64,000 bases of DNA, taken from the NCBI GenBank assembly GCA_965200875.1, contig OZ241456.1, positions 782,588 through 846,587 of the forward strand, given 5' to 3'. The notes under the pieces are model-generated. The model was given only the letters and a program-made list of their open reading frames with translations, did no database searches and was not told where the DNA came from. Shown here piece by piece: positions 1 through 64,000 of the stretch; position 1 is the first letter of the stretch; every line of letters starts with the position of its first letter. Both the position numbers and the translations under genes were made by a program. Origin of the DNA: Bdellovibrionales bacterium (GTDB lineage Bacteria > Bdellovibrionota > Bdellovibrionia > Bdellovibrionales > UBA1609).

Positions 1-271
1 TGTTGGGTCGTGACTGTACAGACAAAGGCACCAGCTCCACAAACTCAAAGTGTTCAGAGGACAGATTTTTTTTAAACATTTCTATTTCATCGGAAGAATT
101 TATAGTAATGGAACACACCTGATATTTGGTCAGAGCAAAACATGACCAAAAAGAACAGAGCAAAAATAAAACACTTCGAAGAAAAAAGCACTTAGCAAAA
201 CGCATGTTTTCCCCTAGTAGTGAGGTATGAACAAGTAAGCAGGTTACATATAAAGACTGTTTCACGGAAAA

Positions 272-961
272 TTAAATATTGTTAAAAGGCGGTTCTTTCA
301 AAAGCATAAGTAAAAAACCCCTAGCCGTGCTGAACAGATAAAGTTTCTCGTCTTCTATGTTTTCTTCAGCACAAAGTTCATGAGTAGGATTATTGTTGCA
401 AGTTTCCTCCATTGTTATAATGAGCTTCATGTGCTCAAGAAAACGTAATGTAGCTGATGTGCCCCCTCCCTCTTGCTGATGCTTTAACTCCATAGTGCTA
501 ATGGCAGACGAAAGATAATCATTAAAACCGGTTTCCTTATAGAAATCCAAATAATAAAGAACCAGCATCCATCGGCCTAAATAATGTTTTTCAGCCGAAG
601 CCTGATAAGTTTTTGTAATTTTTTGTTTGGAAAATTCTTTCAAGTAAATCAGGCTGAGAGCACTAGCGGCTATACTTTTTGTTTTTTCCTCTTTTGATTC
701 TTTAAAAGACCTCTTTAACCATGTTTCGGCTAAACTATAATTTCCCAGCTGATAATTAAGACAACCCACAACTGTTATAGTGGATGTACTGGGTTGCTCT
801 GTTGCTGAAATTGTTTGATTCATTTCCTCCAATGCGTTCCCCAACTCAGAGGGATTTTTGTAACTCATAAAACACGCGTCAAAATCAATAGAAGACAAGC
901 TGGTTTGCGTGCTACAAGCTGTGAAAATGAACAAAAAAAACAAGAAAAAAATATTTTTCAA
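272..961 (-). CDS. putative lipoprotein of unknown function (helical, TPR-like)
   Basis: 229-aa ORF. The N-terminus MKNIFFLFFLFIFTAC is a signal peptide plus lipobox Cys. No family recognised. Confidence 0.5.
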   Translation of the reverse strand: MKNIFFLFFLFIFTACSTQTSLSSIDFDACFMSYKNPSELGNALEEMNQTISATEQPSTSTITVVGCLNYQLGNYSLAETWLKRSFKESKEEKTKSIAASALSLIYLKEFSKQKITKTYQASAEKHYLGRWMLVLYYLDFYKETGFNDYLSSAISTMELKHQQEGGGTSATLRFLEHMKLIITMEETCNNNPTHELCAEENIEDEKLYLFSTARGFLLMLLKEPPFNNI

Positions 962-1298
962 AGATGAAAAGCCCCCGTTGACAAAACTTCAAATTTGCTT
1001 ATATATTAGGAAACTTTATAAAATGAGTAAATATTTTATTTGCTTTATTTAATTTTTCATTACAGTTTATTGTTAGTCGCTTGGAAAAAGTATATTTGCC
1101 CGGTGCACAACTGGAGGGCCTTTAAGGGCTTTTAGTTCCTTAAAAACCTGTTCCTGAGCCAGAAGAGACGGGAATTTGTGGGTTTTTCACCGGCAGGGTG
1201 ACAAATTCGGGAAATGTATCAGGTATTTTTCCTAAGTTATACAGTGCTTTCACGAACAAATTTTATTTTTAGCGCGCAATACCAAAGGATAGGAAAAT

Positions 1299-2120
1299 AT
1301 GTTATACTGGACTGCAAAAAACCGGACTAAAGTGCCAAAATTAGGTTTTGGTACTTGGCTTATAAAAGGAACTCAGTGCGTAAAGGCCGTACGCATGGCC
1401 TTGGATATTGGTTATCGCCATATTGATACAGCTCAAATTTACGGAAACGAAGGGGAAGTGGGGTCAGCTATAGCCAAATCTGGCGTAGGTAGAGAAGACA
1501 TATTTTTAGTAACCAAAGTCTGGCGGGATTCTTTAAGTGCCAAGGAAGTGGTACATAGTACAGAAGAAAGTCTAAAAAAATTAAAAACGGATTATGTGGA
1601 TCTTTTACTCATTCATTGGCCAAATATCAGGGTACCGGTGGAAGAAACTTTATCTGCCCTACAACAGATGATTGCACAACAAAAGACAAAACATATAGGA
1701 GTGAGCAATTTTCCTGTGGAACTTTTGGAAATATCAAAAAAAACCTCGCCAGAGTTAATTTGCAACCAAGTTGAATATCATCCTTTTTTGGATCAAAGGC
1801 CACTTTTAAAAGCTATGGGAAAGCATAATATGTTTTTAACTGCCTATTCCCCTTTAGCTAGAAACAAAGTATTTAAAAATAAAACGCTCCAAGAAATAGG
1901 TGAAAAATACTCCAAGACAGCAGGACAAATTGTCCTGCGTTGGCTGATAGAGCAAAAAAATATTGTGGCCATTCCAAAAGCTGCTAGGAAAAAACATGCA
2001 GAATCCAACTTTGATATATTTGATTTTCAGCTCAATGAACCAGATCGTCTGATTTTAGGGAGTATGCACTCACAAAATCAACGGCTGGTAAATCCTGAAT
2101 GGGCACCAGATTGGGATTAA
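1299..2120 (+). CDS. aldo/keto reductase (2,5-diketo-D-gluconate reductase-like)
   Basis: 273 aa. AKR motifs LGFGTW, GYRHIDTAQIYGNE, LLLIHWP and NQVEYHP are present, and the length is typical. Confidence 0.9.
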   Translation: MLYWTAKNRTKVPKLGFGTWLIKGTQCVKAVRMALDIGYRHIDTAQIYGNEGEVGSAIAKSGVGREDIFLVTKVWRDSLSAKEVVHSTEESLKKLKTDYVDLLLIHWPNIRVPVEETLSALQQMIAQQKTKHIGVSNFPVELLEISKKTSPELICNQVEYHPFLDQRPLLKAMGKHNMFLTAYSPLARNKVFKNKTLQEIGEKYSKTAGQIVLRWLIEQKNIVAIPKAARKKHAESNFDIFDFQLNEPDRLILGSMHSQNQRLVNPEWAPDWD

Positions 2121-2168
2121 GTTGCATGGTTTTTGTGCCTTCACGGGGTTTCACAGGTCCTGATGTTT

Positions 2169-3008
2169 TTAATGTTGTATCAAAAAATGGGCAATTTGTG
2201 ATAAAATCAACCCTAAAGTCATACCAATAAAAAACCACTTTTTTATTTTAAATTTTATTATCATGGGAATAAAATGTACAATGCACACATACAAAAAAAG
2301 CCCGGAAGCAAAGGGTAAGATGAAATTCTGTAAAGTGTTCACATAAGACACCAAAAAAGACATATAGTATCCGCCCAAAAAAGCCAAACAAAAAAAGGTA
2401 ATGATGCCAAAAAGAAAACGGCGGGAAAAACCAGACGATAATCCAATTCCCAAAACAGCCACACTTTCAGGCAGGAGGTGAAATAGCAAGCCTATGCTCA
2501 TCATAATAGCCGTTTCCATGTTAATCAGTAGAGAAGAGGCCAGTCGAATACCATCAAAAAAAGCGCATAATATAAAACAACCTACGGCTGAACAGCCTAC
2601 AGAAACAGGAAGTAAATGATAATGAGTGTGTTCAGAGTCATGTTGATGACAATCATGTTTTTTCAAGGGCAACAGCCGATTTAAAAATTTTGTATAAGGT
2701 AAAAGTCCAATTTCCGCAAAAGCATTGACTAAAAAACCACATAATACAAATATTATATTCTTATAGATGTTTTTTTCCGCACTAAAGGAATGAGGGAGAA
2801 ATTCAAATAATACCATGACACACAAAACACCAGCACCGAATGTAGCAACAGACTGTATCTGAATTTTTATTTTTTTATAAATAAAAAAATAAGTGAGGCA
2901 CAAAATGGCAACACAGTACAAAAGAGAGAGCAGAAAAAAAACAATAAAATTGTCAGACACACAAAAACCTTTATGGGCGAATTTATGGATGAAATATAAA
3001 ATATACAT
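2169..3008 (-). CDS. ZIP-family divalent metal transporter (ZupT-like)
   Basis: 279-aa polytopic membrane ORF. It has a His-rich loop (HDCHQHDSEHTHYH) and a ZIP-like HLLPESVAV motif. Confidence 0.65.
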   Translation of the reverse strand: MYILYFIHKFAHKGFCVSDNFIVFFLLSLLYCVAILCLTYFFIYKKIKIQIQSVATFGAGVLCVMVLFEFLPHSFSAEKNIYKNIIFVLCGFLVNAFAEIGLLPYTKFLNRLLPLKKHDCHQHDSEHTHYHLLPVSVGCSAVGCFILCAFFDGIRLASSLLINMETAIMMSIGLLFHLLPESVAVLGIGLSSGFSRRFLFGIITFFCLAFLGGYYMSFLVSYVNTLQNFILPFASGLFLYVCIVHFIPMIIKFKIKKWFFIGMTLGLILSQIAHFLIQH

Positions 3009-4005
3009 TCTGATATTCAGAAAAAAATGTCAATTTTTTTCATACTATACCGGGTTGAAGTTTATAGTGTGTGTCTTTTCCTCTGCAAAGATCAATGGAT
3101 TGAGTCTTCAACCAACTCTCAACTTGTGGAAACAAACAGTCTGTGGGTTTAGTTTCATTTTTCTTCAATTCTGGTGCGTATCTCTGAATGCCACTTTCCT
3201 AGAAAATAGGAAAGACTTTATTTGTGGTTATAAACCTGTTATTGAATATCTAAACAGCCTTATTTCTTTGGAATACTCCGAAGTTATGACATATATGGAA
3301 AATATTCAAAATAATATCCCAGTCGAATATGAAGATAAAATATCTCTGATATCCACTTTAATGAGATATCGTCTATTGCCGATCAACCCGGAAAACAAAC
3401 AATCCTGCCGGTTTTTTCATTATTTATGTCTTCCAAACAGCCAGCCAGATGCAATTTACAACTTATCTGTCAATTATCTGCAAGAACATCGTAAAGGACC
3501 AGAGTTTTGTCATATACATTATCATGGCGAAGAAACACGTTTTCCTCTTCTCAGTGAAGAGTGCCTGATGGCTATTGCAAAACGAATCCAGGCAATTCCT
3601 GTGCCCCTAGCGGTCACTCAAGGGGGTGTGGAATCTGCATGGGGAACTTCTCGTTTTTCAACGGCAGGAAACAATTTTTATGGTATTCAAACCACTTTTT
3701 CTTCAGCTACAAAAGCTCAAAATAATCCAAGATGTATCCCAGCCAAAAGAAATCCCAGAAGATGTATCTATAAGTTTAATACCATTGAAATGAATTACTT
3801 TATTTATGCTCAAACATTAAACTCGTCCAGAGCTTACATTGCTTTAAGGAACTATAGGCACCAGTCCTTATTAAATGAAGATACACCTTGTGAAACGGCT
3901 TTAAAAATGTCTGAAGGGTTGTCTAATTATGCTGAAGATCCGAACTACTTGCCAAAAGTGCAATCCACAATAAAAAAAGTTTGCCAAATTATTGATAATT
4001 GTTAA
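2989..4005 (+). CDS. glucosaminidase-domain protein (Bax/FlgJ-like peptidoglycan hydrolase)
   Basis: The motif GGVESAWGTSRFSTAGNNFYGIQ matches the mannosyl-glycoprotein endo-beta-N-acetylglucosaminidase signature. The tracked ORF starts at 2893 but overlaps the divergent ZIP gene. The start is placed at Met 2989 and remains uncertain. Confidence 0.55.
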   Translation: MKYKIYILIFRKKCQFFSYYTGLKFIVCVFSSAKINGLSLQPTLNLWKQTVCGFSFIFLQFWCVSLNATFLENRKDFICGYKPVIEYLNSLISLEYSEVMTYMENIQNNIPVEYEDKISLISTLMRYRLLPINPENKQSCRFFHYLCLPNSQPDAIYNLSVNYLQEHRKGPEFCHIHYHGEETRFPLLSEECLMAIAKRIQAIPVPLAVTQGGVESAWGTSRFSTAGNNFYGIQTTFSSATKAQNNPRCIPAKRNPRRCIYKFNTIEMNYFIYAQTLNSSRAYIALRNYRHQSLLNEDTPCETALKMSEGLSNYAEDPNYLPKVQSTIKKVCQIIDNC

Positions 4006-5282
4006 TAATTGGAAATGTGAAATATCTGTTTTATTTCCTTTCTTTTTTTATTAATACTAAAGTTAGCTTGAGAGTCAATACAGGCAAACGACACAGAATT
4101 TATGTCGTGAAATTGCTTTTATCTCTCTGTTTTTTTAATTCCTGCCAAAGTGCCAACCATACAAATGAAGTTGCTTTAAATGAACTGCCTTCCAATTTTA
4201 AAAGAGCATTAAGTAGCAGTCATTCCTCCTCGCCCTCTTCCTCTTTGAGGCAACCTGTCTGCAACTTACACACAGGGTCTGCGATCGTGCTTATGTACCA
4301 CAAATTTGATGAACCTTATAAAAGCACCAGTGTTACTATTGAACAATTTATGCAACATCTGGAGTTTTTCAAAAATAATGACTATACAGTGGTTCCATTG
4401 AGTAAGGTGATATCTGCGGTTAAAGGTCAAGTCCCTTTTGGGAACAAATGGGTGGCTATTACTATTGACGACGCTTATAAATCATTTTTAAAAGCCAAAC
4501 CTATTCTGGAAACTTATCAGTATCCTTACACTGTTTTTGTGAATACAGAACCCGTGGATAAAAACTACACAAGTTCCATGACTTGGGACGATTTAAAAAC
4601 AATAGTGCAGTCTGGGTTGGGAGAGCTGGCGGCACATTCTCACACGCATGGTCATTTAGTGCAGGATATGAATACGGAACAAAGACAAAAGGATATTTTA
4701 TTTTCCGTAGAGCGAATTTATGAGAGCACCTCGATAATGCCACGTTTTTTCTCTTATCCTTTTGGCGAAGTGAGCAATAAGCTTATCACGGAAATACAAA
4801 ACATGAATCAGGTTTCCGGTCGTGCTTTTCATTTTTCTGCTGCGTTTTCCACTCAGTCAGGACCGATTGGTTGTTCTTCAAATTTATTTGCTCTCCCTCG
4901 TTTTGCCATCAATGAAAAATATGCTGTGATAGACAATTTATTTAAAATTAAACTAACCAGCCGTCATTTACCAATTTACGATTACCATCCAAAAAACAAA
5001 TCAGTATGTATAGAAGAACAAATCCGCAAAATTTATTTTTCCACTGATCCAAATATAGATTTAAGTAGTATCCGTTGTTATGCCAGTAGGGGGAACACAG
5101 CCGAAGTGGATGTTTCAAATGGCCTTGTTACTGTCTCACTAGCCAAACCTTTGGGATTTGGTCTGAGCAATCCCAATGACATTAGAGAAAGACTTAATTG
5201 CACAGCCCACTACAAAGGGCGGTATTTTTGGTATGGTAGAGAATTTACTATTCTGAAAAACTCCTCGGATTGCACTGAATAG
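3999..5282 (+). CDS. polysaccharide deacetylase (NodB-homology domain), probable lipoprotein
   Basis: Motifs AITIDDAYKS, HSHTHGHL and YPFGE are present. There is a lipobox-like LSLCFFNSC. The true start is probably downstream of 3999. Confidence 0.75.
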   Translation: MLIIGNVKYLFYFLSFFINTKVSLRVNTGKRHRIYVVKLLLSLCFFNSCQSANHTNEVALNELPSNFKRALSSSHSSSPSSSLRQPVCNLHTGSAIVLMYHKFDEPYKSTSVTIEQFMQHLEFFKNNDYTVVPLSKVISAVKGQVPFGNKWVAITIDDAYKSFLKAKPILETYQYPYTVFVNTEPVDKNYTSSMTWDDLKTIVQSGLGELAAHSHTHGHLVQDMNTEQRQKDILFSVERIYESTSIMPRFFSYPFGEVSNKLITEIQNMNQVSGRAFHFSAAFSTQSGPIGCSSNLFALPRFAINEKYAVIDNLFKIKLTSRHLPIYDYHPKNKSVCIEEQIRKIYFSTDPNIDLSSIRCYASRGNTAEVDVSNGLVTVSLAKPLGFGLSNPNDIRERLNCTAHYKGRYFWYGREFTILKNSSDCTE

Positions 5283-5314
5283 TACTCCGTGAAAAGTAGA
5301 TGTTTCTCATTCTT

Positions 5315-6763
5315 TTAATTCAGAAACACTCTTCCACATTTGTTTGGCATATATAAGTTTTCAAAATCGGTGCTGGCCAAAAAACGTGCTTCTTGCAGTT
5401 TTTCATTATTTTGTAGTTGTTTCTCTAAAGTGGAAATATGATTTTTTATTATATGTAATTGTTTTTCTGTTAATAAATCGTTATTTTCGAAATTTATAAG
5501 TTCAAATACTAAATTTGGTTGTGTTGGCAAAGTGTGGTATTTGGTCAGTGAAAATTGTGTGTTATTTTCTGTTATATTGTTGGAAAAGTTGACCACTCGC
5601 CAGCCGGGTTTGATCCAGACTTGATACCTTCCTGTGTTTGGATCTACTACTTTAAACAGCGGAGATTGTTGTTGGGATAGAAGGTAAATTTCTTTAGCTC
5701 TATTGGCATAGATATAGGACTGCATCAAGTTTTTTGCAATTCCTAGCCCTTCTTTTAACATATAACTTAGCAGAAGAGAAGCTTTAATAGAGGCTACATC
5801 TTTATATTTCCCCCACTTTGTGGATATTTCCTTCAGTAATTCAGATGACTCTGTGTAATTGCCTTCAGATATATATATTTTTATTAAAAACACTCTTGAT
5901 TCGTCGTTTCCTTTTTTGATAGCTTTGATAAAATTTTTTTTAGCCAGACTGGTTCTGTTATTTCTTTGATGTATTATTCCCCTGTAAGTCATAGAAGCGG
6001 CAATAGCAAATTTCTGTTTGTGTATTGAATCATCAAAAAATTTTAAGGCATTGCTATACTGTTTTTTTAAAAATAATACAGTACCCATTAGAAAATTAAA
6101 GGGTGGTAGGGCATTATTTATACCTTTTTTCTGTATTTCCTGTAAGCTTTGATAGATTATCTCCATGTTTTGTTTTTTTGTATCGGGTGATAAAGACTCT
6201 GTTTTTATTGTGAGGGCAGGTATAACCAGATAAGCCAAAGCATATCCTGTATCTTTTGCCTTATGTAAATAATGAAGACCTTTTTCTTTGTCATTGGTTT
6301 TTATATAGGAAAAACCAAGTGAAAAATACGCAGGTGGGGTTTTGGTTTTTTGTATCAGGTTTTCTATTCTTGTGATTTGAGCGGGACTTAACTGTAATAC
6401 AGTTTTATCAGTTAATTGGATTATATTTGTAAGTGTACTGTTAACGATGTAGTATATATAAAATAATATCCTTTGTGCGCTCTGATTATGGTGTTCCGCT
6501 GAAAACAATAATTCCTCAAGAGATTTGTATTCCATGTAGTTCTGAAGGGCTGTAAAATTTTTCTTTTCGTATTCCACATGTAAAATATCAGACACAACTG
6601 CCATGAAAACTGTTTCCAAGTCCAGTGCTCTGGCTATGGGAAGACTTACAATGTTTATGGTAGTGACAGTAATGACGGTGATGATTAACCTGAGAACTGC
6701 ATGTCTTAAAAATTTTGTTGGAATAGAAACTTTATTATTTGTCTCAACAGGTTCATAGTTCAT
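5315..6763 (-). CDS. membrane-anchored helical-repeat (Sel1/TPR-like) protein
   Basis: 482-aa ORF with an N-terminal hydrophobic segment. The repeat resemblance is weak and the function is unknown. Confidence 0.45.
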   Translation of the reverse strand: MNYEPVETNNKVSIPTKFLRHAVLRLIITVITVTTINIVSLPIARALDLETVFMAVVSDILHVEYEKKNFTALQNYMEYKSLEELLFSAEHHNQSAQRILFYIYYIVNSTLTNIIQLTDKTVLQLSPAQITRIENLIQKTKTPPAYFSLGFSYIKTNDKEKGLHYLHKAKDTGYALAYLVIPALTIKTESLSPDTKKQNMEIIYQSLQEIQKKGINNALPPFNFLMGTVLFLKKQYSNALKFFDDSIHKQKFAIAASMTYRGIIHQRNNRTSLAKKNFIKAIKKGNDESRVFLIKIYISEGNYTESSELLKEISTKWGKYKDVASIKASLLLSYMLKEGLGIAKNLMQSYIYANRAKEIYLLSQQQSPLFKVVDPNTGRYQVWIKPGWRVVNFSNNITENNTQFSLTKYHTLPTQPNLVFELINFENNDLLTEKQLHIIKNHISTLEKQLQNNEKLQEARFLASTDFENLYMPNKCGRVFLN

Positions 6764-6864
6764 ATTTTTATTTCTCCTTTTGACTTGAGCTTCATATTGT
6801 TCCTGATTTCAATTAAGTGTTGGATATGAAAAATTTTCACACTTGAACAGAAATCCCGTTGAGG

Positions 6865-6941
<77 letters not shown>

Positions 6942-7137
6942 TTAAAAATTTGGAAAAACATCAGGTTGGCAATGGAATATTTATATGTTCATGGGGAATT
7001 AGGTAGTTATTTCTGATGATTTTCAGGAACAAAATACACAAGTTTTTTCGTTCCATCATTGAATTTAAACTCACACTTCTTTAAAAGCAAACAAAAAATT
7101 GTTTCTTTGCTTTTTAGGGTCAATTCATCTATGGTGA

Positions 7138-7593
7138 TCAAATTTTCTCTGTACTATCTAAAATCAGATTTGCCAGCTCATCTGCTTTTTTATTCTGTTC
7201 CCGACGCACATGCTGAAACTGTACCTTTTGAATCCTGCTTGCCCATTTTTTACATTCTTGGTAAAGATTTTTAATATTAGGAGATTTTACTTTATAAAGA
7301 CCAGAGAGTTGTTTTACCAGAAGCTCACTGTCAGTTTTTAAAAGCAAATTGCTGATTTTATTTTCTGCACTTAACTGTAAGGCTCTTAATACTGCTGAAT
7401 ACTCTGCGAAATTACTGGTCTTTATACCCAGTAAGAAAGCCTCTTCATAAATACATTCTTTGTTTCTGTTATAAACCGCAAGTCCAGCGGATGCGACTCC
7501 CGGATTGCCTCGAGAAGCACCATCAGTATGGATTAAAACCTCATTTGGCCAGTCGGCAATTTTTCCTTTATGGATTTTTTGATAAATGTCCAT
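7138..7593 (-). CDS. rnhA: ribonuclease HI
   Basis: 151 aa. DEDD residues sit in HTDGASRGNPG, AEY, KTDSELL and KADELAN contexts. Confidence 0.85.
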   Translation of the reverse strand: MDIYQKIHKGKIADWPNEVLIHTDGASRGNPGVASAGLAVYNRNKECIYEEAFLLGIKTSNFAEYSAVLRALQLSAENKISNLLLKTDSELLVKQLSGLYKVKSPNIKNLYQECKKWASRIQKVQFQHVRREQNKKADELANLILDSTEKI

Positions 7594-8486
7594 TATTCTG
7601 ACTTTAGCCCTGAAGGGGAATCATCGGTTTTTTCTGGTTTTTCCGTTTCACTGGATTTGTCGATTTTTCCCGATTTTTCCGTTTCATCAGATTTGCCACT
7701 GTGTTGATCCGTTTTTATTTCTTTATTCTTCTTTTTTTCGTCTGATTGTTCCAATTCACTTTGTTCTTTATCTTTGAGTTGATTTATTTTTTCCTGCAAC
7801 CTGATTTCATCTTTTTCTGGTTCACCTTGTGCAGGATGCTCTTTAGTTTTTTCTAGTTTGAGCTTATCTTGTGCTGAAGAATCATTAAATATCTTTTCTT
7901 CTTGAATGTCCTGTTCTTTTTTCTCCAGCTCTTTTTCGTTCAAATCTTCTCCCAGTGTTTCCTGAGTGCTGGTGTCCTCATTTTGGTTCCCCTCTTCCAG
8001 CTTCATACTGTCTTCTGTACTTTCCTCTGTATCTTCTTCAAATTTTTCGGAAACGGAAAAAAGCGTGACAGGTTCCTGGAATTTCAATTTAGTATTGTTG
8101 ATTTCAATATTGTCCACACTCCATAGATCATATTTATCATCAGCTCCCACCTCTTTTCTGTTCATTAGGGCCTTGCCTTCCACAGAAAGATTTAATTGGT
8201 CATTATCATCAAAAGAATATTTGAAATGCGCGCTGATTTGACCTCTTTTATAAGTGGATTGTGTCCATATTGTCTTGAAACGGAAATTTCGCACAAGGGG
8301 TTTTTGCTCTAAAAGTTTTTCCTGTATAATGGCTTTTAGTTGCTCCTGGAGACTTATATGAAGTTCTTCAGGGTATTCAGGTTTTTGATAAAACATAAGC
8401 CAAGTGCTAGTCAAAAAAAAGAGAAAAAGCACACCGGATAAAATTCGAAAACGATAAGCTTTGAGTTTTGATATCTTTTTTTGCAT
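7593..8486 (-). CDS. membrane-anchored acidic E/K/D-rich low-complexity protein
   Basis: 297-aa ORF with an N-terminal TM segment and a C-terminal half that is highly charged low complexity. Its stop abuts the rnhA start. Confidence 0.55.
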   Translation of the reverse strand: MQKKISKLKAYRFRILSGVLFLFFLTSTWLMFYQKPEYPEELHISLQEQLKAIIQEKLLEQKPLVRNFRFKTIWTQSTYKRGQISAHFKYSFDDNDQLNLSVEGKALMNRKEVGADDKYDLWSVDNIEINNTKLKFQEPVTLFSVSEKFEEDTEESTEDSMKLEEGNQNEDTSTQETLGEDLNEKELEKKEQDIQEEKIFNDSSAQDKLKLEKTKEHPAQGEPEKDEIRLQEKINQLKDKEQSELEQSDEKKKNKEIKTDQHSGKSDETEKSGKIDKSSETEKPEKTDDSPSGLKSE

Positions 8487-8862
8487 ATATAACTCCTCCA
8501 GCTCTTATTTTCAGCCTTTCAAAACAGGACAAATTCACTCAACAAAACCAGTTCAGAAAGAACCACATCTGACTAAAAGCTTTCACCCCTTTAAAACCCC
8601 GGTACCGGAAACTCAAAATTGGATGAACATCAAATGAGTATGGCTTGTTTTAAAATCCAAAGCAAGCGGTTTTTATATACGGATCAGGAGATTTTTATAT
8701 ACAAATAAGGGTAAAGATTATTATTCAAAGTTTTGCCGGTTTTTTAAAGAAAATAGCCTGATATACTCTTGTCATATTTTTTATTTCATGTTTTATTATC
8801 TGTAGTTTTCAAATGGCGGTCTGTGGGCTTAATTTAAGTTTCCCAACTTAAAAGGAAAATCT

Positions 8863-10467
8863 TTGATCTTAAAAACAAAAATAAATACTTTGTCAGAAGA
8901 TTATCAACATAATTTCCAGTTCATGAAAAAAAAAGTGGAAAGATTAAAGCTGGCTATAGAATTGGCAAAAACCAGTGGCGGGCAAAGCCAAAAGCCTCAA
9001 AAGCACAGAAATAAATATCTGGTAAGAGAAAGAATTGAAAAGCTTAAAGACCCAGAGTCCTGCTTTTTGGAGTTCTCCATACTGGCCGGTAGAGGGCTTT
9101 ATAAGGAGAATCTTCCTTCTTCAGGTATTGTCACTGGTATAGCTATTGTGCATGGCAGACCTTGCGTGATTGTAGCCAACGATTATACTGTGAAAGGTGG
9201 TGCTTATTTTCCCATCACTATTAAAAAACATCTTCGTGCTCAGGAAATAGCTTTGGAAAATCATCTTCCTTGTATTTATTTGGTGGATAGCGGAGGAGCT
9301 TATTTACATTACCAGGATCAGGTTTTTCCTGATCGGGATCATTTTGGTCGAATTTTTTACAATCAGGCTCGTATGTCCAGTTTGGGGATTCCGCAGATTT
9401 CTGTAGTGTCAGGTTATTGCACAGCGGGAGGAGCTTATGTTCCAGCAATGTCTGATGAAAATATTATGGTTAAAGGAAGTGGAACTATTTTTCTGGGAGG
9501 CCCCCCTTTAGTAGAGGCCGCTACGGGGGAAAAAGTAAGCGCGGAGGAGTTAGGTGGAGCAATATTACACAGTGCACAATCTGGAGTAAGTGACCATATT
9601 GTGGAAACCGAAGATCAGGCTTTGGAAAAAGCGCGGGACATTATTTTTCATTTAGGTTTTGCTCAAAAACAAAAACTACTTCGCCGGACAAATAAAGATC
9701 CTCTTTATCCGGCAGAGGAAATATACGGTGTAGTGCCATCGGACTTAAAAAAAGTTTTTGACATGAGAGAAATTATAGCTCGCCTTGTGGATGGTTCTGA
9801 ATTTCACGAATTTAAAAAAAATTATGGCTCCACTTTGGTGACAGGTTGGGCGCATTTATGCGGTTTTCCGGTGGGAATATTGGCAAATAATGGTGTGTTG
9901 TTCAGTGAGTCTGCTTTAAAGTCTGCGCATTTTATTGATTTATGTGACCAAAGAGGTATTCCACTTATCTTTTTACAAAATATTGTGGGTTTTATGGTTG
10001 GAAAACAATATGAAAGCACTGGGATTACGAAGCATGGGGCGAAAATGGTGACTGCGGTTAGTTTGGCGCGTGTGCCTAAGTTCACAGTTATCGTGGGTTC
10101 ATCTTATGGAGCTGGTAATTATGGAATGTGTGGACGAGCTTATCAGCCCCGTCAACTTTGGATGTGGCCATCAGCCCGCATTGCTGTGATGGGAGGTCCA
10201 CAAGCGGAAAAAGTCTTGCAATCCATTAAAACTTTGAACGCAACAGGCAAGAATACAGCGAATAATGTTAATAGTCCGCCGGTAGCCACTATTGTCTCTT
10301 TGGAAAAACAGTATGAAAGGCAAAGCTCAGCTGAATACTCAACCAACCGCTTGTGGGATGATGGTATTATTGATCCTTTGGACACCAGAAAAGTTTTGGC
10401 ATTGGGGTTGGATGCGTCTCTCTATTCTCCATTGAAGGAAAAGTCCAAAGGTATTTATCGAATGTAG
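8863..10467 (+). CDS. methylcrotonyl-CoA carboxylase carboxyltransferase (beta) subunit
   Basis: 534 aa with full-length resemblance to acyl-CoA carboxyltransferases (GGAYFPITIKKHLRAQEIA, VSGYCTAGGAYVPAM, IVGFMVG). The start is TTG. Confidence 0.9.
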   Translation: MILKTKINTLSEDYQHNFQFMKKKVERLKLAIELAKTSGGQSQKPQKHRNKYLVRERIEKLKDPESCFLEFSILAGRGLYKENLPSSGIVTGIAIVHGRPCVIVANDYTVKGGAYFPITIKKHLRAQEIALENHLPCIYLVDSGGAYLHYQDQVFPDRDHFGRIFYNQARMSSLGIPQISVVSGYCTAGGAYVPAMSDENIMVKGSGTIFLGGPPLVEAATGEKVSAEELGGAILHSAQSGVSDHIVETEDQALEKARDIIFHLGFAQKQKLLRRTNKDPLYPAEEIYGVVPSDLKKVFDMREIIARLVDGSEFHEFKKNYGSTLVTGWAHLCGFPVGILANNGVLFSESALKSAHFIDLCDQRGIPLIFLQNIVGFMVGKQYESTGITKHGAKMVTAVSLARVPKFTVIVGSSYGAGNYGMCGRAYQPRQLWMWPSARIAVMGGPQAEKVLQSIKTLNATGKNTANNVNSPPVATIVSLEKQYERQSSAEYSTNRLWDDGIIDPLDTRKVLALGLDASLYSPLKEKSKGIYRM

Positions 10468-10634
10468 TTCCGCTGGAAAAAATTGAAAATTATAAAATTA
10501 AACAAATAGCTTTATTTGGAGATTATCCTGTTTTTGCCTTTCAGGAAAGAAAAGAGGAAGTGAAAAAAACACAAAACCACAAAACCACATAAAAATATTG
10601 ATTTTTTTAAAAAACCTGATATAAATAAAGTATT

Positions 10635-11138
10635 ATGGCTACTCCTCTCGTAAAACAAGCTCAATATTTAAAAGAAAGTGGTTTCACTGAACAGCAGGCC
10701 AACGCACTTATTTACTTTCAAAAGGACAATATTGAAAGCGTAATGGCCACTAAAAAAGACATAGCTGATGTGAGACAAGAGATCGCAGAAGTCAAAAAAG
10801 AGATCGCAGAAGTCAAAAAAGAGATCGCAGAAGTCAAAAAAGAGATCGCAGAAGTCAAAAAAGACATAGTTGGTATGAAAAAAGAGATCGCGGATGTGAG
10901 AAAAGATATTGAGCAGTTGCGTGCCGACACCAAAAAAGAGATCGCGGATGTGAGAAAAGATATTGAGCAGTTGCGTGCCGACACTAAAAAAGACATAGCA
11001 GATGTGAGAAAAGATATTGAGCAGTTGCGTGCCGACACCAAAAAAGACCTTATTCTTCTAAAAAAAGATCTGACACTGAAGCTGGGGAGTATAATGGTGT
11101 TTGGTGTCACTATTTTGGGATTTTTAATCAAACTTTAA
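10635..11138 (+). CDS. tail-anchored coiled-coil protein (DUF1640-like) with internal tandem repeats
   Basis: 167 aa with heptad-like repeats and a C-terminal TM segment (IMVFGVTILGFLIKL). The N-terminal ESGFTEQQANALI resembles DUF1640. Confidence 0.6.
   Translation: MATPLVKQAQYLKESGFTEQQANALIYFQKDNIESVMATKKDIADVRQEIAEVKKEIAEVKKEIAEVKKEIAEVKKDIVGMKKEIADVRKDIEQLRADTKKEIADVRKDIEQLRADTKKDIADVRKDIEQLRADTKKDLILLKKDLTLKLGSIMVFGVTILGFLIKL
10779..10862 (+). repeat. 4 x 21-bp perfect tandem repeat (gagatcgcagaagtcaaaaaa, encodes EIAEVKK)
   Basis: Read directly from the sequence. Confidence 0.9.
10878..11039 (+). repeat. 3 x 54-bp near-perfect tandem repeat (encodes KKEIADVRKDIEQLRADT)
   Basis: Read directly from the sequence. 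Confidence 0.9.
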
Positions 11139-11214
11139 ATTTGTGCTGATTTAGTATTTCCTGAAATGGAAAATAAAAATATTAATATAAAGTCATCAAA
11201 AAAAGTTCTCGCCT

Positions 11215-12066
11215 ATGGAGACAAAAACCTCTTCTCTGAAAATTAAAACAAAAGAAGGTATCCAGTGTATCATACTTAACCGCCCTGAAAAGCGAAACGC
11301 GCTCAATCCAAAAATGATTGGTGAGCTTTTGTCTTTTTTTAAAAAACAACAATGGTCCTCTTCCACAAGGGTGATTATGTTGTCAGGGGAGGGAAAAGCT
11401 TTTTGTAGTGGAGCGGATTTAAAGTGGATGGCAGATGAATCTCTTTTCACCAGTGAAGAACTGGAAAACCTGTTTTCTTTGTTTGAAGCTATAACACTTT
11501 GTCCTTTGCCAGTAGTCACTTTGGTGCAGGGTTTTGCCGTGGGAGGAGGACTGGGTCTGTTATCTGTTTCGGATGTGGTTATTGCTGAGGAAAATACTCA
11601 ATTTCTTTTTAGTGAAACCAAATTAGGTCTTGTTCCTTCTATAATCAGCCCTTTTGTCTTAAAGAAAATTGGTTTATCTCAAGCAAAATTTTTAATGTTG
11701 AGTGCTTTACCTTTTTCTGCTCGACAGGCAAAGGAAATTGGTCTTATTCACTTTACCGGTTCTCAGGAAAAATGTGATGATTTTTCGGAAAAATTATTGA
11801 AACACTTTAAAGAGTTGGATGGTCCGGCTGTTTCCAAAACAAAAAAATGGCTTAATTTCCTTGGTTCTCTGCCTTTCTCCCGTGTAAATTATGCCAGATG
11901 GGAAAGTGCAGAACTTTCAGACAATCGGCTTTCGGATGAAGATTATAAATCACTAAAGTTTTCAAAAAAGAGAAGTTTAAAAACAGAAAGTGTTCGTATT
12001 ATCAGCTCAGCTCGAAAAAGCGAATCTGCACAACAAAGAATCAAAAAACTTATTAATGGCCATTAA
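11215..12066 (+). CDS. enoyl-CoA hydratase/isomerase family protein (methylglutaconyl-CoA hydratase-like)
   Basis: Crotonase motifs RPEKRNALN and GEGKAFCSGADLKWM are present. It sits between the carboxylase subunits. Confidence 0.85.
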   Translation: METKTSSLKIKTKEGIQCIILNRPEKRNALNPKMIGELLSFFKKQQWSSSTRVIMLSGEGKAFCSGADLKWMADESLFTSEELENLFSLFEAITLCPLPVVTLVQGFAVGGGLGLLSVSDVVIAEENTQFLFSETKLGLVPSIISPFVLKKIGLSQAKFLMLSALPFSARQAKEIGLIHFTGSQEKCDDFSEKLLKHFKELDGPAVSKTKKWLNFLGSLPFSRVNYARWESAELSDNRLSDEDYKSLKFSKKRSLKTESVRIISSARKSESAQQRIKKLINGH

Positions 12067-12101
12067 AGAATATACGGGAGCTAAACCAAGGGTAGTATAA
12101 T

Positions 12102-13625
12102 ATGTACAAAACAATAAAAAAAATAGCTATTCCCAACAGAGGGGAGATAGCAGTCAGGTTGATTGCCACCTGTCGGGAGATGGGTATCGAACCAATACTG
12201 CTCTATTCTTCTGTAGATCAAAATAGTTTAGCTTATCGGCTAAGTTCCAAGAAAATCTGCATTGGTCCGGCAGAATCCCGGCAAAGTTATTTGAATATCC
12301 GTGCTGTAATAGAAGGTGCTCTGAGTACCGGTGCGGACGCTATTCATCCGGGTTATGGTTTTTTATCTGAAAAAGTGGAATTAGCCAAAGCCTGCCGTGA
12401 AAACAATATTATTTTTATTGGACCTCCTGAAAATTGCTTGGAAATTTTTGGAGATAAAGTGCGTGCGCGTAAACAAGCTATAAAACTCGGTCTTCCCGTG
12501 CTTCCTGCCTGTACCGTTTCCGTTACAGAAAAACCGCGAGCTTCTGCTGACCACTCTTCTACAGACAAAATGTTATTGCAATCAGCTCATAAAATAGGTT
12601 TTCCCGTGATGATTAAAGCCGTGGGAGGAGGAGGAGGAAGAGGGCTTAGAGTTGTTCATTCTGAAGAGGAGTGGGAAGAGGCTTTTTCCTCCGCTCAAAG
12701 AGAAGCAGGTTCCTCTTTTGGTTTATCAGAAGTTTTTATTGAAAAATATCTTCCTTTTGCTCGCCATATAGAAGTACAGGTTTTCGGAGATATATTGGGA
12801 AGGGTGTTTCATTTGTTTGAAAGAGATTGTTCTCTTCAAAGGAAGCATCAAAAAGTGATAGAGGAAGCACCAGCTTTACTGCCTGATTCCATTAAACAGG
12901 AAATGAGTTTAGCGGCCGTGGAGCTTTTGCAATCAGTGGGTTATGTGCAAGCTGGCACAGTGGAGTTTTTGTATCACGAAGAAAAATTTTATTTCATGGA
13001 AGTGAACCCCCGTATTCAGGTGGAATGCCCTGTGACGGAAATGATACTGGGAATAGATCTTATAAAGGCGCAAATTTTAACAGCTCAGGGTCAAGCACCT
13101 TTTATACAGAAGGAGCTTAAGCCCCGTGGACATAGCATCCAGTGTCGCTTGTATGCGGAGGATATGCAAAAACAAATACCAGTGTTTGGTTCTTTGGCGG
13201 GCTGTCATTTTCCACAAGGGGTAAACCGACGCTTTGATATGGGTTATGAATCAGGAGATATTGTTCCTGGGTTTTACGATGCTATGTTGGGGAAGCTGAT
13301 TGTATGGGAAGAAAACCGCGCACGGGGGATAGAAAAAATGAAACAAGCCCTTGGTGAGACGATTATTTTTGGTTTAAAAACCAATCTTTCTTTTTTACAG
13401 GATATTCTTTTTCACGAAAAGTTTGTCACGGGAAACACTCACACACGATTTTTAGAGGAGGAGTTTTTAAAATTATGGAAGGAAGAAGAAGTGGAATCCG
13501 TGAATCCAGAAATTCTTTCTCATATTCGCCGTGTTATTTCCAATCGTAAAAGCTTGGACAATTTAGAGGAAAACCAATGGGAATCTGCAAACATTTTTAA
13601 TCCTTGGACTCATTTCAAAAAATAA
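12102..13625 (+). CDS. biotin carboxylase subunit of an acyl-CoA carboxylase (no BCCP domain)
   Basis: 507 aa. Motifs IAIPNRGEIA, HPGYGFLSE, GGGGGRGLRVV and MEVNPRIQVE are present. There is no AMKM biotinylation motif. Confidence 0.9.
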   Translation: MYKTIKKIAIPNRGEIAVRLIATCREMGIEPILLYSSVDQNSLAYRLSSKKICIGPAESRQSYLNIRAVIEGALSTGADAIHPGYGFLSEKVELAKACRENNIIFIGPPENCLEIFGDKVRARKQAIKLGLPVLPACTVSVTEKPRASADHSSTDKMLLQSAHKIGFPVMIKAVGGGGGRGLRVVHSEEEWEEAFSSAQREAGSSFGLSEVFIEKYLPFARHIEVQVFGDILGRVFHLFERDCSLQRKHQKVIEEAPALLPDSIKQEMSLAAVELLQSVGYVQAGTVEFLYHEEKFYFMEVNPRIQVECPVTEMILGIDLIKAQILTAQGQAPFIQKELKPRGHSIQCRLYAEDMQKQIPVFGSLAGCHFPQGVNRRFDMGYESGDIVPGFYDAMLGKLIVWEENRARGIEKMKQALGETIIFGLKTNLSFLQDILFHEKFVTGNTHTRFLEEEFLKLWKEEEVESVNPEILSHIRRVISNRKSLDNLEENQWESANIFNPWTHFKK

Positions 13626-13666
13626 ATAGTCGCCCGTGAAAACGGGAATCTTGTTGGTGGAGGAGG

Positions 13667-16189
13667 TTATGGGCTGTTGTCATGCAGATGGATCTGCTTG
13701 AGTAATTTCCTGATATTGCTGTTTTTTTTGGAGTTTGGTAATTCACTATTGTTTTTTGAACTGTGTGTTTCTTGGTTTTTGAAATGAGTCCTAGCATAAT
13801 TGCCAGATTGATTTTTGTGAATATACTGGCTGAGTTGTCTGTTGAGTTTTTGCAGACTGACGATTTGTTGTTGTTGTTGTTCCATTTTTGGTCCTTGGTT
13901 TTCCCAAAGGACTTTCAGTTTGTTATTATGTTGTCTGAGAGTTTTATTGTCCTCTCTGAGTTTTTGAAGCTCTTCTGTGTTAGTTGTGGATTCCAATTGC
14001 ATATTAATAATTTTGAGATTTTTCAGTTCTCTTTCAGACTGAAGTTCCAAGAGCACTTTTTGTAGACTTTGAATTTCATTATTATTTTTCTTATTTTCTG
14101 CAATAGATTTTCTTTTTTCAGCCAATAGCTCATTTTCCATTTCCACACGCAGATGGTGTATCTGATTATCATGTTCTTCCTTCAGCTCCATAATTCGCTC
14201 ATCCAGCTGAGAGGATTTTTCATAAAATTCATCATCTTGTTTTTCTTTCAGTGCTTTTAACTCCTGTTCCTGTTTTTCTTTAATACTGGAAGTAAGATTT
14301 TTATAATATTGCTCCATTTTGGCAAGAGTTGATTCTTTTTCGTTTATTAGACTTAATTTTTCTTTTTCAAAAATTTGATTGAGTTTCTTTTGAGTGTCTT
14401 GCTCATAATCCGCATAATTTTGACTCCAATTTTCCACTTCATTTTTCAGTTCGAAAATCACTTTTTCTTTTTCCATAATGAGTTTTTCATCTTTTGCTTT
14501 ATCCTCTTTTGATTTCTGTTCCTGTTCTCTTTGTATTTGTTCGATTCTTTGATTTTGTTCGTGTATCAGCTTTTGAGTATTCAACGCGTGTATACGACAC
14601 TGTTCCTCTTTTTCCTGTTTTAATTTTTCTACAATCTGTTTTTTTTCTTCTTTATGATTATTAGTGCTTTTTTCAAAATCTTTTGTGATTTTTTGGATTT
14701 CTTCTTCATACTCTCTTTTTGCGCTCAGTTCTTTGTTTTTAAAAATCTGGGCAAGATGATTTTTTTGCTCTTCATACTGGTCCGTCAATTTTTTTATTAT
14801 CTGGTTTTTTTTTCTGATAACCTTAGTGATTCTGTTGTGCCATTTTTCCTTTAATCTTTTGTACTTGCAGGATATTGTGTCAGCTTGGTTGGTAATTTGT
14901 TTTTGTTTTTCTTCATGTTCTTTTAATTCTTTCAGATGTTGTTTCTTTATTTTTCTTATATCCTGCTCCTGATTTTCTTTTAGTGTTTGTTCAGATTTTT
15001 CATATTTATCAGTGAGTTTTTGGATTTGTTTTGTATATTCTTTCTTTAAATCTTCTTTTTCTTTTGCGATATTGGTTATGTCGTGTTCATGCTTTTGTTT
15101 CACTTGTGATTCAGTTTTTTTGTTTTCAATACAGAGCTGATGAATTTTATTGAGATATTTTTGTGTCTCGGCTACATGGTTTTTTTGTAGTTCTTGTAGA
15201 GATTTTTTGTGTTTATCAGTGAGTTGTTGAGTTTCTTCTTGGTGTTTTTTTTCCATACTTTTGTGATTTTTTATCATCTGTAATTCTATTTTTTCATGCT
15301 TGGCTGTCATCTGTTGATTTTGTTTTTTTAAATGTTTTATCTGAGATAAATATTTTTTCTCATTAAAGTTCAGGGATTCTTTCAAATTTTGGATATCATC
15401 TTTATAATATTCGCTGAGGGATTTTTTAAAAGTTTCCAGTTCTGTTTTATGATATTTGTTTTGTTTTTTGTTTAATTGATTTAACTTGTTGATTTCCAGA
15501 GAGTATTTCTGACTTGTGGAATGAAATCGGATATGCTTCTCTTTTATCTGGCTGTTTTCTTTTAAAAGGGCTGTTAGTTTTCCCACTATATGACGATTCA
15601 AACCAAGTAAATGTTTTCTTTCTGTTTCCGAGATTTTTAGATTGTTTTTTATAGAGTCAAAAGTTTGTTTTAGTGCTGTTAACTCTTGTGAATTATGTTG
15701 CAGGGTTTGAATAAAACGGGAGTTATTTTGCAATATACTTTCATGTTTTTCTTTTAGAATCAGAAATTGATCCTGTAGAAAAATATTTTTATCCGAAAGT
15801 TGTTGGTTTAAAGTTGACATAGCGCGCGATTTTGACTCTATAAAAGAGTTTTTTCTTAATGTTGCGGAAAGATAACTCATCAGATCTTCATTTTCTTCTA
15901 AGTCTGTGCTTGATTTTTCCGTGGATTCTCGAATGGACTGGAATGATGAAATTTCTTTTGGTGATGTGTTTGGCGGTTTGGTTTTTAGAGTAGTTTCTAC
16001 CCTAGAAACAGATGTTTTTTGGTTTTTTGTGGAAGGTACAGGAATTTTTTCCACTTCCTCCCAGTTTGTGTCATCCTCAGACGGATGTCTTGGGTAATAA
16101 GAGTCCATTCTTTGCCCCTTTAGGTGTTTATCGTCTATGATTATGAAAATCTTTTCAGTGCTGTAAATATTTGTCAAAACAAAAGACAT
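13667..16189 (-). CDS. large K/E/Q-rich coiled-coil protein
   Basis: 840-aa uninterrupted ORF with almost wholly charged helical composition. The antisense ORFs are artefacts. Confidence 0.65.
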   Translation of the reverse strand: MSFVLTNIYSTEKIFIIIDDKHLKGQRMDSYYPRHPSEDDTNWEEVEKIPVPSTKNQKTSVSRVETTLKTKPPNTSPKEISSFQSIRESTEKSSTDLEENEDLMSYLSATLRKNSFIESKSRAMSTLNQQLSDKNIFLQDQFLILKEKHESILQNNSRFIQTLQHNSQELTALKQTFDSIKNNLKISETERKHLLGLNRHIVGKLTALLKENSQIKEKHIRFHSTSQKYSLEINKLNQLNKKQNKYHKTELETFKKSLSEYYKDDIQNLKESLNFNEKKYLSQIKHLKKQNQQMTAKHEKIELQMIKNHKSMEKKHQEETQQLTDKHKKSLQELQKNHVAETQKYLNKIHQLCIENKKTESQVKQKHEHDITNIAKEKEDLKKEYTKQIQKLTDKYEKSEQTLKENQEQDIRKIKKQHLKELKEHEEKQKQITNQADTISCKYKRLKEKWHNRITKVIRKKNQIIKKLTDQYEEQKNHLAQIFKNKELSAKREYEEEIQKITKDFEKSTNNHKEEKKQIVEKLKQEKEEQCRIHALNTQKLIHEQNQRIEQIQREQEQKSKEDKAKDEKLIMEKEKVIFELKNEVENWSQNYADYEQDTQKKLNQIFEKEKLSLINEKESTLAKMEQYYKNLTSSIKEKQEQELKALKEKQDDEFYEKSSQLDERIMELKEEHDNQIHHLRVEMENELLAEKRKSIAENKKNNNEIQSLQKVLLELQSERELKNLKIINMQLESTTNTEELQKLREDNKTLRQHNNKLKVLWENQGPKMEQQQQQIVSLQKLNRQLSQYIHKNQSGNYARTHFKNQETHSSKNNSELPNSKKNSNIRKLLKQIHLHDNSP

Positions 16190-16444
16190 ATTTTTTATAC
16201 TGTGCGTAATAACCTCTTCAGAGAAAAATATATAAAAATCAAGTTATTTCAATGCTTTAGAATTTATTTCGGATTGACGGTGAAATGTCAAAAATCTTTT
16301 TGAGCCAGAGAATTATTTGGCCCGGAAAGATTTTATATTTTTCTTATTTTTAAGCTTGCTTTTTAGTCTTATAGTTGTTTATCATTGTTTCCCCTGTATA
16401 GTAAAACTTTACAGGATCGCCCTTTATTATTGTTCAAAAGGGCA

Positions 16445-16457
16445 AGTTCTTTGACAA
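16445..16457 (+). promoter_or_regulatory. boxA-like antitermination element in the 23S leader
   Basis: agttctttgacaa matches 10/13 of the E. coli boxA TGCTCTTTAACAA (recalled from memory). It lies about 190 nt upstream of 23S. Confidence 0.3.
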
Positions 16458-16643
16458 CTGAATATTATTAGAGTGCTTGTGTTGTCTGTTTCGCTGGGGC
16501 GAAATAGGCGTATTTGCTTTTTTTTAGCAGATGAAATACAAGCATAAAGTAACTCACATTTTTATAAATTTGTTCTTAAATTTTTAGAGCAAAAAAGAGT
16601 CTGAACTGAAATCATTCTTAGCAATTTCAGTCAGTTTTATTTT

Positions 16644-19632
<2,989 letters not shown>

Positions 19633-19654
19633 AACATTTTTCTGACTGAACGCT

Positions 19655-19711
19655 GTCATTCCCACGAAAGCATTGTTTCCGTGAAAGCGGGGGCAGAGCG
19701 AGCGGGAATCC
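19655..19711. repeat. palindromic repeat copy (gtcattccc...cgggaatcc arms with about 40-nt filler) in the 23S-5S spacer
   Basis: The arms are read directly and belong to the same family as the copies at 26.7, 31.5, 33, 34, 37.7, 38.2, 40.1 and 49.1 kb. Confidence 0.7.
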
Positions 19712-19804
19712 AGTAGTTTTAACGGAGAGATCATTTAGGTTTCTCCGGTCTTTGTTACACAAGGATTTTTTAGCTAAGAATGTTTTGAGTTACAGATAAA
19801 ATCA

Positions 19805-19826
19805 TCATTCCCGCTTTGAGCGGGAA
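19805..19826. repeat. palindromic repeat copy (tcattcccgctttgagcgggaac) in the 23S-5S spacer
   Basis: Read directly from the sequence. Confidence 0.7.
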
Positions 19827-19842
19827 CTTGTAAAAAGGAGAT

Positions 19843-19958
19843 GCTGGTGTCAATAGCGACGGGGCCACACCTGTTCCCATCCCGAACACAGAAGTTAAGC
19901 CCGTCAGCGGCGATGGTACTTGAGGGTTGACCCTCTGGGAGAGTAGCACGATACCAGC
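19843..19958 (+). rRNA. rrf: 5S ribosomal RNA
   Basis: 116 nt. It contains the conserved ccgaacacagaagttaagc loop and has paired termini gctggtgt/ataccagc followed by a T-run. Confidence 0.9.
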
Positions 19959-20170
19959 TTTTTTTATTGATACTTTAGAATTTTAAAATAATCTAATTAA
20001 CGGCCCATGAAAAACTCTGATTTTAAGTATTCTGCATGCAAAATTTTAAGGCTTGTCCAAGACTTCCATGCGCTTTGCCTCTCTCCACTGTGGTTTTGTT
20101 CATTCCACAAGTAACGGGGTTTTTTACGAGCAACTGTAACAGAATAAATCATTGACTTATAAAAATATAT

Positions 20171-21415
20171 GTGGACATCATAAAAAATACCATGTTTACA
20201 ATAGATCTTACTTCTAAAACTTACTTTCCAAAATCCAAAAACAACCACCCGGATCAATTAAGTTTTTGTGGTTCAGATTTTTCGCCGGTTATTGTAACAG
20301 AAGGCATCAAATACAGTGGATCGAAGCTAAAGCTTTTACCTCACATTCTTTCTTTAATTAAAAGCTTGCCCGTGAAACAGGTGTTTGACGGGTTTGCAGG
20401 AACAACAAGAGTAAGTCAAGCTTTAGCAAAAAGTGGGTATCAGGTTATATCAAACGATATGGCTATTTGGTCAAAAGTTTTTGCAGAATGTTACTTAAAA
20501 GGAAGTGTTACAGATGAATTGCAGGAAAAAATAAACTATCTGAACAGTTTAAAAGGCCGTGAGGGCTGGTTTACAAAACACTATGGTGGGGAGGTTCAAG
20601 GTGGTTTAGCTGTGCAGTCTGATGGAAAGAAAAGGGTCTGGCAAATTCATAATACAAAAAAATTGGATAACATCCGTCCAGCGATAGACAAAATCGCAGA
20701 AAATCAAATTGAAAAATCCATTTTGCTCACAAGTCTTATTTTGGCTTTGGATAAGGTGGATAACACTTTGGGGCACTATGTTTCTTATTTAAGAAAGTGG
20801 TCGCCCCGTTCTTTTAATAAAATTCAACTTAAAATGCCTTTGATAGAAAAGAGCAAAGGCCCTCATCGGGTTATGAATGAGGATGTTTTTAAAGCACAGG
20901 CTAAAGTTAAACCAGATCTTTCTTATTTTGATCCCCCTTATGGTTCTAATAACGAAAAGATGCCTCCTTCCCGTGTTCGCTATGCTGGTTATTATCATAT
21001 TTGGAAAACAGTGATTTTAAATGATGCTCCAGATCTTTCAGGCAAAACAAATCGCAGGACAGATTGCAAAGACCTTACAACCAGTTCTTTATTTGAGGAA
21101 TTTCGTAAAGATAAGGAAGGCCGGTTTATAGCTCTTAAAGCTATTGAGAAGTTGATTAAAGAATGTCCGTCTCATTATATTTTGCTTTCTTACAGTAATG
21201 GGGGTCGAGCTACAAAAGAAGGTATCTTTGAAGTGATTCAGAATTACTGCTCTAAAGTGCAGATGTTTTCCATTGATTACAAGAGAAATGTTATGTCCAA
21301 TATGCGTTGGACAAATAATTGGATCAAAGAAAAAGAGGGGCAACATACAGAGTTTTTATTTTTAATGAAAAAAAAGGCAGAACATAGAAATGAAAAATCA
21401 GAAACATTATATTGA
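20171..21415 (+). CDS. D12-class N6-adenine DNA methyltransferase (solitary)
   Basis: Motifs YSGSKLKLLPHI, FDGFAGTTRV (motif I) and YFDPPYGS (motif IV) are present, with C-terminal LLSYSNGG. No adjacent nuclease. Confidence 0.7.
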   Translation: MDIIKNTMFTIDLTSKTYFPKSKNNHPDQLSFCGSDFSPVIVTEGIKYSGSKLKLLPHILSLIKSLPVKQVFDGFAGTTRVSQALAKSGYQVISNDMAIWSKVFAECYLKGSVTDELQEKINYLNSLKGREGWFTKHYGGEVQGGLAVQSDGKKRVWQIHNTKKLDNIRPAIDKIAENQIEKSILLTSLILALDKVDNTLGHYVSYLRKWSPRSFNKIQLKMPLIEKSKGPHRVMNEDVFKAQAKVKPDLSYFDPPYGSNNEKMPPSRVRYAGYYHIWKTVILNDAPDLSGKTNRRTDCKDLTTSSLFEEFRKDKEGRFIALKAIEKLIKECPSHYILLSYSNGGRATKEGIFEVIQNYCSKVQMFSIDYKRNVMSNMRWTNNWIKEKEGQHTEFLFLMKKKAEHRNEKSETLY

Positions 21416-21420
21416 TTTTT

Positions 21421-21957
21421 TTACTGGCTATTGTTGTCCTCACAGTTAAATTTCTCTTCCCATTTCATTCTTAAAAATTCCGTGGGGAGAAGACGAAAAA
21501 GTTTACTTGCCTCGGAGTGGTTGTTCACAAAATATTGATTCTCTCCGATTTGCACCATAATATTTTGTATCGTTTTATTTTCAGTTTTTGTTTTTAAGAT
21601 GTTTTTCTGTATCATTTCTTGAATCTGAGTCTCTGTTTCTTCATTAAATCTATCTATTATATGAGCATTACATGGTTCTCTTTTCAAACTTAAATCTAGC
21701 TTGTATCCTTTAATGGCTATCCCTTGGTTACTGTAGGTGACAGTAAAGGATTTTAAGGGTGTGTTCACTGTAAAAATTTGACTGTTTGACGCAGGTAATG
21801 TGTTTTCTGTATTTTCTCTTTCTGCGTAATCCGCGACTTTTCGTTTTATATGTCGAAATTTTTGATCAGGTGATTTTTTAGTAGTTTTTTTGGAAACAGC
21901 TGGAACTCCTGCTCCCATAAGCACTACAAGCACAAACACATAAACACATAGTTTCAT
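21421..21957 (-). CDS. secreted protein of unknown function
   Basis: 178 aa with signal peptide MKLCVYVFVLVVLMGAGVPA. An SD aaggagga lies upstream. Confidence 0.55.
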   Translation of the reverse strand: MKLCVYVFVLVVLMGAGVPAVSKKTTKKSPDQKFRHIKRKVADYAERENTENTLPASNSQIFTVNTPLKSFTVTYSNQGIAIKGYKLDLSLKREPCNAHIIDRFNEETETQIQEMIQKNILKTKTENKTIQNIMVQIGENQYFVNNHSEASKLFRLLPTEFLRMKWEEKFNCEDNNSQ

Positions 21958-21976
21958 AATATCCTCCTTAGTTTAG

Positions 21977-22029
21977 ACAGCTGGAACTCCTGCTTCCACA
22001 AGCACATAGTTTCATAATATCCGCCTTAT
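21977..22029 (-). repeat. partial duplication of the RBS/start/signal-peptide region of the gene at 21421-21957
   Basis: acagctggaactcctgc..catagtttcataatatcc is repeated from 21896-21970. The copy encodes a 15-codon uORF, MKLCACGSRSSSCLN. Confidence 0.7.
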
Positions 22030-22133
22030 TTAGCTATATTACACTCTTTAGCTTTTTTTAACAAATATATTTCTCTGAAAAAAGCTATCTGATCACTTTT
22101 TTCTCCTACAAGGTGAGTGGTTTATCCATTAAA

Positions 22134-23069
22134 CTACTGAACACTGGGCATTGGAGTATTAAGGTCATTTTTTATTGCACCACCATATCCACTCGCACCA
22201 CCATCGGATCTATTCGTATTGTTTTTTTTGATTTCCACGCAAGGCTCAAAATTAATCTTGTCTTTGTTCATTTCAATCACCTGTTTACAGGCAGGAGAGA
22301 GCTTTTTCCCTTTATGGATAGCCTCCATTAAGACCCTCAGAAAGGTAGGTGGATGTTTTTTTGAGTTATCAAAAACAGTTAGATCTTTATATTGTATTGG
22401 TTCATTATTACGAACCCTTTTAGTTTCTAACAATGCACAATATGTTATATTTCCCGGTGAAGTGAAATAGGAAATTAAATCAGCCATTCCCTCTTCTGTT
22501 TGTCGTTTATCACCTGGATACCTACTTGATGTTGTCTCATCATCTGTATAACGATTTTGAACACATCGTCTTAACTCTATATCATATTTCATCTGACTTT
22601 CCCCACTCAGTCTAAAAGATGCCATCAGAAAACTAAGAACATGTGCTAATTCATGTGAAAAAATACTTTCTCCATACTCCTCATGAAACTGACAGCTGAA
22701 AAAAGATATGCTCACCGTTGGCTGTTGTTTGTTCTCCGATGTAAAGTATGATACTTTATCAGATATTTGAAACATACGAAAAAAATGGCAGACATTAATA
22801 AAAGGTAGCTCGTAACTTTCGACAACCTCCTTCCCTTCCAATTTTTTTTGGATGAATGTTTTAGGCTCTTCAGGAAAATCAAATTCTATTTGCTCTACAT
22901 AGTCATTGAATCGAGATCTGGATAGTTGGCTGTATTCCGAAAAAACATTGTTCATAAATTGCTCTATGTATTGATTTTTGTTTTCTTTAAAATCCTTTAC
23001 TTTATCATAAAGTAAACTATCCGTAACAAACTGAGCTTTACACCTGTTTAAGCTTCGGCGTATCTGCAT
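22134..23069 (-). CDS. putative zinc metalloprotease domain (HExxH), lacks its own signal peptide and RBS
   Basis: 311 aa with the HELAH motif in IFSHELAHVLSF. The frame stays open upstream as far as the poly-C tract at 23140-23154. Confidence 0.6.
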   Translation of the reverse strand: MQIRRSLNRCKAQFVTDSLLYDKVKDFKENKNQYIEQFMNNVFSEYSQLSRSRFNDYVEQIEFDFPEEPKTFIQKKLEGKEVVESYELPFINVCHFFRMFQISDKVSYFTSENKQQPTVSISFFSCQFHEEYGESIFSHELAHVLSFLMASFRLSGESQMKYDIELRRCVQNRYTDDETTSSRYPGDKRQTEEGMADLISYFTSPGNITYCALLETKRVRNNEPIQYKDLTVFDNSKKHPPTFLRVLMEAIHKGKKLSPACKQVIEMNKDKINFEPCVEIKKNNTNRSDGGASGYGGAIKNDLNTPMPSVQ

Positions 23070-23118
23070 GGTGGAATTATTTAAAGCGTTTTCCCATTTA
23101 TCCTTAATAGAGTTTAGG

Positions 23119-23625
23119 TCATCTAGTGTTTGTGGATCCGGGGGGGGGGGGGGGACCGTTTTGCTCCAAATTATTCAATCGAGCGATTTTCTGCTTAGTG
23201 TTTTCAAGCAATAACTCTCCATTTTTCTTGCGCTCTTCCATAGTTTTTACAATAGAAGGCTGGATGTCAGTTTGAAACTCCTCATACAGTGTATTCAATT
23301 TCTGTTCATCCACATTATCAAAATCAATATTAGTAATAGACGACTTTCTTCTTGAAATATGATCTTCAGGAAGGCCACACAGATCAATAGCGCATTGTTC
23401 AAGTGTACCTTCCATATCTTCCATACCTTCTGTGCACTTGGCTTGGCATATTTCTTCAGTAGGACTATAGTTTGGGAATGAAGGATCATTTGCCTGTTCC
23501 ACAGCTCGAACAATGCCAAGAATATCATTCTCTGATAAAGTTACAGGCACTCCGGAAACTTCAGGTGCTATGTATAAAGAGATTGTCCATAAAATCACGC
23601 TGATTAAACAAAATCTTTTGTTCAT
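23119..23625 (-). CDS. secreted protein, probable N-terminal part of a frameshift-split metalloprotease
   Basis: Signal peptide MNKRFCLISVILWTISLYIAPEVSG (the tracked ORF extends to 23703). It ends 12 codons after a C15 tract that encodes PPPPP. Confidence 0.55.
   Translation of the reverse strand: MNKRFCLISVILWTISLYIAPEVSGVPVTLSENDILGIVRAVEQANDPSFPNYSPTEEICQAKCTEGMEDMEGTLEQCAIDLCGLPEDHISRRKSSITNIDFDNVDEQKLNTLYEEFQTDIQPSIVKTMEERKKNGELLLENTKQKIARLNNLEQNGPPPPPGSTNTR
23140..23154. repeat. homopolymer G15 (C15 in the sense of the minus-strand gene)
   Basis: Counted directly from the sequence. Confidence 0.95.
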
Positions 23626-24004
23626 ACAGATGAAAATCCAAGTTGTTAGCTGTTTAGTCCTGCAAAAGCAGGGGTCTTGCTGGGTTTTAGGGAAATGTAT
23701 CATCCTTTTTCCTTAAGCAAACATACTTTATCACTTTGCACTATGGCTTGTGCAAAAGTTCTGGTAAACAGGTTACTTGCCTGTTAAGGAGAAAGGTCTC
23801 CCTTGGAAACTAAAGGGTCAAGTTACCTACTTTTCAGTTCCGTACAGGCGAGAATCTAGTCAACATAACATATTTTTCATAAGAGGGTAACCAGACTCAT
23901 GAAAGGTTAGTCATCCATATTTTCTATTATCAAAAAAACATCCTAGCCAAAATTATTGAAATCCAGGATCAAAAAATAACTTTTTAGATCATTTTAACTG
24001 GTTG

Positions 24005-24112
24005 ATAGTCGGGGGCTTTAAAAGTTTTTTATCTCAATAATAGAATAAAAGCTGGTTTATTTTCATTTTTAAATAAACTTCTTATTTTTTTCAGAAAAAT
24101 CATTTATATTAT
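24005..24112 (+). repeat. 108-bp conserved intergenic element, copy 1 (copy 2 at 49172-49279)
   Basis: About 85 percent identity by eye over 108 bp in the same orientation. Both copies lie upstream of plus-strand genes. Confidence 0.8.
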
Positions 24113-24301
24113 TTTTAATAAAGAAAATACGGTCAGCATGTATGTTTTATAGAGTATTCCCTGTTTTTAAGAAATTTTTAAAAAATTAATTACACACACA
24201 CAATAACAATAAGTTAAAATGCAGAGCAGAAAGGTAAATGGTGATATGTTTCAAAATGTTTTTTTTAAAAATAGTTTTTCAAAGAACAATAAATTTGTTT
24301 A

Positions 24302-24317
24302 CCCCCCCCCCCCCCCC
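24302..24317. repeat. homopolymer C16
   Basis: Counted directly from the sequence. Confidence 0.95.
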
Positions 24318-24514
24318 TTCTTTGGTCTTATCAGAGTTTAATTTTTATCTTTAACACTTTCTTTCTCAAATTCCACTTCAGCTTTTTTTGCTTTGTTTTT
24401 AGTATTGTTAGTTTAATCTTTTTCCAAAAATCTTATGCCAATCCTGTTTCTGGTTTAGCCACGCCGGCTATTGATAAAAGCACAGAAGAACAACAAGAAA
24501 AAACTGCTAAGGGC

Positions 24515-25219
24515 TTGATAATTGCTTTTAAGGTGTGGCCTTTGAGTGAGACAGATAAAAGTGCACTTTTAAAGAAAACCAAAGCTCTGGGTCTTGAAGA
24601 AAAATTTTTCTACTCACGATTTAAAACTTATGTATTTGAGTGGGAGGGGTGGCGTGAAAAAAAACAAGCTTTAAGAGCCTGCGAAACTTTTTTGAATTTT
24701 CCAGGGCTGGATTACTGCGAACCAAATTTTTTACAAAAGCCTCCTAATAAAAATGATTTTTTGACAGATACAACAGAACCTAAGTCAGATATAAAGCTTA
24801 ATCCTCAGGAGACTTTTTCTGATACAGAGTCAGGAAATATTCGCTCCTGTAAAATTATTTCATCTGAATTAAATTTGATTAAAGGTAGATTATCAGATTA
24901 TTGGGCACAGGAAATGATTGGCTCTGATTTAATGAGAGAGAAACTTAAACTTTTGCCCCCTGTAAAAAAACACCTTGTTGCGGTATTTGATACCCCTACC
25001 TCAAAACGACATGATATAGGTTCTACAAATATTATTTCACATGAGGGAAAACAGGCCGTCTTGCCCCCCATAGGTAACAGTATTACCAATTTTGATGTAA
25101 CTCTCTCAGAGCACAGCTTAGGGCATAGTGACTATCTGTTGGAAACCGCTGAAAACAGATGTAAACACCTAAAGTCCAAAAAACCGGCAAGCCCTCCTAG
25201 TCAAAGAGCAGTAAGATGA
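24515..25219 (+). CDS. N-terminal portion of a subtilase-like locus, with the 5-prime end disrupted at the C16 tract
   Basis: The frame is open from 24293 and encodes a hydrophobic signal-like segment (FHFSFFCFVFSIVSLIFFQKSYA) before the tracked TTG start. VAVFDT resembles the S8 catalytic Asp motif. Confidence 0.5.
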   Translation: MIIAFKVWPLSETDKSALLKKTKALGLEEKFFYSRFKTYVFEWEGWREKKQALRACETFLNFPGLDYCEPNFLQKPPNKNDFLTDTTEPKSDIKLNPQETFSDTESGNIRSCKIISSELNLIKGRLSDYWAQEMIGSDLMREKLKLLPPVKKHLVAVFDTPTSKRHDIGSTNIISHEGKQAVLPPIGNSITNFDVTLSEHSLGHSDYLLETAENRCKHLKSKKPASPPSQRAVR

Positions 25220-26643
25220 TTAAAGCTTTAAAGTTAAATTTACGAGTTTTATTAATAATGTTATTTATGGTGGCAAGCACTTTACCAGAAAGAGCTGAAT
25301 CAGGATTTCTTTTCAAACGGAAGAAACGCCCACCAAGAGTTAACACAAAACCAATTAAAAGAGTTAATACAAAAAATCCCCCTATGAAATCACCTCCCAT
25401 AAAAACCCCCTCTAAGTCATCTATAGTGGCTGACTCAAGTCCTTATAAGCAGTGCCGGGCTACTGTTCTACCCTCCTTTATTAATCATTCTCAGTATACA
25501 AATAAGACCAGAAATCGTTCTTTAAAAGCACTTTCACCGCCTTCCATTGTTGTTAGTTCTGCCGGAAATTTTGCCCCTAAACCTATCTCTGATACAGCTA
25601 TAGAAATTAGTAAGGATGTTAACGCAATTTTAGTAGGTTCTTTGTCCACAGGAGGGACACCAAGTTCATTTTCCCAGAAGGGAGAAGAGGTGCATATTAT
25701 GGCCCCTTCTGGTCACTTTCTCACTTCAGCCACTAGCACAGGTCATTATCGAAAATATGGTGGTACTAGTGGAGCTGCGCCTTTGGTAACAGGAAGTTTG
25801 GCTGGATTTGAGTGGATAGCAGGTTATCACCCCACAGCGGCGGAGGCTAAAATTTTATTGTTAAAAACAGCTATTCACATGAAGGGTATTACAAAAGGAC
25901 ATGGTGTTGGTATGGTCAATGCCTATAAATTAGCTATGGTGGCAGAAAAATTAAAAAAAGCTTGTGGAAAAAATATATCCTGTTTTAAAGATAAAATAAA
26001 ACAAGACGATACTTATAGGTTTCCAGAAGACGAAGCTGTGAGTGAAGCCTTGGATAAAGCTTTTCCTTCTTGTTCTTCCACCTGCACAGAAGAGGATTTA
26101 AAATCTACTCCTTCCTGTGCGGAAAAAGCTAATGCCCTTAAGGAATTTAGAAAACAAGTTTTTTTAAACCCTCAGAATAAAAACCTTTGGAAAAAACTAG
26201 CCTGTGTTTATGCCGAAGGGGGTTTTGAAGAAAATAGTCGATTTTCACAGAGTGTCTATACAGATACAGTAGATCGTGGTAGTGATGGTAAAGATTGCAA
26301 GAAAGATGCAGACTGTTTTTTAGTACCAGCTTGTTTTGGAAATGCTAATGGTTTAATTGCTAAGCCACGCTCTTTTAAGGATAGTCATTATATTCTCTGT
26401 ATGGAACTGAACGGCAAAATACCTCTTTGTAATGGCAAATGTCGATGTGATTCCAAAGAAAAAGTATCATCTTCTTCTGCCGAAGCTGGACATGTCGCCA
26501 CTGCGTCTTGTGTAGATTCTAGGTGTATTATAACGAAAGAGTATGGTCCCCCTCCTCCTTTACCACCAGGAAGTGGTGAAATACCCCCCCCAGAAAGTGG
26601 TGGTCTTCCCGGTAGTAGTGAAAAATCTGGTGCTGTTAAATAG
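25216..26643 (+). CDS. S8 (subtilisin) family peptidase, C-terminal half plus Cys-rich and Pro-rich tail
   Basis: SSAGN (oxyanion Asn) and IMAPSG...YGGTSGAAPLVTGSLAG (catalytic Ser) are present. No Asp or His motif is seen. The start overlaps the upstream stop as ATGA. Confidence 0.7.
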   Translation: MIKALKLNLRVLLIMLFMVASTLPERAESGFLFKRKKRPPRVNTKPIKRVNTKNPPMKSPPIKTPSKSSIVADSSPYKQCRATVLPSFINHSQYTNKTRNRSLKALSPPSIVVSSAGNFAPKPISDTAIEISKDVNAILVGSLSTGGTPSSFSQKGEEVHIMAPSGHFLTSATSTGHYRKYGGTSGAAPLVTGSLAGFEWIAGYHPTAAEAKILLLKTAIHMKGITKGHGVGMVNAYKLAMVAEKLKKACGKNISCFKDKIKQDDTYRFPEDEAVSEALDKAFPSCSSTCTEEDLKSTPSCAEKANALKEFRKQVFLNPQNKNLWKKLACVYAEGGFEENSRFSQSVYTDTVDRGSDGKDCKKDADCFLVPACFGNANGLIAKPRSFKDSHYILCMELNGKIPLCNGKCRCDSKEKVSSSSAEAGHVATASCVDSRCIITKEYGPPPPLPPGSGEIPPPESGGLPGSSEKSGAVK

Positions 26644-26646
26644 TGG

Positions 26647-26725
26647 CCCGTGAAAAAGTATGTTATTTTCTTGGATTCCCGTTTTCACGGGAATGACATT
26701 TGTATAAAAAGGTTTTTTCACGGGG
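26647..26725. repeat. nested palindromes: cccgtgaaaaa ... ggattcccgttttcacgggaatgac ... tttttcacgggg
   Basis: Read directly. The inner unit is a copy of the ATTCCC/GGGAAT repeat family. Confidence 0.8.
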
Positions 26726-26904
26726 TGTTATAATAATCAGGTGTGAAACAGTCCGCTCAGTGAAGTAAATCACTTGGCACATCTCTTTAAAAGTTCAGAG
26801 ATTCCAGCTCATCAAGGGACTGAAAATTCTTAGAGAGCTTTCAGTTTTAAGAAAAAGCATTTATTCAGGAAAAACTATCATTAAGACACATAAGTTATTC
26901 AGGA

Positions 26905-27192
26905 TTACTTTTCTTTGGCATTCTTGGTTTTTGAAGTTTTTCCATTTTTATTTGTTTTAACCTTGAGTGTTGGCATGTGATGAGGTTTGAGAAGTGGAAG
27001 AACCACTGGGGATAAACGCATTCGTTGGCTCATGTTGGTAATAAATTCTCTTAAATAAGGGTATATATTAAAATAAGCATTTTCAGTTCCAAAATACTTA
27101 ACAGCTTTTTTATTTAACTTTATATCATTAACCTCGGTGTTTTGAGTTGTTTTGATGAAAAACACTGTCGGAAACTTTATTTCTGCTTCCAA
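26905..27192 (-). CDS. SecB-like chaperone fragment
   Basis: NIYPYLREFITNMSQRMRLSPVVLPLL parallels E. coli SecB [28 protein letters not shown] (recalled from memory). Only about 95 aa, with a TTG start, so it is N-terminally short. Confidence 0.4.
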   Translation of the reverse strand: MEAEIKFPTVFFIKTTQNTEVNDIKLNKKAVKYFGTENAYFNIYPYLREFITNMSQRMRLSPVVLPLLKPHHMPTLKVKTNKNGKTSKTKNAKEK

Positions 27193-27484
27193 TTATGCGG
27201 GTGTGGAAGTCTACTTCCATATTCAAGTGAAAGCAAACGCGTGCAAAAGTTCTTAAAGTCAGATTGTGACCATCTGACAGCAATTCTGTTACATGAGCTT
27301 TTGACTGGTTTAAAGATCTGGCCAGATTTGTTCTGGTGGTGTTGCTGTTCTGCATGAGTTCAGCAATTTTTTCCTGGGCTTTCAGTATAGCCAGCTCTTC
27401 ATAGAAAACAGGGCTGTTTCTAAATGTTTCAGTGCTTTTAGGATAGGATGATTGTTTATTTTTGGTATTTTGATTTTTTTTCAT
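27128..27484 (-). CDS. XRE-family HTH protein (HigA-like antitoxin)
   Basis: TRTNLARSLNQSKAHVTELLSDGHNLTLRTFARVCFHLNMEVDFH fits the XRE HTH pattern. It overlaps the SecB-like ORF by 65 nt in another frame. Confidence 0.6.
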   Translation of the reverse strand: MKKNQNTKNKQSSYPKSTETFRNSPVFYEELAILKAQEKIAELMQNSNTTRTNLARSLNQSKAHVTELLSDGHNLTLRTFARVCFHLNMEVDFHTRIIGSRNKVSDSVFHQNNSKHRG

Positions 27485-27636
27485 TTTATTCTCCTTCGGT
27501 TACTTTTGTATTTTTTATATATATTTAAATAGCTTGTAAAAAACCTGCGACTTGTTGTCAGTCCTTGTCGGCAGGAATCCTCTATGAAAAAAGTCATTAA
27601 GAGCTTTCATTTTTTTGAAATCAGGAAGTAACAATA

Positions 27637-27777
27637 TTACTTCAATATATTATCACTCTCATATTCTCTCACGGTTTTGCAAAGTTTCGTTGTTTTTTCA
27701 ATTTCGTTTTTAGGCCATTTATTTTGTTTCTTCTTGAATCCATCCAATAAGCAGATACATTCTTTACTCAGAAGTAA
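27637..27777 (-). pseudogene. C-terminal remnant of a Gp49/HigB-like (RelE superfamily) toxin
   Basis: The stop-to-stop frame reads LLLSKECICLLDGFKKKQNKWPKNEIEKTTKLCKTVREYESDNILK. This resembles the ...LLHGFIKKTQKTPKKEIE.A... tail of Gp49-like toxins. There is no ATG start and the N-terminus is missing. Confidence 0.4.
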
Positions 27778-27911
27778 TCAAGGTAAAAAACATCAAGTGT
27801 CAAGTGTTTACTTGCTAAAAAAAATATCTAATTTGTTATATTTATAGCGTTTTATATAGAAAAAACTTGACTTTTAAGCGATTATTGGATTTTATAGCCC
27901 GTGGAGGATGA

Positions 27912-29756
27912 GTGTCTGACAAATTATCATACAAATTATTGAAGATACGGCAAAATTTATCACTTTCTCAGGAGGAACTGGCAGAAGAGTTGGGCGTTTC
28001 TTTTGCTACAGTAAATCGGTGGGAAAACGGTCATTCCACTCCAAGAAGGGTTATAATGGAGACTATCCATAATCTATATAAAAGAGCACAGGAGGTGGAA
28101 ACACAGATGCTTGAATCTGAAGATCAAAAACCAAAAAAAGATGTTGTGCGGAGAAAAAGCCGAGGAGGTGGCCCGGGAACAGGTATTCTGGATAGTAGTT
28201 CTATGGAACAAATGCTTTGGAAAGTTGCCTGCGGAATTAGGGGTGAAAAAGACGCTCCAAAGTTTAAAAATTATCTTCTTCCCCTGTTATTTATCAAGCG
28301 ACTTTCTGATGTATTTGATGACGAGATTAATCGGCTTACGCAAAAGTTTGGCAGTCGCGAAAAAGCTTTAAAAATGCTGGAGCTGGATCCTTCTCTGGTT
28401 CGTTTTTACCTTTCGCCGGAGGCCAGATGGTCTGTTGTCAGTGGGCAGACTGACTTTAAATGGCCAAGAGAAAATAAACCTCGTTCTTTGGGAGAGCAAT
28501 TAACTTTAACTATGAGGGTTATTGTGAAAGACAACCCGGAGTTAAGGGGTGTTATTGATACTGAAGATTATAACGAAAGCAGAGGAGGGGAGCGGGAGAT
28601 AAGTGATTCTGCTTTAAGGAAAGTTATTGAAATTTTCTCCAATCCTAAATATCGTTTAGGGCTTAACGATGTGGAGCCTGATTTTTTAGGTCGAGCCTAC
28701 GAGTATCTTTTAAGGAAGTTTGCTGAAGGGCAGGGGCAAAGCTCAGGAGAGTTTTTTACTCCGCGTGAAGTGGGCTTTATTATGGCTAAAATTATGCAAC
28801 CCTTTGGAGGGGAAACTGCGTATGACTGCGCCTGCGGTTCTTTTGGCCTGTTGATAAAGCTTCAGCTTGTGTTAAGACAAACCAACCCTTTAAATAAAAT
28901 CCCTTTGCATTTGAGTGGTCAGGAGCTTAACGGCTCCAGTTTTGCCATTGCCTGTATGAACAGAATTATCCACGATATAGAAGGAAAAGTGAAGAGAGGC
29001 GACTCCATGCAAAACCCTAAGTTCAAAGACTCTACTGGCAGATTAAAAAAGTTCGATATTATTGTGGCCAATCCCATGTGGAATCAGCCCTTCAACAATT
29101 CTGTTTATGAAAACGATCCTTTTAATCGCTTTGAGTCCCAAGGTGGCATTACTTCTGGCAAAGCAGACTGGGCATGGCTTCAACACATACTGGCTTGTCT
29201 TAAAGAAAAAACAGGACGGGCAGGGGTGGTGCTGGATACTGGAGCAGTTACTCGAGGGAGTGGAAGTCAACACGAAGACAAGGAGAAAAAAATCAGAAAA
29301 TGGTTTGTGGATAATGACTTTATTGAAGGTGTGATACTTTTACCAGAAAATCTTTTTTACAATACCTCTTCAGCCGGCATTATTGTTTTTCTGAACAAAA
29401 ACAAACTGGAAGAAAGAAAAAATAAAATTATTTTATTAAATGCCAGTCAGGAATTTTACAAAGGAAAACCCAAGAATCATATTTCAGAGGAAGGGATTAA
29501 AAAAATAGCCACCGCCTTTATTAAAGGTGAAGAGGTGGATCGTTTTGTGAAGGTTATCACAAAAGAGTCCGTAAAGAAGAATGATTACAACCTCTCTCCT
29601 TCCCGATATATCAGTCTTTCGGAGGAAGCAGTGTATCGCCCCATCCCTCAAATTTTATCTGACTTAAACATGATCCAAAAATCAGCGGATAAAGTGGATC
29701 GGGATTTAGCTATGATTTTCCAAAAATTAAAGCCTAAACTTAAGGTGCAAAATTAG
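27912..29756 (+). CDS. hsdM: type I R-M methyltransferase subunit HsdM with N-terminal XRE-type HTH
   Basis: The HsdM_N motif LWKVACGIRGEKDAPKFKNYLLPLLFIKRLSDVF is present. Motif I is YDCACGSFGLL and motif IV is IVANPMWNQPF. The N-terminus LSQEELAEELGVSFATVNRWENG is an HTH. GGAGGA lies upstream of the GTG start. Confidence 0.88.
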   Translation: MSDKLSYKLLKIRQNLSLSQEELAEELGVSFATVNRWENGHSTPRRVIMETIHNLYKRAQEVETQMLESEDQKPKKDVVRRKSRGGGPGTGILDSSSMEQMLWKVACGIRGEKDAPKFKNYLLPLLFIKRLSDVFDDEINRLTQKFGSREKALKMLELDPSLVRFYLSPEARWSVVSGQTDFKWPRENKPRSLGEQLTLTMRVIVKDNPELRGVIDTEDYNESRGGEREISDSALRKVIEIFSNPKYRLGLNDVEPDFLGRAYEYLLRKFAEGQGQSSGEFFTPREVGFIMAKIMQPFGGETAYDCACGSFGLLIKLQLVLRQTNPLNKIPLHLSGQELNGSSFAIACMNRIIHDIEGKVKRGDSMQNPKFKDSTGRLKKFDIIVANPMWNQPFNNSVYENDPFNRFESQGGITSGKADWAWLQHILACLKEKTGRAGVVLDTGAVTRGSGSQHEDKEKKIRKWFVDNDFIEGVILLPENLFYNTSSAGIIVFLNKNKLEERKNKIILLNASQEFYKGKPKNHISEEGIKKIATAFIKGEEVDRFVKVITKESVKKNDYNLSPSRYISLSEEAVYRPIPQILSDLNMIQKSADKVDRDLAMIFQKLKPKLKVQN

Positions 29757-29844
29757 ATGTTTGAAAAAAATTTTGCTATATTCAGTCCAAAACATAAACC
29801 AGCGCGAAAAAAAATCAAACCAAGGAGAAGAATGAAAAAAGGAG

Positions 29845-31500
29845 GTGAAAGTGGGCACACCACAGTCACAAAGAAAGCAAAAGCGTTTTCGCATAACTGA
29901 TAAAAAAATCAATAACCTGCTATTAATGGGGGAAGGGTATCGCATAGAGTTTAAACAATCTCTTGATAAGTCTCTTCTTGAAGAGGTTTGTGCTTTTGCC
30001 AATTCATCAGGTGGTTATATTTTAATAGGAGTGGCAGATGATAAAACCATTAAAGGAGTGAACATAAGCCATCGGCAACTTTCTCAAATCCAGGATATGT
30101 TGATCCGTTTACAACCTAAGTTGGATATCATTGTTACAGCCAAGAAAAACCTTATTGTTATTTGTGTTCCTGAAGGTTCTGAAAAACCTTATAGTTCTCC
30201 AAGGGGATTTTTTATGAGAGTGGGGGCAAATTCTCAAAAAATGACTAGGGATGAAATTATTGGTTTTTTTAAAAAAGAGGGTCGGATCCATTTTGAAGAG
30301 TTAATCAATGAAAAAGCAACCTTTGAAAAGGATTTTGATCCACAGGCTTTTAAAAAATTTTTAAAACTATCAGGGATCAACCCAACAATTAAACAGGAAA
30401 CTCTTTTACAAAATCTTGATTGTTTGACACCAGATAACAATCTTACAAACTTAGGGGTTTTGTTTTTTGCCAAGGACCTAGATTTCATTATGAATCATGC
30501 TCTTGTGGATTGTATTTTGTTTCGAGGTGTAAATAAAGTAAAGATTTTAGATAGAAAGCAATACAAAGGAAATATTATTGAAAATATTGAAAGTGCTTTG
30601 GCTTTTGTGCAAAGACATACAAATACAGAGTATGTGATTACAGGTAAACCCCAAAGGGAGGAAATTGCTGATTACCCTGAAACTGCTTTAAGGGAAGCTA
30701 TTGTCAATGCTGTTTGCCATAGAGATTATTTTGAAAAACGTTGCCATGTAGTTGTGGAAGTATTTTCTAACAGAGTGAAAATTGACAATCCGGGTGGTTT
30801 GCCAAGTGGGCTTAATCCAAAACAATTTGGAACAAAAAGTGTGCCACGAAATCTTTTTATTGCCTCAATGCTTCATAGAGCAAATTACATAGAACAAGCC
30901 GGAACAGGAATAAACCGCATAAAAGAAGCACTTGCTAATCATAAAAAGAAAGTGATTCTTGATATTCAATATAGTAAAGCCAGTACTTTTTACACTGTTG
31001 TTTTTAGAAAGAAAGCACTTACCAGCACTACCCAGAAACCGGCATTAGGCACTACCCAGAAAAGGTTATCCGGCACTACCCAGAAACCGGCATTAGGCAC
31101 TACCCAGAAAAGGTTATCCGGCACTACCCAGAAACCGGCATTAGGCACTACCCAGAAAAGGTTATCCGGCACTACCCAGAAACCGATATCAGGCACTACC
31201 CAGAAAAGGTTATCCGGTACTACCCAGAAAAGGTTATCCGGCACTACCCAGAAACCGGCATTAGGCACTACCCAGAAAAGGTTATCCGGTACTACCCAGA
31301 AACCGATATCAGGCACTACCCAGAAAATTTTGAATTTAATAAATAAAAACCCTGTTATCACTAGGCAAGAACTGGCGGAACAAATCGGCAACATTAGTGT
31401 AGATGGTATTAAGTACCATTTGGAACAGCTAAAAAAGAAAGGTTTTTTGAAAAGAATTGGTCCTGCTAAAGGTGGTCATTGGAAGGTTCTTAAAAAATGA
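29845..31500 (+). CDS. AlbA_2 (Schlafen-like) / HATPase_c_4 / wHTH protein with internal 8-aa tandem repeats
   Basis: Motifs EGYRIEFKQS...FANSSGGYILIGV and REAIVNAVCHRDY...VKIDNPGGLP are present. The C-terminus ITRQELAEQIGNISVDGIKYHLEQLKKKGFLKR is a wHTH. Confidence 0.75.
   Translation: MKVGTPQSQRKQKRFRITDKKINNLLLMGEGYRIEFKQSLDKSLLEEVCAFANSSGGYILIGVADDKTIKGVNISHRQLSQIQDMLIRLQPKLDIIVTAKKNLIVICVPEGSEKPYSSPRGFFMRVGANSQKMTRDEIIGFFKKEGRIHFEELINEKATFEKDFDPQAFKKFLKLSGINPTIKQETLLQNLDCLTPDNNLTNLGVLFFAKDLDFIMNHALVDCILFRGVNKVKILDRKQYKGNIIENIESALAFVQRHTNTEYVITGKPQREEIADYPETALREAIVNAVCHRDYFEKRCHVVVEVFSNRVKIDNPGGLPSGLNPKQFGTKSVPRNLFIASMLHRANYIEQAGTGINRIKEALANHKKKVILDIQYSKASTFYTVVFRKKALTSTTQKPALGTTQKRLSGTTQKPALGTTQKRLSGTTQKPALGTTQKRLSGTTQKPISGTTQKRLSGTTQKRLSGTTQKPALGTTQKRLSGTTQKPISGTTQKILNLINKNPVITRQELAEQIGNISVDGIKYHLEQLKKKGFLKRIGPAKGGHWKVLKK
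31024..31326 (+). repeat. about 12.5 x 24-bp tandem repeat (actacccagaaaccggcattaggc / actacccagaaaaggttatccggc, encodes GTTQK(PAL/RLS/PIS))
   Basis: Read directly. The repeat is in frame inside the AlbA_2 gene. Confidence 0.9.
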
Positions 31501-31514
31501 AACGAGCAGTTAGA

Positions 31515-31717
31515 CACGATGTCATTCCCGCCTTGAGCGGGAATCCCGCACTTAAACGGGAAGCCAAATCGTTGTCTTCCTGTCCCTTGCGATCGAGAAT
31601 CCAGCAACAGTTTTCATTTTGTTACGATGTCATTCCCGCCTTGAGCGGGAATCCCGCACTTAAACAGGAAGATAAATTGTTATCTTCCTGTCCCTTGCGG
31701 TCGAGAAGACAATCATC
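31515..31717 (+). repeat. two tandem copies (about 100-109 bp) of a compound palindromic element
   Basis: cgatgtcattcccgccttgagcgggaatcccgcacttaaac(g/a)ggaag...ttgtcttcctgtcccttgcg is repeated. The tracked ORF 31497-31745 is its translation artefact. Confidence 0.85.
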
Positions 31718-31887
31718 TAAAAATAGAAAGGAGATGTTAAAATGAGTGTAAACAAATGTGTTATATGGGGTACTTTACTAAAAACAGAACTGAAAAATTA
31801 AAAACTATCAAAGTATTATCTATTGATAAAAAGGATCAAGGAAATAACTTGTATAAAAATTCAAACAAATAAATAAAGGAGGCAAAC

Positions 31888-32331
31888 ATGAGTGAGCAAA
31901 ATAAAAAAGAAAGTGAAATCAATACGGATTTCTTAGATCGCTGTATTCGAGCTTTGGAAATTTCATACAATAAACTGCAAAAACTGTCCCCGGAAAATAT
32001 TGAATATGACATTTATCGCTCTGCTTGTGTTAAAGAGTTTGAAATTATTTTGGAGCAATGCGGGAAGTTGTTAAAAAAACGCCTGAGAGATTTTTTTCAT
32101 TCCAATAAAGCTGTTGATGATTTGGTATTTAAGGATCTTTTTCGTTACTCAGCAAAACATGGTTTGATGGATATTAAGAGCAGTGAACGCTGGTGTAAAT
32201 ATAGAGATAACAGAAATAACACAGCTCATGATTATGGAGTGGGTTTTGCCGAAGAAACTTTAAAAGCTCTATCCCCATTTATAACTGACGCGAAAGCCAT
32301 TGTTGATATTTTGAAAAAGAAAGAGACATAA
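31888..32331 (+). CDS. HEPN-domain protein (nucleotidyltransferase substrate-binding, HI0074-like)
   Basis: 147 aa, helical, with an R-x4-H motif (RNNTAHDYG). It lies directly upstream of an MNT-domain ORF. Confidence 0.7.
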   Translation: MSEQNKKESEINTDFLDRCIRALEISYNKLQKLSPENIEYDIYRSACVKEFEIILEQCGKLLKKRLRDFFHSNKAVDDLVFKDLFRYSAKHGLMDIKSSERWCKYRDNRNNTAHDYGVGFAEETLKALSPFITDAKAIVDILKKKET

Positions 32332-32425
32332 ATATAGGGTCGTGAAAAACTTGGTTAAACATTGTTTATTTTTCTAAAAAATAAACCGCTTTAATAAGTA
32401 AACATAAAAAATCAGTTTTGCTGAT

Positions 32426-34306
32426 ATGATAAAAAATAAGACTAAAAAAGCAGGAGAAAGTTCAGTGTCTGAAAAAAAACTTCATTTGCCTGTTAAATAT
32501 AGAAAACAAATAAAGACTCTGTTTCGAAAGCATTTACCTGATGTGGATGTATGGGTTTACGGAAGTCGGGTTAACGGACAAAGCCACCCAGCTAGTGACT
32601 TAGATCTAGTGTTGCGTGCGCCGGGGTTAAAAAAGATTAATTCATTAAAACTATATGACTTAAAGGAAGCTTTAACAGAGTCCAATATTCCTTTTTTAGT
32701 GGAGGCAAGGGATTGGGCTTTACTTCCAAAAAGCTTTCATCAGGAAATTAAGCGTAGTTATATTATTTTAATTAAAGGCGAAAAAAAATATTACACTGAT
32801 GAGGTAAAAACAAAAAAAATATTGAGTAAAAAACCTTCTGTCAATTCCTCTGGGTCTGTAAATTTCTCTGAGTTTGTCACCACTTCCTCTGAGCCTATTA
32901 CTCCATCCGTGGGCAGGACTCCAAAACTTAAACAGGAAGCCAAATCATTGTCTTCCCGCTCCACCTCTTCAGGCGTTCCCGCCAAGCACGATGTTCATCC
33001 CCCTAGGCACGATGTCATTCCCGCGCAAGCGGGAATCCAGAAAAAGCTTTCATCTGAAAAAAAATGGAGGCTTTGTTCTATAAGAGAGGAGTATTCATCG
33101 ACACAACAAGTAGATAAATCATTGTCTTCCCGCTCCACCTCTTCAGGCGTTCCCGCCAAGCACGATGTTCATCCCCCTAGGCACGATGTCATTCCCGCGC
33201 AAGCGGGAATCCAGAAAAAGCTTTCATTTGAAAATGAGCAGAAGCTTGGTTCTGCACAATCTGAGTATACAGGAAACACAAAACAAACAGAGATCGGAGA
33301 AATACCAGAAGAATGGGATATTACTTCTATTAAAGAAGCTTATTTTTTTTCTAAAAAACCAAAAGAATTAAACTTAAAAAGCTTTTCACATATATCTTTT
33401 GTTCCCATGCAATTAATCCCGGATAATCAGCTATTTTTAAGTAATTATATAGAAAAGAAATGGAAACTACTGTCAAGTGGTGTATATTTTGAGGAAGGAG
33501 ATTTATTGTTATCAAAAATTACCCCTTCATTTGAAAATGGAAAACAATGTATTATCAGAAATATAAAAAATGGATTTGGAATTGCAACAACAGAGGTAAT
33601 TCCTATTAAAAGTAAAAAAGGGGTAAGTGATATAAGGTTTCTTTTTTATTATTTATTATTAAATAATATTCGCTCTACAATAGCAGGAAAAATGGAAGGA
33701 ACAACAGGAAAAAAACGAATACCTGTATATGTTATTAAAAACTTCAAAATCCCTCTTCCACCACTTGAGGAGCAAAAAAAGATTGTGGAGATTTTGTCTA
33801 AAATTCAAAAAGCGGTTGAGATACAAAATAAAATTATTAAAGTCACAAAAGAATTAAAACAAACAACTATGAAGTATCTTTTTACATATGGAACAAGAGG
33901 AAGTAAAAGCACTTTGGAGATACCAGAGTATGCTGACCCTTCCTGTCCCACCTCTTCAATCGTTTCATCTAAGCACGATGTTTATTCTTCTGAACTTGTC
34001 ACTCCTTCTGAGCCTGTCAATTCCTCTGAGTCTGTCATTCCCGCCGTGAGCATGACTCTAAAACTTAAGCATGAAGACAAATCGTTGTCTTCCCGTCCCT
34101 TGCAGTCGGGAATCAAGAAAAAACCTTCATCTGAAAGTGAGAAGGCATTTGGTTCTGCACAAGCGGATATATTGCAAAAGATAGATGATAAAATATCAGT
34201 ACATGAAAAGAAAAAGTCAACACTTGAAGAATTACTTAAAACCATGTTAAACCAGCTAATGACCGGAAAAATCCGTACTCATAGTGTGGATATACTGGAA
34301 AAATAA
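32426..34306 (+). CDS. hsdS: chimeric ORF: minimal nucleotidyltransferase (MNT) domain + repeat-derived linker + single-TRD HsdS
   Basis: Residues 1-120 carry the MNT motif VWVYGSRVNGQSHPASDLDLVL. Residues about 285-490 are an HsdS TRD plus conserved helix (EIPEEWDITSI..., LPPLEEQKKIVEILSKI). The C-terminus LEELLKTMLNQLMTGKIR is the second conserved helix. Three repeat blocks are in frame. Confidence 0.7.
   Translation: MIKNKTKKAGESSVSEKKLHLPVKYRKQIKTLFRKHLPDVDVWVYGSRVNGQSHPASDLDLVLRAPGLKKINSLKLYDLKEALTESNIPFLVEARDWALLPKSFHQEIKRSYIILIKGEKKYYTDEVKTKKILSKKPSVNSSGSVNFSEFVTTSSEPITPSVGRTPKLKQEAKSLSSRSTSSGVPAKHDVHPPRHDVIPAQAGIQKKLSSEKKWRLCSIREEYSSTQQVDKSLSSRSTSSGVPAKHDVHPPRHDVIPAQAGIQKKLSFENEQKLGSAQSEYTGNTKQTEIGEIPEEWDITSIKEAYFFSKKPKELNLKSFSHISFVPMQLIPDNQLFLSNYIEKKWKLLSSGVYFEEGDLLLSKITPSFENGKQCIIRNIKNGFGIATTEVIPIKSKKGVSDIRFLFYYLLLNNIRSTIAGKMEGTTGKKRIPVYVIKNFKIPLPPLEEQKKIVEILSKIQKAVEIQNKIIKVTKELKQTTMKYLFTYGTRGSKSTLEIPEYADPSCPTSSIVSSKHDVYSSELVTPSEPVNSSESVIPAVSMTLKLKHEDKSLSSRPLQSGIKKKPSSESEKAFGSAQADILQKIDDKISVHEKKKSTLEELLKTMLNQLMTGKIRTHSVDILEK
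32917..33227 (+). repeat. two copies of the compound palindromic element inside the MNT-HsdS ORF (112 bp identical: 32942-33053 and 33116-33227)
   Basis: Read directly. They translate as KSLSSRSTSSGVPAKHDVHPPRHDVIPAQAGIQKKLS. Confidence 0.85.
33941..34129 (+). repeat. third, diverged copy of the compound element plus a 15-bp minisatellite, at the position where HsdS TRD2 is expected
   Basis: Contains gtcattcccgccgtgagc...aaacttaagcatgaagacaaatcgttgtcttcccgtcccttgcagtcgggaatc. Confidence 0.75.
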
Positions 34307-34327
34307 ATAAAGAATAAAAAGGACACT

Positions 34328-35392
34328 ATGTTTAATATCGATCAGCAAATCTCATTAAGAACGGAATTAACTCCTCGTATATTGCCGAGAACCCAATATT
34401 TGGGAAGCAAACAGAAATTGGTAAAATGGATATACCAATGCTCTCCTAAAAATATAAAAACAGTTTTTGACGCATTTAGTGGCACATCTGCTGTAGGATA
34501 TCATTTTAAAACCCAAGGAAAAAAAGTTATAGCCAATGATTTTCTAAAGTTTAATTACCATATTGGAAAAGCCCTTATTGAAAATAAAAATATCATCTTG
34601 ACGAATAAAGATATTAAGTTGTTGTTGCAAAATAATAAAACCTCTGACTTCTTTATTGAAGAAAACTTTACTGGAGTATTTTTTGAAAAAGAACAGGCTC
34701 AATTTTTAGATAATTTTAGAGCCAATATTGATCTCTTAAATAATCAATATAAAAAATCTTTGGCTTTTACAATTATTAATAGAGCTTTAACAAAGAAGGT
34801 TTTGTTGGGCCATTTTGCACATTTAAAAGCTCTGGACTACAGCAAAAATCTTAAGCGTATTAAAAGAAACCCGGCTATTACTCGACCCATAAAAGATCTA
34901 TTTCTGGATCTGGTAAATGATTATAATCATGCGGTGTTTGATAATAAGCAACAAAACAAAATGTACTGTCAGGATATAATTGGTTTTATCAGGAATATAA
35001 AAGGTGTGGACTTGGTATATTTTGATCCTCCTTATTATGGCTGTCATCCAGATTATCAGGCTTTTTATCATTTCCTAGAAACTTATGTTGAGTACTGGAA
35101 AGAAAAACAATTTATTAATAAAACGAAACAATATTTCCCTAAGAAGAAAAGTGGCTTTACACAAAAAAATGAAATAGTGGAGTCATTTAAAAAACTATTT
35201 GAGAACAGTCAGGATATTCCATATTGGCTGATTTCTTACAATAGTAATAGCTACCCTGATAAAGAGACTATGACGAATATAATACAGCAATATAGAAAAA
35301 CTAAAGTTTTTGAAAATGAATATCAAAATCATTACGGAGGCAAAGGCTCTCGCAAAGGTACACGAGAATATTTGTTTTTATGTTATGAGTAA
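34328..35392 (+). CDS. D12-class N6-adenine DNA methyltransferase
   Basis: Motifs YLGSKQKLVKWI, FDAFSGTSAVG and YFDPPYYG are present, with C-terminal WLISYNSNS. It is a paralogue of the gene at 20171-21415. Confidence 0.7.
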   Translation: MFNIDQQISLRTELTPRILPRTQYLGSKQKLVKWIYQCSPKNIKTVFDAFSGTSAVGYHFKTQGKKVIANDFLKFNYHIGKALIENKNIILTNKDIKLLLQNNKTSDFFIEENFTGVFFEKEQAQFLDNFRANIDLLNNQYKKSLAFTIINRALTKKVLLGHFAHLKALDYSKNLKRIKRNPAITRPIKDLFLDLVNDYNHAVFDNKQQNKMYCQDIIGFIRNIKGVDLVYFDPPYYGCHPDYQAFYHFLETYVEYWKEKQFINKTKQYFPKKKSGFTQKNEIVESFKKLFENSQDIPYWLISYNSNSYPDKETMTNIIQQYRKTKVFENEYQNHYGGKGSRKGTREYLFLCYE

Positions 35393-35454
35393 AAATAAAG
35401 AGCAAGAACATTTGGATATACTTGTGAAATAAAAATATAAAACAAAAGGAGAGT

Positions 35455-37446
35455 ATGATGAAAATTAAAAAATTAGAGATTGAAAATTTTAAAGCTATAA
35501 AGCATCTGAAGTTGGATATTTTAAGTGACACTGTTTTAATTGCTGGCCCAAATGGCTGTGGCAAATCATGTATCTTTCATGCAATTAGATTATTAAAATC
35601 TGTTATAGGTGGATATCAGGATAATGAGTGGCATTTGTGGTTTAATGAATTTCAAATAAGTCCACAAAACCTTGGTCAGGATATTATTAAGTTATTTCAA
35701 ACAGATGACAGAAAATTACAAATTAAAGCCGATTTTGAATTAAGTGAAGAAGAAAAAACATTTTTAAAAAATGAAGGTAAAGATATGCTTGAATACCAGC
35801 TATGGAAAAGAGCATTACCTAATATTTTCAATACTCTAGATCAACAATACTATAAAGCTCGACCGTTAGGTGCACAATATGGTGATATAGCTAAAAAAAT
35901 AACCGAATCATCTAAGCAATTATTTGAAAATTTGAATAAAGAATTGTCTCAACCAAAAATTAATGTTTGTTTTGAAGCTGATGTAAACGGTGTTCTTACA
36001 ATATCTCCTACAAAATCATTACAGCTTGCATTTAGTTTTTTTGAAAAAGACTTAGGTATTATTGATTATCATGGCCCTGATAGGAATTACCATAAAGAAA
36101 CATTAAATAATATTAATTTAAATATTAAGACAAGTCACCAATCTATAAAGCAACACTCTTTATACAATTATACAAATAAGTATTCCAATGTGAAACAGGA
36201 AATGGTTGGAAGTTATATTAGGAGTTTGCTGACAAAAGAGGCTGGAGGAGTAGTGAACAGTTCAGATTCCAATTTAATTGATACCTTAAAAGAGTTGTTT
36301 AATGAGTTTTTTCCTGGAAAAGAGTTTTTAGATCCACAACCAAGTAAAACTGGTGGAATTGATTTTCCTGTAAAACTAAAAAATGGCACAACTCATGATA
36401 TCAATGATCTTAGTTCAGGTGAAAAAGAGGTGCTTTATGGTTATTTGAGATTAAGAAGTTCTACACCAAAAAATTCTATCATTATGATTGATGAACCAGA
36501 GCTTCATTTGAATCCAAAATTAATTTCTGGCCTACCACATTTTTACAAAAAACATTTAAGTGAAAAAATGGGTAATCAAATTTTACTAATAACTCATTCT
36601 GATGCTTTTCTTCGTGAAGCTATGAGAGAAAAGGATTATCAAGTTTATCATATAAAACCACCTTTTAGTATTTCATCTTATAAAGATAATCAAATTAAAG
36701 TAGTCAATGTAAATAATGATTTGGAAGAAGCTATTATTGATTTAGTTGGTGATTTAGCCACTTATTCACCAGATAAAAAAAATGTGTTGTTGGAAGGAGA
36801 AAACTCAGAGTTTGATTCAAAAATGATTACAAAGTTATTTCCTGAATTTTCAGAAAAAGTAAACTTATTATCTGCTGGCTCAAAGCATAAAGTAATCAGA
36901 CTACATGAATTATTGGAAAAAGCAAATCAAGAAGGGCAACTACATACAAAATTTTTTTCAATTATAGATAAGGATCTACATGATGATAACACTATAAGAT
37001 CAATAAAGGCATTTCAGTGGGATGTTTATCATATAGAAAATTATTTATTAAATGAAGACTACTTACTAAAATCTGTAAATGGATTGCTATTGCAAAAACA
37101 ATGGAGTATTGAAGAAATAAACGATTTATTATTAAAATGTGCAAAAGAATCTATAGGTGTCCTTATTAAAGATATTCTAACTAATGAGGTATATAAAAAA
37201 ACTCCTAATCTTAAAAAAATAGGATGTGATCCAGAAAATTTAAATATCTCTATAGAGATTTATAACTCTCTTCAAAGAAAAATAGACAATCTTTCTAAAA
37301 TTCCAACAAAGGATTATTTGCAAAAATTACAAGATATTGAAAAGCAAAAACGAAAAGAATTTAATCAGGCTTTTTGCAATTACACATGGAAGGAAAAAGT
37401 GAAAGGGAGAGATGTATTAAAAAGATTAGTGGCAACAATTAATTAG
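35455..37446 (+). CDS. fused ABC/SMC-type ATPase + DUF4435-like Toprim domain (OLD/PARIS-like)
   Basis: Walker A is LIAGPNGCGKS, the signature is LSSGEKE and Walker B is IIMIDEPELHLNP. The C-terminal half carries NVLLEGENSEFD, FFSIIDKDLH and VYHIENYLL. Confidence 0.65.
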   Translation: MMKIKKLEIENFKAIKHLKLDILSDTVLIAGPNGCGKSCIFHAIRLLKSVIGGYQDNEWHLWFNEFQISPQNLGQDIIKLFQTDDRKLQIKADFELSEEEKTFLKNEGKDMLEYQLWKRALPNIFNTLDQQYYKARPLGAQYGDIAKKITESSKQLFENLNKELSQPKINVCFEADVNGVLTISPTKSLQLAFSFFEKDLGIIDYHGPDRNYHKETLNNINLNIKTSHQSIKQHSLYNYTNKYSNVKQEMVGSYIRSLLTKEAGGVVNSSDSNLIDTLKELFNEFFPGKEFLDPQPSKTGGIDFPVKLKNGTTHDINDLSSGEKEVLYGYLRLRSSTPKNSIIMIDEPELHLNPKLISGLPHFYKKHLSEKMGNQILLITHSDAFLREAMREKDYQVYHIKPPFSISSYKDNQIKVVNVNNDLEEAIIDLVGDLATYSPDKKNVLLEGENSEFDSKMITKLFPEFSEKVNLLSAGSKHKVIRLHELLEKANQEGQLHTKFFSIIDKDLHDDNTIRSIKAFQWDVYHIENYLLNEDYLLKSVNGLLLQKQWSIEEINDLLLKCAKESIGVLIKDILTNEVYKKTPNLKKIGCDPENLNISIEIYNSLQRKIDNLSKIPTKDYLQKLQDIEKQKRKEFNQAFCNYTWKEKVKGRDVLKRLVATIN

Positions 37447-37619
37447 GAAATTTCAACTGAAAATTTTTCATATATGACTTTAAGAAATCAGATTATTGCC
37501 ACAATGGCTATAGACAGTTACAAGCCTGAAGGGATGAAAAAGATTATTCAACAAATAAAAAATGCTTAATGTTGAGGGTTTTTGTATTAAAATTTTATCA
37601 GGATATGTGCGGGCTTATG

Positions 37620-37790
37620 AGTGGTTGAAAGCCTTTTTTGCTTTCTGTTTAGGTGCTGGATTCCCGCCTGCGCTGGAATGACGTGTATGGAGCGAGCATA
37701 GGTGCAAGTTGTAAGGTGATGATAGGATATACATAGGCTTGTGAATGGCTGAAAGCCCTTTGGGCTTTCAGTTTTGGGAACATACATGAA
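37620..37790. repeat. compound intergenic repeat: hairpin gaaagcc/ggctttc + ggattcccgcctgcgctggaatgac core + second hairpin ctgaaagccc/gggctttcag
   Basis: Read directly. Related copies lie at 38170-38231 and 40045-40110. Confidence 0.8.
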
Positions 37791-37859
37791 AAAAAGTGTG
37801 ATAATTGAAACACTGGGGGTTTTTCACGGATCATTACAGTAGACTATAAGAGGGTTATA

Positions 37860-38156
37860 GTGAAGAAAGAGAAACAAGCATTTGTTTATATAATGGCAAA
37901 TAAAAGAAATGGAACAATTTATACAGGAGTGACAAATGATTTATCAAATCGTGTGTGGCAACATAAACAGAATGTAATAGAAGGTTTTACAAAAAAGTAC
38001 GGTGTTCATCATTTGGTTTATTTTGAACAACATGGAAGTATGTACTCAGCTATTGAACGAGAGAAACAAATAAAAAAATGGTGCAGGCAATGGAAATTAA
38101 AACTCATAGAAAAAGAAAATCCAAGTTGGAGTGACTTATATGATTCTATCATTTAA
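37860..38156 (+). CDS. GIY-YIG nuclease-family small protein
   Basis: 98 aa. Motifs FVYIMANKRNGTIYTGVTNDLSNRVWQHK and EREKQIKKW are present. The start is GTG. Confidence 0.85.
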   Translation: MKKEKQAFVYIMANKRNGTIYTGVTNDLSNRVWQHKQNVIEGFTKKYGVHHLVYFEQHGSMYSAIEREKQIKKWCRQWKLKLIEKENPSWSDLYDSII

Positions 38157-38169
38157 TGTTTATATGTAT

Positions 38170-38231
38170 CGTATTGAAAGCCTTTTTGGCTTTTAGTTTA
38201 GATACTGGATTCCCGCCTGCGCGGGAATGAC
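38170..38231. repeat. compound intergenic repeat copy (hairpin + ggattcccgcctgcgcgggaatgac)
   Basis: Read directly from the sequence. Confidence 0.8.
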
Positions 38232-38273
38232 GTATATGAAATAATGATAACTTAAAAAAACAGGAGGAGTAAA

Positions 38274-39461
38274 ATGCAGATAACGCAGATAAAGTTAAAA
38301 AATTTTCGGGCTTTTCAAAATGTGGAGATGCGGGATATTCCGCACTTCGTGGTTCTTGTTGGTGCTAATGGCACAGGCAAATCCACTTTGTTTTCCGTTT
38401 TTGGTTTTCTTCGTGACGCAATGACCTCTAATGTGACCACCGCTCTTTCAAAATTGGGAGGAAGTCGGGGTTTTAAAGAGGTGGTCAGCAGAAACTCAAC
38501 AGGTCCTATTGAGATTGAAATCAAGTTTCGGGAAAAACCCAAAAGTCAGTTGGTTACTTATGCCTTGTGTATTGCTGAAAAAAATGGTCGCGCGATAGTG
38601 GAACGGGAGATCTTAAAATATCGCCGAGGTACCAGGGGAGCACCTTGGAAGTTTTTAGATTTTTCATGCGGGAAAGGCCAAGCTGTTACCAATGAGATGG
38701 ATGATGTAAAAGATGAAAAAGACCTTCAGAGAGAAGAACAAAACCTTAAATCTCCTGATTTGCTGGCCATAAAGGGACTAGCCCAGTTTGAGCGATTTCC
38801 TGCTGTAGTGGCTCTTGGCAATTTGATTGAGCGTTGGCATATCTCTGACTTCCATATCAGCAAAGCGCGCCCGGAACAAGAATCGGGGTATGCGGAACAC
38901 TTGTCACGCTCAGGAGAAAACTTGTCCTTGGTGGTGGAATATCTTTATCAAAATCATAGAAATGTTTTTGACACTATTATCAAACAATTGAGTAAAAGAG
39001 TGCCTGGCATTACCAAAGTTGATTCCAAACAAACAGAAGAAGGACGTATTTTATTGAAATTTCAGGATGGGGATTTTGAAGATCCGTTTCTAGCTCGTTA
39101 TGTTTCTGACGGTACAATTAAAATGCTGGCCTATCTGATTTTACTTTATGACCCTGCTCCTCATCCTCTGCTGTGCGTGGAAGAACCGGAAAATCAACTT
39201 TATCACAGTTTGCTGGAAGAATTAGCAGAGGAATTTCGCTCTTATGCCAACAAAGGCGGGCAGGTATTTGTCTCCACTCACTCCCCGGATTTTTTAAATT
39301 CTGTCAAACTGGAAGAAGTATTTTGGCTGGAAAAGCAATCCGGCTATACAGTTGTCAAACGAGCTATGGCTAATGAGCAAGTTTCCGCTTATATGAAACA
39401 AGGGGATAAAATGGGAAATCTTTGGACACAGGGTTTTTTTACAGGAGCAGATCCTAAATGA
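38274..39461 (+). CDS. AAA_15/AAA_21-type ABC ATPase
   Basis: Motifs IKLKNFRAF, VLVGANGTGKST, YVSDGTIKMLAYL, LLCVEEPENQLYH and VSTHSPDF are present. Confidence 0.8.
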   Translation: MQITQIKLKNFRAFQNVEMRDIPHFVVLVGANGTGKSTLFSVFGFLRDAMTSNVTTALSKLGGSRGFKEVVSRNSTGPIEIEIKFREKPKSQLVTYALCIAEKNGRAIVEREILKYRRGTRGAPWKFLDFSCGKGQAVTNEMDDVKDEKDLQREEQNLKSPDLLAIKGLAQFERFPAVVALGNLIERWHISDFHISKARPEQESGYAEHLSRSGENLSLVVEYLYQNHRNVFDTIIKQLSKRVPGITKVDSKQTEEGRILLKFQDGDFEDPFLARYVSDGTIKMLAYLILLYDPAPHPLLCVEEPENQLYHSLLEELAEEFRSYANKGGQVFVSTHSPDFLNSVKLEEVFWLEKQSGYTVVKRAMANEQVSAYMKQGDKMGNLWTQGFFTGADPK

Positions 39462-40027
39462 AAAATCTTGTTTTCTTTCTGGAAGGATATTCTGAAAAAG
39501 TAATGCTGGAAGGTCTGTTATCGCGTTTGTTGCCTGAAAATGTTTCTCCTGTTTATTGTGTGTTTAAAGGGAAAAAAGACTTGGAAAAGAATCTTTTTAA
39601 AAAAATACAGGGATGGCAAAAACCTGAAAGTGCTTTCATAGTTTTGCTCGACCAAGATCAGGAAAACTGTAAATCTCTTAAGAAAAGAATACTTGAAATA
39701 TGCAAACAGTGTGAAAATTCAGTAACCCCTTTAAAGTATATTATTCGCGTAGCTTGCCGTGAACTGGAAAGCTGGTATTTTGGTGATTTAGAAGCTGTTG
39801 GAAAAGCATTTAATAAGCCAAAATTGCCAGATCGATATAAGAATAAAAAACAATATAAAAATCCAGACAAAATTCAAAATCCTGCGAAAGAACTTGAGAA
39901 GATTACCAATAAAGAATATCAAAAAATTTCTGGTTCTAGAGCTATTGGTTCTTTACTTTCCTGGGAAAATAATAAATCACGTAGCTTTAAAGTGTTTATC
40001 GAAGGTATCAAGGATCTGGTTCAATGA
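39458..40027 (+). CDS. DUF4276-like (Toprim-like) protein
   Basis: 189 aa. The N-terminus LVFFLEGYSEKVML has a Toprim-like Glu. VLLDQDQE is DxD-like and RELESWYFGD is also present. A 4-nt overlap couples it to the upstream ATPase. Confidence 0.55.
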   Translation: MKNLVFFLEGYSEKVMLEGLLSRLLPENVSPVYCVFKGKKDLEKNLFKKIQGWQKPESAFIVLLDQDQENCKSLKKRILEICKQCENSVTPLKYIIRVACRELESWYFGDLEAVGKAFNKPKLPDRYKNKKQYKNPDKIQNPAKELEKITNKEYQKISGSRAIGSLLSWENNKSRSFKVFIEGIKDLVQ

Positions 40028-40044
40028 AAAATGATTCTCATTTT

Positions 40045-40110
40045 TCAGTTTAGGTGCTGGATTCCCGCCTGTGCGGGAATGACTTGTATGGAGGGAGAGC
40101 GAGCATGGAT
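40045..40110. repeat. compound intergenic repeat copy (ggattcccgcctgtgcgggaatgac + gtatggagggagagcgagcatgg tail)
   Basis: Read directly from the sequence. Confidence 0.8.
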
Positions 40111-40604
40111 GTGAGCTTTTTCAGGCTTTAATGAGTATTTATGTGCCAAATTGGAAGGTACTGGATAAAGAGCTTAACTTTATGCAAAAAGAGCAACAAC
40201 AAGCAGAGCTTTGTTAATGTATTGACCTGCTCTCAGTGTTGTTCTTTCCCACAAAAGATGTTTGTTGTTCTTTTCACTAAAATTTTAGTTCAGATATTTT
40301 TTAATCCATGAGAGAGTAGGGATTTATATCCTGCTTGATAATTTTTTAGGAATTTTATCTTCAAAACTACATGAAAATAGCTTGGTAGTGCAGAAAAAAC
40401 ATTAAAATATTTTTTAACTCACTGTGTTGTGTCAAAGTTGGGAAAATCCAAAATGTAGTATATCCTTTATTTATATTACTACCTTTATTTATATTACTAA
40501 GTGTCAATATTGACGCGTTGTCTGATTGATCCTTTGGAAAAAAGAATCTAAGATTAGGTAAATTTTTAATGGTTTAAGTTATGAAGAAACTAATGGTGTA
40601 AATT

Positions 40605-40823
40605 ATGAAAAAGCTAACAAATCAAGATTTTTACAGTGGGCAGGTAAATGCTAATTTAGAGCTTAGATTGATAAATCACTTAAGGGCAAAGCATAATATG
40701 CGTCCCTTATCAAAGCTCCCAGTTGCTGAACAACCGCAACCCAGGTGGCAACCTGGAAAAAGATACACACTGCTTGAACAAATAAAGCGACACAAGCAAA
40801 AAAGTATTTTAGGAAGAATGTAA
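40605..40823 (+). CDS. small hypothetical protein
   Basis: 72-aa ORF with no recognisable domain. Coding status is uncertain. Confidence 0.3.
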   Translation: MKKLTNQDFYSGQVNANLELRLINHLRAKHNMRPLSKLPVAEQPQPRWQPGKRYTLLEQIKRHKQKSILGRM

Positions 40824-40989
40824 TAATAAAAATTTAAGACATTCTCTTGTGCAGGGGGATGTCCAAATATTCGTTAGGGTTATAGAAGATATTTTATGGC
40901 CTTTTACCTTTTTCTCTGAAAGATATTACAGAGTATTCTCATTTTTTAGTCCTTGACTATACTCCCAATATATCCGATAAATTAGGAAT

Positions 40990-42162
40990 ATGATACATAG
41001 AATACAACAACTCAAAACCCGGCAAAGCTTATTTCTGTTCGGAGCCAGAGGAACAGGAAAATCCACTTTATTACAAATGACTTTTCCTTTGAAAGGCACT
41101 TTGTGGATAGATCTCTTGGATTATAAACAGGAAAATTCTTTATCCAAAAATCCTGATAGGCTTTCTTTTTTAATTGCTGGAGGGCAGTTTAAAAGGGTAA
41201 TCATTGACGAAGTTCAAAAAATTCCTAAATTATTGGATATTGTTCATAAGGAGATGGAGGCCAATAAAGCCATCCAATTTATTATGACTGGTTCCAGCGC
41301 GCGAAAGTTAAAAAGAGGGCAAGCGAATTTATTAGCTGGCAGAGCGGTTGCTTATTATTTGTATCCGCTTTCTTGTTTTGAAACTGGTTCTGCACAGCTG
41401 AAACTCAAAACATATATGCATTGGGGTGGGCTTCCAAGGCTATGGAATCTTAATTCAAAATCGGAAAAAAAACTTTTCCTAGAAAGTTATGCTCATAATT
41501 ATCTTAAAGAGGAAGTTCTTCAGGAGCAGGTTATAAGAAACATACAGCCGTTTAAAAGATTTTTGGAAGTTTCAGCTCAGATGAACGGACAGATTATAAA
41601 TTATTCCAAGTGTGCGCGAGAAATTGGAGTAGATCACAAAACAATTCAAAATTATTTTTCTGTTTTAGAGGACACTTTGCTTGGTTTCTTTTTACCGGCT
41701 TACCATCGTTCTGTTAGAAAACAGCAAAGCAAAGCCCCTAAGTTTTTCCTTTTTGATTTAGGAGTGAAAAAAGCTCTTGAGGAAACTTTGGATATTCCTT
41801 TGCGACAAGGAACTTATGGTTTTGGTCAGGCTTTTGAGCATTTTATTTTATCGGAATGTTGCAAGCTCAATCACTATTTCAGAAAATCTTATAAGTTTTC
41901 TTATCTCAAAACAAAAGATGGATTGGAGGTGGATTTGGTGATCCAAAGACCTAGAAAAAAAGACATTCTTGTAGAGATTAAATCAACACAGGAAATTAAA
42001 GCAGAAGACACAAAAACTATCAGTAAAATCGCAAAGGATTGGAAAACTCCTTGCTCAGCTGAAGTATGGTCTTTAGATCAGGAAGAACAGAAAATCAAAA
42101 AGGTTAAATGTCTTCCTTGGGACAAAGCTCTAAAAACTTATTTTCCAATCCGCAAGCCATAG
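40990..42162 (+). CDS. AAA_14 ATPase with DUF4143 domain
   Basis: Motifs LFGARGTGKSTLL and VIIDEVQKIPKLLDIVH are present, with a DUF4143-like FKRFLEVSAQMNGQIINYSKCAREIGVDHKTIQNYFSVLEDT. Confidence 0.75.
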   Translation: MIHRIQQLKTRQSLFLFGARGTGKSTLLQMTFPLKGTLWIDLLDYKQENSLSKNPDRLSFLIAGGQFKRVIIDEVQKIPKLLDIVHKEMEANKAIQFIMTGSSARKLKRGQANLLAGRAVAYYLYPLSCFETGSAQLKLKTYMHWGGLPRLWNLNSKSEKKLFLESYAHNYLKEEVLQEQVIRNIQPFKRFLEVSAQMNGQIINYSKCAREIGVDHKTIQNYFSVLEDTLLGFFLPAYHRSVRKQQSKAPKFFLFDLGVKKALEETLDIPLRQGTYGFGQAFEHFILSECCKLNHYFRKSYKFSYLKTKDGLEVDLVIQRPRKKDILVEIKSTQEIKAEDTKTISKIAKDWKTPCSAEVWSLDQEEQKIKKVKCLPWDKALKTYFPIRKP

Positions 42163-42321
42163 GAATTGTCTGGGTGAAAAATTATGCTTGGATTTTGATA
42201 TTCAGTGCAGTTCTTATTCCCTGAACAAGAACAAGCAAGTTTCCCTCTTAAAATTATTAATTGTGTAAATTTTTCACTGTTTATTGATCCGTAAAAAAGG
42301 TTGTTATTTTTGGAGTGTTTG

Positions 42322-42601
42322 CTTAGTCAATCCTGAATAAGTCTGTTTAGTGAGAGTATGCTCTTACCAATACTTCACCGCTCGGTCTCAAACATGCGTT
42401 TTGCCACACACGCGTCTTTTTAGCCACGGTGTGCTCAAAGCCGAACTCGCCTCGCGGTGAGTATCGGTAAGATCTTTTTCACTGATACTTTTTGCAAGAA
42501 AACAAAGGTTGTATTGTAAAACCTTGCAATTTTTCCCGAACCTTTTATAAAAAAAATCAAGTGATAACAACGCTTTATTATTTATTCAGAACCGACTACT
42601 T
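42322..42601. mobile_element. MITE-like element of about 280 bp with imperfect terminal inverted repeats and a long internal hairpin
   Basis: The left end is cttagtcaatcctgaataa and the right end is ttattcagaaccgactac. Internal arms cttaccaatacttcaccgc and gcggtgagtatcggtaag pair. The left 110 bp recurs at 50441-50550. Confidence 0.45.
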
Positions 42602-42711
42602 AAAAAAAAATATTTTTTATTAGATATTTCTCATAAAATATTTTACTATCGAGCAATCAATAACTTTCTATCAATCAATCAACAATTCAATAACAACGAA
42701 AGGTGGATTTT

Positions 42712-43287
42712 ATGAAAACGACACTTATTTTATTACTTTTAAGCTTAGGTGCTTCTAGTTATGGTCAAGAAGAAACTGTTGAAAATCAATGTAATATTAA
42801 TAATTATGCAGACTATATAAATAAACTAGGAATTCATAATTGCAAGTTGATCTTTGCGAAATTTGACAATGTGGATTTGAGTGGTGCAAATTTTTCTAGG
42901 GCAAATTTATACCGGGCGAGTTTTGATAATGTGAATTTGACCGATGCGAATTTGATTGAGGCATATTTGCAAGGAGTGATTTTTACTGATGCAAATTTAA
43001 CTGGAGCAAATTTTCACCGAGCGAATTTGCGCCAAGCGGATATACGTGGTGCAGTTTTATATGGTGCAAATTTTTCTAGGGCTGATATGCGCGATATGGT
43101 TTTGAACTTGGTGAATTTTGCAGGAGTAAATTTAACCGAAGCGAATTTTGCTAGGGTGAATTTAACCGATGTGAATTTAACCGGAGCACTTTTGTATAAG
43201 GCGAATTTAACCGAGGCGCAAGTCACCAGAGAACAGGCAGAGTATTTGGAATCACAAGGCTTAAGTGGTTTTATTGTGGTAGACTAA
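42712..43287 (+). CDS. secreted pentapeptide-repeat protein (paralogue 1)
   Basis: Signal peptide MKTTLILLLLSLGASSYG. More than 25 A(D/N)Lxx pentapeptides are present. An SD aaggtgg lies 7 nt upstream of the ATG. Confidence 0.85.
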   Translation: MKTTLILLLLSLGASSYGQEETVENQCNINNYADYINKLGIHNCKLIFAKFDNVDLSGANFSRANLYRASFDNVNLTDANLIEAYLQGVIFTDANLTGANFHRANLRQADIRGAVLYGANFSRADMRDMVLNLVNFAGVNLTEANFARVNLTDVNLTGALLYKANLTEAQVTREQAEYLESQGLSGFIVVD

Positions 43288-43415
43288 GCCAGTCGGTCTT
43301 GAATAAACGATAAAGCATTATAATCACTCGATTTTTTTTATCGTTGCGTTGCATAGTGACTATTCTGGTGCTTTTTGGGAGAATAAAAAGAGTTTTCCCA
43401 AAAGGAAGGAATTTT

Positions 43416-44300
43416 ATGCAATTCGGAGGTCATCAGAGCTTTCATTTGAGAGATCAGTGGCTTTATAAAGGTACTTATTGGACAAACAAGTCTCCTCAGA
43501 TACTTTTGAATACGAATAATTATAAAATCGCAGAAAAAGCTATACAGAAGCTGGGTGTTGGTAAAAACATGGTGGATTCCATACGATACTGGCTTAAAGC
43601 AACAAAATTGATAGTCATTAACAAAAATGGCATCGAGCTTACGGGTACAGCAAAAACTATCTTGGCAAAAGATCCTTATTTTGAACAAGATGGTACACTT
43701 TTTTTAATTCATTATCTGCTGGTCACAAATAAAGAGTTTGCAACAACATGGTACTGGTTTTTTAATCATTTTTCTGCTAGGGAATTTGACAAAGAAGCAC
43801 TTAAGAATGCTTTTGCTGCTTATATTTCCATTAAAACAAATAAAAAAATTAAGTCTGCCACTTTAGAGAAGGACTTGAATTGCTTATTAAGAATGTATCA
43901 GGTTGTGGAATACACAGGAAGAAAAACCCCTGAAACAGAAACCCCTTCACCTTTTGCTAAGTATGGATGGATTAAAAAAAGGGGAGAAAGTTTTATACGA
44001 AATAAGTTAAATGTGAGTGACTTTAATATAAATGTGTTTGCTTATATGTTTTATGTGTTTTGGAAAAATGACTTAAGCCAGCCTGAAGCTGTAAAACTGG
44101 AAGATATAACATTTAAAGAAAACTCCCCAGGTCGTATCTTTCTTTTTTCAGAGGAAGAAATGAATGAGCTTGTGGAAAACTGCTCTAAAAAAACAAAATA
44201 TCTCAACTATTCACGAACGGGTGGATACCTTATTTTGCGACCTGATAAAGAACAGCTGAAAAAAGCTTTAACTAATTATTACAGAGATATGAGTCTTTGA
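43416..44300 (+). CDS. DUF4007-like protein
   Basis: Starts MQFGGHQSFHLRDQWLYKG, which matches my recollection of the DUF4007 N-terminal signature (GHetF.lR..WL.Kg). An SD aaggaagga lies upstream. The tracked ORF start at 43344 is probably too early. Confidence 0.5.
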   Translation: MQFGGHQSFHLRDQWLYKGTYWTNKSPQILLNTNNYKIAEKAIQKLGVGKNMVDSIRYWLKATKLIVINKNGIELTGTAKTILAKDPYFEQDGTLFLIHYLLVTNKEFATTWYWFFNHFSAREFDKEALKNAFAAYISIKTNKKIKSATLEKDLNCLLRMYQVVEYTGRKTPETETPSPFAKYGWIKKRGESFIRNKLNVSDFNINVFAYMFYVFWKNDLSQPEAVKLEDITFKENSPGRIFLFSEEEMNELVENCSKKTKYLNYSRTGGYLILRPDKEQLKKALTNYYRDMSL

Positions 44301-44556
44301 TATATTTGTCAATATGGGTTATAGTTCAGTGTCCATTACCCACTGCCCCTTACTACAATCCTAATGTGACAATTTGAATTGACTTTCATACATATTACGA
44401 TTTGGTCATTGACTAGGCTTATTAAGTTTTCTCGCTACTGTGGTGATGACTCGGAGTAAAATCGTATAAAGATTTCACCAGTTACTTTTTACACTTGTTT
44501 TTTTTTATCTTATTTGTGAGTATTATCAATCATTAACAGTAAATAAGGAGTAAATC

Positions 44557-45198
44557 ATGAAAATTATAATTGTTTTACTATTTTTAAGCATTGGTTTTTT
44601 GAGTTATGGAAAAGACACACATCTTTGTCATATTCATAATTATCAAAATTATATAAAAAAGCCTGGAAATCATAAGTGCGATTTGCGTCAAGCTGATTTG
44701 TCTGGGACGAATTTTCAGGGTGCGAATTTGGAAGGAGCATATTTTTACAAGGCGAATTTGAGTGGAGCAGATTTGACGAATGCGAATTTATACCGAGCGG
44801 ATTTGATATTGGCTAATTTGAGTGGTGCGAATTTGACTGAGGCGGATTTGTATGTAGCAAATTTGACCGATGCGAATTTACAAGCTGTGAATTTGACCGA
44901 TGCGAATTTGTTTCATGTGATTTTTCAAGGTGCGAATTTGACTGAGGCGAATTTGTACCGAGCGAGTTTGCGCGATGCGAATTTGTACGGGACGAATTTT
45001 CAAGGTGCGAATTTGGCGAATGCGGATTTAAGCCGTGCAGATTTGCAAGGTGCGAATTTGACTGATGCGAATTTGTACCGAGCGAGTTTGCGCGATGCGG
45101 ATTTGTACGGGACGAATTTTACCAATACGAAAGTTGATTCGGCCTTGGCGACTTATTTAACTTCACAAGGTATAAGTGGTTTTGTTGTTATAGAATAA
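44557..45198 (+). CDS. secreted pentapeptide-repeat protein (paralogue 2)
   Basis: Signal peptide MKIIIVLLFLSIGFLSYG. It shares the CHIHNYQNYI and SQGISGFVVIE ends with paralogue 1. An SD aaggag lies upstream. Confidence 0.85.
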   Translation: MKIIIVLLFLSIGFLSYGKDTHLCHIHNYQNYIKKPGNHKCDLRQADLSGTNFQGANLEGAYFYKANLSGADLTNANLYRADLILANLSGANLTEADLYVANLTDANLQAVNLTDANLFHVIFQGANLTEANLYRASLRDANLYGTNFQGANLANADLSRADLQGANLTDANLYRASLRDADLYGTNFTNTKVDSALATYLTSQGISGFVVIE

Positions 45199-45455
45199 GT
45201 TATGATTATTAGTCCAAGAAAGCCAAACCACTACTCTGAATTTTATGCAAATCAACCCACGCCGGATTAAAGCCTAGGGAGAGGCTTTAAAACAGGAGTT
45301 TAAACGACTTTTTATTTTGAAAATGAAGCACCGGGACTTGAATAAAAATAATATTTGTAAAACAATAATTCCAGAAAGTTTTTTTTATTCTTCAATTCGG
45401 TGTTAGTGTGTGTAGCCAGAGCCAATGCGTATGAATAAAAAAGATATGGAGTTTT

Positions 45456-48400
45456 ATGAAAAAACATACAGAGAAATGGATCCAATTATCTGAAAGTTAC
45501 AATCGATCAACAAATTTGGAGTTGGATTTTAAGGATGTCAGTCGGCTAAAGGATATTTATCTGTCTTCCAAGTTTCAAGAAGGATTGAAAGAGGTTTTTA
45601 CCTCTATCTTGGAAACAAACTCAAAACACCGGGTGAGAGTATTAAGTGGTTCTCCAGGACTTGGAAAATCCACCTTTGCTTTACTAATTGCGCAAATACT
45701 TTCCAAAAAACACCCGAAGTTTATTGGCCATTTAATGAACCAAGCCAATAAAAAATTGCAAATTGATTTTAATCAATTTCAAAAATCAAGAAAGACAAAA
45801 TTGTTACCGGTTTTTATTAATGGATATGAAGGAGAAATTGAAGAAGTATTTAAACATAATTTAAAAAAAGCATTATCAGAAAATAGCCTGTCTCTTAAAG
45901 GGGTTTTCAAAGACACTTTGAAATTTTACAAAGCCAGTTTAAACACTTTAAAAACAAAGGGTTATAGTGGCATATTTGTTATTTATGATGAGTTTGGGAA
46001 ATATCTGGAAAAAGCTTTGCACAGTCCTACAGATTTAAACATTCAGTTTTTGCAAAACTTTGCGGAATTTTGCGATCGCTCAGGAGAAACACAATGTCAC
46101 CTGATGCTTATTACTCACCTGTCTGTTTCTCAATATGCTAGTCAGCTTCCTATTAATGTTCAGCAGGAATGGGCGAAAGTTGAAGGCCGATTTCAGGAAT
46201 CTGCTTTTTACGATAAAAGCGCGGATTATTACAAAATGATTTCTGCTGTTTTTGAAAAAAATATTTCAGAAACTCATCCTTCTATAGCTGAAAAATATAA
46301 AACTTACATTAATAAATATCTGGTAAATTTTTCCAAAGACGCATTGGAAGGTTTTATAGATTTAAAGAACATAAAATCCATTATTCTTAATTGTTTCCCT
46401 TTGCATCCAAGTGTTCTGGCTCTTTTGCCTCATCTCTCCAAAAAAGTGGCTCAAAATGAAAGAACCCTTTACACTTTTTTAACTCGCGATGAAGATAACT
46501 CTCTTAAAAGGTTTTTACAGGAAAAAACACAAATCACACTTCTTATGCCATATCATTTGTATAAGTATTTTCAACCCCTTATCGGAAAAGATATTGGTAT
46601 AGGAGGTACTTATAAAATTCAACTTATGGTGGAAGAAGCTTTTAAATATGTTAGTAAAACTGATGAAGTTTCAAAACAAATTATCAGTCTTATGGCTCTT
46701 TGCTCTGTTATTAAAGACACTCACTTTGCACCTTTGACAGAAGCCTTTATTATATCTTGTTTCAACCAAGATTATTCAAGAACAAATATTAAAAAATCCT
46801 TAACTTATCTGAGAAAGAAAAAAGTAATTTTCTATAACAAAAACACAAAACAATATCTTTTACAGGAAGGTTCTCCTGTTGATATTGACGAGGAAATAGC
46901 CAAACTGAAAAATATCACTCTTACCGGGAAAAGTCTTGTGCAGGTTTTAAAAAGATATTTTAAAACAGACTTTATTACTCCTAAAAAATATAATTTTGAA
47001 AACGCCATAACTCGATTTTATAGAACAGAAATTATTTCTGTTGAAGAGTTAAAAAATTTAAGCAAAAAAAACAACATTGATTTTTACAGAGAAGATGGCA
47101 GATTATTTTATGTAATCCCCTTTAGTCATGATGAACTAGTTTACGCAAGAAGGGAAATTCAGAAAATTTCATCTCCATTAACTGTTTTTTTACTACCAAA
47201 ACAATTTATAGAATGCAGAAAAGATATTGAAGAGTTAAACGCTGTTGATTGTCTATATAACAATAAGGAGATTTTATCAGCCAGCTCGTTGGTAAAAAAA
47301 GAACTGGATCGTCATAAAGAAATATTACTTTCTTCTATAGATTCGCTTTTAAAGCCACTTATTGGTTATATGGGTCTTTCAGCAGATGTTATATATCCGA
47401 CTGAGCTTTCAGAGCAAAAGGAAATAACTCACTTTAAAGATCTGGAAAGGTTTTTGGGTACGTTTTTTACAAAAGAGTACAATAAATATGTGAGTTTTAA
47501 CCTAGAATACATGAATCGTCACAGTGTTTCAGGAAGCATCACTTTGGGTCGAAAGAAATTTTTGGACACTTTAAGATTTTATAAAGAAAAACCGAAGGGG
47601 GATATAACTTGCTTGATTAAAGGCCACGGGCCAGATTATGTGATTTTAGATACCATGTTAAGACTTTCCAGTTTTAAATACCATTCTGTGAAAAATATTT
47701 ATGAAGTTTCTTCAAAGTCAGAGTATTATAAATTTTTTAAGGAGTATAAAAAAATCCTCTCCCAACACCCTCAAGGCATTAGTGCCAGTATGTTGTTGGA
47801 TATACTGGTATCTCCTCCGTATGGTTTGCGCTTAGGTGTGATTCCGGTATTTATTTCCTTGGCAGACTTATGTTTTAAACAACCCGTAAGCCATTATTTT
47901 GATTCCGCTTATGTTAAAGATCTGGATGGAGATCATTATGATCTTTTAATGAAGTATCCAAAAAAAACTACTATTCACTACACTCCGATAGATAATAAAA
48001 AACAAAAATTTTTGGATGGACTGGGAAAAATATTTAAAGCTGATGGTGTGTCTGTGCGATCTGTTATTTCTGCTTTAGTAAAATGGAGAAGAGGTATCCC
48101 TGAGTCCACAAAATTTTCTTCCGGTTTGTCTCAAGAGGGGAGAAAATTGCTTATTCAGATTGACTCTTCTAAACAGCCGGATCATCTGCTTTTTACCGGG
48201 ATTCCTTATTGTTTTGAAAAAACAAATGTTGGTAGAGTAAACCTTCAAGGTACAAAAGATATTTTATTAAAGTTGAAAATAACAAAAAAAGAAATTGACG
48301 CAATTTATAGAAATTTGCTGTTGAAGATGGAAAAAGAGCTTTCTAGTTTTATCTCGTTTATAAATGAGCAATGTTTAAACCATTCCGCAAGTAAAACCTT

Positions 48401-49118
48401 GCAGAATAAAAGAAAGAATGTAACTTTAGAGGCTGTTTCTTCCGTAGGTAAAGATCGGCAGAATAAAAGCCTGAATCAAATCAGTATAATTAAAAATTTT
48501 CAGAATATTCTTTCACAGGTAAAGAATTATCCCTTTAGCTCCAATACCAATCGATTTGTTGGAAGAGCACTAAACTTTCCTTCTTTCGGGCATAAACAAT
48601 ATTTTTTGGAAACCATTGCTGATGTGTTGACTGGTTCTTCCCCTCGTTATTGGAATGGACAGGGTTATTCCATGTTTGAGTTTGCCTTAAAACGAGTTAA
48701 AACAGAAATAGAATTAGGCGCGGAAATAGCTAACCCTCAGTTTAAGGGGAAATCTGTGTTAGCTTTTATTGATAAGGGGCAAAATAAAAAAACAATCATA
48801 AAACTAGGTGCTCAATTTGAGTTGGAAAAACGACTTGGCCTCGCTCTGGAACAAATAAACAAAACATTGGATTCTTTGGATGAGATAGATAAAAGAAAAG
48901 TTGTTTTAGCCTTGTTGGAGAATATTGACAAAAAAACTGCTACAGACAAAACTCTTAATTTTAATAGTGTCCAGTCTTCCAATAATGTTCAGCAGAAATA
49001 CGGCTCTCAGCATACCTCTGTTTCGCGCTCTACTCCAAAGACATATCCTGCTACTACACAGCGTTCCCTTAATACGGGTCATTCCCTCACAAGCGGGAAT
49101 CCTATATGGAAAAAGTAA
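45456..49118 (+). CDS. large P-loop NTPase (1220 aa), BrxC/PglY-size class, family unassigned
   Basis: Walker A is LSGSPGLGKST and Walker B is FVIYDEFGKYLE. The long C-terminal region is uncharacterised. The last about 15 codons derive from a palindromic repeat copy. Confidence 0.65.
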   Translation: MKKHTEKWIQLSESYNRSTNLELDFKDVSRLKDIYLSSKFQEGLKEVFTSILETNSKHRVRVLSGSPGLGKSTFALLIAQILSKKHPKFIGHLMNQANKKLQIDFNQFQKSRKTKLLPVFINGYEGEIEEVFKHNLKKALSENSLSLKGVFKDTLKFYKASLNTLKTKGYSGIFVIYDEFGKYLEKALHSPTDLNIQFLQNFAEFCDRSGETQCHLMLITHLSVSQYASQLPINVQQEWAKVEGRFQESAFYDKSADYYKMISAVFEKNISETHPSIAEKYKTYINKYLVNFSKDALEGFIDLKNIKSIILNCFPLHPSVLALLPHLSKKVAQNERTLYTFLTRDEDNSLKRFLQEKTQITLLMPYHLYKYFQPLIGKDIGIGGTYKIQLMVEEAFKYVSKTDEVSKQIISLMALCSVIKDTHFAPLTEAFIISCFNQDYSRTNIKKSLTYLRKKKVIFYNKNTKQYLLQEGSPVDIDEEIAKLKNITLTGKSLVQVLKRYFKTDFITPKKYNFENAITRFYRTEIISVEELKNLSKKNNIDFYREDGRLFYVIPFSHDELVYARREIQKISSPLTVFLLPKQFIECRKDIEELNAVDCLYNNKEILSASSLVKKELDRHKEILLSSIDSLLKPLIGYMGLSADVIYPTELSEQKEITHFKDLERFLGTFFTKEYNKYVSFNLEYMNRHSVSGSITLGRKKFLDTLRFYKEKPKGDITCLIKGHGPDYVILDTMLRLSSFKYHSVKNIYEVSSKSEYYKFFKEYKKILSQHPQGISASMLLDILVSPPYGLRLGVIPVFISLADLCFKQPVSHYFDSAYVKDLDGDHYDLLMKYPKKTTIHYTPIDNKKQKFLDGLGKIFKADGVSVRSVISALVKWRRGIPESTKFSSGLSQEGRKLLIQIDSSKQPDHLLFTGIPYCFEKTNVGRVNLQGTKDILLKLKITKKEIDAIYRNLLLKMEKELSSFISFINEQCLNHSASKTLQNKRKNVTLEAVSSVGKDRQNKSLNQISIIKNFQNILSQVKNYPFSSNTNRFVGRALNFPSFGHKQYFLETIADVLTGSSPRYWNGQGYSMFEFALKRVKTEIELGAEIANPQFKGKSVLAFIDKGQNKKTIIKLGAQFELEKRLGLALEQINKTLDSLDEIDKRKVVLALLENIDKKTATDKTLNFNSVQSSNNVQQKYGSQHTSVSRSTPKTYPATTQRSLNTGHSLTSGNPIWKK
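49078..49102. repeat. palindromic repeat copy (gtcattccctcacaagcgggaatcc) forming the 3-prime end of the NTPase ORF
   Basis: Read directly from the sequence. Confidence 0.8.
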
Positions 49119-49171
49119 TGTCAAGGATATACCTATTTGTTTTTTCTGATATTTATGACTTTCGTTAGTCA

Positions 49172-49279
49172 ATAGTCGAGGTTTTAGAAGTTTTTTATCT
49201 CAACAATAGGATAAAAGCGGGTTTATTTTCATCTTTCAAATAAATCTCTTATTTTTCCAGAAAAAATCATTTACATTAT
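49172..49279 (+). repeat. 108-bp conserved intergenic element, copy 2
   Basis: Aligns to 24005-24112. Confidence 0.8.
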
Positions 49280-49330
49280 AATAAGGACTTAGAGAAAGAG
49301 AAAAAGAAAAGACATGATATTGTAAGTAGA

Positions 49331-50380
49331 TTGGAAGGTATAGAAGATACTTATGAAGAGATAGAAGAGGCTAGACTATATGGCACAGAAGCAGATAATT
49401 GTGATAATTGTTGGGAAAGACGACTTACAAGATTCAAAGAGATTGTAGACCCTGCCCCTTCCGGTTGGGAAGTCCTGGGCAATGTGGTTGGCACAGTCGG
49501 TGCGGCCGCTATGGGTTATTATGGAGTTAAAGAAGCAAATAAATTAAGAGACCAACAAGGTTTTGCGGCTCAACCTGGCCTTGCTATGGGCCTTGCATAC
49601 CCTTTTATTATGAAGGGGCTTTATGGTGGTGGACTGTTTGGCAGTTCCTCATCTTTGGCCTGCTCCCCCACTATGCACGGCGGAGGTGGACTGTTTAGTA
49701 ACCCCTTTATGGCACAAATGCAAATGCAACAAATGCAACAAATGCAAATGTTTGGCGGTATGCCTAGCATGGGCGCGATGATGGGCATGGGTAACATGAT
49801 TGGTATGATGGGCATGGGTGCGATGATGGGCGGTGCGATGATGGGCATGGGCAACATGATAGGCATGGGTAACATGATGATGGGCATGGGTAACATGATT
49901 GGTATGATGGGCATGGGCGCGATGATGGGCGGTGCGATGATGGGCGGTATAATGAATATGGGAATGCCTGGCATGGGTAATATGATGGGCATGGGTAATA
50001 TGATGGGCATGGGTGGCATAATGAATATGGGAATGCCTGGCATGGGTAATATGATGGGCATGGGTAATATGATGGGCATGGGTAATATGATGGGCATGGG
50101 CCAACAATCTTATATGTCATATCAACAAGCTTTAATGTCCTGGAGAATGTCACAAATGAATAATTATATGCAAAAGCAACAAGCTGTAAGTAGCCTGCAA
50201 CAAGAAGTATGGCGTCTTCAAGCACAAATCCAGCAAACACTCTATGGTGGCACTGGCACTAACTATGACTTCAGCGGAGCTGGTGGTGGTGGTGATGATG
50301 ATGATGACGGAAGTGCCGTTGGTGCTGGTGGCAGAGAAGACGGACCAGTAAACCGTGGTAGAATAATCCGAGGAATATAA
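49331..50380 (+). CDS. Met/Gly-rich low-complexity protein with Q-rich coiled coil and poly-Asp tail
   Basis: 349-aa ORF with a TTG start and no clear SD. About 130 residues are MGNMMGMG-type repeats. All other frames across the repeat are artefactual ORFs. Confidence 0.45.
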   Translation: MEGIEDTYEEIEEARLYGTEADNCDNCWERRLTRFKEIVDPAPSGWEVLGNVVGTVGAAAMGYYGVKEANKLRDQQGFAAQPGLAMGLAYPFIMKGLYGGGLFGSSSSLACSPTMHGGGGLFSNPFMAQMQMQQMQQMQMFGGMPSMGAMMGMGNMIGMMGMGAMMGGAMMGMGNMIGMGNMMMGMGNMIGMMGMGAMMGGAMMGGIMNMGMPGMGNMMGMGNMMGMGGIMNMGMPGMGNMMGMGNMMGMGNMMGMGQQSYMSYQQALMSWRMSQMNNYMQKQQAVSSLQQEVWRLQAQIQQTLYGGTGTNYDFSGAGGGGDDDDDGSAVGAGGREDGPVNRGRIIRGI

Positions 50381-50440
50381 TCTATCCCATCCTGAATAAA
50401 TGTTTTTTCTTTCCTCGAAAGCGGATTTGAGCGAGATGGA

Positions 50441-50550
50441 CTTAGTCGATCAGGAATAAATTCGTTTAGTGGACAACAAGTACTCTTACCAATACTGCAC
50501 CGCTTAGGTGAAAACATACGTGTTTTTCACACACGCGTCTTTCAGCCACG
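50441..50550. repeat. partial copy (left about 110 bp) of the MITE-like element at 42322
   Basis: cttagtcgatcaggaataaattcgtttagtgg...ctcttaccaatactgcaccgc...cacacacgcgtctttcagccacg aligns at about 80 percent identity. Confidence 0.75.
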
Positions 50551-50577
50551 ACACATATAATATATAAACACCATTTT

Positions 50578-51744
50578 TCACGGGCCACTATTTTTATCAG
50601 CAGATTTCTTTAGAGGAGCAGAAGGGGAGGATGGAGGTGAAGTAGGAGGAGGTGGTGAAGCAGGAGGAGGTGGAGATGATGACACAGAAGAAGAAACATA
50701 CTCTCCTCGATTTTCTAGGTTATGTTGTTCTCCTATTGGCATAAAAAAAGGAGTGTAAGACTTTCCTTTCTTATCTATTGTACCTATCACTCTAGGTTCA
50801 AGAATAATAACTCCATCTTCTCTTACTTGATAAATAACACCTCTGTTTCTTCCAATTCTGTCATTCTTTTGTAATTGATAAATTCCTTCATCTGTTTTAA
50901 ACAAGGCTTTTGAAGCTCCTATTTTGGAATTCCATTTAATTCCCACTAATGTAATGTCAGTTAATGCGTACTTCCCTGTCGGATAATCTGGCAACACATT
51001 CTCTTCCATTACTCCTTCCACTACTTTTTGTTCTTCCACTTGATAAGGATTAAAAGGGTCTCTTCTATCAACGCTATCATATTGATAATCGCTTAAAAGC
51101 CTGTATATATTCGCGACTTTTTGATTGATATTCTGTAAATCCTTAGCTGTTTTTGAATCAATTGCTTGGTTCGATTGAGGTTGTTGCTCCATGTTTTCTT
51201 GCAACATTTCATCCGTGTTGGCAGATGGAATCTCTGGTGGAGGGGGAATAACATTGTTATCTGTACCGTCGCCTGAAATGGAAGCACCTTGACGCTGAAC
51301 AGAAGAAGGTACAGAAGGAGGTGTGGAGTCAGCTAAGCCAGTAGCAGGACGATCAGCCGGACGGGCAGAACCACCATCCCCCGCAGAAGGAGGTGTTGGC
51401 GCATTAGCAGGACCAACCGAAGCCGGTGGACGGGCAGAACCATCATCTCCCGCAGAAGGAGGTGTTGGCGCATTAGCAGGACCAGCTGGTGGACGGGCAG
51501 AACCATCCCCCGCAGAAGGAGGTGTGGAGTCAGCTAAGCCAGTAGCAGGACCAGCAGGACGAGGAGAACCACCATCCCCCGCAGAAGGAGGTGTGGAGTC
51601 AGCCAAGCCAGTGGCAGGTCCAGAAGGGTCTCCTTTTGCAGATACATTTGGAAAAAAAGAAAAAGTGGTAAAAAACCATATCACAAAAAATAAAGATCCA
51701 ATACCTACATTCAAATAAAGAAAAATCTCAAAAAGTCTTCTCAT
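50578..51744 (-). CDS. pilP: PilP-like pilus assembly protein with Pro-rich tandem-repeat N-terminal region
   Basis: It occupies the position after pilO. The C-terminal region DPFNPY...ITLVGIKWNSKIGASKALFKTDEGIYQLQKNDRIG..GVIYQVREDGVIILE fits the PilP pattern. Repeats lie at about 51297-51636. Confidence 0.55.
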   Translation of the reverse strand: MRRLFEIFLYLNVGIGSLFFVIWFFTTFSFFPNVSAKGDPSGPATGLADSTPPSAGDGGSPRPAGPATGLADSTPPSAGDGSARPPAGPANAPTPPSAGDDGSARPPASVGPANAPTPPSAGDGGSARPADRPATGLADSTPPSVPSSVQRQGASISGDGTDNNVIPPPPEIPSANTDEMLQENMEQQPQSNQAIDSKTAKDLQNINQKVANIYRLLSDYQYDSVDRRDPFNPYQVEEQKVVEGVMEENVLPDYPTGKYALTDITLVGIKWNSKIGASKALFKTDEGIYQLQKNDRIGRNRGVIYQVREDGVIILEPRVIGTIDKKGKSYTPFFMPIGEQHNLENRGEYVSSSVSSSPPPPASPPPPTSPPSSPSAPLKKSADKNSGP

Positions 51745-52355
51745 TTTCCCGCTTCCTGATTGTTGTCTTCTATAATAGCAGAAGTATAACGATAACCATA
51801 AATATCCATTTGCATTTTTATTTCATTTAAACCGGCAGTATATGATGCTTTTTGCCCACCCATAGTCTCCATTGTGAATCTCTCTACAGTAATTATTTCA
51901 CTTAGACTTGTCAACTTGGACATAAATATAAGCACTTGCGTAAATAAACCTGTCACTGTTACACTTACTTTTAATTTTTCATAAAATTCCTTTTTTTCAG
52001 TATTACTATGAGTCACAATATCGGGTAAATCCACTCCTGCCACTTTGGCTTGTTGATTTAAATGATTCAATATCATTGTTGATGTCATTTCATTTGGAAT
52101 AAATTGAAGGAATTTATTAATTTCACCGCCCATGAGACTCATGGCTTTATCTAATTCATTAAGACTTTTCAGCTCTGCTTTCAAGTCTTCGATCTCTTTT
52201 TTAACAACATTTTGTTGTTTGTCCAATTCACTAATTTCATTTTTAATGGACCCTCCATCATCAAATTTGGTAATATAATATAAGCCTGCTAATCCAGTAC
52301 TTAAGATAATTATCATTCCTACACTTAACTGAGAAAACACTTTCAACCACAACAT
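51741..52355 (-). CDS. pilO: type IV pilus assembly protein PilO
   Basis: 204 aa with an N-terminal TM segment plus coiled coil. It follows pilN and has a 4-nt overlap with pilP. Confidence 0.7.
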   Translation of the reverse strand: MLWLKVFSQLSVGMIIILSTGLAGLYYITKFDDGGSIKNEISELDKQQNVVKKEIEDLKAELKSLNELDKAMSLMGGEINKFLQFIPNEMTSTMILNHLNQQAKVAGVDLPDIVTHSNTEKKEFYEKLKVSVTVTGLFTQVLIFMSKLTSLSEIITVERFTMETMGGQKASYTAGLNEIKMQMDIYGYRYTSAIIEDNNQEAGK

Positions 52356-52369
52356 ATTTTATTTACTCC

Positions 52370-53014
52370 CTATTTTTGTTTATGTTTTAACACACTTAAT
52401 ATAGTGAAATATCTCCTTTTGTTGGATTTACTGCTTGCATCCTCCCCCGCTTTTTCCAAATTAACTTGTGAAAATAAGTTTGTTTTTTCCAATTCCTTCA
52501 TAAAATTCTGAATTTGTGTGGTATTAATACTTAGTCCTGTGAGCGTGAAACGATTATTTTCAAACCTTACTCTTCGTAACCATACTTCCTCAGGAATTGC
52601 ATTTTGTATATGATCCAAACCTGTTAAAGCGGATAATCGATTATCCACAATAGTTTGCATAACCTCCAATTTGTTATCAAATTCTTCTGATTTTTTGAGC
52701 ATATGTCCGAAACCATCCACTTCTTTCTTCACATTGTCTTTTTGACTTTTTAGTTTACTCAACTCTGTATTTGCCATTGTTCTTTGCATGGCAAGTTTTG
52801 CCATATTGTTTTTTTCATAACGGATTAAAATCAAGGTACCTACTCCACAAAGTGCCAATCTGATAAAAAAACCAATAATCTTTTTTGAGTCAATCTCTAT
52901 ATTTTCTAAAAAACCCGGTATGCTGGATTTTTTATCATCGTATAGAAAAATATCATCTTGGTCCATTTCATCGACAACAGTCGAAGCTTTGGTTTTTCTC
53001 AGATCAAATTTCAT
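52370..53014 (-). CDS. pilN: type IV pilus assembly protein PilN
   Basis: 214 aa with a TM segment plus coiled coil and the C-terminal VWLRRVRFENNRFTLTGLS pattern. It abuts the pilM stop. Confidence 0.7.
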   Translation of the reverse strand: MKFDLRKTKASTVVDEMDQDDIFLYDDKKSSIPGFLENIEIDSKKIIGFFIRLALCGVGTLILIRYEKNNMAKLAMQRTMANTELSKLKSQKDNVKKEVDGFGHMLKKSEEFDNKLEVMQTIVDNRLSALTGLDHIQNAIPEEVWLRRVRFENNRFTLTGLSINTTQIQNFMKELEKTNLFSQVNLEKAGEDASSKSNKRRYFTILSVLKHKQK

Positions 53015-54097
53015 CTAACTTAACCCTCTTAAACAAGTTCCTACACAAGCTGGCGTGAAATATTTGATATCATTCACAGCAGTCTCCAGGGATTCATTGA
53101 TCTGTATCCCATCAAAGGGATTCAGCAGGTGCACGGGCAGATTAAATTTCTTCTCTATAGTTGTTATAAGGTTGGCTATCTTTCCTCCTCCACCTGTTAC
53201 ATAAATTCGTGAAAATTCTTCTTCAGGAAACTGATTTTTAAAGTATTCACATCCCACAAAAATTTCATCACAAAAATAATGCACACTGGTCTCTATTAAA
53301 TGACTTACCTCAGGAGGTGCTTCATCTCCGGCACACCAACTTATTTTTAAAGATTCTGCTTCCTGATATTCTATCCCCATTTCTTTCATCAAATATACAG
53401 TATAAAAATCACTGCCAACCAGTATATAGCGGGAAAAGATTAAATCGCCACGTCTCAACACAGTAAACATTGTTCCTGATTTTCCTATATCCAAAATCAA
53501 GGTATTTTCATCTTTTTTACTGATTTCCGGTTCTATAAATTTGATACAATTAGACAGTGCGAAGGCACACATATCAATGACCTTACATTTGTACCCCATG
53601 TTTTCAATCATTTGATTGATTTTTTCAACGCTTTCTTCTTTTACAGCTATCAGTAAAATATTCACTTTATTCTTATTAGTTGTCATGTAATTGGAGATTG
53701 GCATATAATTATAATTTATTTCATTTATATCGAACGGAAAATTTTGTTTGATCTCTTCATGTACGAAGGTATCCATGAGCTTTTCTTCTGATTGCAGTAT
53801 TTCCATTTTTTTAACAATAATGGATCGACCACTCATTGAAACATATATATCGGAAATTACTCCTTTTGTATGTTGAGAAATAAATTCAGGGAGAATATCC
53901 TTAAGAGGTTCTGCATTGATTAAATCGCCTTGTTCCATACAGTTATCTGGAATGGACAAAGTGGCAAAATTTTCCAAAACCGGAATGGATTTTTTTTTTA
54001 TGGAAAAGTCAGCTAGTTTTGCTGTATGGCTACCTACATCCAATGTAACTATCCTTTTTGGTTTTGGTCTCAACTTATTGAGTAATAAGTGTTTCAC
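53015..54097 (-). CDS. pilM: type IV pilus assembly ATPase-like protein PilM
   Basis: 360 aa with an actin-like fold signature (LDVGSHTAKLADF, LILDIGKSGT, YVTGGGGKI). Confidence 0.85.
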   Translation of the reverse strand: MKHLLLNKLRPKPKRIVTLDVGSHTAKLADFSIKKKSIPVLENFATLSIPDNCMEQGDLINAEPLKDILPEFISQHTKGVISDIYVSMSGRSIIVKKMEILQSEEKLMDTFVHEEIKQNFPFDINEINYNYMPISNYMTTNKNKVNILLIAVKEESVEKINQMIENMGYKCKVIDMCAFALSNCIKFIEPEISKKDENTLILDIGKSGTMFTVLRRGDLIFSRYILVGSDFYTVYLMKEMGIEYQEAESLKISWCAGDEAPPEVSHLIETSVHYFCDEIFVGCEYFKNQFPEEEFSRIYVTGGGGKIANLITTIEKKFNLPVHLLNPFDGIQINESLETAVNDIKYFTPACVGTCLRGLS

Positions 54098-54182
54098 TGT
54101 TTCCTTCCCTGAAGTGTATATTAAATTAAAACCAAAGTCTTAAGAAAAGTCAACTGCACTGTGTTTTCATGGGAGAATTTAC

Positions 54183-55004
54183 TTAGCGCATAAAAAAAAC
54201 AGACAAATACATACGAGACAGCTCTTCCCCCCAAAAAATATACGCAATCGCTGAAAAGGCTAAATAAGGCCCAAAAGGTATTGTTTGTCTGAGATAATTC
54301 TTAGATTGAAACATTATAACAATACCGGCAAATAAACCCATAAAGCAGGAAAGCAAAATAACGAATGGTATGGCTTTCCAGGTCAAAACAGCTCCAATCC
54401 AGGCTAATAACTTAATGTCCCCCCCTCCTAATCCTTCTTCTTTACGAAGGGCGTAATAAAAAATTGCTATAAACCACAAAAAACCACCTCCCATCAACAT
54501 TCCGCTCAAAGCTGGCCAAAATTCACGCCCAGCTTCCGGGTTCAGAAGTGCTCCTGTTAAACCCAGAAAAATACCTGATAAGGTGAGGGAGTCCGGCAAA
54601 ATCATCTGTTCCAAATCCACGGCACTGGCAACCACGAGGGCAAAGGTAAAAAGCAGGTATTCCAACAAAACATATTTCCATCCCACAAAATATAATAGCA
54701 AAACAAACAAAACTGCCATTAATAGTTCGATGGCAAAAGGACGAAAAGGCGGTTTTTCCCGTTTAATTTTCTTGGCGACCCAAGAACAAGGCAACCATCC
54801 CCAGTCATTTTGACACTTTAGGCAAAAAGAAAAAAAACCTCCTTTTGTGTCTCCTTTTTCAATATTGGAGAAAATTTCTGTTAAAATCGCCCCCACACGA
54901 CCAAAAACAATCCCTAAAACAATAAATAAATAAAAATTCCAATGAAAGGAAAAGGAGAACCAATCAGGCAATTCGCTTCCTTTCAAATAAAATGCTTGTA
55001 ACAA
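54183..55004 (-). CDS. pilD: prepilin peptidase (A24 family)
   Basis: Polytopic membrane protein with the catalytic-Asp context GGGDIKLLAWIG and LPDSLTL. The start is uncertain because it overlaps the upstream gene by 41 nt. Confidence 0.8.
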   Translation of the reverse strand: MLQAFYLKGSELPDWFSFSFHWNFYLFIVLGIVFGRVGAILTEIFSNIEKGDTKGGFFSFCLKCQNDWGWLPCSWVAKKIKREKPPFRPFAIELLMAVLFVLLLYFVGWKYVLLEYLLFTFALVVASAVDLEQMILPDSLTLSGIFLGLTGALLNPEAGREFWPALSGMLMGGGFLWFIAIFYYALRKEEGLGGGDIKLLAWIGAVLTWKAIPFVILLSCFMGLFAGIVIMFQSKNYLRQTIPFGPYLAFSAIAYIFWGEELSRMYLSVFFMR

Positions 55005-55740
55005 GCAAGAGGAAAACCACCCAAGAAACAGCGTACAAAGAGGAAAAAAGTAGCTCTCCTTTTACCAAAGGATCGTGGTATAAGGCATGAGCGCGCCAAT
55101 TAAGTTTTTCAAAATTTGGCAAAGCTCGGGTTACAACATCAACAGTAACTTTAAATATTTGATTTTCATTGGTTTTACTAAGAAGAAACATAATGCCATT
55201 TGCCGAGTGACCAATGATAAAAACCAAAACAGAATATATCAACACAGAAAAAGAAGAAGAAAAGTTGCTAAAGAAAAAAGCCACTGTCAAAAGGATTAAA
55301 GCTTCTAAAAATATTCCCCATAAGGCGATGAACAATAGAGAACTCACAGAATGGCTGTAAATCCAATGTACAGTTAACACAAATAAAGTTAAAAAAACCA
55401 AAACCAAAAGCAAAATAATAGACAAACCAAAAAACTTGCCAATAATAAACTGTAATCTGGAAATAGGTTTTACAAACAAAGTGATGGCTGTTCTCTTTTC
55501 GATTTCATGAGAAATTAAACCGCTTGCAAAATAAACAGAGATGAGAATAAGACCAATATGACAGGAAGTAAAGGCAAAGTTAATACTCAGACGAACCTGC
55601 TCATTCAAGCTTAAAGGACCTAAAACAAACCCTGTTGCTATAATAAATATTACCATGCTGGCTAGAGCATATAAAATTTTATGTCTCTGGATTTCCTTTA
55701 CTGTGTTTAACGCAATAAAGAGGATATTTTTCATTTTCAA
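54964..55740 (-). CDS. ABC-2 type transporter permease
   Basis: 258 aa with six predicted TM segments. It is coupled to the upstream ATPase by a 4-nt overlap. Confidence 0.7.
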   Translation of the reverse strand: MKMKNILFIALNTVKEIQRHKILYALASMVIFIIATGFVLGPLSLNEQVRLSINFAFTSCHIGLILISVYFASGLISHEIEKRTAITLFVKPISRLQFIIGKFFGLSIILLLVLVFLTLFVLTVHWIYSHSVSSLLFIALWGIFLEALILLTVAFFFSNFSSSFSVLIYSVLVFIIGHSANGIMFLLSKTNENQIFKVTVDVVTRALPNFEKLNWRAHALYHDPLVKGELLFSSLYAVSWVVFLLLVTSILFERKRIA

Positions 55741-56645
55741 AGTCCTTTTTCGATGATTTCAGAGAAAGCCTGTTCCAAACTTTTTTTATCCAACTTAACA
55801 TCCAAAATATTACAGGAATTTTTTCTCAATCGGTCAATCTCCTGTTGGCAATCCATGAGGCTTTCCACAAAAACAGTGTGCTTCTGTTCTTTTTTCGTGT
55901 AAATAATTTGTCGCCGGCCTTTGATGCGATCCAATAAATCCTGTACAGAACCGGAATAAGCCACCTTGCCCTTTTTTAAAACCACTAAATTCTGACAGAG
56001 CTTTTCCACATCATGTAAAAGGTGTGAGCTAAAAAAAATTGTTGTACCTTGTTTGGCCATGTCCTGTATCAAGTCTCCAACATACAAGCGACTGTCTGGA
56101 TCTAAACCAGCCATAGGTTCATCCAAAATGACAAACTCAGGGCTATGAATAAGTGCCTGCGCAATTCCCACTTTTTGCAACATACCTTTGGAGTAAGTCC
56201 TTATTTTTCGATCCTTTGCGTCATATATATCCAGCTTTTTTAATAAACTTCTGGCTTTGTCTTTCAAATCAGTGAGCTTCATGGAAGTGGAAAGCCGTCC
56301 GTAAAAAATTAAAAGCTCCTCACCGGTTAAATAATCATGGAAATAAGGCTGTTCCGGGAGAAAACCAACCCTTTTCAATACAGATTTGGATAAAGGTTTG
56401 TTATCAAAAAAAAACACTTCACCGGAATCAAAAGGAATCAACCCCAAAATACATTTTAAAGTTGTTGTTTTTCCTGAACCATTTCTGCCTAAAAATCCAG
56501 TAGTCACTGCCTTGAAAATGGAAAAATCAATTTGCTCCAATACTTTTTTCTCAGTGGATTTAATTCCTTTTTCAAGCTCTTTCTCAAGGGAAAAAAGTCC
56601 TTCCTTAAAACTTTTTTTCAGATTTTTGACTTGCAAAACAGACAT
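55737..56645 (-). CDS. ABC transporter ATP-binding protein
   Basis: Walker A is GRNGSGKTT, the signature is YSKGMLQK and Walker B is ILDEPMAGLD. Confidence 0.9.
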   Translation of the reverse strand: MSVLQVKNLKKSFKEGLFSLEKELEKGIKSTEKKVLEQIDFSIFKAVTTGFLGRNGSGKTTTLKCILGLIPFDSGEVFFFDNKPLSKSVLKRVGFLPEQPYFHDYLTGEELLIFYGRLSTSMKLTDLKDKARSLLKKLDIYDAKDRKIRTYSKGMLQKVGIAQALIHSPEFVILDEPMAGLDPDSRLYVGDLIQDMAKQGTTIFFSSHLLHDVEKLCQNLVVLKKGKVAYSGSVQDLLDRIKGRRQIIYTKKEQKHTVFVESLMDCQQEIDRLRKNSCNILDVKLDKKSLEQAFSEIIEKGL

Positions 56646-56661
56646 ACATCCTCCAGAAACT

Positions 56662-59600
56662 TCAGTTTGTCATGAAGGGCAGAGGCTGAACAGAAAAGCT
56701 TTTTTTTTGTGTTTCACGCAACGCAAAAACCACCGCTTTAGCTGCCTCACTTTCCGTAATACACGGGACGCCATATTCCAGACAGCTTCGGCGAATACTA
56801 AAGCTGATTTCTATGGATCGCCTCCCGGAAGTGGTATTAATCACAAAAGCCACCTGACCGGAGCGAATACGATCCACACAGTGTGGCCGACCTTCACGCA
56901 CTTTTTTCACTTTTAAACAGTCTACTTTATGAGATTTAAGAAATTCCCAAGTTCCTCCTGTTGCAGATAAAGTATAACCCATTTCCCGTAACTTCAAGGC
57001 TGTTGGCAATAGCTCTTCTTTATCTTTATCTCTTAAAGAGAGAAAAACCTCACCGCTTTTTGGCAAATTTAGCTGAGAGGAGTAAAGAGCTTTTAAAATA
57101 GCTGAAGAATAGTTGGCACCACGCCCCATTACTTCACCAATGGATTTCATCTCTGGCCCTAAAATGGAGTCCACATCTTCAAATTTTTTAAACGGAAAAA
57201 CCACTCCTTTTACTGATACCATTTTTTGCGCTCTCCAGTTATATTTATCTGTCTGAATTTTTGCCTTTGGCCAACCCAACATGGCTAAAATTGCCAAATC
57301 CACAAGAGGAATACCAGTGGCTTTGGATAAAAATGGCACACTGCGGGAGCTTCTGGGGTTGGCTTCCAAAATATAAATTTCGTCATTTTTGATCGCCAGC
57401 TGAAGATTCAAAAACCCGGAAATTTTTAAATGACGAGCCATTTCAACAGAAAGTTGTTCCAGTTTTTCACAAACTTCCTGTTTTAACCTCTGTGGTGGAA
57501 CAACTCCCATACTGTCACCACTATGCACTCCCGCGTTTTCAATATGTTCAACAATTCCCCCTATTATTGCCCAATCAGGACCACAAACCAGATCCACATC
57601 CACTTCCAAAGAGTTTTCCAAAAACTGATCTATCAGGCAAGGTTTTTCAGAAGATATAAAAGGCTGATACCGATGAAAATATTTTATGAGTTCATCCTGA
57701 TTTTCAATAATTTCCATTCGACGCCCTCCCAACACATAACTTGGGCGACATATCACGGGGTATCCAATGGCTTTCACGACTTTGAAGGCATCCTCCACCC
57801 GCGTCACTGTTCCGGCTTTTGGAGTTCTAAATCCCATGCTGGAGCAAAGAGAGGAAAAACGAAGCCGGTCTTCAGCAAGGTCAATACTTTTTATGGGAGA
57901 ACCGATAAGGGAAAACCCTCCCTCCACTAAAGTACCTGCTAAGCTGATTGGAGTCTGCCCTCCCATTTGAGCACAAAATCCGGTGGGTTGAACGAACTGC
58001 AACACCTCCATTGTGTGTTCTGTTGTTAAAGGCTCAAAAAACAGCTGATCAGAAGTGTCATAATCTGTGGAAACTGTCTCAGGGTTGGAGTTTATCATCA
58101 CTGTTTTATACCCCAGCTCCTTCAATTTTTTGACACTGCGAACACAGGAATAGTCAAACTCAATCCCCTGACCTATACGGTTTGGTCCACTTCCTAAAAT
58201 CACCACTTTTTTCTTAATGGGTTTGAGCTTTTTTCGGGTTCGTCCCGCTCCCCAATAAGTGGAATAATAATAAGGGGTTTCAGAAGCAAATTCCCCTGCG
58301 CAGGTATCCACTTGATAAAAAGAGGGAACAATGTTGTGCTTCCATCGGAATTTTCTAATCTCCTTTTCTTTTTTATTAAACCAATGAGCCAATAAAAAAT
58401 CAGGAATCCCCATGCGTTTGGATAAAAATACTGTTTCCGGCAGGAGTTTTTTTATTGTCTTTTTAACCTTTTTTTCAAACTTGATAAGGCGATAAAATTG
58501 ATCCAAAAACCAGGGATCAATCTGAGTCCATTCATAAATTTTGTTAATTGTTTTTCCTCGCCTTAAAGCTTCCAATAAAGCATATATTCTTTGGCTGTTA
58601 GGATAAGCCATCTGCTTTTCGGAAAAACTCATTCCTTTCAGAAGTTCTTGATTCTTCTCCAAAGACATTACAGCTTTCATAAAAGCTTCCAAGAAAGTTC
58701 TGCCAATGCCCATAACTTCTCCCACGCTTTTCATCTGGGTATTTAAAACATCTTTTGATCCTTCAAACTTTTCAAAATCAAAGCGCGGTATTTTTACGAC
58801 CACATAATCCAAAGCTGGTTCATAACATGAAGGAGTGTTTCCTGTAATATCGTTTTTAATTTCGTCCATAGTTAAACCCACTGCCACAAGGGAGGCAATT
58901 TTGGCAATCGGAAATCCTGTGGCCTTGCTGGCCAGAGCAGATGAGCGACTGACTCTGGGGTTCATTTCTATGACCAGTCTTTCACGGGTTTCTGGGTGGA
59001 CAGCAAACTGAATATTGGCTCCGCCTGTTTCCACTCCTACAGCGGAAATAATTTTTTGCGCCTCATCTCGCATGGCCTGATATTCTCTGTCAGAAAGAGT
59101 CTGCTGGGGAGAAACAGAACAGCTGTCCCCTGTGTGTACACCACAAGGATCTATGTTTTCGACAGAGCATACAACAACAAAAGTGCCGGATTTATCCCGC
59201 ATTACTTCCAATTCAAACTCTTTCCACCCCAAAAGGCTTTTTTCCACCAGTACCTCTGAAGAAGGGCTTTCTTTTAACGCGGAGATCAGTTTTCTTTCAT
59301 ATTCTTCCAGAGAGTTAGCCACACCACTTCCTGCACCACCCAAAGTGTAATTGGGCCTTAGGACGAGAGGGAAAGAAAGCTCCTCTGCCACTTTTACGCC
59401 CTGTTTAAAGTTTTTTACCAAAGTGCTTTCTGGGTAACGAGCCCCCACTTTTTTTAGTAATTGCCTAAATCCCTCTCTGTTTTCCGCTCTGCGGATCACT
59501 ACGGGATCAGCTCCTAAAAGCTGAATATTCATTTTTTTTAACATTTTTCTCTTGTCCAGCTCCAAAGCCAAATTGAGGGCTGTCTGACCACCTAGCGTGG

Positions 59601-59862
59601 GTATAATGGCCGATGGTTTTTCCTGCTTTAAAATATGTTCCACAAATTCCACTTTTAAAGGTTCAATATAAACGCGGGTGGCAATTTCTGGGTCTGTCAT
59701 AATAGTGGCTGGATTGGAGTTAATCAGTATAACTTCAAGTCCTTTTTCCATTAAAGCTTTACAGGCTTGAGTGCCTGAGTAGTCAAACTCACAGGCTTGG
59801 CCAATAACAATAGGTCCACTTCCTAAAATCACCACTTTTTTGATGTCTTTTTTAATAGGCAT
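56662..59862 (-). CDS. carB: carbamoyl-phosphate synthase large subunit
   Basis: 1066 aa with duplicated ATP-grasp halves. The N-terminus is [23 protein letters not shown] and the second half begins [18 protein letters not shown]. Confidence 0.95.
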
Positions 59863-59864
59863 AA

Positions 59865-60365
59865 TTAAAAAACCTTTCTACTGATTCTTATGGGGTAGCC
59901 AAAAATTTTTCCAAAAACCGAAAAATCAATTATTAGAAATAATATAATAAATTCCATAATTTTTAAAATCAAAAGAAAAATTTTTCTTAAGTTTTTTCTG
60001 ATCCTAACGATGCAATAAGTTATTATCATAATCCTCCGTGAAAAAGGTTGTTTCATGGTGTAGGAAAAAGAGTTAATGATTTTTGGATCTATGGACCAGA
60101 GTTGCTTTTTGTTTTTTTTGTCAGGGAGCTGGAACAGGTTGTTATTTTCCAGCATCTCTGCATAATCTTTACTTCTTATAGTTCTAATATACCCAAGATA
60201 AACAGATACAAAGTATTTGTCGTGTATTTTAGTTTCTTTTGAAGATTTTATATTATTTTCAGCAATTTTCACATAATCAGGATTAATTTCTATACCCAAT
60301 AAATTTTGCTTTATTTTAGAGTTTTTTGGGAGTCCATTGTGCATAAGAGGCCAACTCCTTTGCAT
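59865..60365 (-). other. ORF of doubtful coding status, possibly a DNA methyltransferase C-terminal remnant
   Basis: Only LLGIEINPDYVKIAENNIK resembles the conserved ...GIE.n.eY...A..Ri tail of N4/N6 methyltransferases. The rest looks like translated AT-rich spacer. Confidence 0.25.
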
Positions 60366-60726
60366 GGGTAATTTGATCGTCTCTTTTTATTCTTGCAGGC
60401 AAACGAATGTCGGCATGGTATGGGTTATCTGGAGTGGATGTTGCTTGTATTGTTCTGTTATTTTTTCGGGCTAATAAGGCCTTGATTTTTGCCCAACCAT
60501 AAAAAGATCGGTTTGTATTTGATTTTTTTGATCGTATTTCTGCATTTTTATCCTGAATGTGAATTAGTTTTTTTACAGAGCAAAAACCAAACCGATCTAC
60601 AGAAATAGGGTTGTTTTCTCTTTCTAAAAAAGCACGATGTCTTACTTTGTTTCCATCACGGCTTATTTGTCCATTGGAAAACACAGCTCTGCCTAAAAAG
60701 TCATCGTCATAAATATCTTTACGCAT
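60316..60726 (-). CDS. hypothetical protein (third gene of overlapping operon)
   Basis: 136-aa ORF. It overlaps the upstream gene by 8 nt. No family recognised. Confidence 0.5.
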   Translation of the reverse strand: MRKDIYDDDFLGRAVFSNGQISRDGNKVRHRAFLERENNPISVDRFGFCSVKKLIHIQDKNAEIRSKKSNTNRSFYGWAKIKALLARKNNRTIQATSTPDNPYHADIRLPARIKRDDQITHAKELASYAQWTPKKL

Positions 60727-61639
60727 TTTGTATATATCTGTCCTCTTTATGGGAAATGTAATTGACTTTTTCCCAGTTTAAAGGTTTTGGTGTTTTTAAT
60801 TCCAAGAGAGTGTTTTTTGAAGAAAATTTTTCAAATTGATTCAGCTGATTTTTGTCATCCAATTTGTGTAACACTTTCCATAACAAGTTATTAGAAAGAA
60901 AATCTTCAATATTGTCACAACGAAAGTGGCTGTTTTTGCCATCTAAAGTGGAAAAATATGCCACACTGCCTTTGGAATCACAAAGTATAAGTATGCCTCT
61001 TCCGGGTTGAGGAGTTAAGTCAATAGCAATTTCTTGATTTTCTGTAGGGTATATATCATAATCATAGTCTGGAAATTCTACATAAACTTCATTTAAAATT
61101 TGCTGGGTGTTTTCTCTAGCTGTTTCGGAAAAAGTGTCAAACCCTTCTTGTTTACATTCTTCTTCTAAGTGGTTTATAATTCTATGTAAGTTTCTTAATA
61201 TGTTACTTTGATTTTTAATTATTACTTCCTGTTGTATTACTTTTTGTGTTTCCAGTGTACTTTGTATTGTATCGTGGTGTGACTTGTCCTTCTCTTTTAT
61301 AAAGGCATGATTTTCTTTTTTAGATTTCATACTGTCAAGGTAATGCTGTTCCTCAGTATAAGATAATAAGTTCCATATCTGCTTTTCAGGTATAGTTTTT
61401 TCAGCCAGTGCGTACTTAGTATTGTCATCAAATGGTGAGTCATATAAATTGGTGTTTTTTGAAAAATAATAAGGACTTGTTCTGATGGAACTTATGAAAG
61501 CACCTGTATTAATGTCCAGCTGATCCAATATCTTTAAGTTAAGCGCAAGCTTTTCCAAAGAGGAATAAAAGGGATTAAAATCTTCCTTAGATACTTGTTC
61601 CAAAACAGATGATTGCTTTCTCCAAAATTTCCATTTCAT
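60719..61639 (-). CDS. hypothetical protein (second gene of overlapping operon)
   Basis: 306-aa ORF. It overlaps the upstream gene by 4 nt. No family recognised. Confidence 0.55.
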   Translation of the reverse strand: MKWKFWRKQSSVLEQVSKEDFNPFYSSLEKLALNLKILDQLDINTGAFISSIRTSPYYFSKNTNLYDSPFDDNTKYALAEKTIPEKQIWNLLSYTEEQHYLDSMKSKKENHAFIKEKDKSHHDTIQSTLETQKVIQQEVIIKNQSNILRNLHRIINHLEEECKQEGFDTFSETARENTQQILNEVYVEFPDYDYDIYPTENQEIAIDLTPQPGRGILILCDSKGSVAYFSTLDGKNSHFRCDNIEDFLSNNLLWKVLHKLDDKNQLNQFEKFSSKNTLLELKTPKPLNWEKVNYISHKEDRYIQNA

Positions 61640-62292
61640 TGAAACATTCCTATAAATTGTTTTGCTTGATTGTAATTTTTGGGCAATTCTTCGATAATGG
61701 TTTCTTTATTATCAGCATACTCGCCCGGATAATGTATGTTTATGTGAAAAAGAGGAACAAAATCTGGTTTAGCTGTTTGAGAACTGTGTTCTACTGCTGG
61801 CTTTTTTTCCAATCTTCTGATTGTAACATTAAACTTTTTTCCTTTGACAGAATAAGATAACTCGATATTATGTATTGTTCCCTTGTTATTTTCAAAACTT
61901 AAGTGAGTACTTTCCAGTTTTACAATTTTTTCCATAATAGAGTCATATTTTACTTCATTTATAAAGTCAAAATTAATGCCAATAGCTTGATATTTAATAT
62001 ATTCAAATATTTTAACATATTTAGATGATATATCTTTTAAAAGATTTAGATTTTTTTCTTGTTCAATAATATTGGAACCTGAAAACTGAAAAATTGTTCT
62101 ATCCGGTTCAGTTGTTATATTAAACCCGTTAGTGTAATTTATTTGGCTGAAAACTGGTGTGCTAATGGAGTTGCCTTTTTTTTCAAAATTTTCAGGAATA
62201 ATTTTTTTATTTTCTAAAAATTCATGGTTTACGGGTGGCAAATAATTCCGTGTCGTCAACACTATAGAACATTTTACTAATATTAATGACAT
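61636..62292 (-). CDS. hypothetical protein (first gene of overlapping operon)
   Basis: 218-aa ORF. There is a weak impression of the TIGR04255-type family (AIGINFDF), which is unverified. Confidence 0.55.
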   Translation of the reverse strand: MSLILVKCSIVLTTRNYLPPVNHEFLENKKIIPENFEKKGNSISTPVFSQINYTNGFNITTEPDRTIFQFSGSNIIEQEKNLNLLKDISSKYVKIFEYIKYQAIGINFDFINEVKYDSIMEKIVKLESTHLSFENNKGTIHNIELSYSVKGKKFNVTIRRLEKKPAVEHSSQTAKPDFVPLFHINIHYPGEYADNKETIIEELPKNYNQAKQFIGMFQ

Positions 62293-62665
62293 TGTTTCTT
62301 TAAAATCTCCAGTTAATCAGTTAACACTTTGTTGTTAACTACAAGCAGTATTTCTGCAAAGTTTTTCTCGCTCGACTGATTCAAATTATTTATACCATAA
62401 CCTGATCAGTAAATCCTAATTTTTTTTTGGGCTTTCAAAATCCATATTTTCGTGGGTGGATGGACTTGCCTGTCACTCCTGTTCTGAATAGAAAAAACTC
62501 TTTTTTTTAAGCACTTAGCCGGCCTTCGAGGCAGGTTCTGTCCCATTTTAAGATCAAATAAGTGCAAGGATACACCGCTCAAGACTGATATGACAGGAGG
62601 TGGGTTTAAAGTTTGCAATATTTGCTCAGCCACTTTTTAGACTCCACTGCTCCTGAATTTGTTGT

Positions 62666-63151
62666 TTATATATATTCTCCGTCCCAAAGCTGGTGATACC
62701 CCTTTTTAACCAAATCTTCTTCTCTTTGATCATATTTGTCACAAAAGTCATGGTAACGTTTGTCGTCTGCAAATTGCTCCAGTTTGTTTTCTTTTATCAA
62801 TATCTCCAGTAACTCCACCTGCTCTTTTGCCAAGTCCTCCCATTCCTCCCAGGGAATGCGTTTATTTCCGAAAAAGGCGCAACAACTACTAATGTACTCT
62901 CTAAGATATACATAAACCGGCAAAATATTAATAAAGTGTCTTTTTTCTCCAGAGTGTGGAGAACCTACATCTATAGCTACAATCCATCCCAGAGCAAATA
63001 GTTTGAGAAATTTTTTTCTACTCCATTTTTCCTTAATTAAAGCCAATAAAAGCTTATCGTTTTCGAAAATATATCTCCCATGTTTTTCAAAAAAGTCACT
63101 TGCCACTATGCAGTCCTGATCTAAAATATTTACAAATTTTTGTAGCTTCAT
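62666..63151 (-). CDS. putative immunity protein for the upstream RES-domain toxin
   Basis: 161-aa ORF. Its start codon overlaps the toxin stop by 1 nt. No signal peptide. Confidence 0.45.
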   Translation of the reverse strand: MKLQKFVNILDQDCIVASDFFEKHGRYIFENDKLLLALIKEKWSRKKFLKLFALGWIVAIDVGSPHSGEKRHFINILPVYVYLREYISSCCAFFGNKRIPWEEWEDLAKEQVELLEILIKENKLEQFADDKRYHDFCDKYDQREEDLVKKGYHQLWDGEYI

Positions 63152-64000
63152 TATTTAAGTTCCATAAAACTTATGATATTTTCTCCACCTTCTGTAAGGG
63201 TAGGGGCAGAAGGAGCTTTAATCGCCTTAAAGCCTTTTCTTTTTGCTATATGACCCAAGATATGAGTCGCTTCATAAGCATTAGGTGTGACATTTGTCAA
63301 TTCTGTCGCAATAGCTTTTTTTGTTAAGGGACTGTCGCTGTTCTTGCTGAGTTGTTTTAAAACATTTGGGTCTGTTAAATCTAGGACCTTGTCCAATTCG
63401 ATGTTTTTAGAACCAATATGAAACAAATCTTCCACTTGTTGATTTGTGATTCGCTTACCTTTAAAACCAGCAGTTATCTCCCTGATAGCAGTTTTGCGAC
63501 TTAAAGAAGTGTAAATGGCTTCTTCCCCGGGAATGGAATACCGCCGGCTGAGGTATGAAGCATTAGGGCGAAACTTAAACAAATCCTCCTGTTGGTTGGA
63601 AAAAATACGCCCTGACCGACTACTGTAACCAGACTTCCTTACTCCTCTCCATACTTCATCTTGTACTAAAACAGGTTGAACTTCATCCATGTTTTTGTAA
63701 ACTAAAGCATAAGTATCACCCACTCTTACCAATTCTGCAGAATTTGGAACTGCGTCCTTTCCCAACTCTCGCGCAAAGCGCATCTGCCTTGCCAAAAACT
63801 CCTCTCCTGATACTGGTAATTTCACACCTGAAGAAGCTAAATCGTCCAAAGCCTTTGTATAATCTTCCACACCAGACTTCCCAGCTAAACGCAAACCCCG
63901 CTCTACTTCCCCTTTTGCAGGGTTTTCTCGTGAAAAAGCACGGCCTAAAAACTTAAGTCCTATTTTTATCTCCTGCCTTGTCCTTAAACCTATATCCTCC
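63151..64000 (-). CDS. C-terminal part of a larger protein ending in a RES-like toxin domain (5-prime end outside the window)
   Basis: RES-like motifs are SRRYSIPGEEAIYTSLSRKTAIREI and YEATHILGHIAKRKGFKAIKAPSA. The frame is open from the tracked TTG at 63894 to the window edge. Confidence 0.55.
   Translation of the reverse strand, partial: EDIGLRTRQEIKIGLKFLGRAFSRENPAKGEVERGLRLAGKSGVEDYTKALDDLASSGVKLPVSGEEFLARQMRFARELGKDAVPNSAELVRVGDTYALVYKNMDEVQPVLVQDEVWRGVRKSGYSSRSGRIFSNQQEDLFKFRPNASYLSRRYSIPGEEAIYTSLSRKTAIREITAGFKGKRITNQQVEDLFHIGSKNIELDKVLDLTDPNVLKQLSKNSDSPLTKKAIATELTNVTPNAYEATHILGHIAKRKGFKAIKAPSAPTLTEGGENIISFMELK

Follow-up and report, generated by a model that had tools for sequence, protein, structure and literature searches.

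In an intact Ssp phosphorothioate (PT) defence system, target sites are located by the Orc/Cdc6-type ATPase SspC together with SspB, a triple winged-helix DNA-recognition and nicking subunit, and sulfur is inserted by SspD, an ATP pyrophosphatase with the PAPS-reductase fold, and the cysteine desulfurase SspA. The PT-sensing restriction partner is either SspE (DUF262/DUF1524), which detects PT status and introduces nicks into incoming DNA, or SspFGH; Vibrio cyclitrophicus FF75 provides the type example of SspABCD-SspE. The core of BREX type 4 combines brxP, encoding a PAPS reductase fused to DUF4007, with brxC, pglZ and brxL. The smallest set of genes that supports PT synthesis is sspBCD, in which the PAPS-reductase component is essential (PMC12914056), and BREX type 4 is also built on DUF4007/BrxC-like pairs (PMC12914056, PMC12839542).

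The locus described here occupies positions 42322-50550 of a 64-kb window, the whole stretch of DNA that was analysed, from an uncultured Bdellovibrionales-like genome (Table 1). A sequence-only reading had placed six ORFs in this block, which we find at the same positions, and had proposed a candidate undescribed system or stand-alone effector pair. This proposal is not upheld: the genes are orthologues of sspB and sspC, and both the 3' end of sspC and the interior of the gene after it carry probable deletion scars. The block is probably a partly deleted and rearranged copy of the known SspABCD-SspE PT defence system, and we consider it likely that we are dealing with a known system in broken form rather than a new one. 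It also seems likely to form the far edge of a defence island of ~30 kb, in which a type I hsdM and hsdS pair without hsdR represents a second apparently incomplete system. On its other side the block lies directly downstream of pilP, preceded by pilO, pilN, pilM and pilD, and the 64-kb window yielded no secretin gene (pilQ), in agreement with the initial description.

Table 1. Predicted features of the block and its right flank (window coordinates).
Feature	Position	Strand	Remarks
Left ~110-bp repeat copy	42322-42429	+	160 nt downstream of DUF4143 ATPase gene; intergenic
Inverted repeat around PRP1, left arm	42547-42597		51 nt
PRP1	42712-43287	+	pentapeptide-repeat, predicted Sec signal peptide; ORF call from GTG 42703
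Inverted repeat around PRP1, right arm	43291-43341		51 nt
Native sspB upstream region	43368-43411	+	ribosome-binding-site/promoter-proximal; apparently retained from ancestral ssp module
sspB, intact	43416-44300	+	DNA-recognition/nickase subunit of Ssp modification module; PF13182
PRP2	44557-45198	+	second pentapeptide-repeat paralogue, predicted signal peptide; within 1155-nt insertion between sspB and sspC
sspC, homologous part	45456-48983	+	Orc/Cdc6-clade, BrxC-like P-loop ATPase of Ssp module
45-codon tail of sspC frame, unrelated sequence	48984-49118	+	C-terminal alignment; tblastn end at 48983
REP-like palindrome ATTCCCGCnnGnGnGGGAATGAC	49078-49100	minus	inside sspC tail
Promoter-like 110-nt repeat	49172-49279	+	abuts truncated Met/Gly gene; 86% identical to 24005-24112
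5'-truncated Met/Gly-rich gene remnant	49283-50380	+	ORF call from TTG 49331; homology from ~49283
Right ~110-bp repeat copy	50441-50550	+	between Met/Gly remnant and pilP stop codon
pilP	50578-51744	minus	Pfam PilP 1e-8; last gene of pilD-pilMNOP
Prepilin peptidase (pilD)	54183-55004		profile search

The gene for the DUF4007 protein is, by homology, the sspB orthologue. The protein matches PF13182 over the full length of the profile (5e-70, positions 1-288 of 288), which confirms the original DUF4007-like call, and further matches the PADLOC SspB profile (8e-66) and the PDB entries 6JUF/6LB9, titled 'SspB protein' (1e-13). It is 58-76% identical to SspB of the Bdellovibrionales clade and 30-41% identical to SspB of three distant loci. 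The native upstream region has 87% identity to the 45 nt immediately 5' of sspB in two relatives (L001/L016), and the other non-coding parts of the block gave no match to the ssp loci of relatives at E <= 1e-3. The 1220-aa P-loop NTPase (45456-49118) is likewise identified by homology as SspC: it matches the PADLOC SspC profile at 2e-129 over residues 13-1085, compared with 1e-45 for the BrxC profile, and the Walker A (GSPGLGKST) and Walker B (VIYDEFGKYLE) motifs noted at the outset are intact and invariant with relatives. Its homologues, up to 79% identical, all belong to sspBCD operons.

The expectation that DUF4007 proteins with large ATPases belong with phosphorothioation-type defence loci is thus borne out, and BREX type 4 is similar (PMC12914056, PMC12839542). 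BrxC is a homologue of SspC, and BrxP carries a DUF4007 module as SspB does (PMC12914056, PMC12839542). Unlike in BREX type 4, the DUF4007 protein of the block is separate and not fused to a PAPS reductase, and the affinity to the SspB and SspC profiles is far stronger. Membership in BREX type 4 was rejected: no BrxP, PglZ or BrxL was found in the scanned ORFs, and the only similarities were the BrxC-like match and a marginal BrxP match (0.0036) arising from the DUF4007 part. A HerA/FtsK-centred BREX-related capture system (DUF4007 and DUF6079) resembles the block in having DUF4007 and a BrxC-like ATPase without a PAPS reductase (PMC12839542), but its other five components (PglZ, STAND NTPase, HerA/FtsK, GNAT and TGT) are absent from the block, whose genes are orthologous to those of genuine sspBCD operons.

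The block resembles SspABCD-SspE systems in its sspB and sspC orthologues and native sspB upstream region, and its closest relatives have the full sspB-sspC-sspD-sspE-sspA set. It differs from them in a predicted secreted pentapeptide-repeat protein (PRP) gene between sspB and sspC, in an SspC C-terminus exchanged for 45 unrelated residues, and in lacking sspD, sspE and sspA in the 64-kb window. SspB and SspC are thus the Ssp components found, and SspD, SspA and SspE or SspFGH were not detected within the window. Searches by tblastn gave no match in the window to four SspD orthologues from relatives (E<=10) or to SspE and SspA from relatives down to E=10, no scanned window ORF matched PF01507 (PAPS reductase), none of the 20 ORFs scanned with PADLOC profiles matched SspE, SspF, SspG or SspH, and neither a cysteine desulfurase nor SspE or Dnd genes were found in the window by tblastn or Pfam/PADLOC. 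The initial statement that there is no modification gene nearby therefore stands for the whole window.

Comparison with 18 related loci, mostly from Bdellovibrionales MAGs, revealed a canonical sspB-sspC-sspD(-sspE)-sspA organization. In all 18, sspB adjoins sspC, followed by sspD, and sspE and sspA are usually present. No PRP gene separates sspB from sspC in any of the relatives, and the suggestion of a new arrangement including the PRPs is not supported. A scan of GTDB species genomes yielded 17 loci, one of which (L031) is cut off within sspC, and the SspB-SspC-SspD order was found in all 16 loci with enough contig. The closest SspC homologues (58-79% identity), retrieved with SspC alone as query, all lie within DUF4007-SspC-PAPS_reduct-GmrSD-Aminotran_5 clusters. 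The spacing between sspB and sspC is -14 to +105 nt in 15 relatives and 330 nt in another (L023), and in most relatives the sspC stop and the sspD start overlap by 8 nt. Decay and insertions occur in other loci of the clade, including an SspE remnant (L027) and 3-kb inserts in three loci (L025, L026 and L029).

In the reading that we favour, only sspB and sspC would be left of the Ssp system in the block, a deletion or replacement having taken out sspD, sspE and sspA. The left end would fall within the final ~10 sspC codons, and the frame would now run 45 codons into a REP-like element. SspC homology ends ~10 codons short of the normal end, and the unrelated tail, which alignment identifies as the left deletion junction, stands where relatives have the conserved '...EPEINA' terminus, whose coding sequence overlaps the start of sspD. 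The palindrome ATTCCCGCnnGnGnGGGAATGAC occurs in 6 copies in the window, compared with 0 expected, and in 4-5 copies in the relative's locus L033. The right end would fall in the middle of a gene for a large Met/Gly-rich secreted protein. The Met/Gly-rich ORF is present as originally called at 49331-50380, but it is not a whole gene: homology indicates the 3' ~45% of a gene for a lineage-specific secreted protein of 750-1100 aa, the 5' half of which is gone. The first 150 aa of the remnant correspond to residues ~455-609 of the homologues P0391-P0408 (56-73% identity), so that its start appears to be the right deletion junction, mid-gene. No Pfam family matches the protein. Full-length genes of this kind (L033/L034) encode a signal peptide and have a conserved upstream neighbour of ~500 aa, which is absent from the window. 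Upstream of the remnant, TTTCCA-17-TATAAT at 49254-49282 matches the promoter consensus, in a promoter scan that overall was not above chance. The PRP genes would be unrelated passengers, PRP1 upstream of sspB and PRP2 inserted between sspB and sspC.

Both SspB and SspC are full-length. SspB has a private change at 1 of 93 clade-invariant sites and SspC at 1 of 340 (15 relatives compared), and the constraint on both equals or exceeds that on orthologues from intact operons. The lack of relaxed constraint implies either that the deletion is very recent or that sspD is located elsewhere in the genome. If sspB and sspC are useless, these low counts of changed sites mean that the loss must be very recent, with an estimated age bound of roughly <0.6% neutral nucleotide divergence. 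We infer that the loss of sspD, sspE and sspA was recent. The three rearrangements (PRP1, PRP2 and the deletion) would all need to be recent or tolerated, which counts against the favoured reading.

It is possible, if rather unlikely, that the system is split but working, with sspD and sspA (or housekeeping IscS/SufS) acting in trans from elsewhere in the 1.83-Mb genome, and the PRP2 insertion and altered SspC tail tolerated. The preserved constraint and intact Walker motifs are consistent with this notion, as are the variable C-terminal tail of SspC in the alignment of relatives and the 3.3-kb insertion separating sspC and sspD in L029; cases are also known in which SspA is dispersed or IscS takes its place (PMC12914056). 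However, sspD follows sspC directly in 18 of 18 related loci, with a gap of at most 3.3 kb, and no SspD from the 1,831,459-bp source contig is among the cluster representatives or the members listed (15 of the 80 in the main cluster). The loss of the sspC end that overlaps sspD, together with the truncation of the next gene, resembles a deletion rather than a relocation.

The PRP genes bear on a second alternative. Both products match the Pfam Pentapeptide family (PF00805; PRP1 5e-35, PRP2 2e-53), are 41% identical and have in common a hydrophobic N-terminus, a C-terminal SQG(L/I)SGF motif and a pair of conserved Cys residues. From the sequence, their N-termini (MKTTLILLLLSLGASSYG in PRP1) both read as signal-peptide-like, in keeping with the original claim of two secreted paralogues. 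The arms of the inverted repeat around PRP1 are 84% complementary, with a partial third copy at 16234-16268. The DNA mimics Qnr and MfpA belong to the same fold family, but unlike them PRP1 and PRP2 have predicted export signals and the Cys pair, which make a cytoplasmic DNA-mimic role unlikely. The NCBIfam cut-offs for the Qnr and MfpA models are 240-500 bits; PRP1 and PRP2 score 49-64 bits against Qnr (cut-off 240) and 31-47 bits against MfpA (cut-off 360), and membership in either family was rejected on these scores and the N-termini. PRP1 is also far under the NCBIfam cut-off for HetL. SspB and SspC, possibly with the PRPs, could form a new PT-independent stand-alone system such as a BrxA/BrxC-like DNA-scanning pair, which we consider highly unlikely. 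In its favour, both genes have stayed intact and under constraint although no sspD lies next to them, the PAPS-reductase-free BREX-related system has DUF4007 and BrxC-like ATPases (PMC12839542), and pentapeptide-repeat fusions of Orc/Cdc6 defence ATPases sometimes occur (PMC10853773). Against this, the arrangement was seen in the window genome only, the PRPs would be exported away from the DNA, the flanks of the two PRP genes are unrelated, Pfam and PADLOC found no effector (nuclease, PglZ or HerA) with the pair, and the locus carries the apparent deletion scars.

The 110-bp direct repeats had been described as near-identical bounds of the block. They are real and in the same orientation (blastn E 1e-14), but an alignment of 111 columns with small indels gives an identity of only 76.6%. 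The window contains just two occurrences of the conserved cores, compared with 0 expected, and neither copy has an Rfam family or a significant fold. L033 likewise contains two copies of the 3' ~60-nt core (377-436 and 524-559; the left repeat's core is 82% identical to 377-436), and because of these copies the repeats are, by comparison, diverged members of a dispersed intergenic family, not the ends of a unit. Att-bounded elements are characterized by identical or near-identical repeat cores at their ends and an integrase or recombinase, often next to a tRNA. That the block is a mobile islet integrated beside pilP, with the repeats as attL/attR, is hardly credible: the flanking repeats and the different genomic context of the ssp module in each relative would fit, but the repeats are diverged and their family is scattered in a relative's genome away from any ssp context, the block's main ORFs (>=120 aa) match no integrase, recombinase or transposase family in Pfam, the only tRNA in the window lies at 6865-6941 outside the block, the contents are truncated at internal junctions, and the island continues leftward for another ~22 kb by profile searches of the window ORFs.

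If the block is a deleted SspABCD-SspE copy, it would by itself no longer be able to modify DNA by making PT or to restrict phage. We consider it very unlikely that purifying selection maintains sspB and sspC, as a DNA-scanning pair independent of PT, in a genome devoid of sspD. If such a role were true, the pair could serve as a sensor of the BrxA/BrxC kind alongside other island genes, or could be functionally tied to the interleaved PRP genes.

The block at 42322–50550, which lies between two 110-bp repeats, belongs to the known Ssp DNA phosphorothioation (PT) defence system as a truncated and rearranged member, accompanied by passenger genes unrelated to it and by dispersed repeats (Table). 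Its "core" pair are the B and C subunits of that system, in a degraded state. The DUF4007 protein matches the whole PF13182 profile (5e-70, Pfam), the PADLOC SspB models (8e-66) and the PDB structures 6JUF/6LB9, solved as "SspB protein" (1e-13). The 1220-aa protein is matched end to end (residues 13–1085) by PADLOC SspC at 2e-129, compared with 1e-45 for the weaker match to BrxC. Both ORFs are full-length and their Walker motifs are intact. The sequence-only reading had linked DUF4007 proteins with a large ATPase to phosphorothioation-type defence loci, which proved a good lead: in published descriptions DUF4007 is SspB, and SspC is a BrxC-like ATPase of the Orc/Cdc6 clade (PMC12914056, PMC12839542, PMC10853773). 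It had also placed the block directly downstream of pilP, as is the case; the two converge. Its proposal of an undescribed defence system is not supported, as the pair is SspB/SspC, relatives carry the canonical operon and the locus is truncated.

Table. Features of the block, of the adjoining defence island and of the REP-like palindrome
Feature	Position	Strand	Remark
Type I hsdM (N-terminal HTH) and hsdS (fused to MNT nucleotidyltransferase)	27912–29756, 32426–34306
HEPN-like gene	31888–32331		beside hsdS
Fused PARIS-type AriAB	35455–37446		PADLOC 5e-174
HEC-01 pair (AAA_21 ATPase and DUF4276)	38274–40027
DUF4143 ATPase (PDC-S01)	40990–42162
PRP1	42703/42712–43287	+	pentapeptide-repeat ORF
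DUF4007 protein (SspB)	43416–44300	+	Pfam, PADLOC, PDB matches
PRP2	44557–45198	+	pentapeptide-repeat ORF
1220-aa P-loop protein (SspC)	45456–49118	+	PADLOC matches
Met/Gly-rich ORF	49331–50380	+
pilP	50578–51744	-	converges on block
REP-like palindrome ATTCCCGCnnGnGnGGGAATGAC	33014–33036, 33188–33210, 37660–37682, 38209–38231, 40061–40083, 49078–49100		intergenic in defence island except SspC-tail copy
REP-like palindrome ATTCCCGCnnGnGnGGGAATGAC in L033 (locus of a relative)	~714, 6086, 7326, 9948, 12744

The best SspC homologues besides the protein itself are 58–79% identical and come from MAGs labelled Bdellovibrionales, whose bin names RHO3, APA and SP5OBV1 suggest sponge metagenomes. Four of their genomic contexts were fetched by SspC alone and are therefore unbiased as to sspD. 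All four show the order DUF4007, SspC, PAPS_reduct (SspD), with an Aminotran_5 gene (SspA, cysteine desulfurase) and/or a GmrSD_N/GmrSD_C gene (SspE, the restriction partner) further downstream. GTDB species genomes were scanned with a chimera of a window SspC segment and an SspD core as query and with three peptide patterns each from SspC and SspD, which gave 17 loci; SspB, SspC and SspD follow one another in that order at every locus with enough contig, SspA is present in almost all, and SspE or a divergent DUF262 protein in most. The spacing between sspB and sspC is −14 to +105 nt in 15 relatives and widens to 330 nt in L023 (OZ241967.1), the closest relative, the sspC stop and sspD start overlap by 8 nt in most relatives, and a pentapeptide-repeat gene lies inside the ssp operon in no relative examined.

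This clade has plastic ssp operons, and decay or insertions occur at other loci. Of SspE in L027, just an N-terminal and a C-terminal remnant are left (10867–11131), and 3-kb inserts are present in L025, L026 and L029. A second DUF262 (SspE-like) gene is inserted between sspC and sspD at L029 7694–9772, and in L025 two additional genes separate sspD from sspE (10815–13786). In the closest relative, the ORFs of SspC (1411 aa, 5679–9914, with a His/Asn-rich insert) and SspA (666 aa, 13297–15297) greatly exceed their orthologues in length, with in-frame insertions as the apparent cause. SspD-type PAPS reductases 42–63% identical to those of the clade were also found, via the motif GCYFCFFQ, on nine contigs of the viral collection IMG/VR (L006–L014).

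No match to SspD, SspE or SspA was detected in the 64-kb window by tblastn with queries from four relatives, even at E = 10. The window SspC can be aligned with its relatives as far as 48983; where they end in a conserved "...EPEINA" overlapping the sspD start, the window has 45 unrelated codons, which cross the REP-like palindrome at 49078–49100. This tail is followed by a 110-nt promoter-like repeat (49172–49279) that is 86% identical to 24005–24112. Directly after it, from ~49283 onward, the sequence is homologous to the central part of a protein family specific to the lineage: the Met/Gly-rich ORF, in its first 150 residues, corresponds to residues ~455–609 of proteins of 750–1100 aa (56–73% identity). 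In full-length members a signal peptide and a variable N-terminal half are present, and a conserved neighbour of ~500 aa is encoded upstream; all three are missing here. Because the SspC end is replaced and the Met/Gly homology starts in mid-protein, we interpret 48983–49283 as a repeat patchwork joining two truncated genes. Such a patchwork reads as the signature of a deletion or replacement between the end of sspC and the Met/Gly gene, by which sspD, sspE, sspA and further sequence would have been lost. At the left-hand end, conservation with a relative is limited to the 45 nt immediately before sspB.

The Met/Gly family (49283–50380 in the window; 10001–12718 in L033 and 9255–12247 in L034, two loci of relatives; further homologues P0391–P0408) is secreted, matches no Pfam family and combines a conserved central hydrophobic segment (IDPAPSGW...GTVGAAA...KEANKLRD-QGFAAQPG) with a long low-complexity stretch rich in Met and Gly and a C-terminus rich in Gln, which ends in IRGI in 3 of 4 sequences read. 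The upstream partner in L033 and L034 carries an SGHHTGYFAG motif, and synteny with pil genes was not seen in either locus. The 110-nt promoter-like repeat is AT-rich and carries a TTTCCA-17-TATAAT site; of its two copies, one directly adjoins the truncated Met/Gly gene, and the other lies ~400 nt upstream of an ORF (24515–25219) that itself precedes an S8-peptidase-like ORF. A promoter and terminator scan of the block gave counts at chance level.

The genes sspB, sspC and sspD are the minimal set for phosphorothioate synthesis, and sspA may be located elsewhere or replaced by iscS (PMC12914056). We consider it probable that the locus is a recent remnant, by itself unable to modify DNA. Constraint was measured as changes private to one sequence at columns invariant in all others. 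Such changes number 1 of 93 in the window SspB and 1 of 340 in SspC, as low as or lower than in intact-operon orthologues at similar divergence (0–9% for SspB and 0.3–12% for SspC). As constraint is not relaxed, the loss of sspD must be very recent if the two genes became useless at that time; the bound on its age is then roughly < ~0.6% neutral nucleotide divergence. The same observation favours the alternative that sspD is located elsewhere in the genome and that the locus is one part of a split but working Ssp system. No SspD from the source contig occurred among the representatives and cluster members listed (15 of 80 for the main cluster), and we regard a split system as rather unlikely. 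A genuinely new, sspD-independent role of SspB and SspC is very improbable.

The two pentapeptide-repeat genes are passengers unrelated to the Ssp system. PRP1 and PRP2 are paralogues (41% identical) with unrelated flanks, and the scores of both fall well short of the curated Qnr, MfpA and HetL cut-offs. Their N-termini, MKTTLILLLLSLGASSYG and MKIIIVLLFLSIGFLSYG, are short and basic, then hydrophobic, and are followed by a conserved Cys pair; these features, read from the sequence, indicate probable export, which would make the proteins poor partner candidates for the DNA-scanning SspB and SspC. The genes upstream of sspB are different ones in each genome compared, and PRP1 is thus simply one such neighbour. 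It is bracketed by a 51-nt inverted repeat (42547–42597 and 43291–43341, 84% complementary) that is possibly an AT-rich element of promoter/UP-like type; part of a third copy is present at 16234–16268, just upstream of the 23S rRNA gene. No convincing TIRs or target-site duplications were found around the PRP2 insertion. Generic pentapeptide-repeat proteins dominated the database matches to PRP2, the self match being absent from the return. When the N- and C-terminal signatures of the PRPs were searched by tblastn in 34 fetched loci, the only match was a different, 657-aa PRP-domain ORF in the closest relative, lying 7 kb downstream in that locus (L023, 17141–19114).

The direct repeats that flank the block are real (42322–42428 and 50441–50550; E 1e-14), but their description as near-identical was overstated, as the two are 76.6% identical across an alignment of 111 columns that includes small indels. 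The conserved cores are present exactly two times in the window, where zero occurrences are expected. A structured RNA or riboswitch was rejected: neither copy matched Rfam at E ≤ 1, neither strand folded better than shuffled sequence (z-scores −0.4 to −1.3), and no fold was common to the copies. The 3' ~60-nt core also occurs twice in tandem in a relative (L033, 377–436 and 524–559), at 81–82% identity. These copies lie between genes in an unrelated region and include a hairpin, the stem of which has a different sequence in the two genomes. Because of these tandem copies, and because no integrase or tRNA lies in or beside the block (Pfam matches of the main ORFs; tRNA search), we assign the repeats to a dispersed REP-like family rather than to element ends, and reject them as att sites of a mobile islet. 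They may have served as recombination substrates. The REP-like palindrome, with six copies in the window against zero expected, recurs in the genome of a relative and is thus a lineage-wide repeat; it, too, may drive rearrangements.

The sspB–sspC remnant is the last item of a ~30-kb defence island between the rRNA operon (5S end 19959) and pilP. The island also holds D12-class methyltransferases, a Schlafen/AlbA_2 protein and an MNT/HEPN pair, and AriAB, the HEC-01 pair and the DUF4143 ATPase stand directly upstream of the block. As the window yielded no hsdR, the type I restriction–modification genes form another apparently incomplete system. Homopolymer tracts near island ORFs (G15 at 23140–23154 and C16 at 24302–24317, + strand) could be phase-variation tracts or reflect long-read assembly uncertainty. 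An 840-aa ORF just upstream of the rRNA genes (13667–16189, − strand), in a stretch with GC 0.30 and AT skew −0.42, has no Pfam family. The type IV pilus genes pilD (prepilin peptidase), pilM, pilN, pilO and pilP (50578–55004, − strand) end at the block, and no secretin gene (pilQ) was found among the ORFs scanned in the window. PilP contains a long Pro/Ser/Ala/Gly-rich repeat region (repeats at 51312–51660).

The main value of these results is a correction: a seemingly undescribed system consists of the known Ssp B and C subunits, and automated "SspB + SspC" calls should not be taken as a PT system unless sspD is present as well. The constraint on SspB and SspC could become interesting, though only if the complete genome lacks sspD. 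To a lesser extent, the locus illustrates the decay and rearrangement of defence modules at the REP-rich edges of islands in small, apparently sponge-associated Bdellovibrionales genomes.
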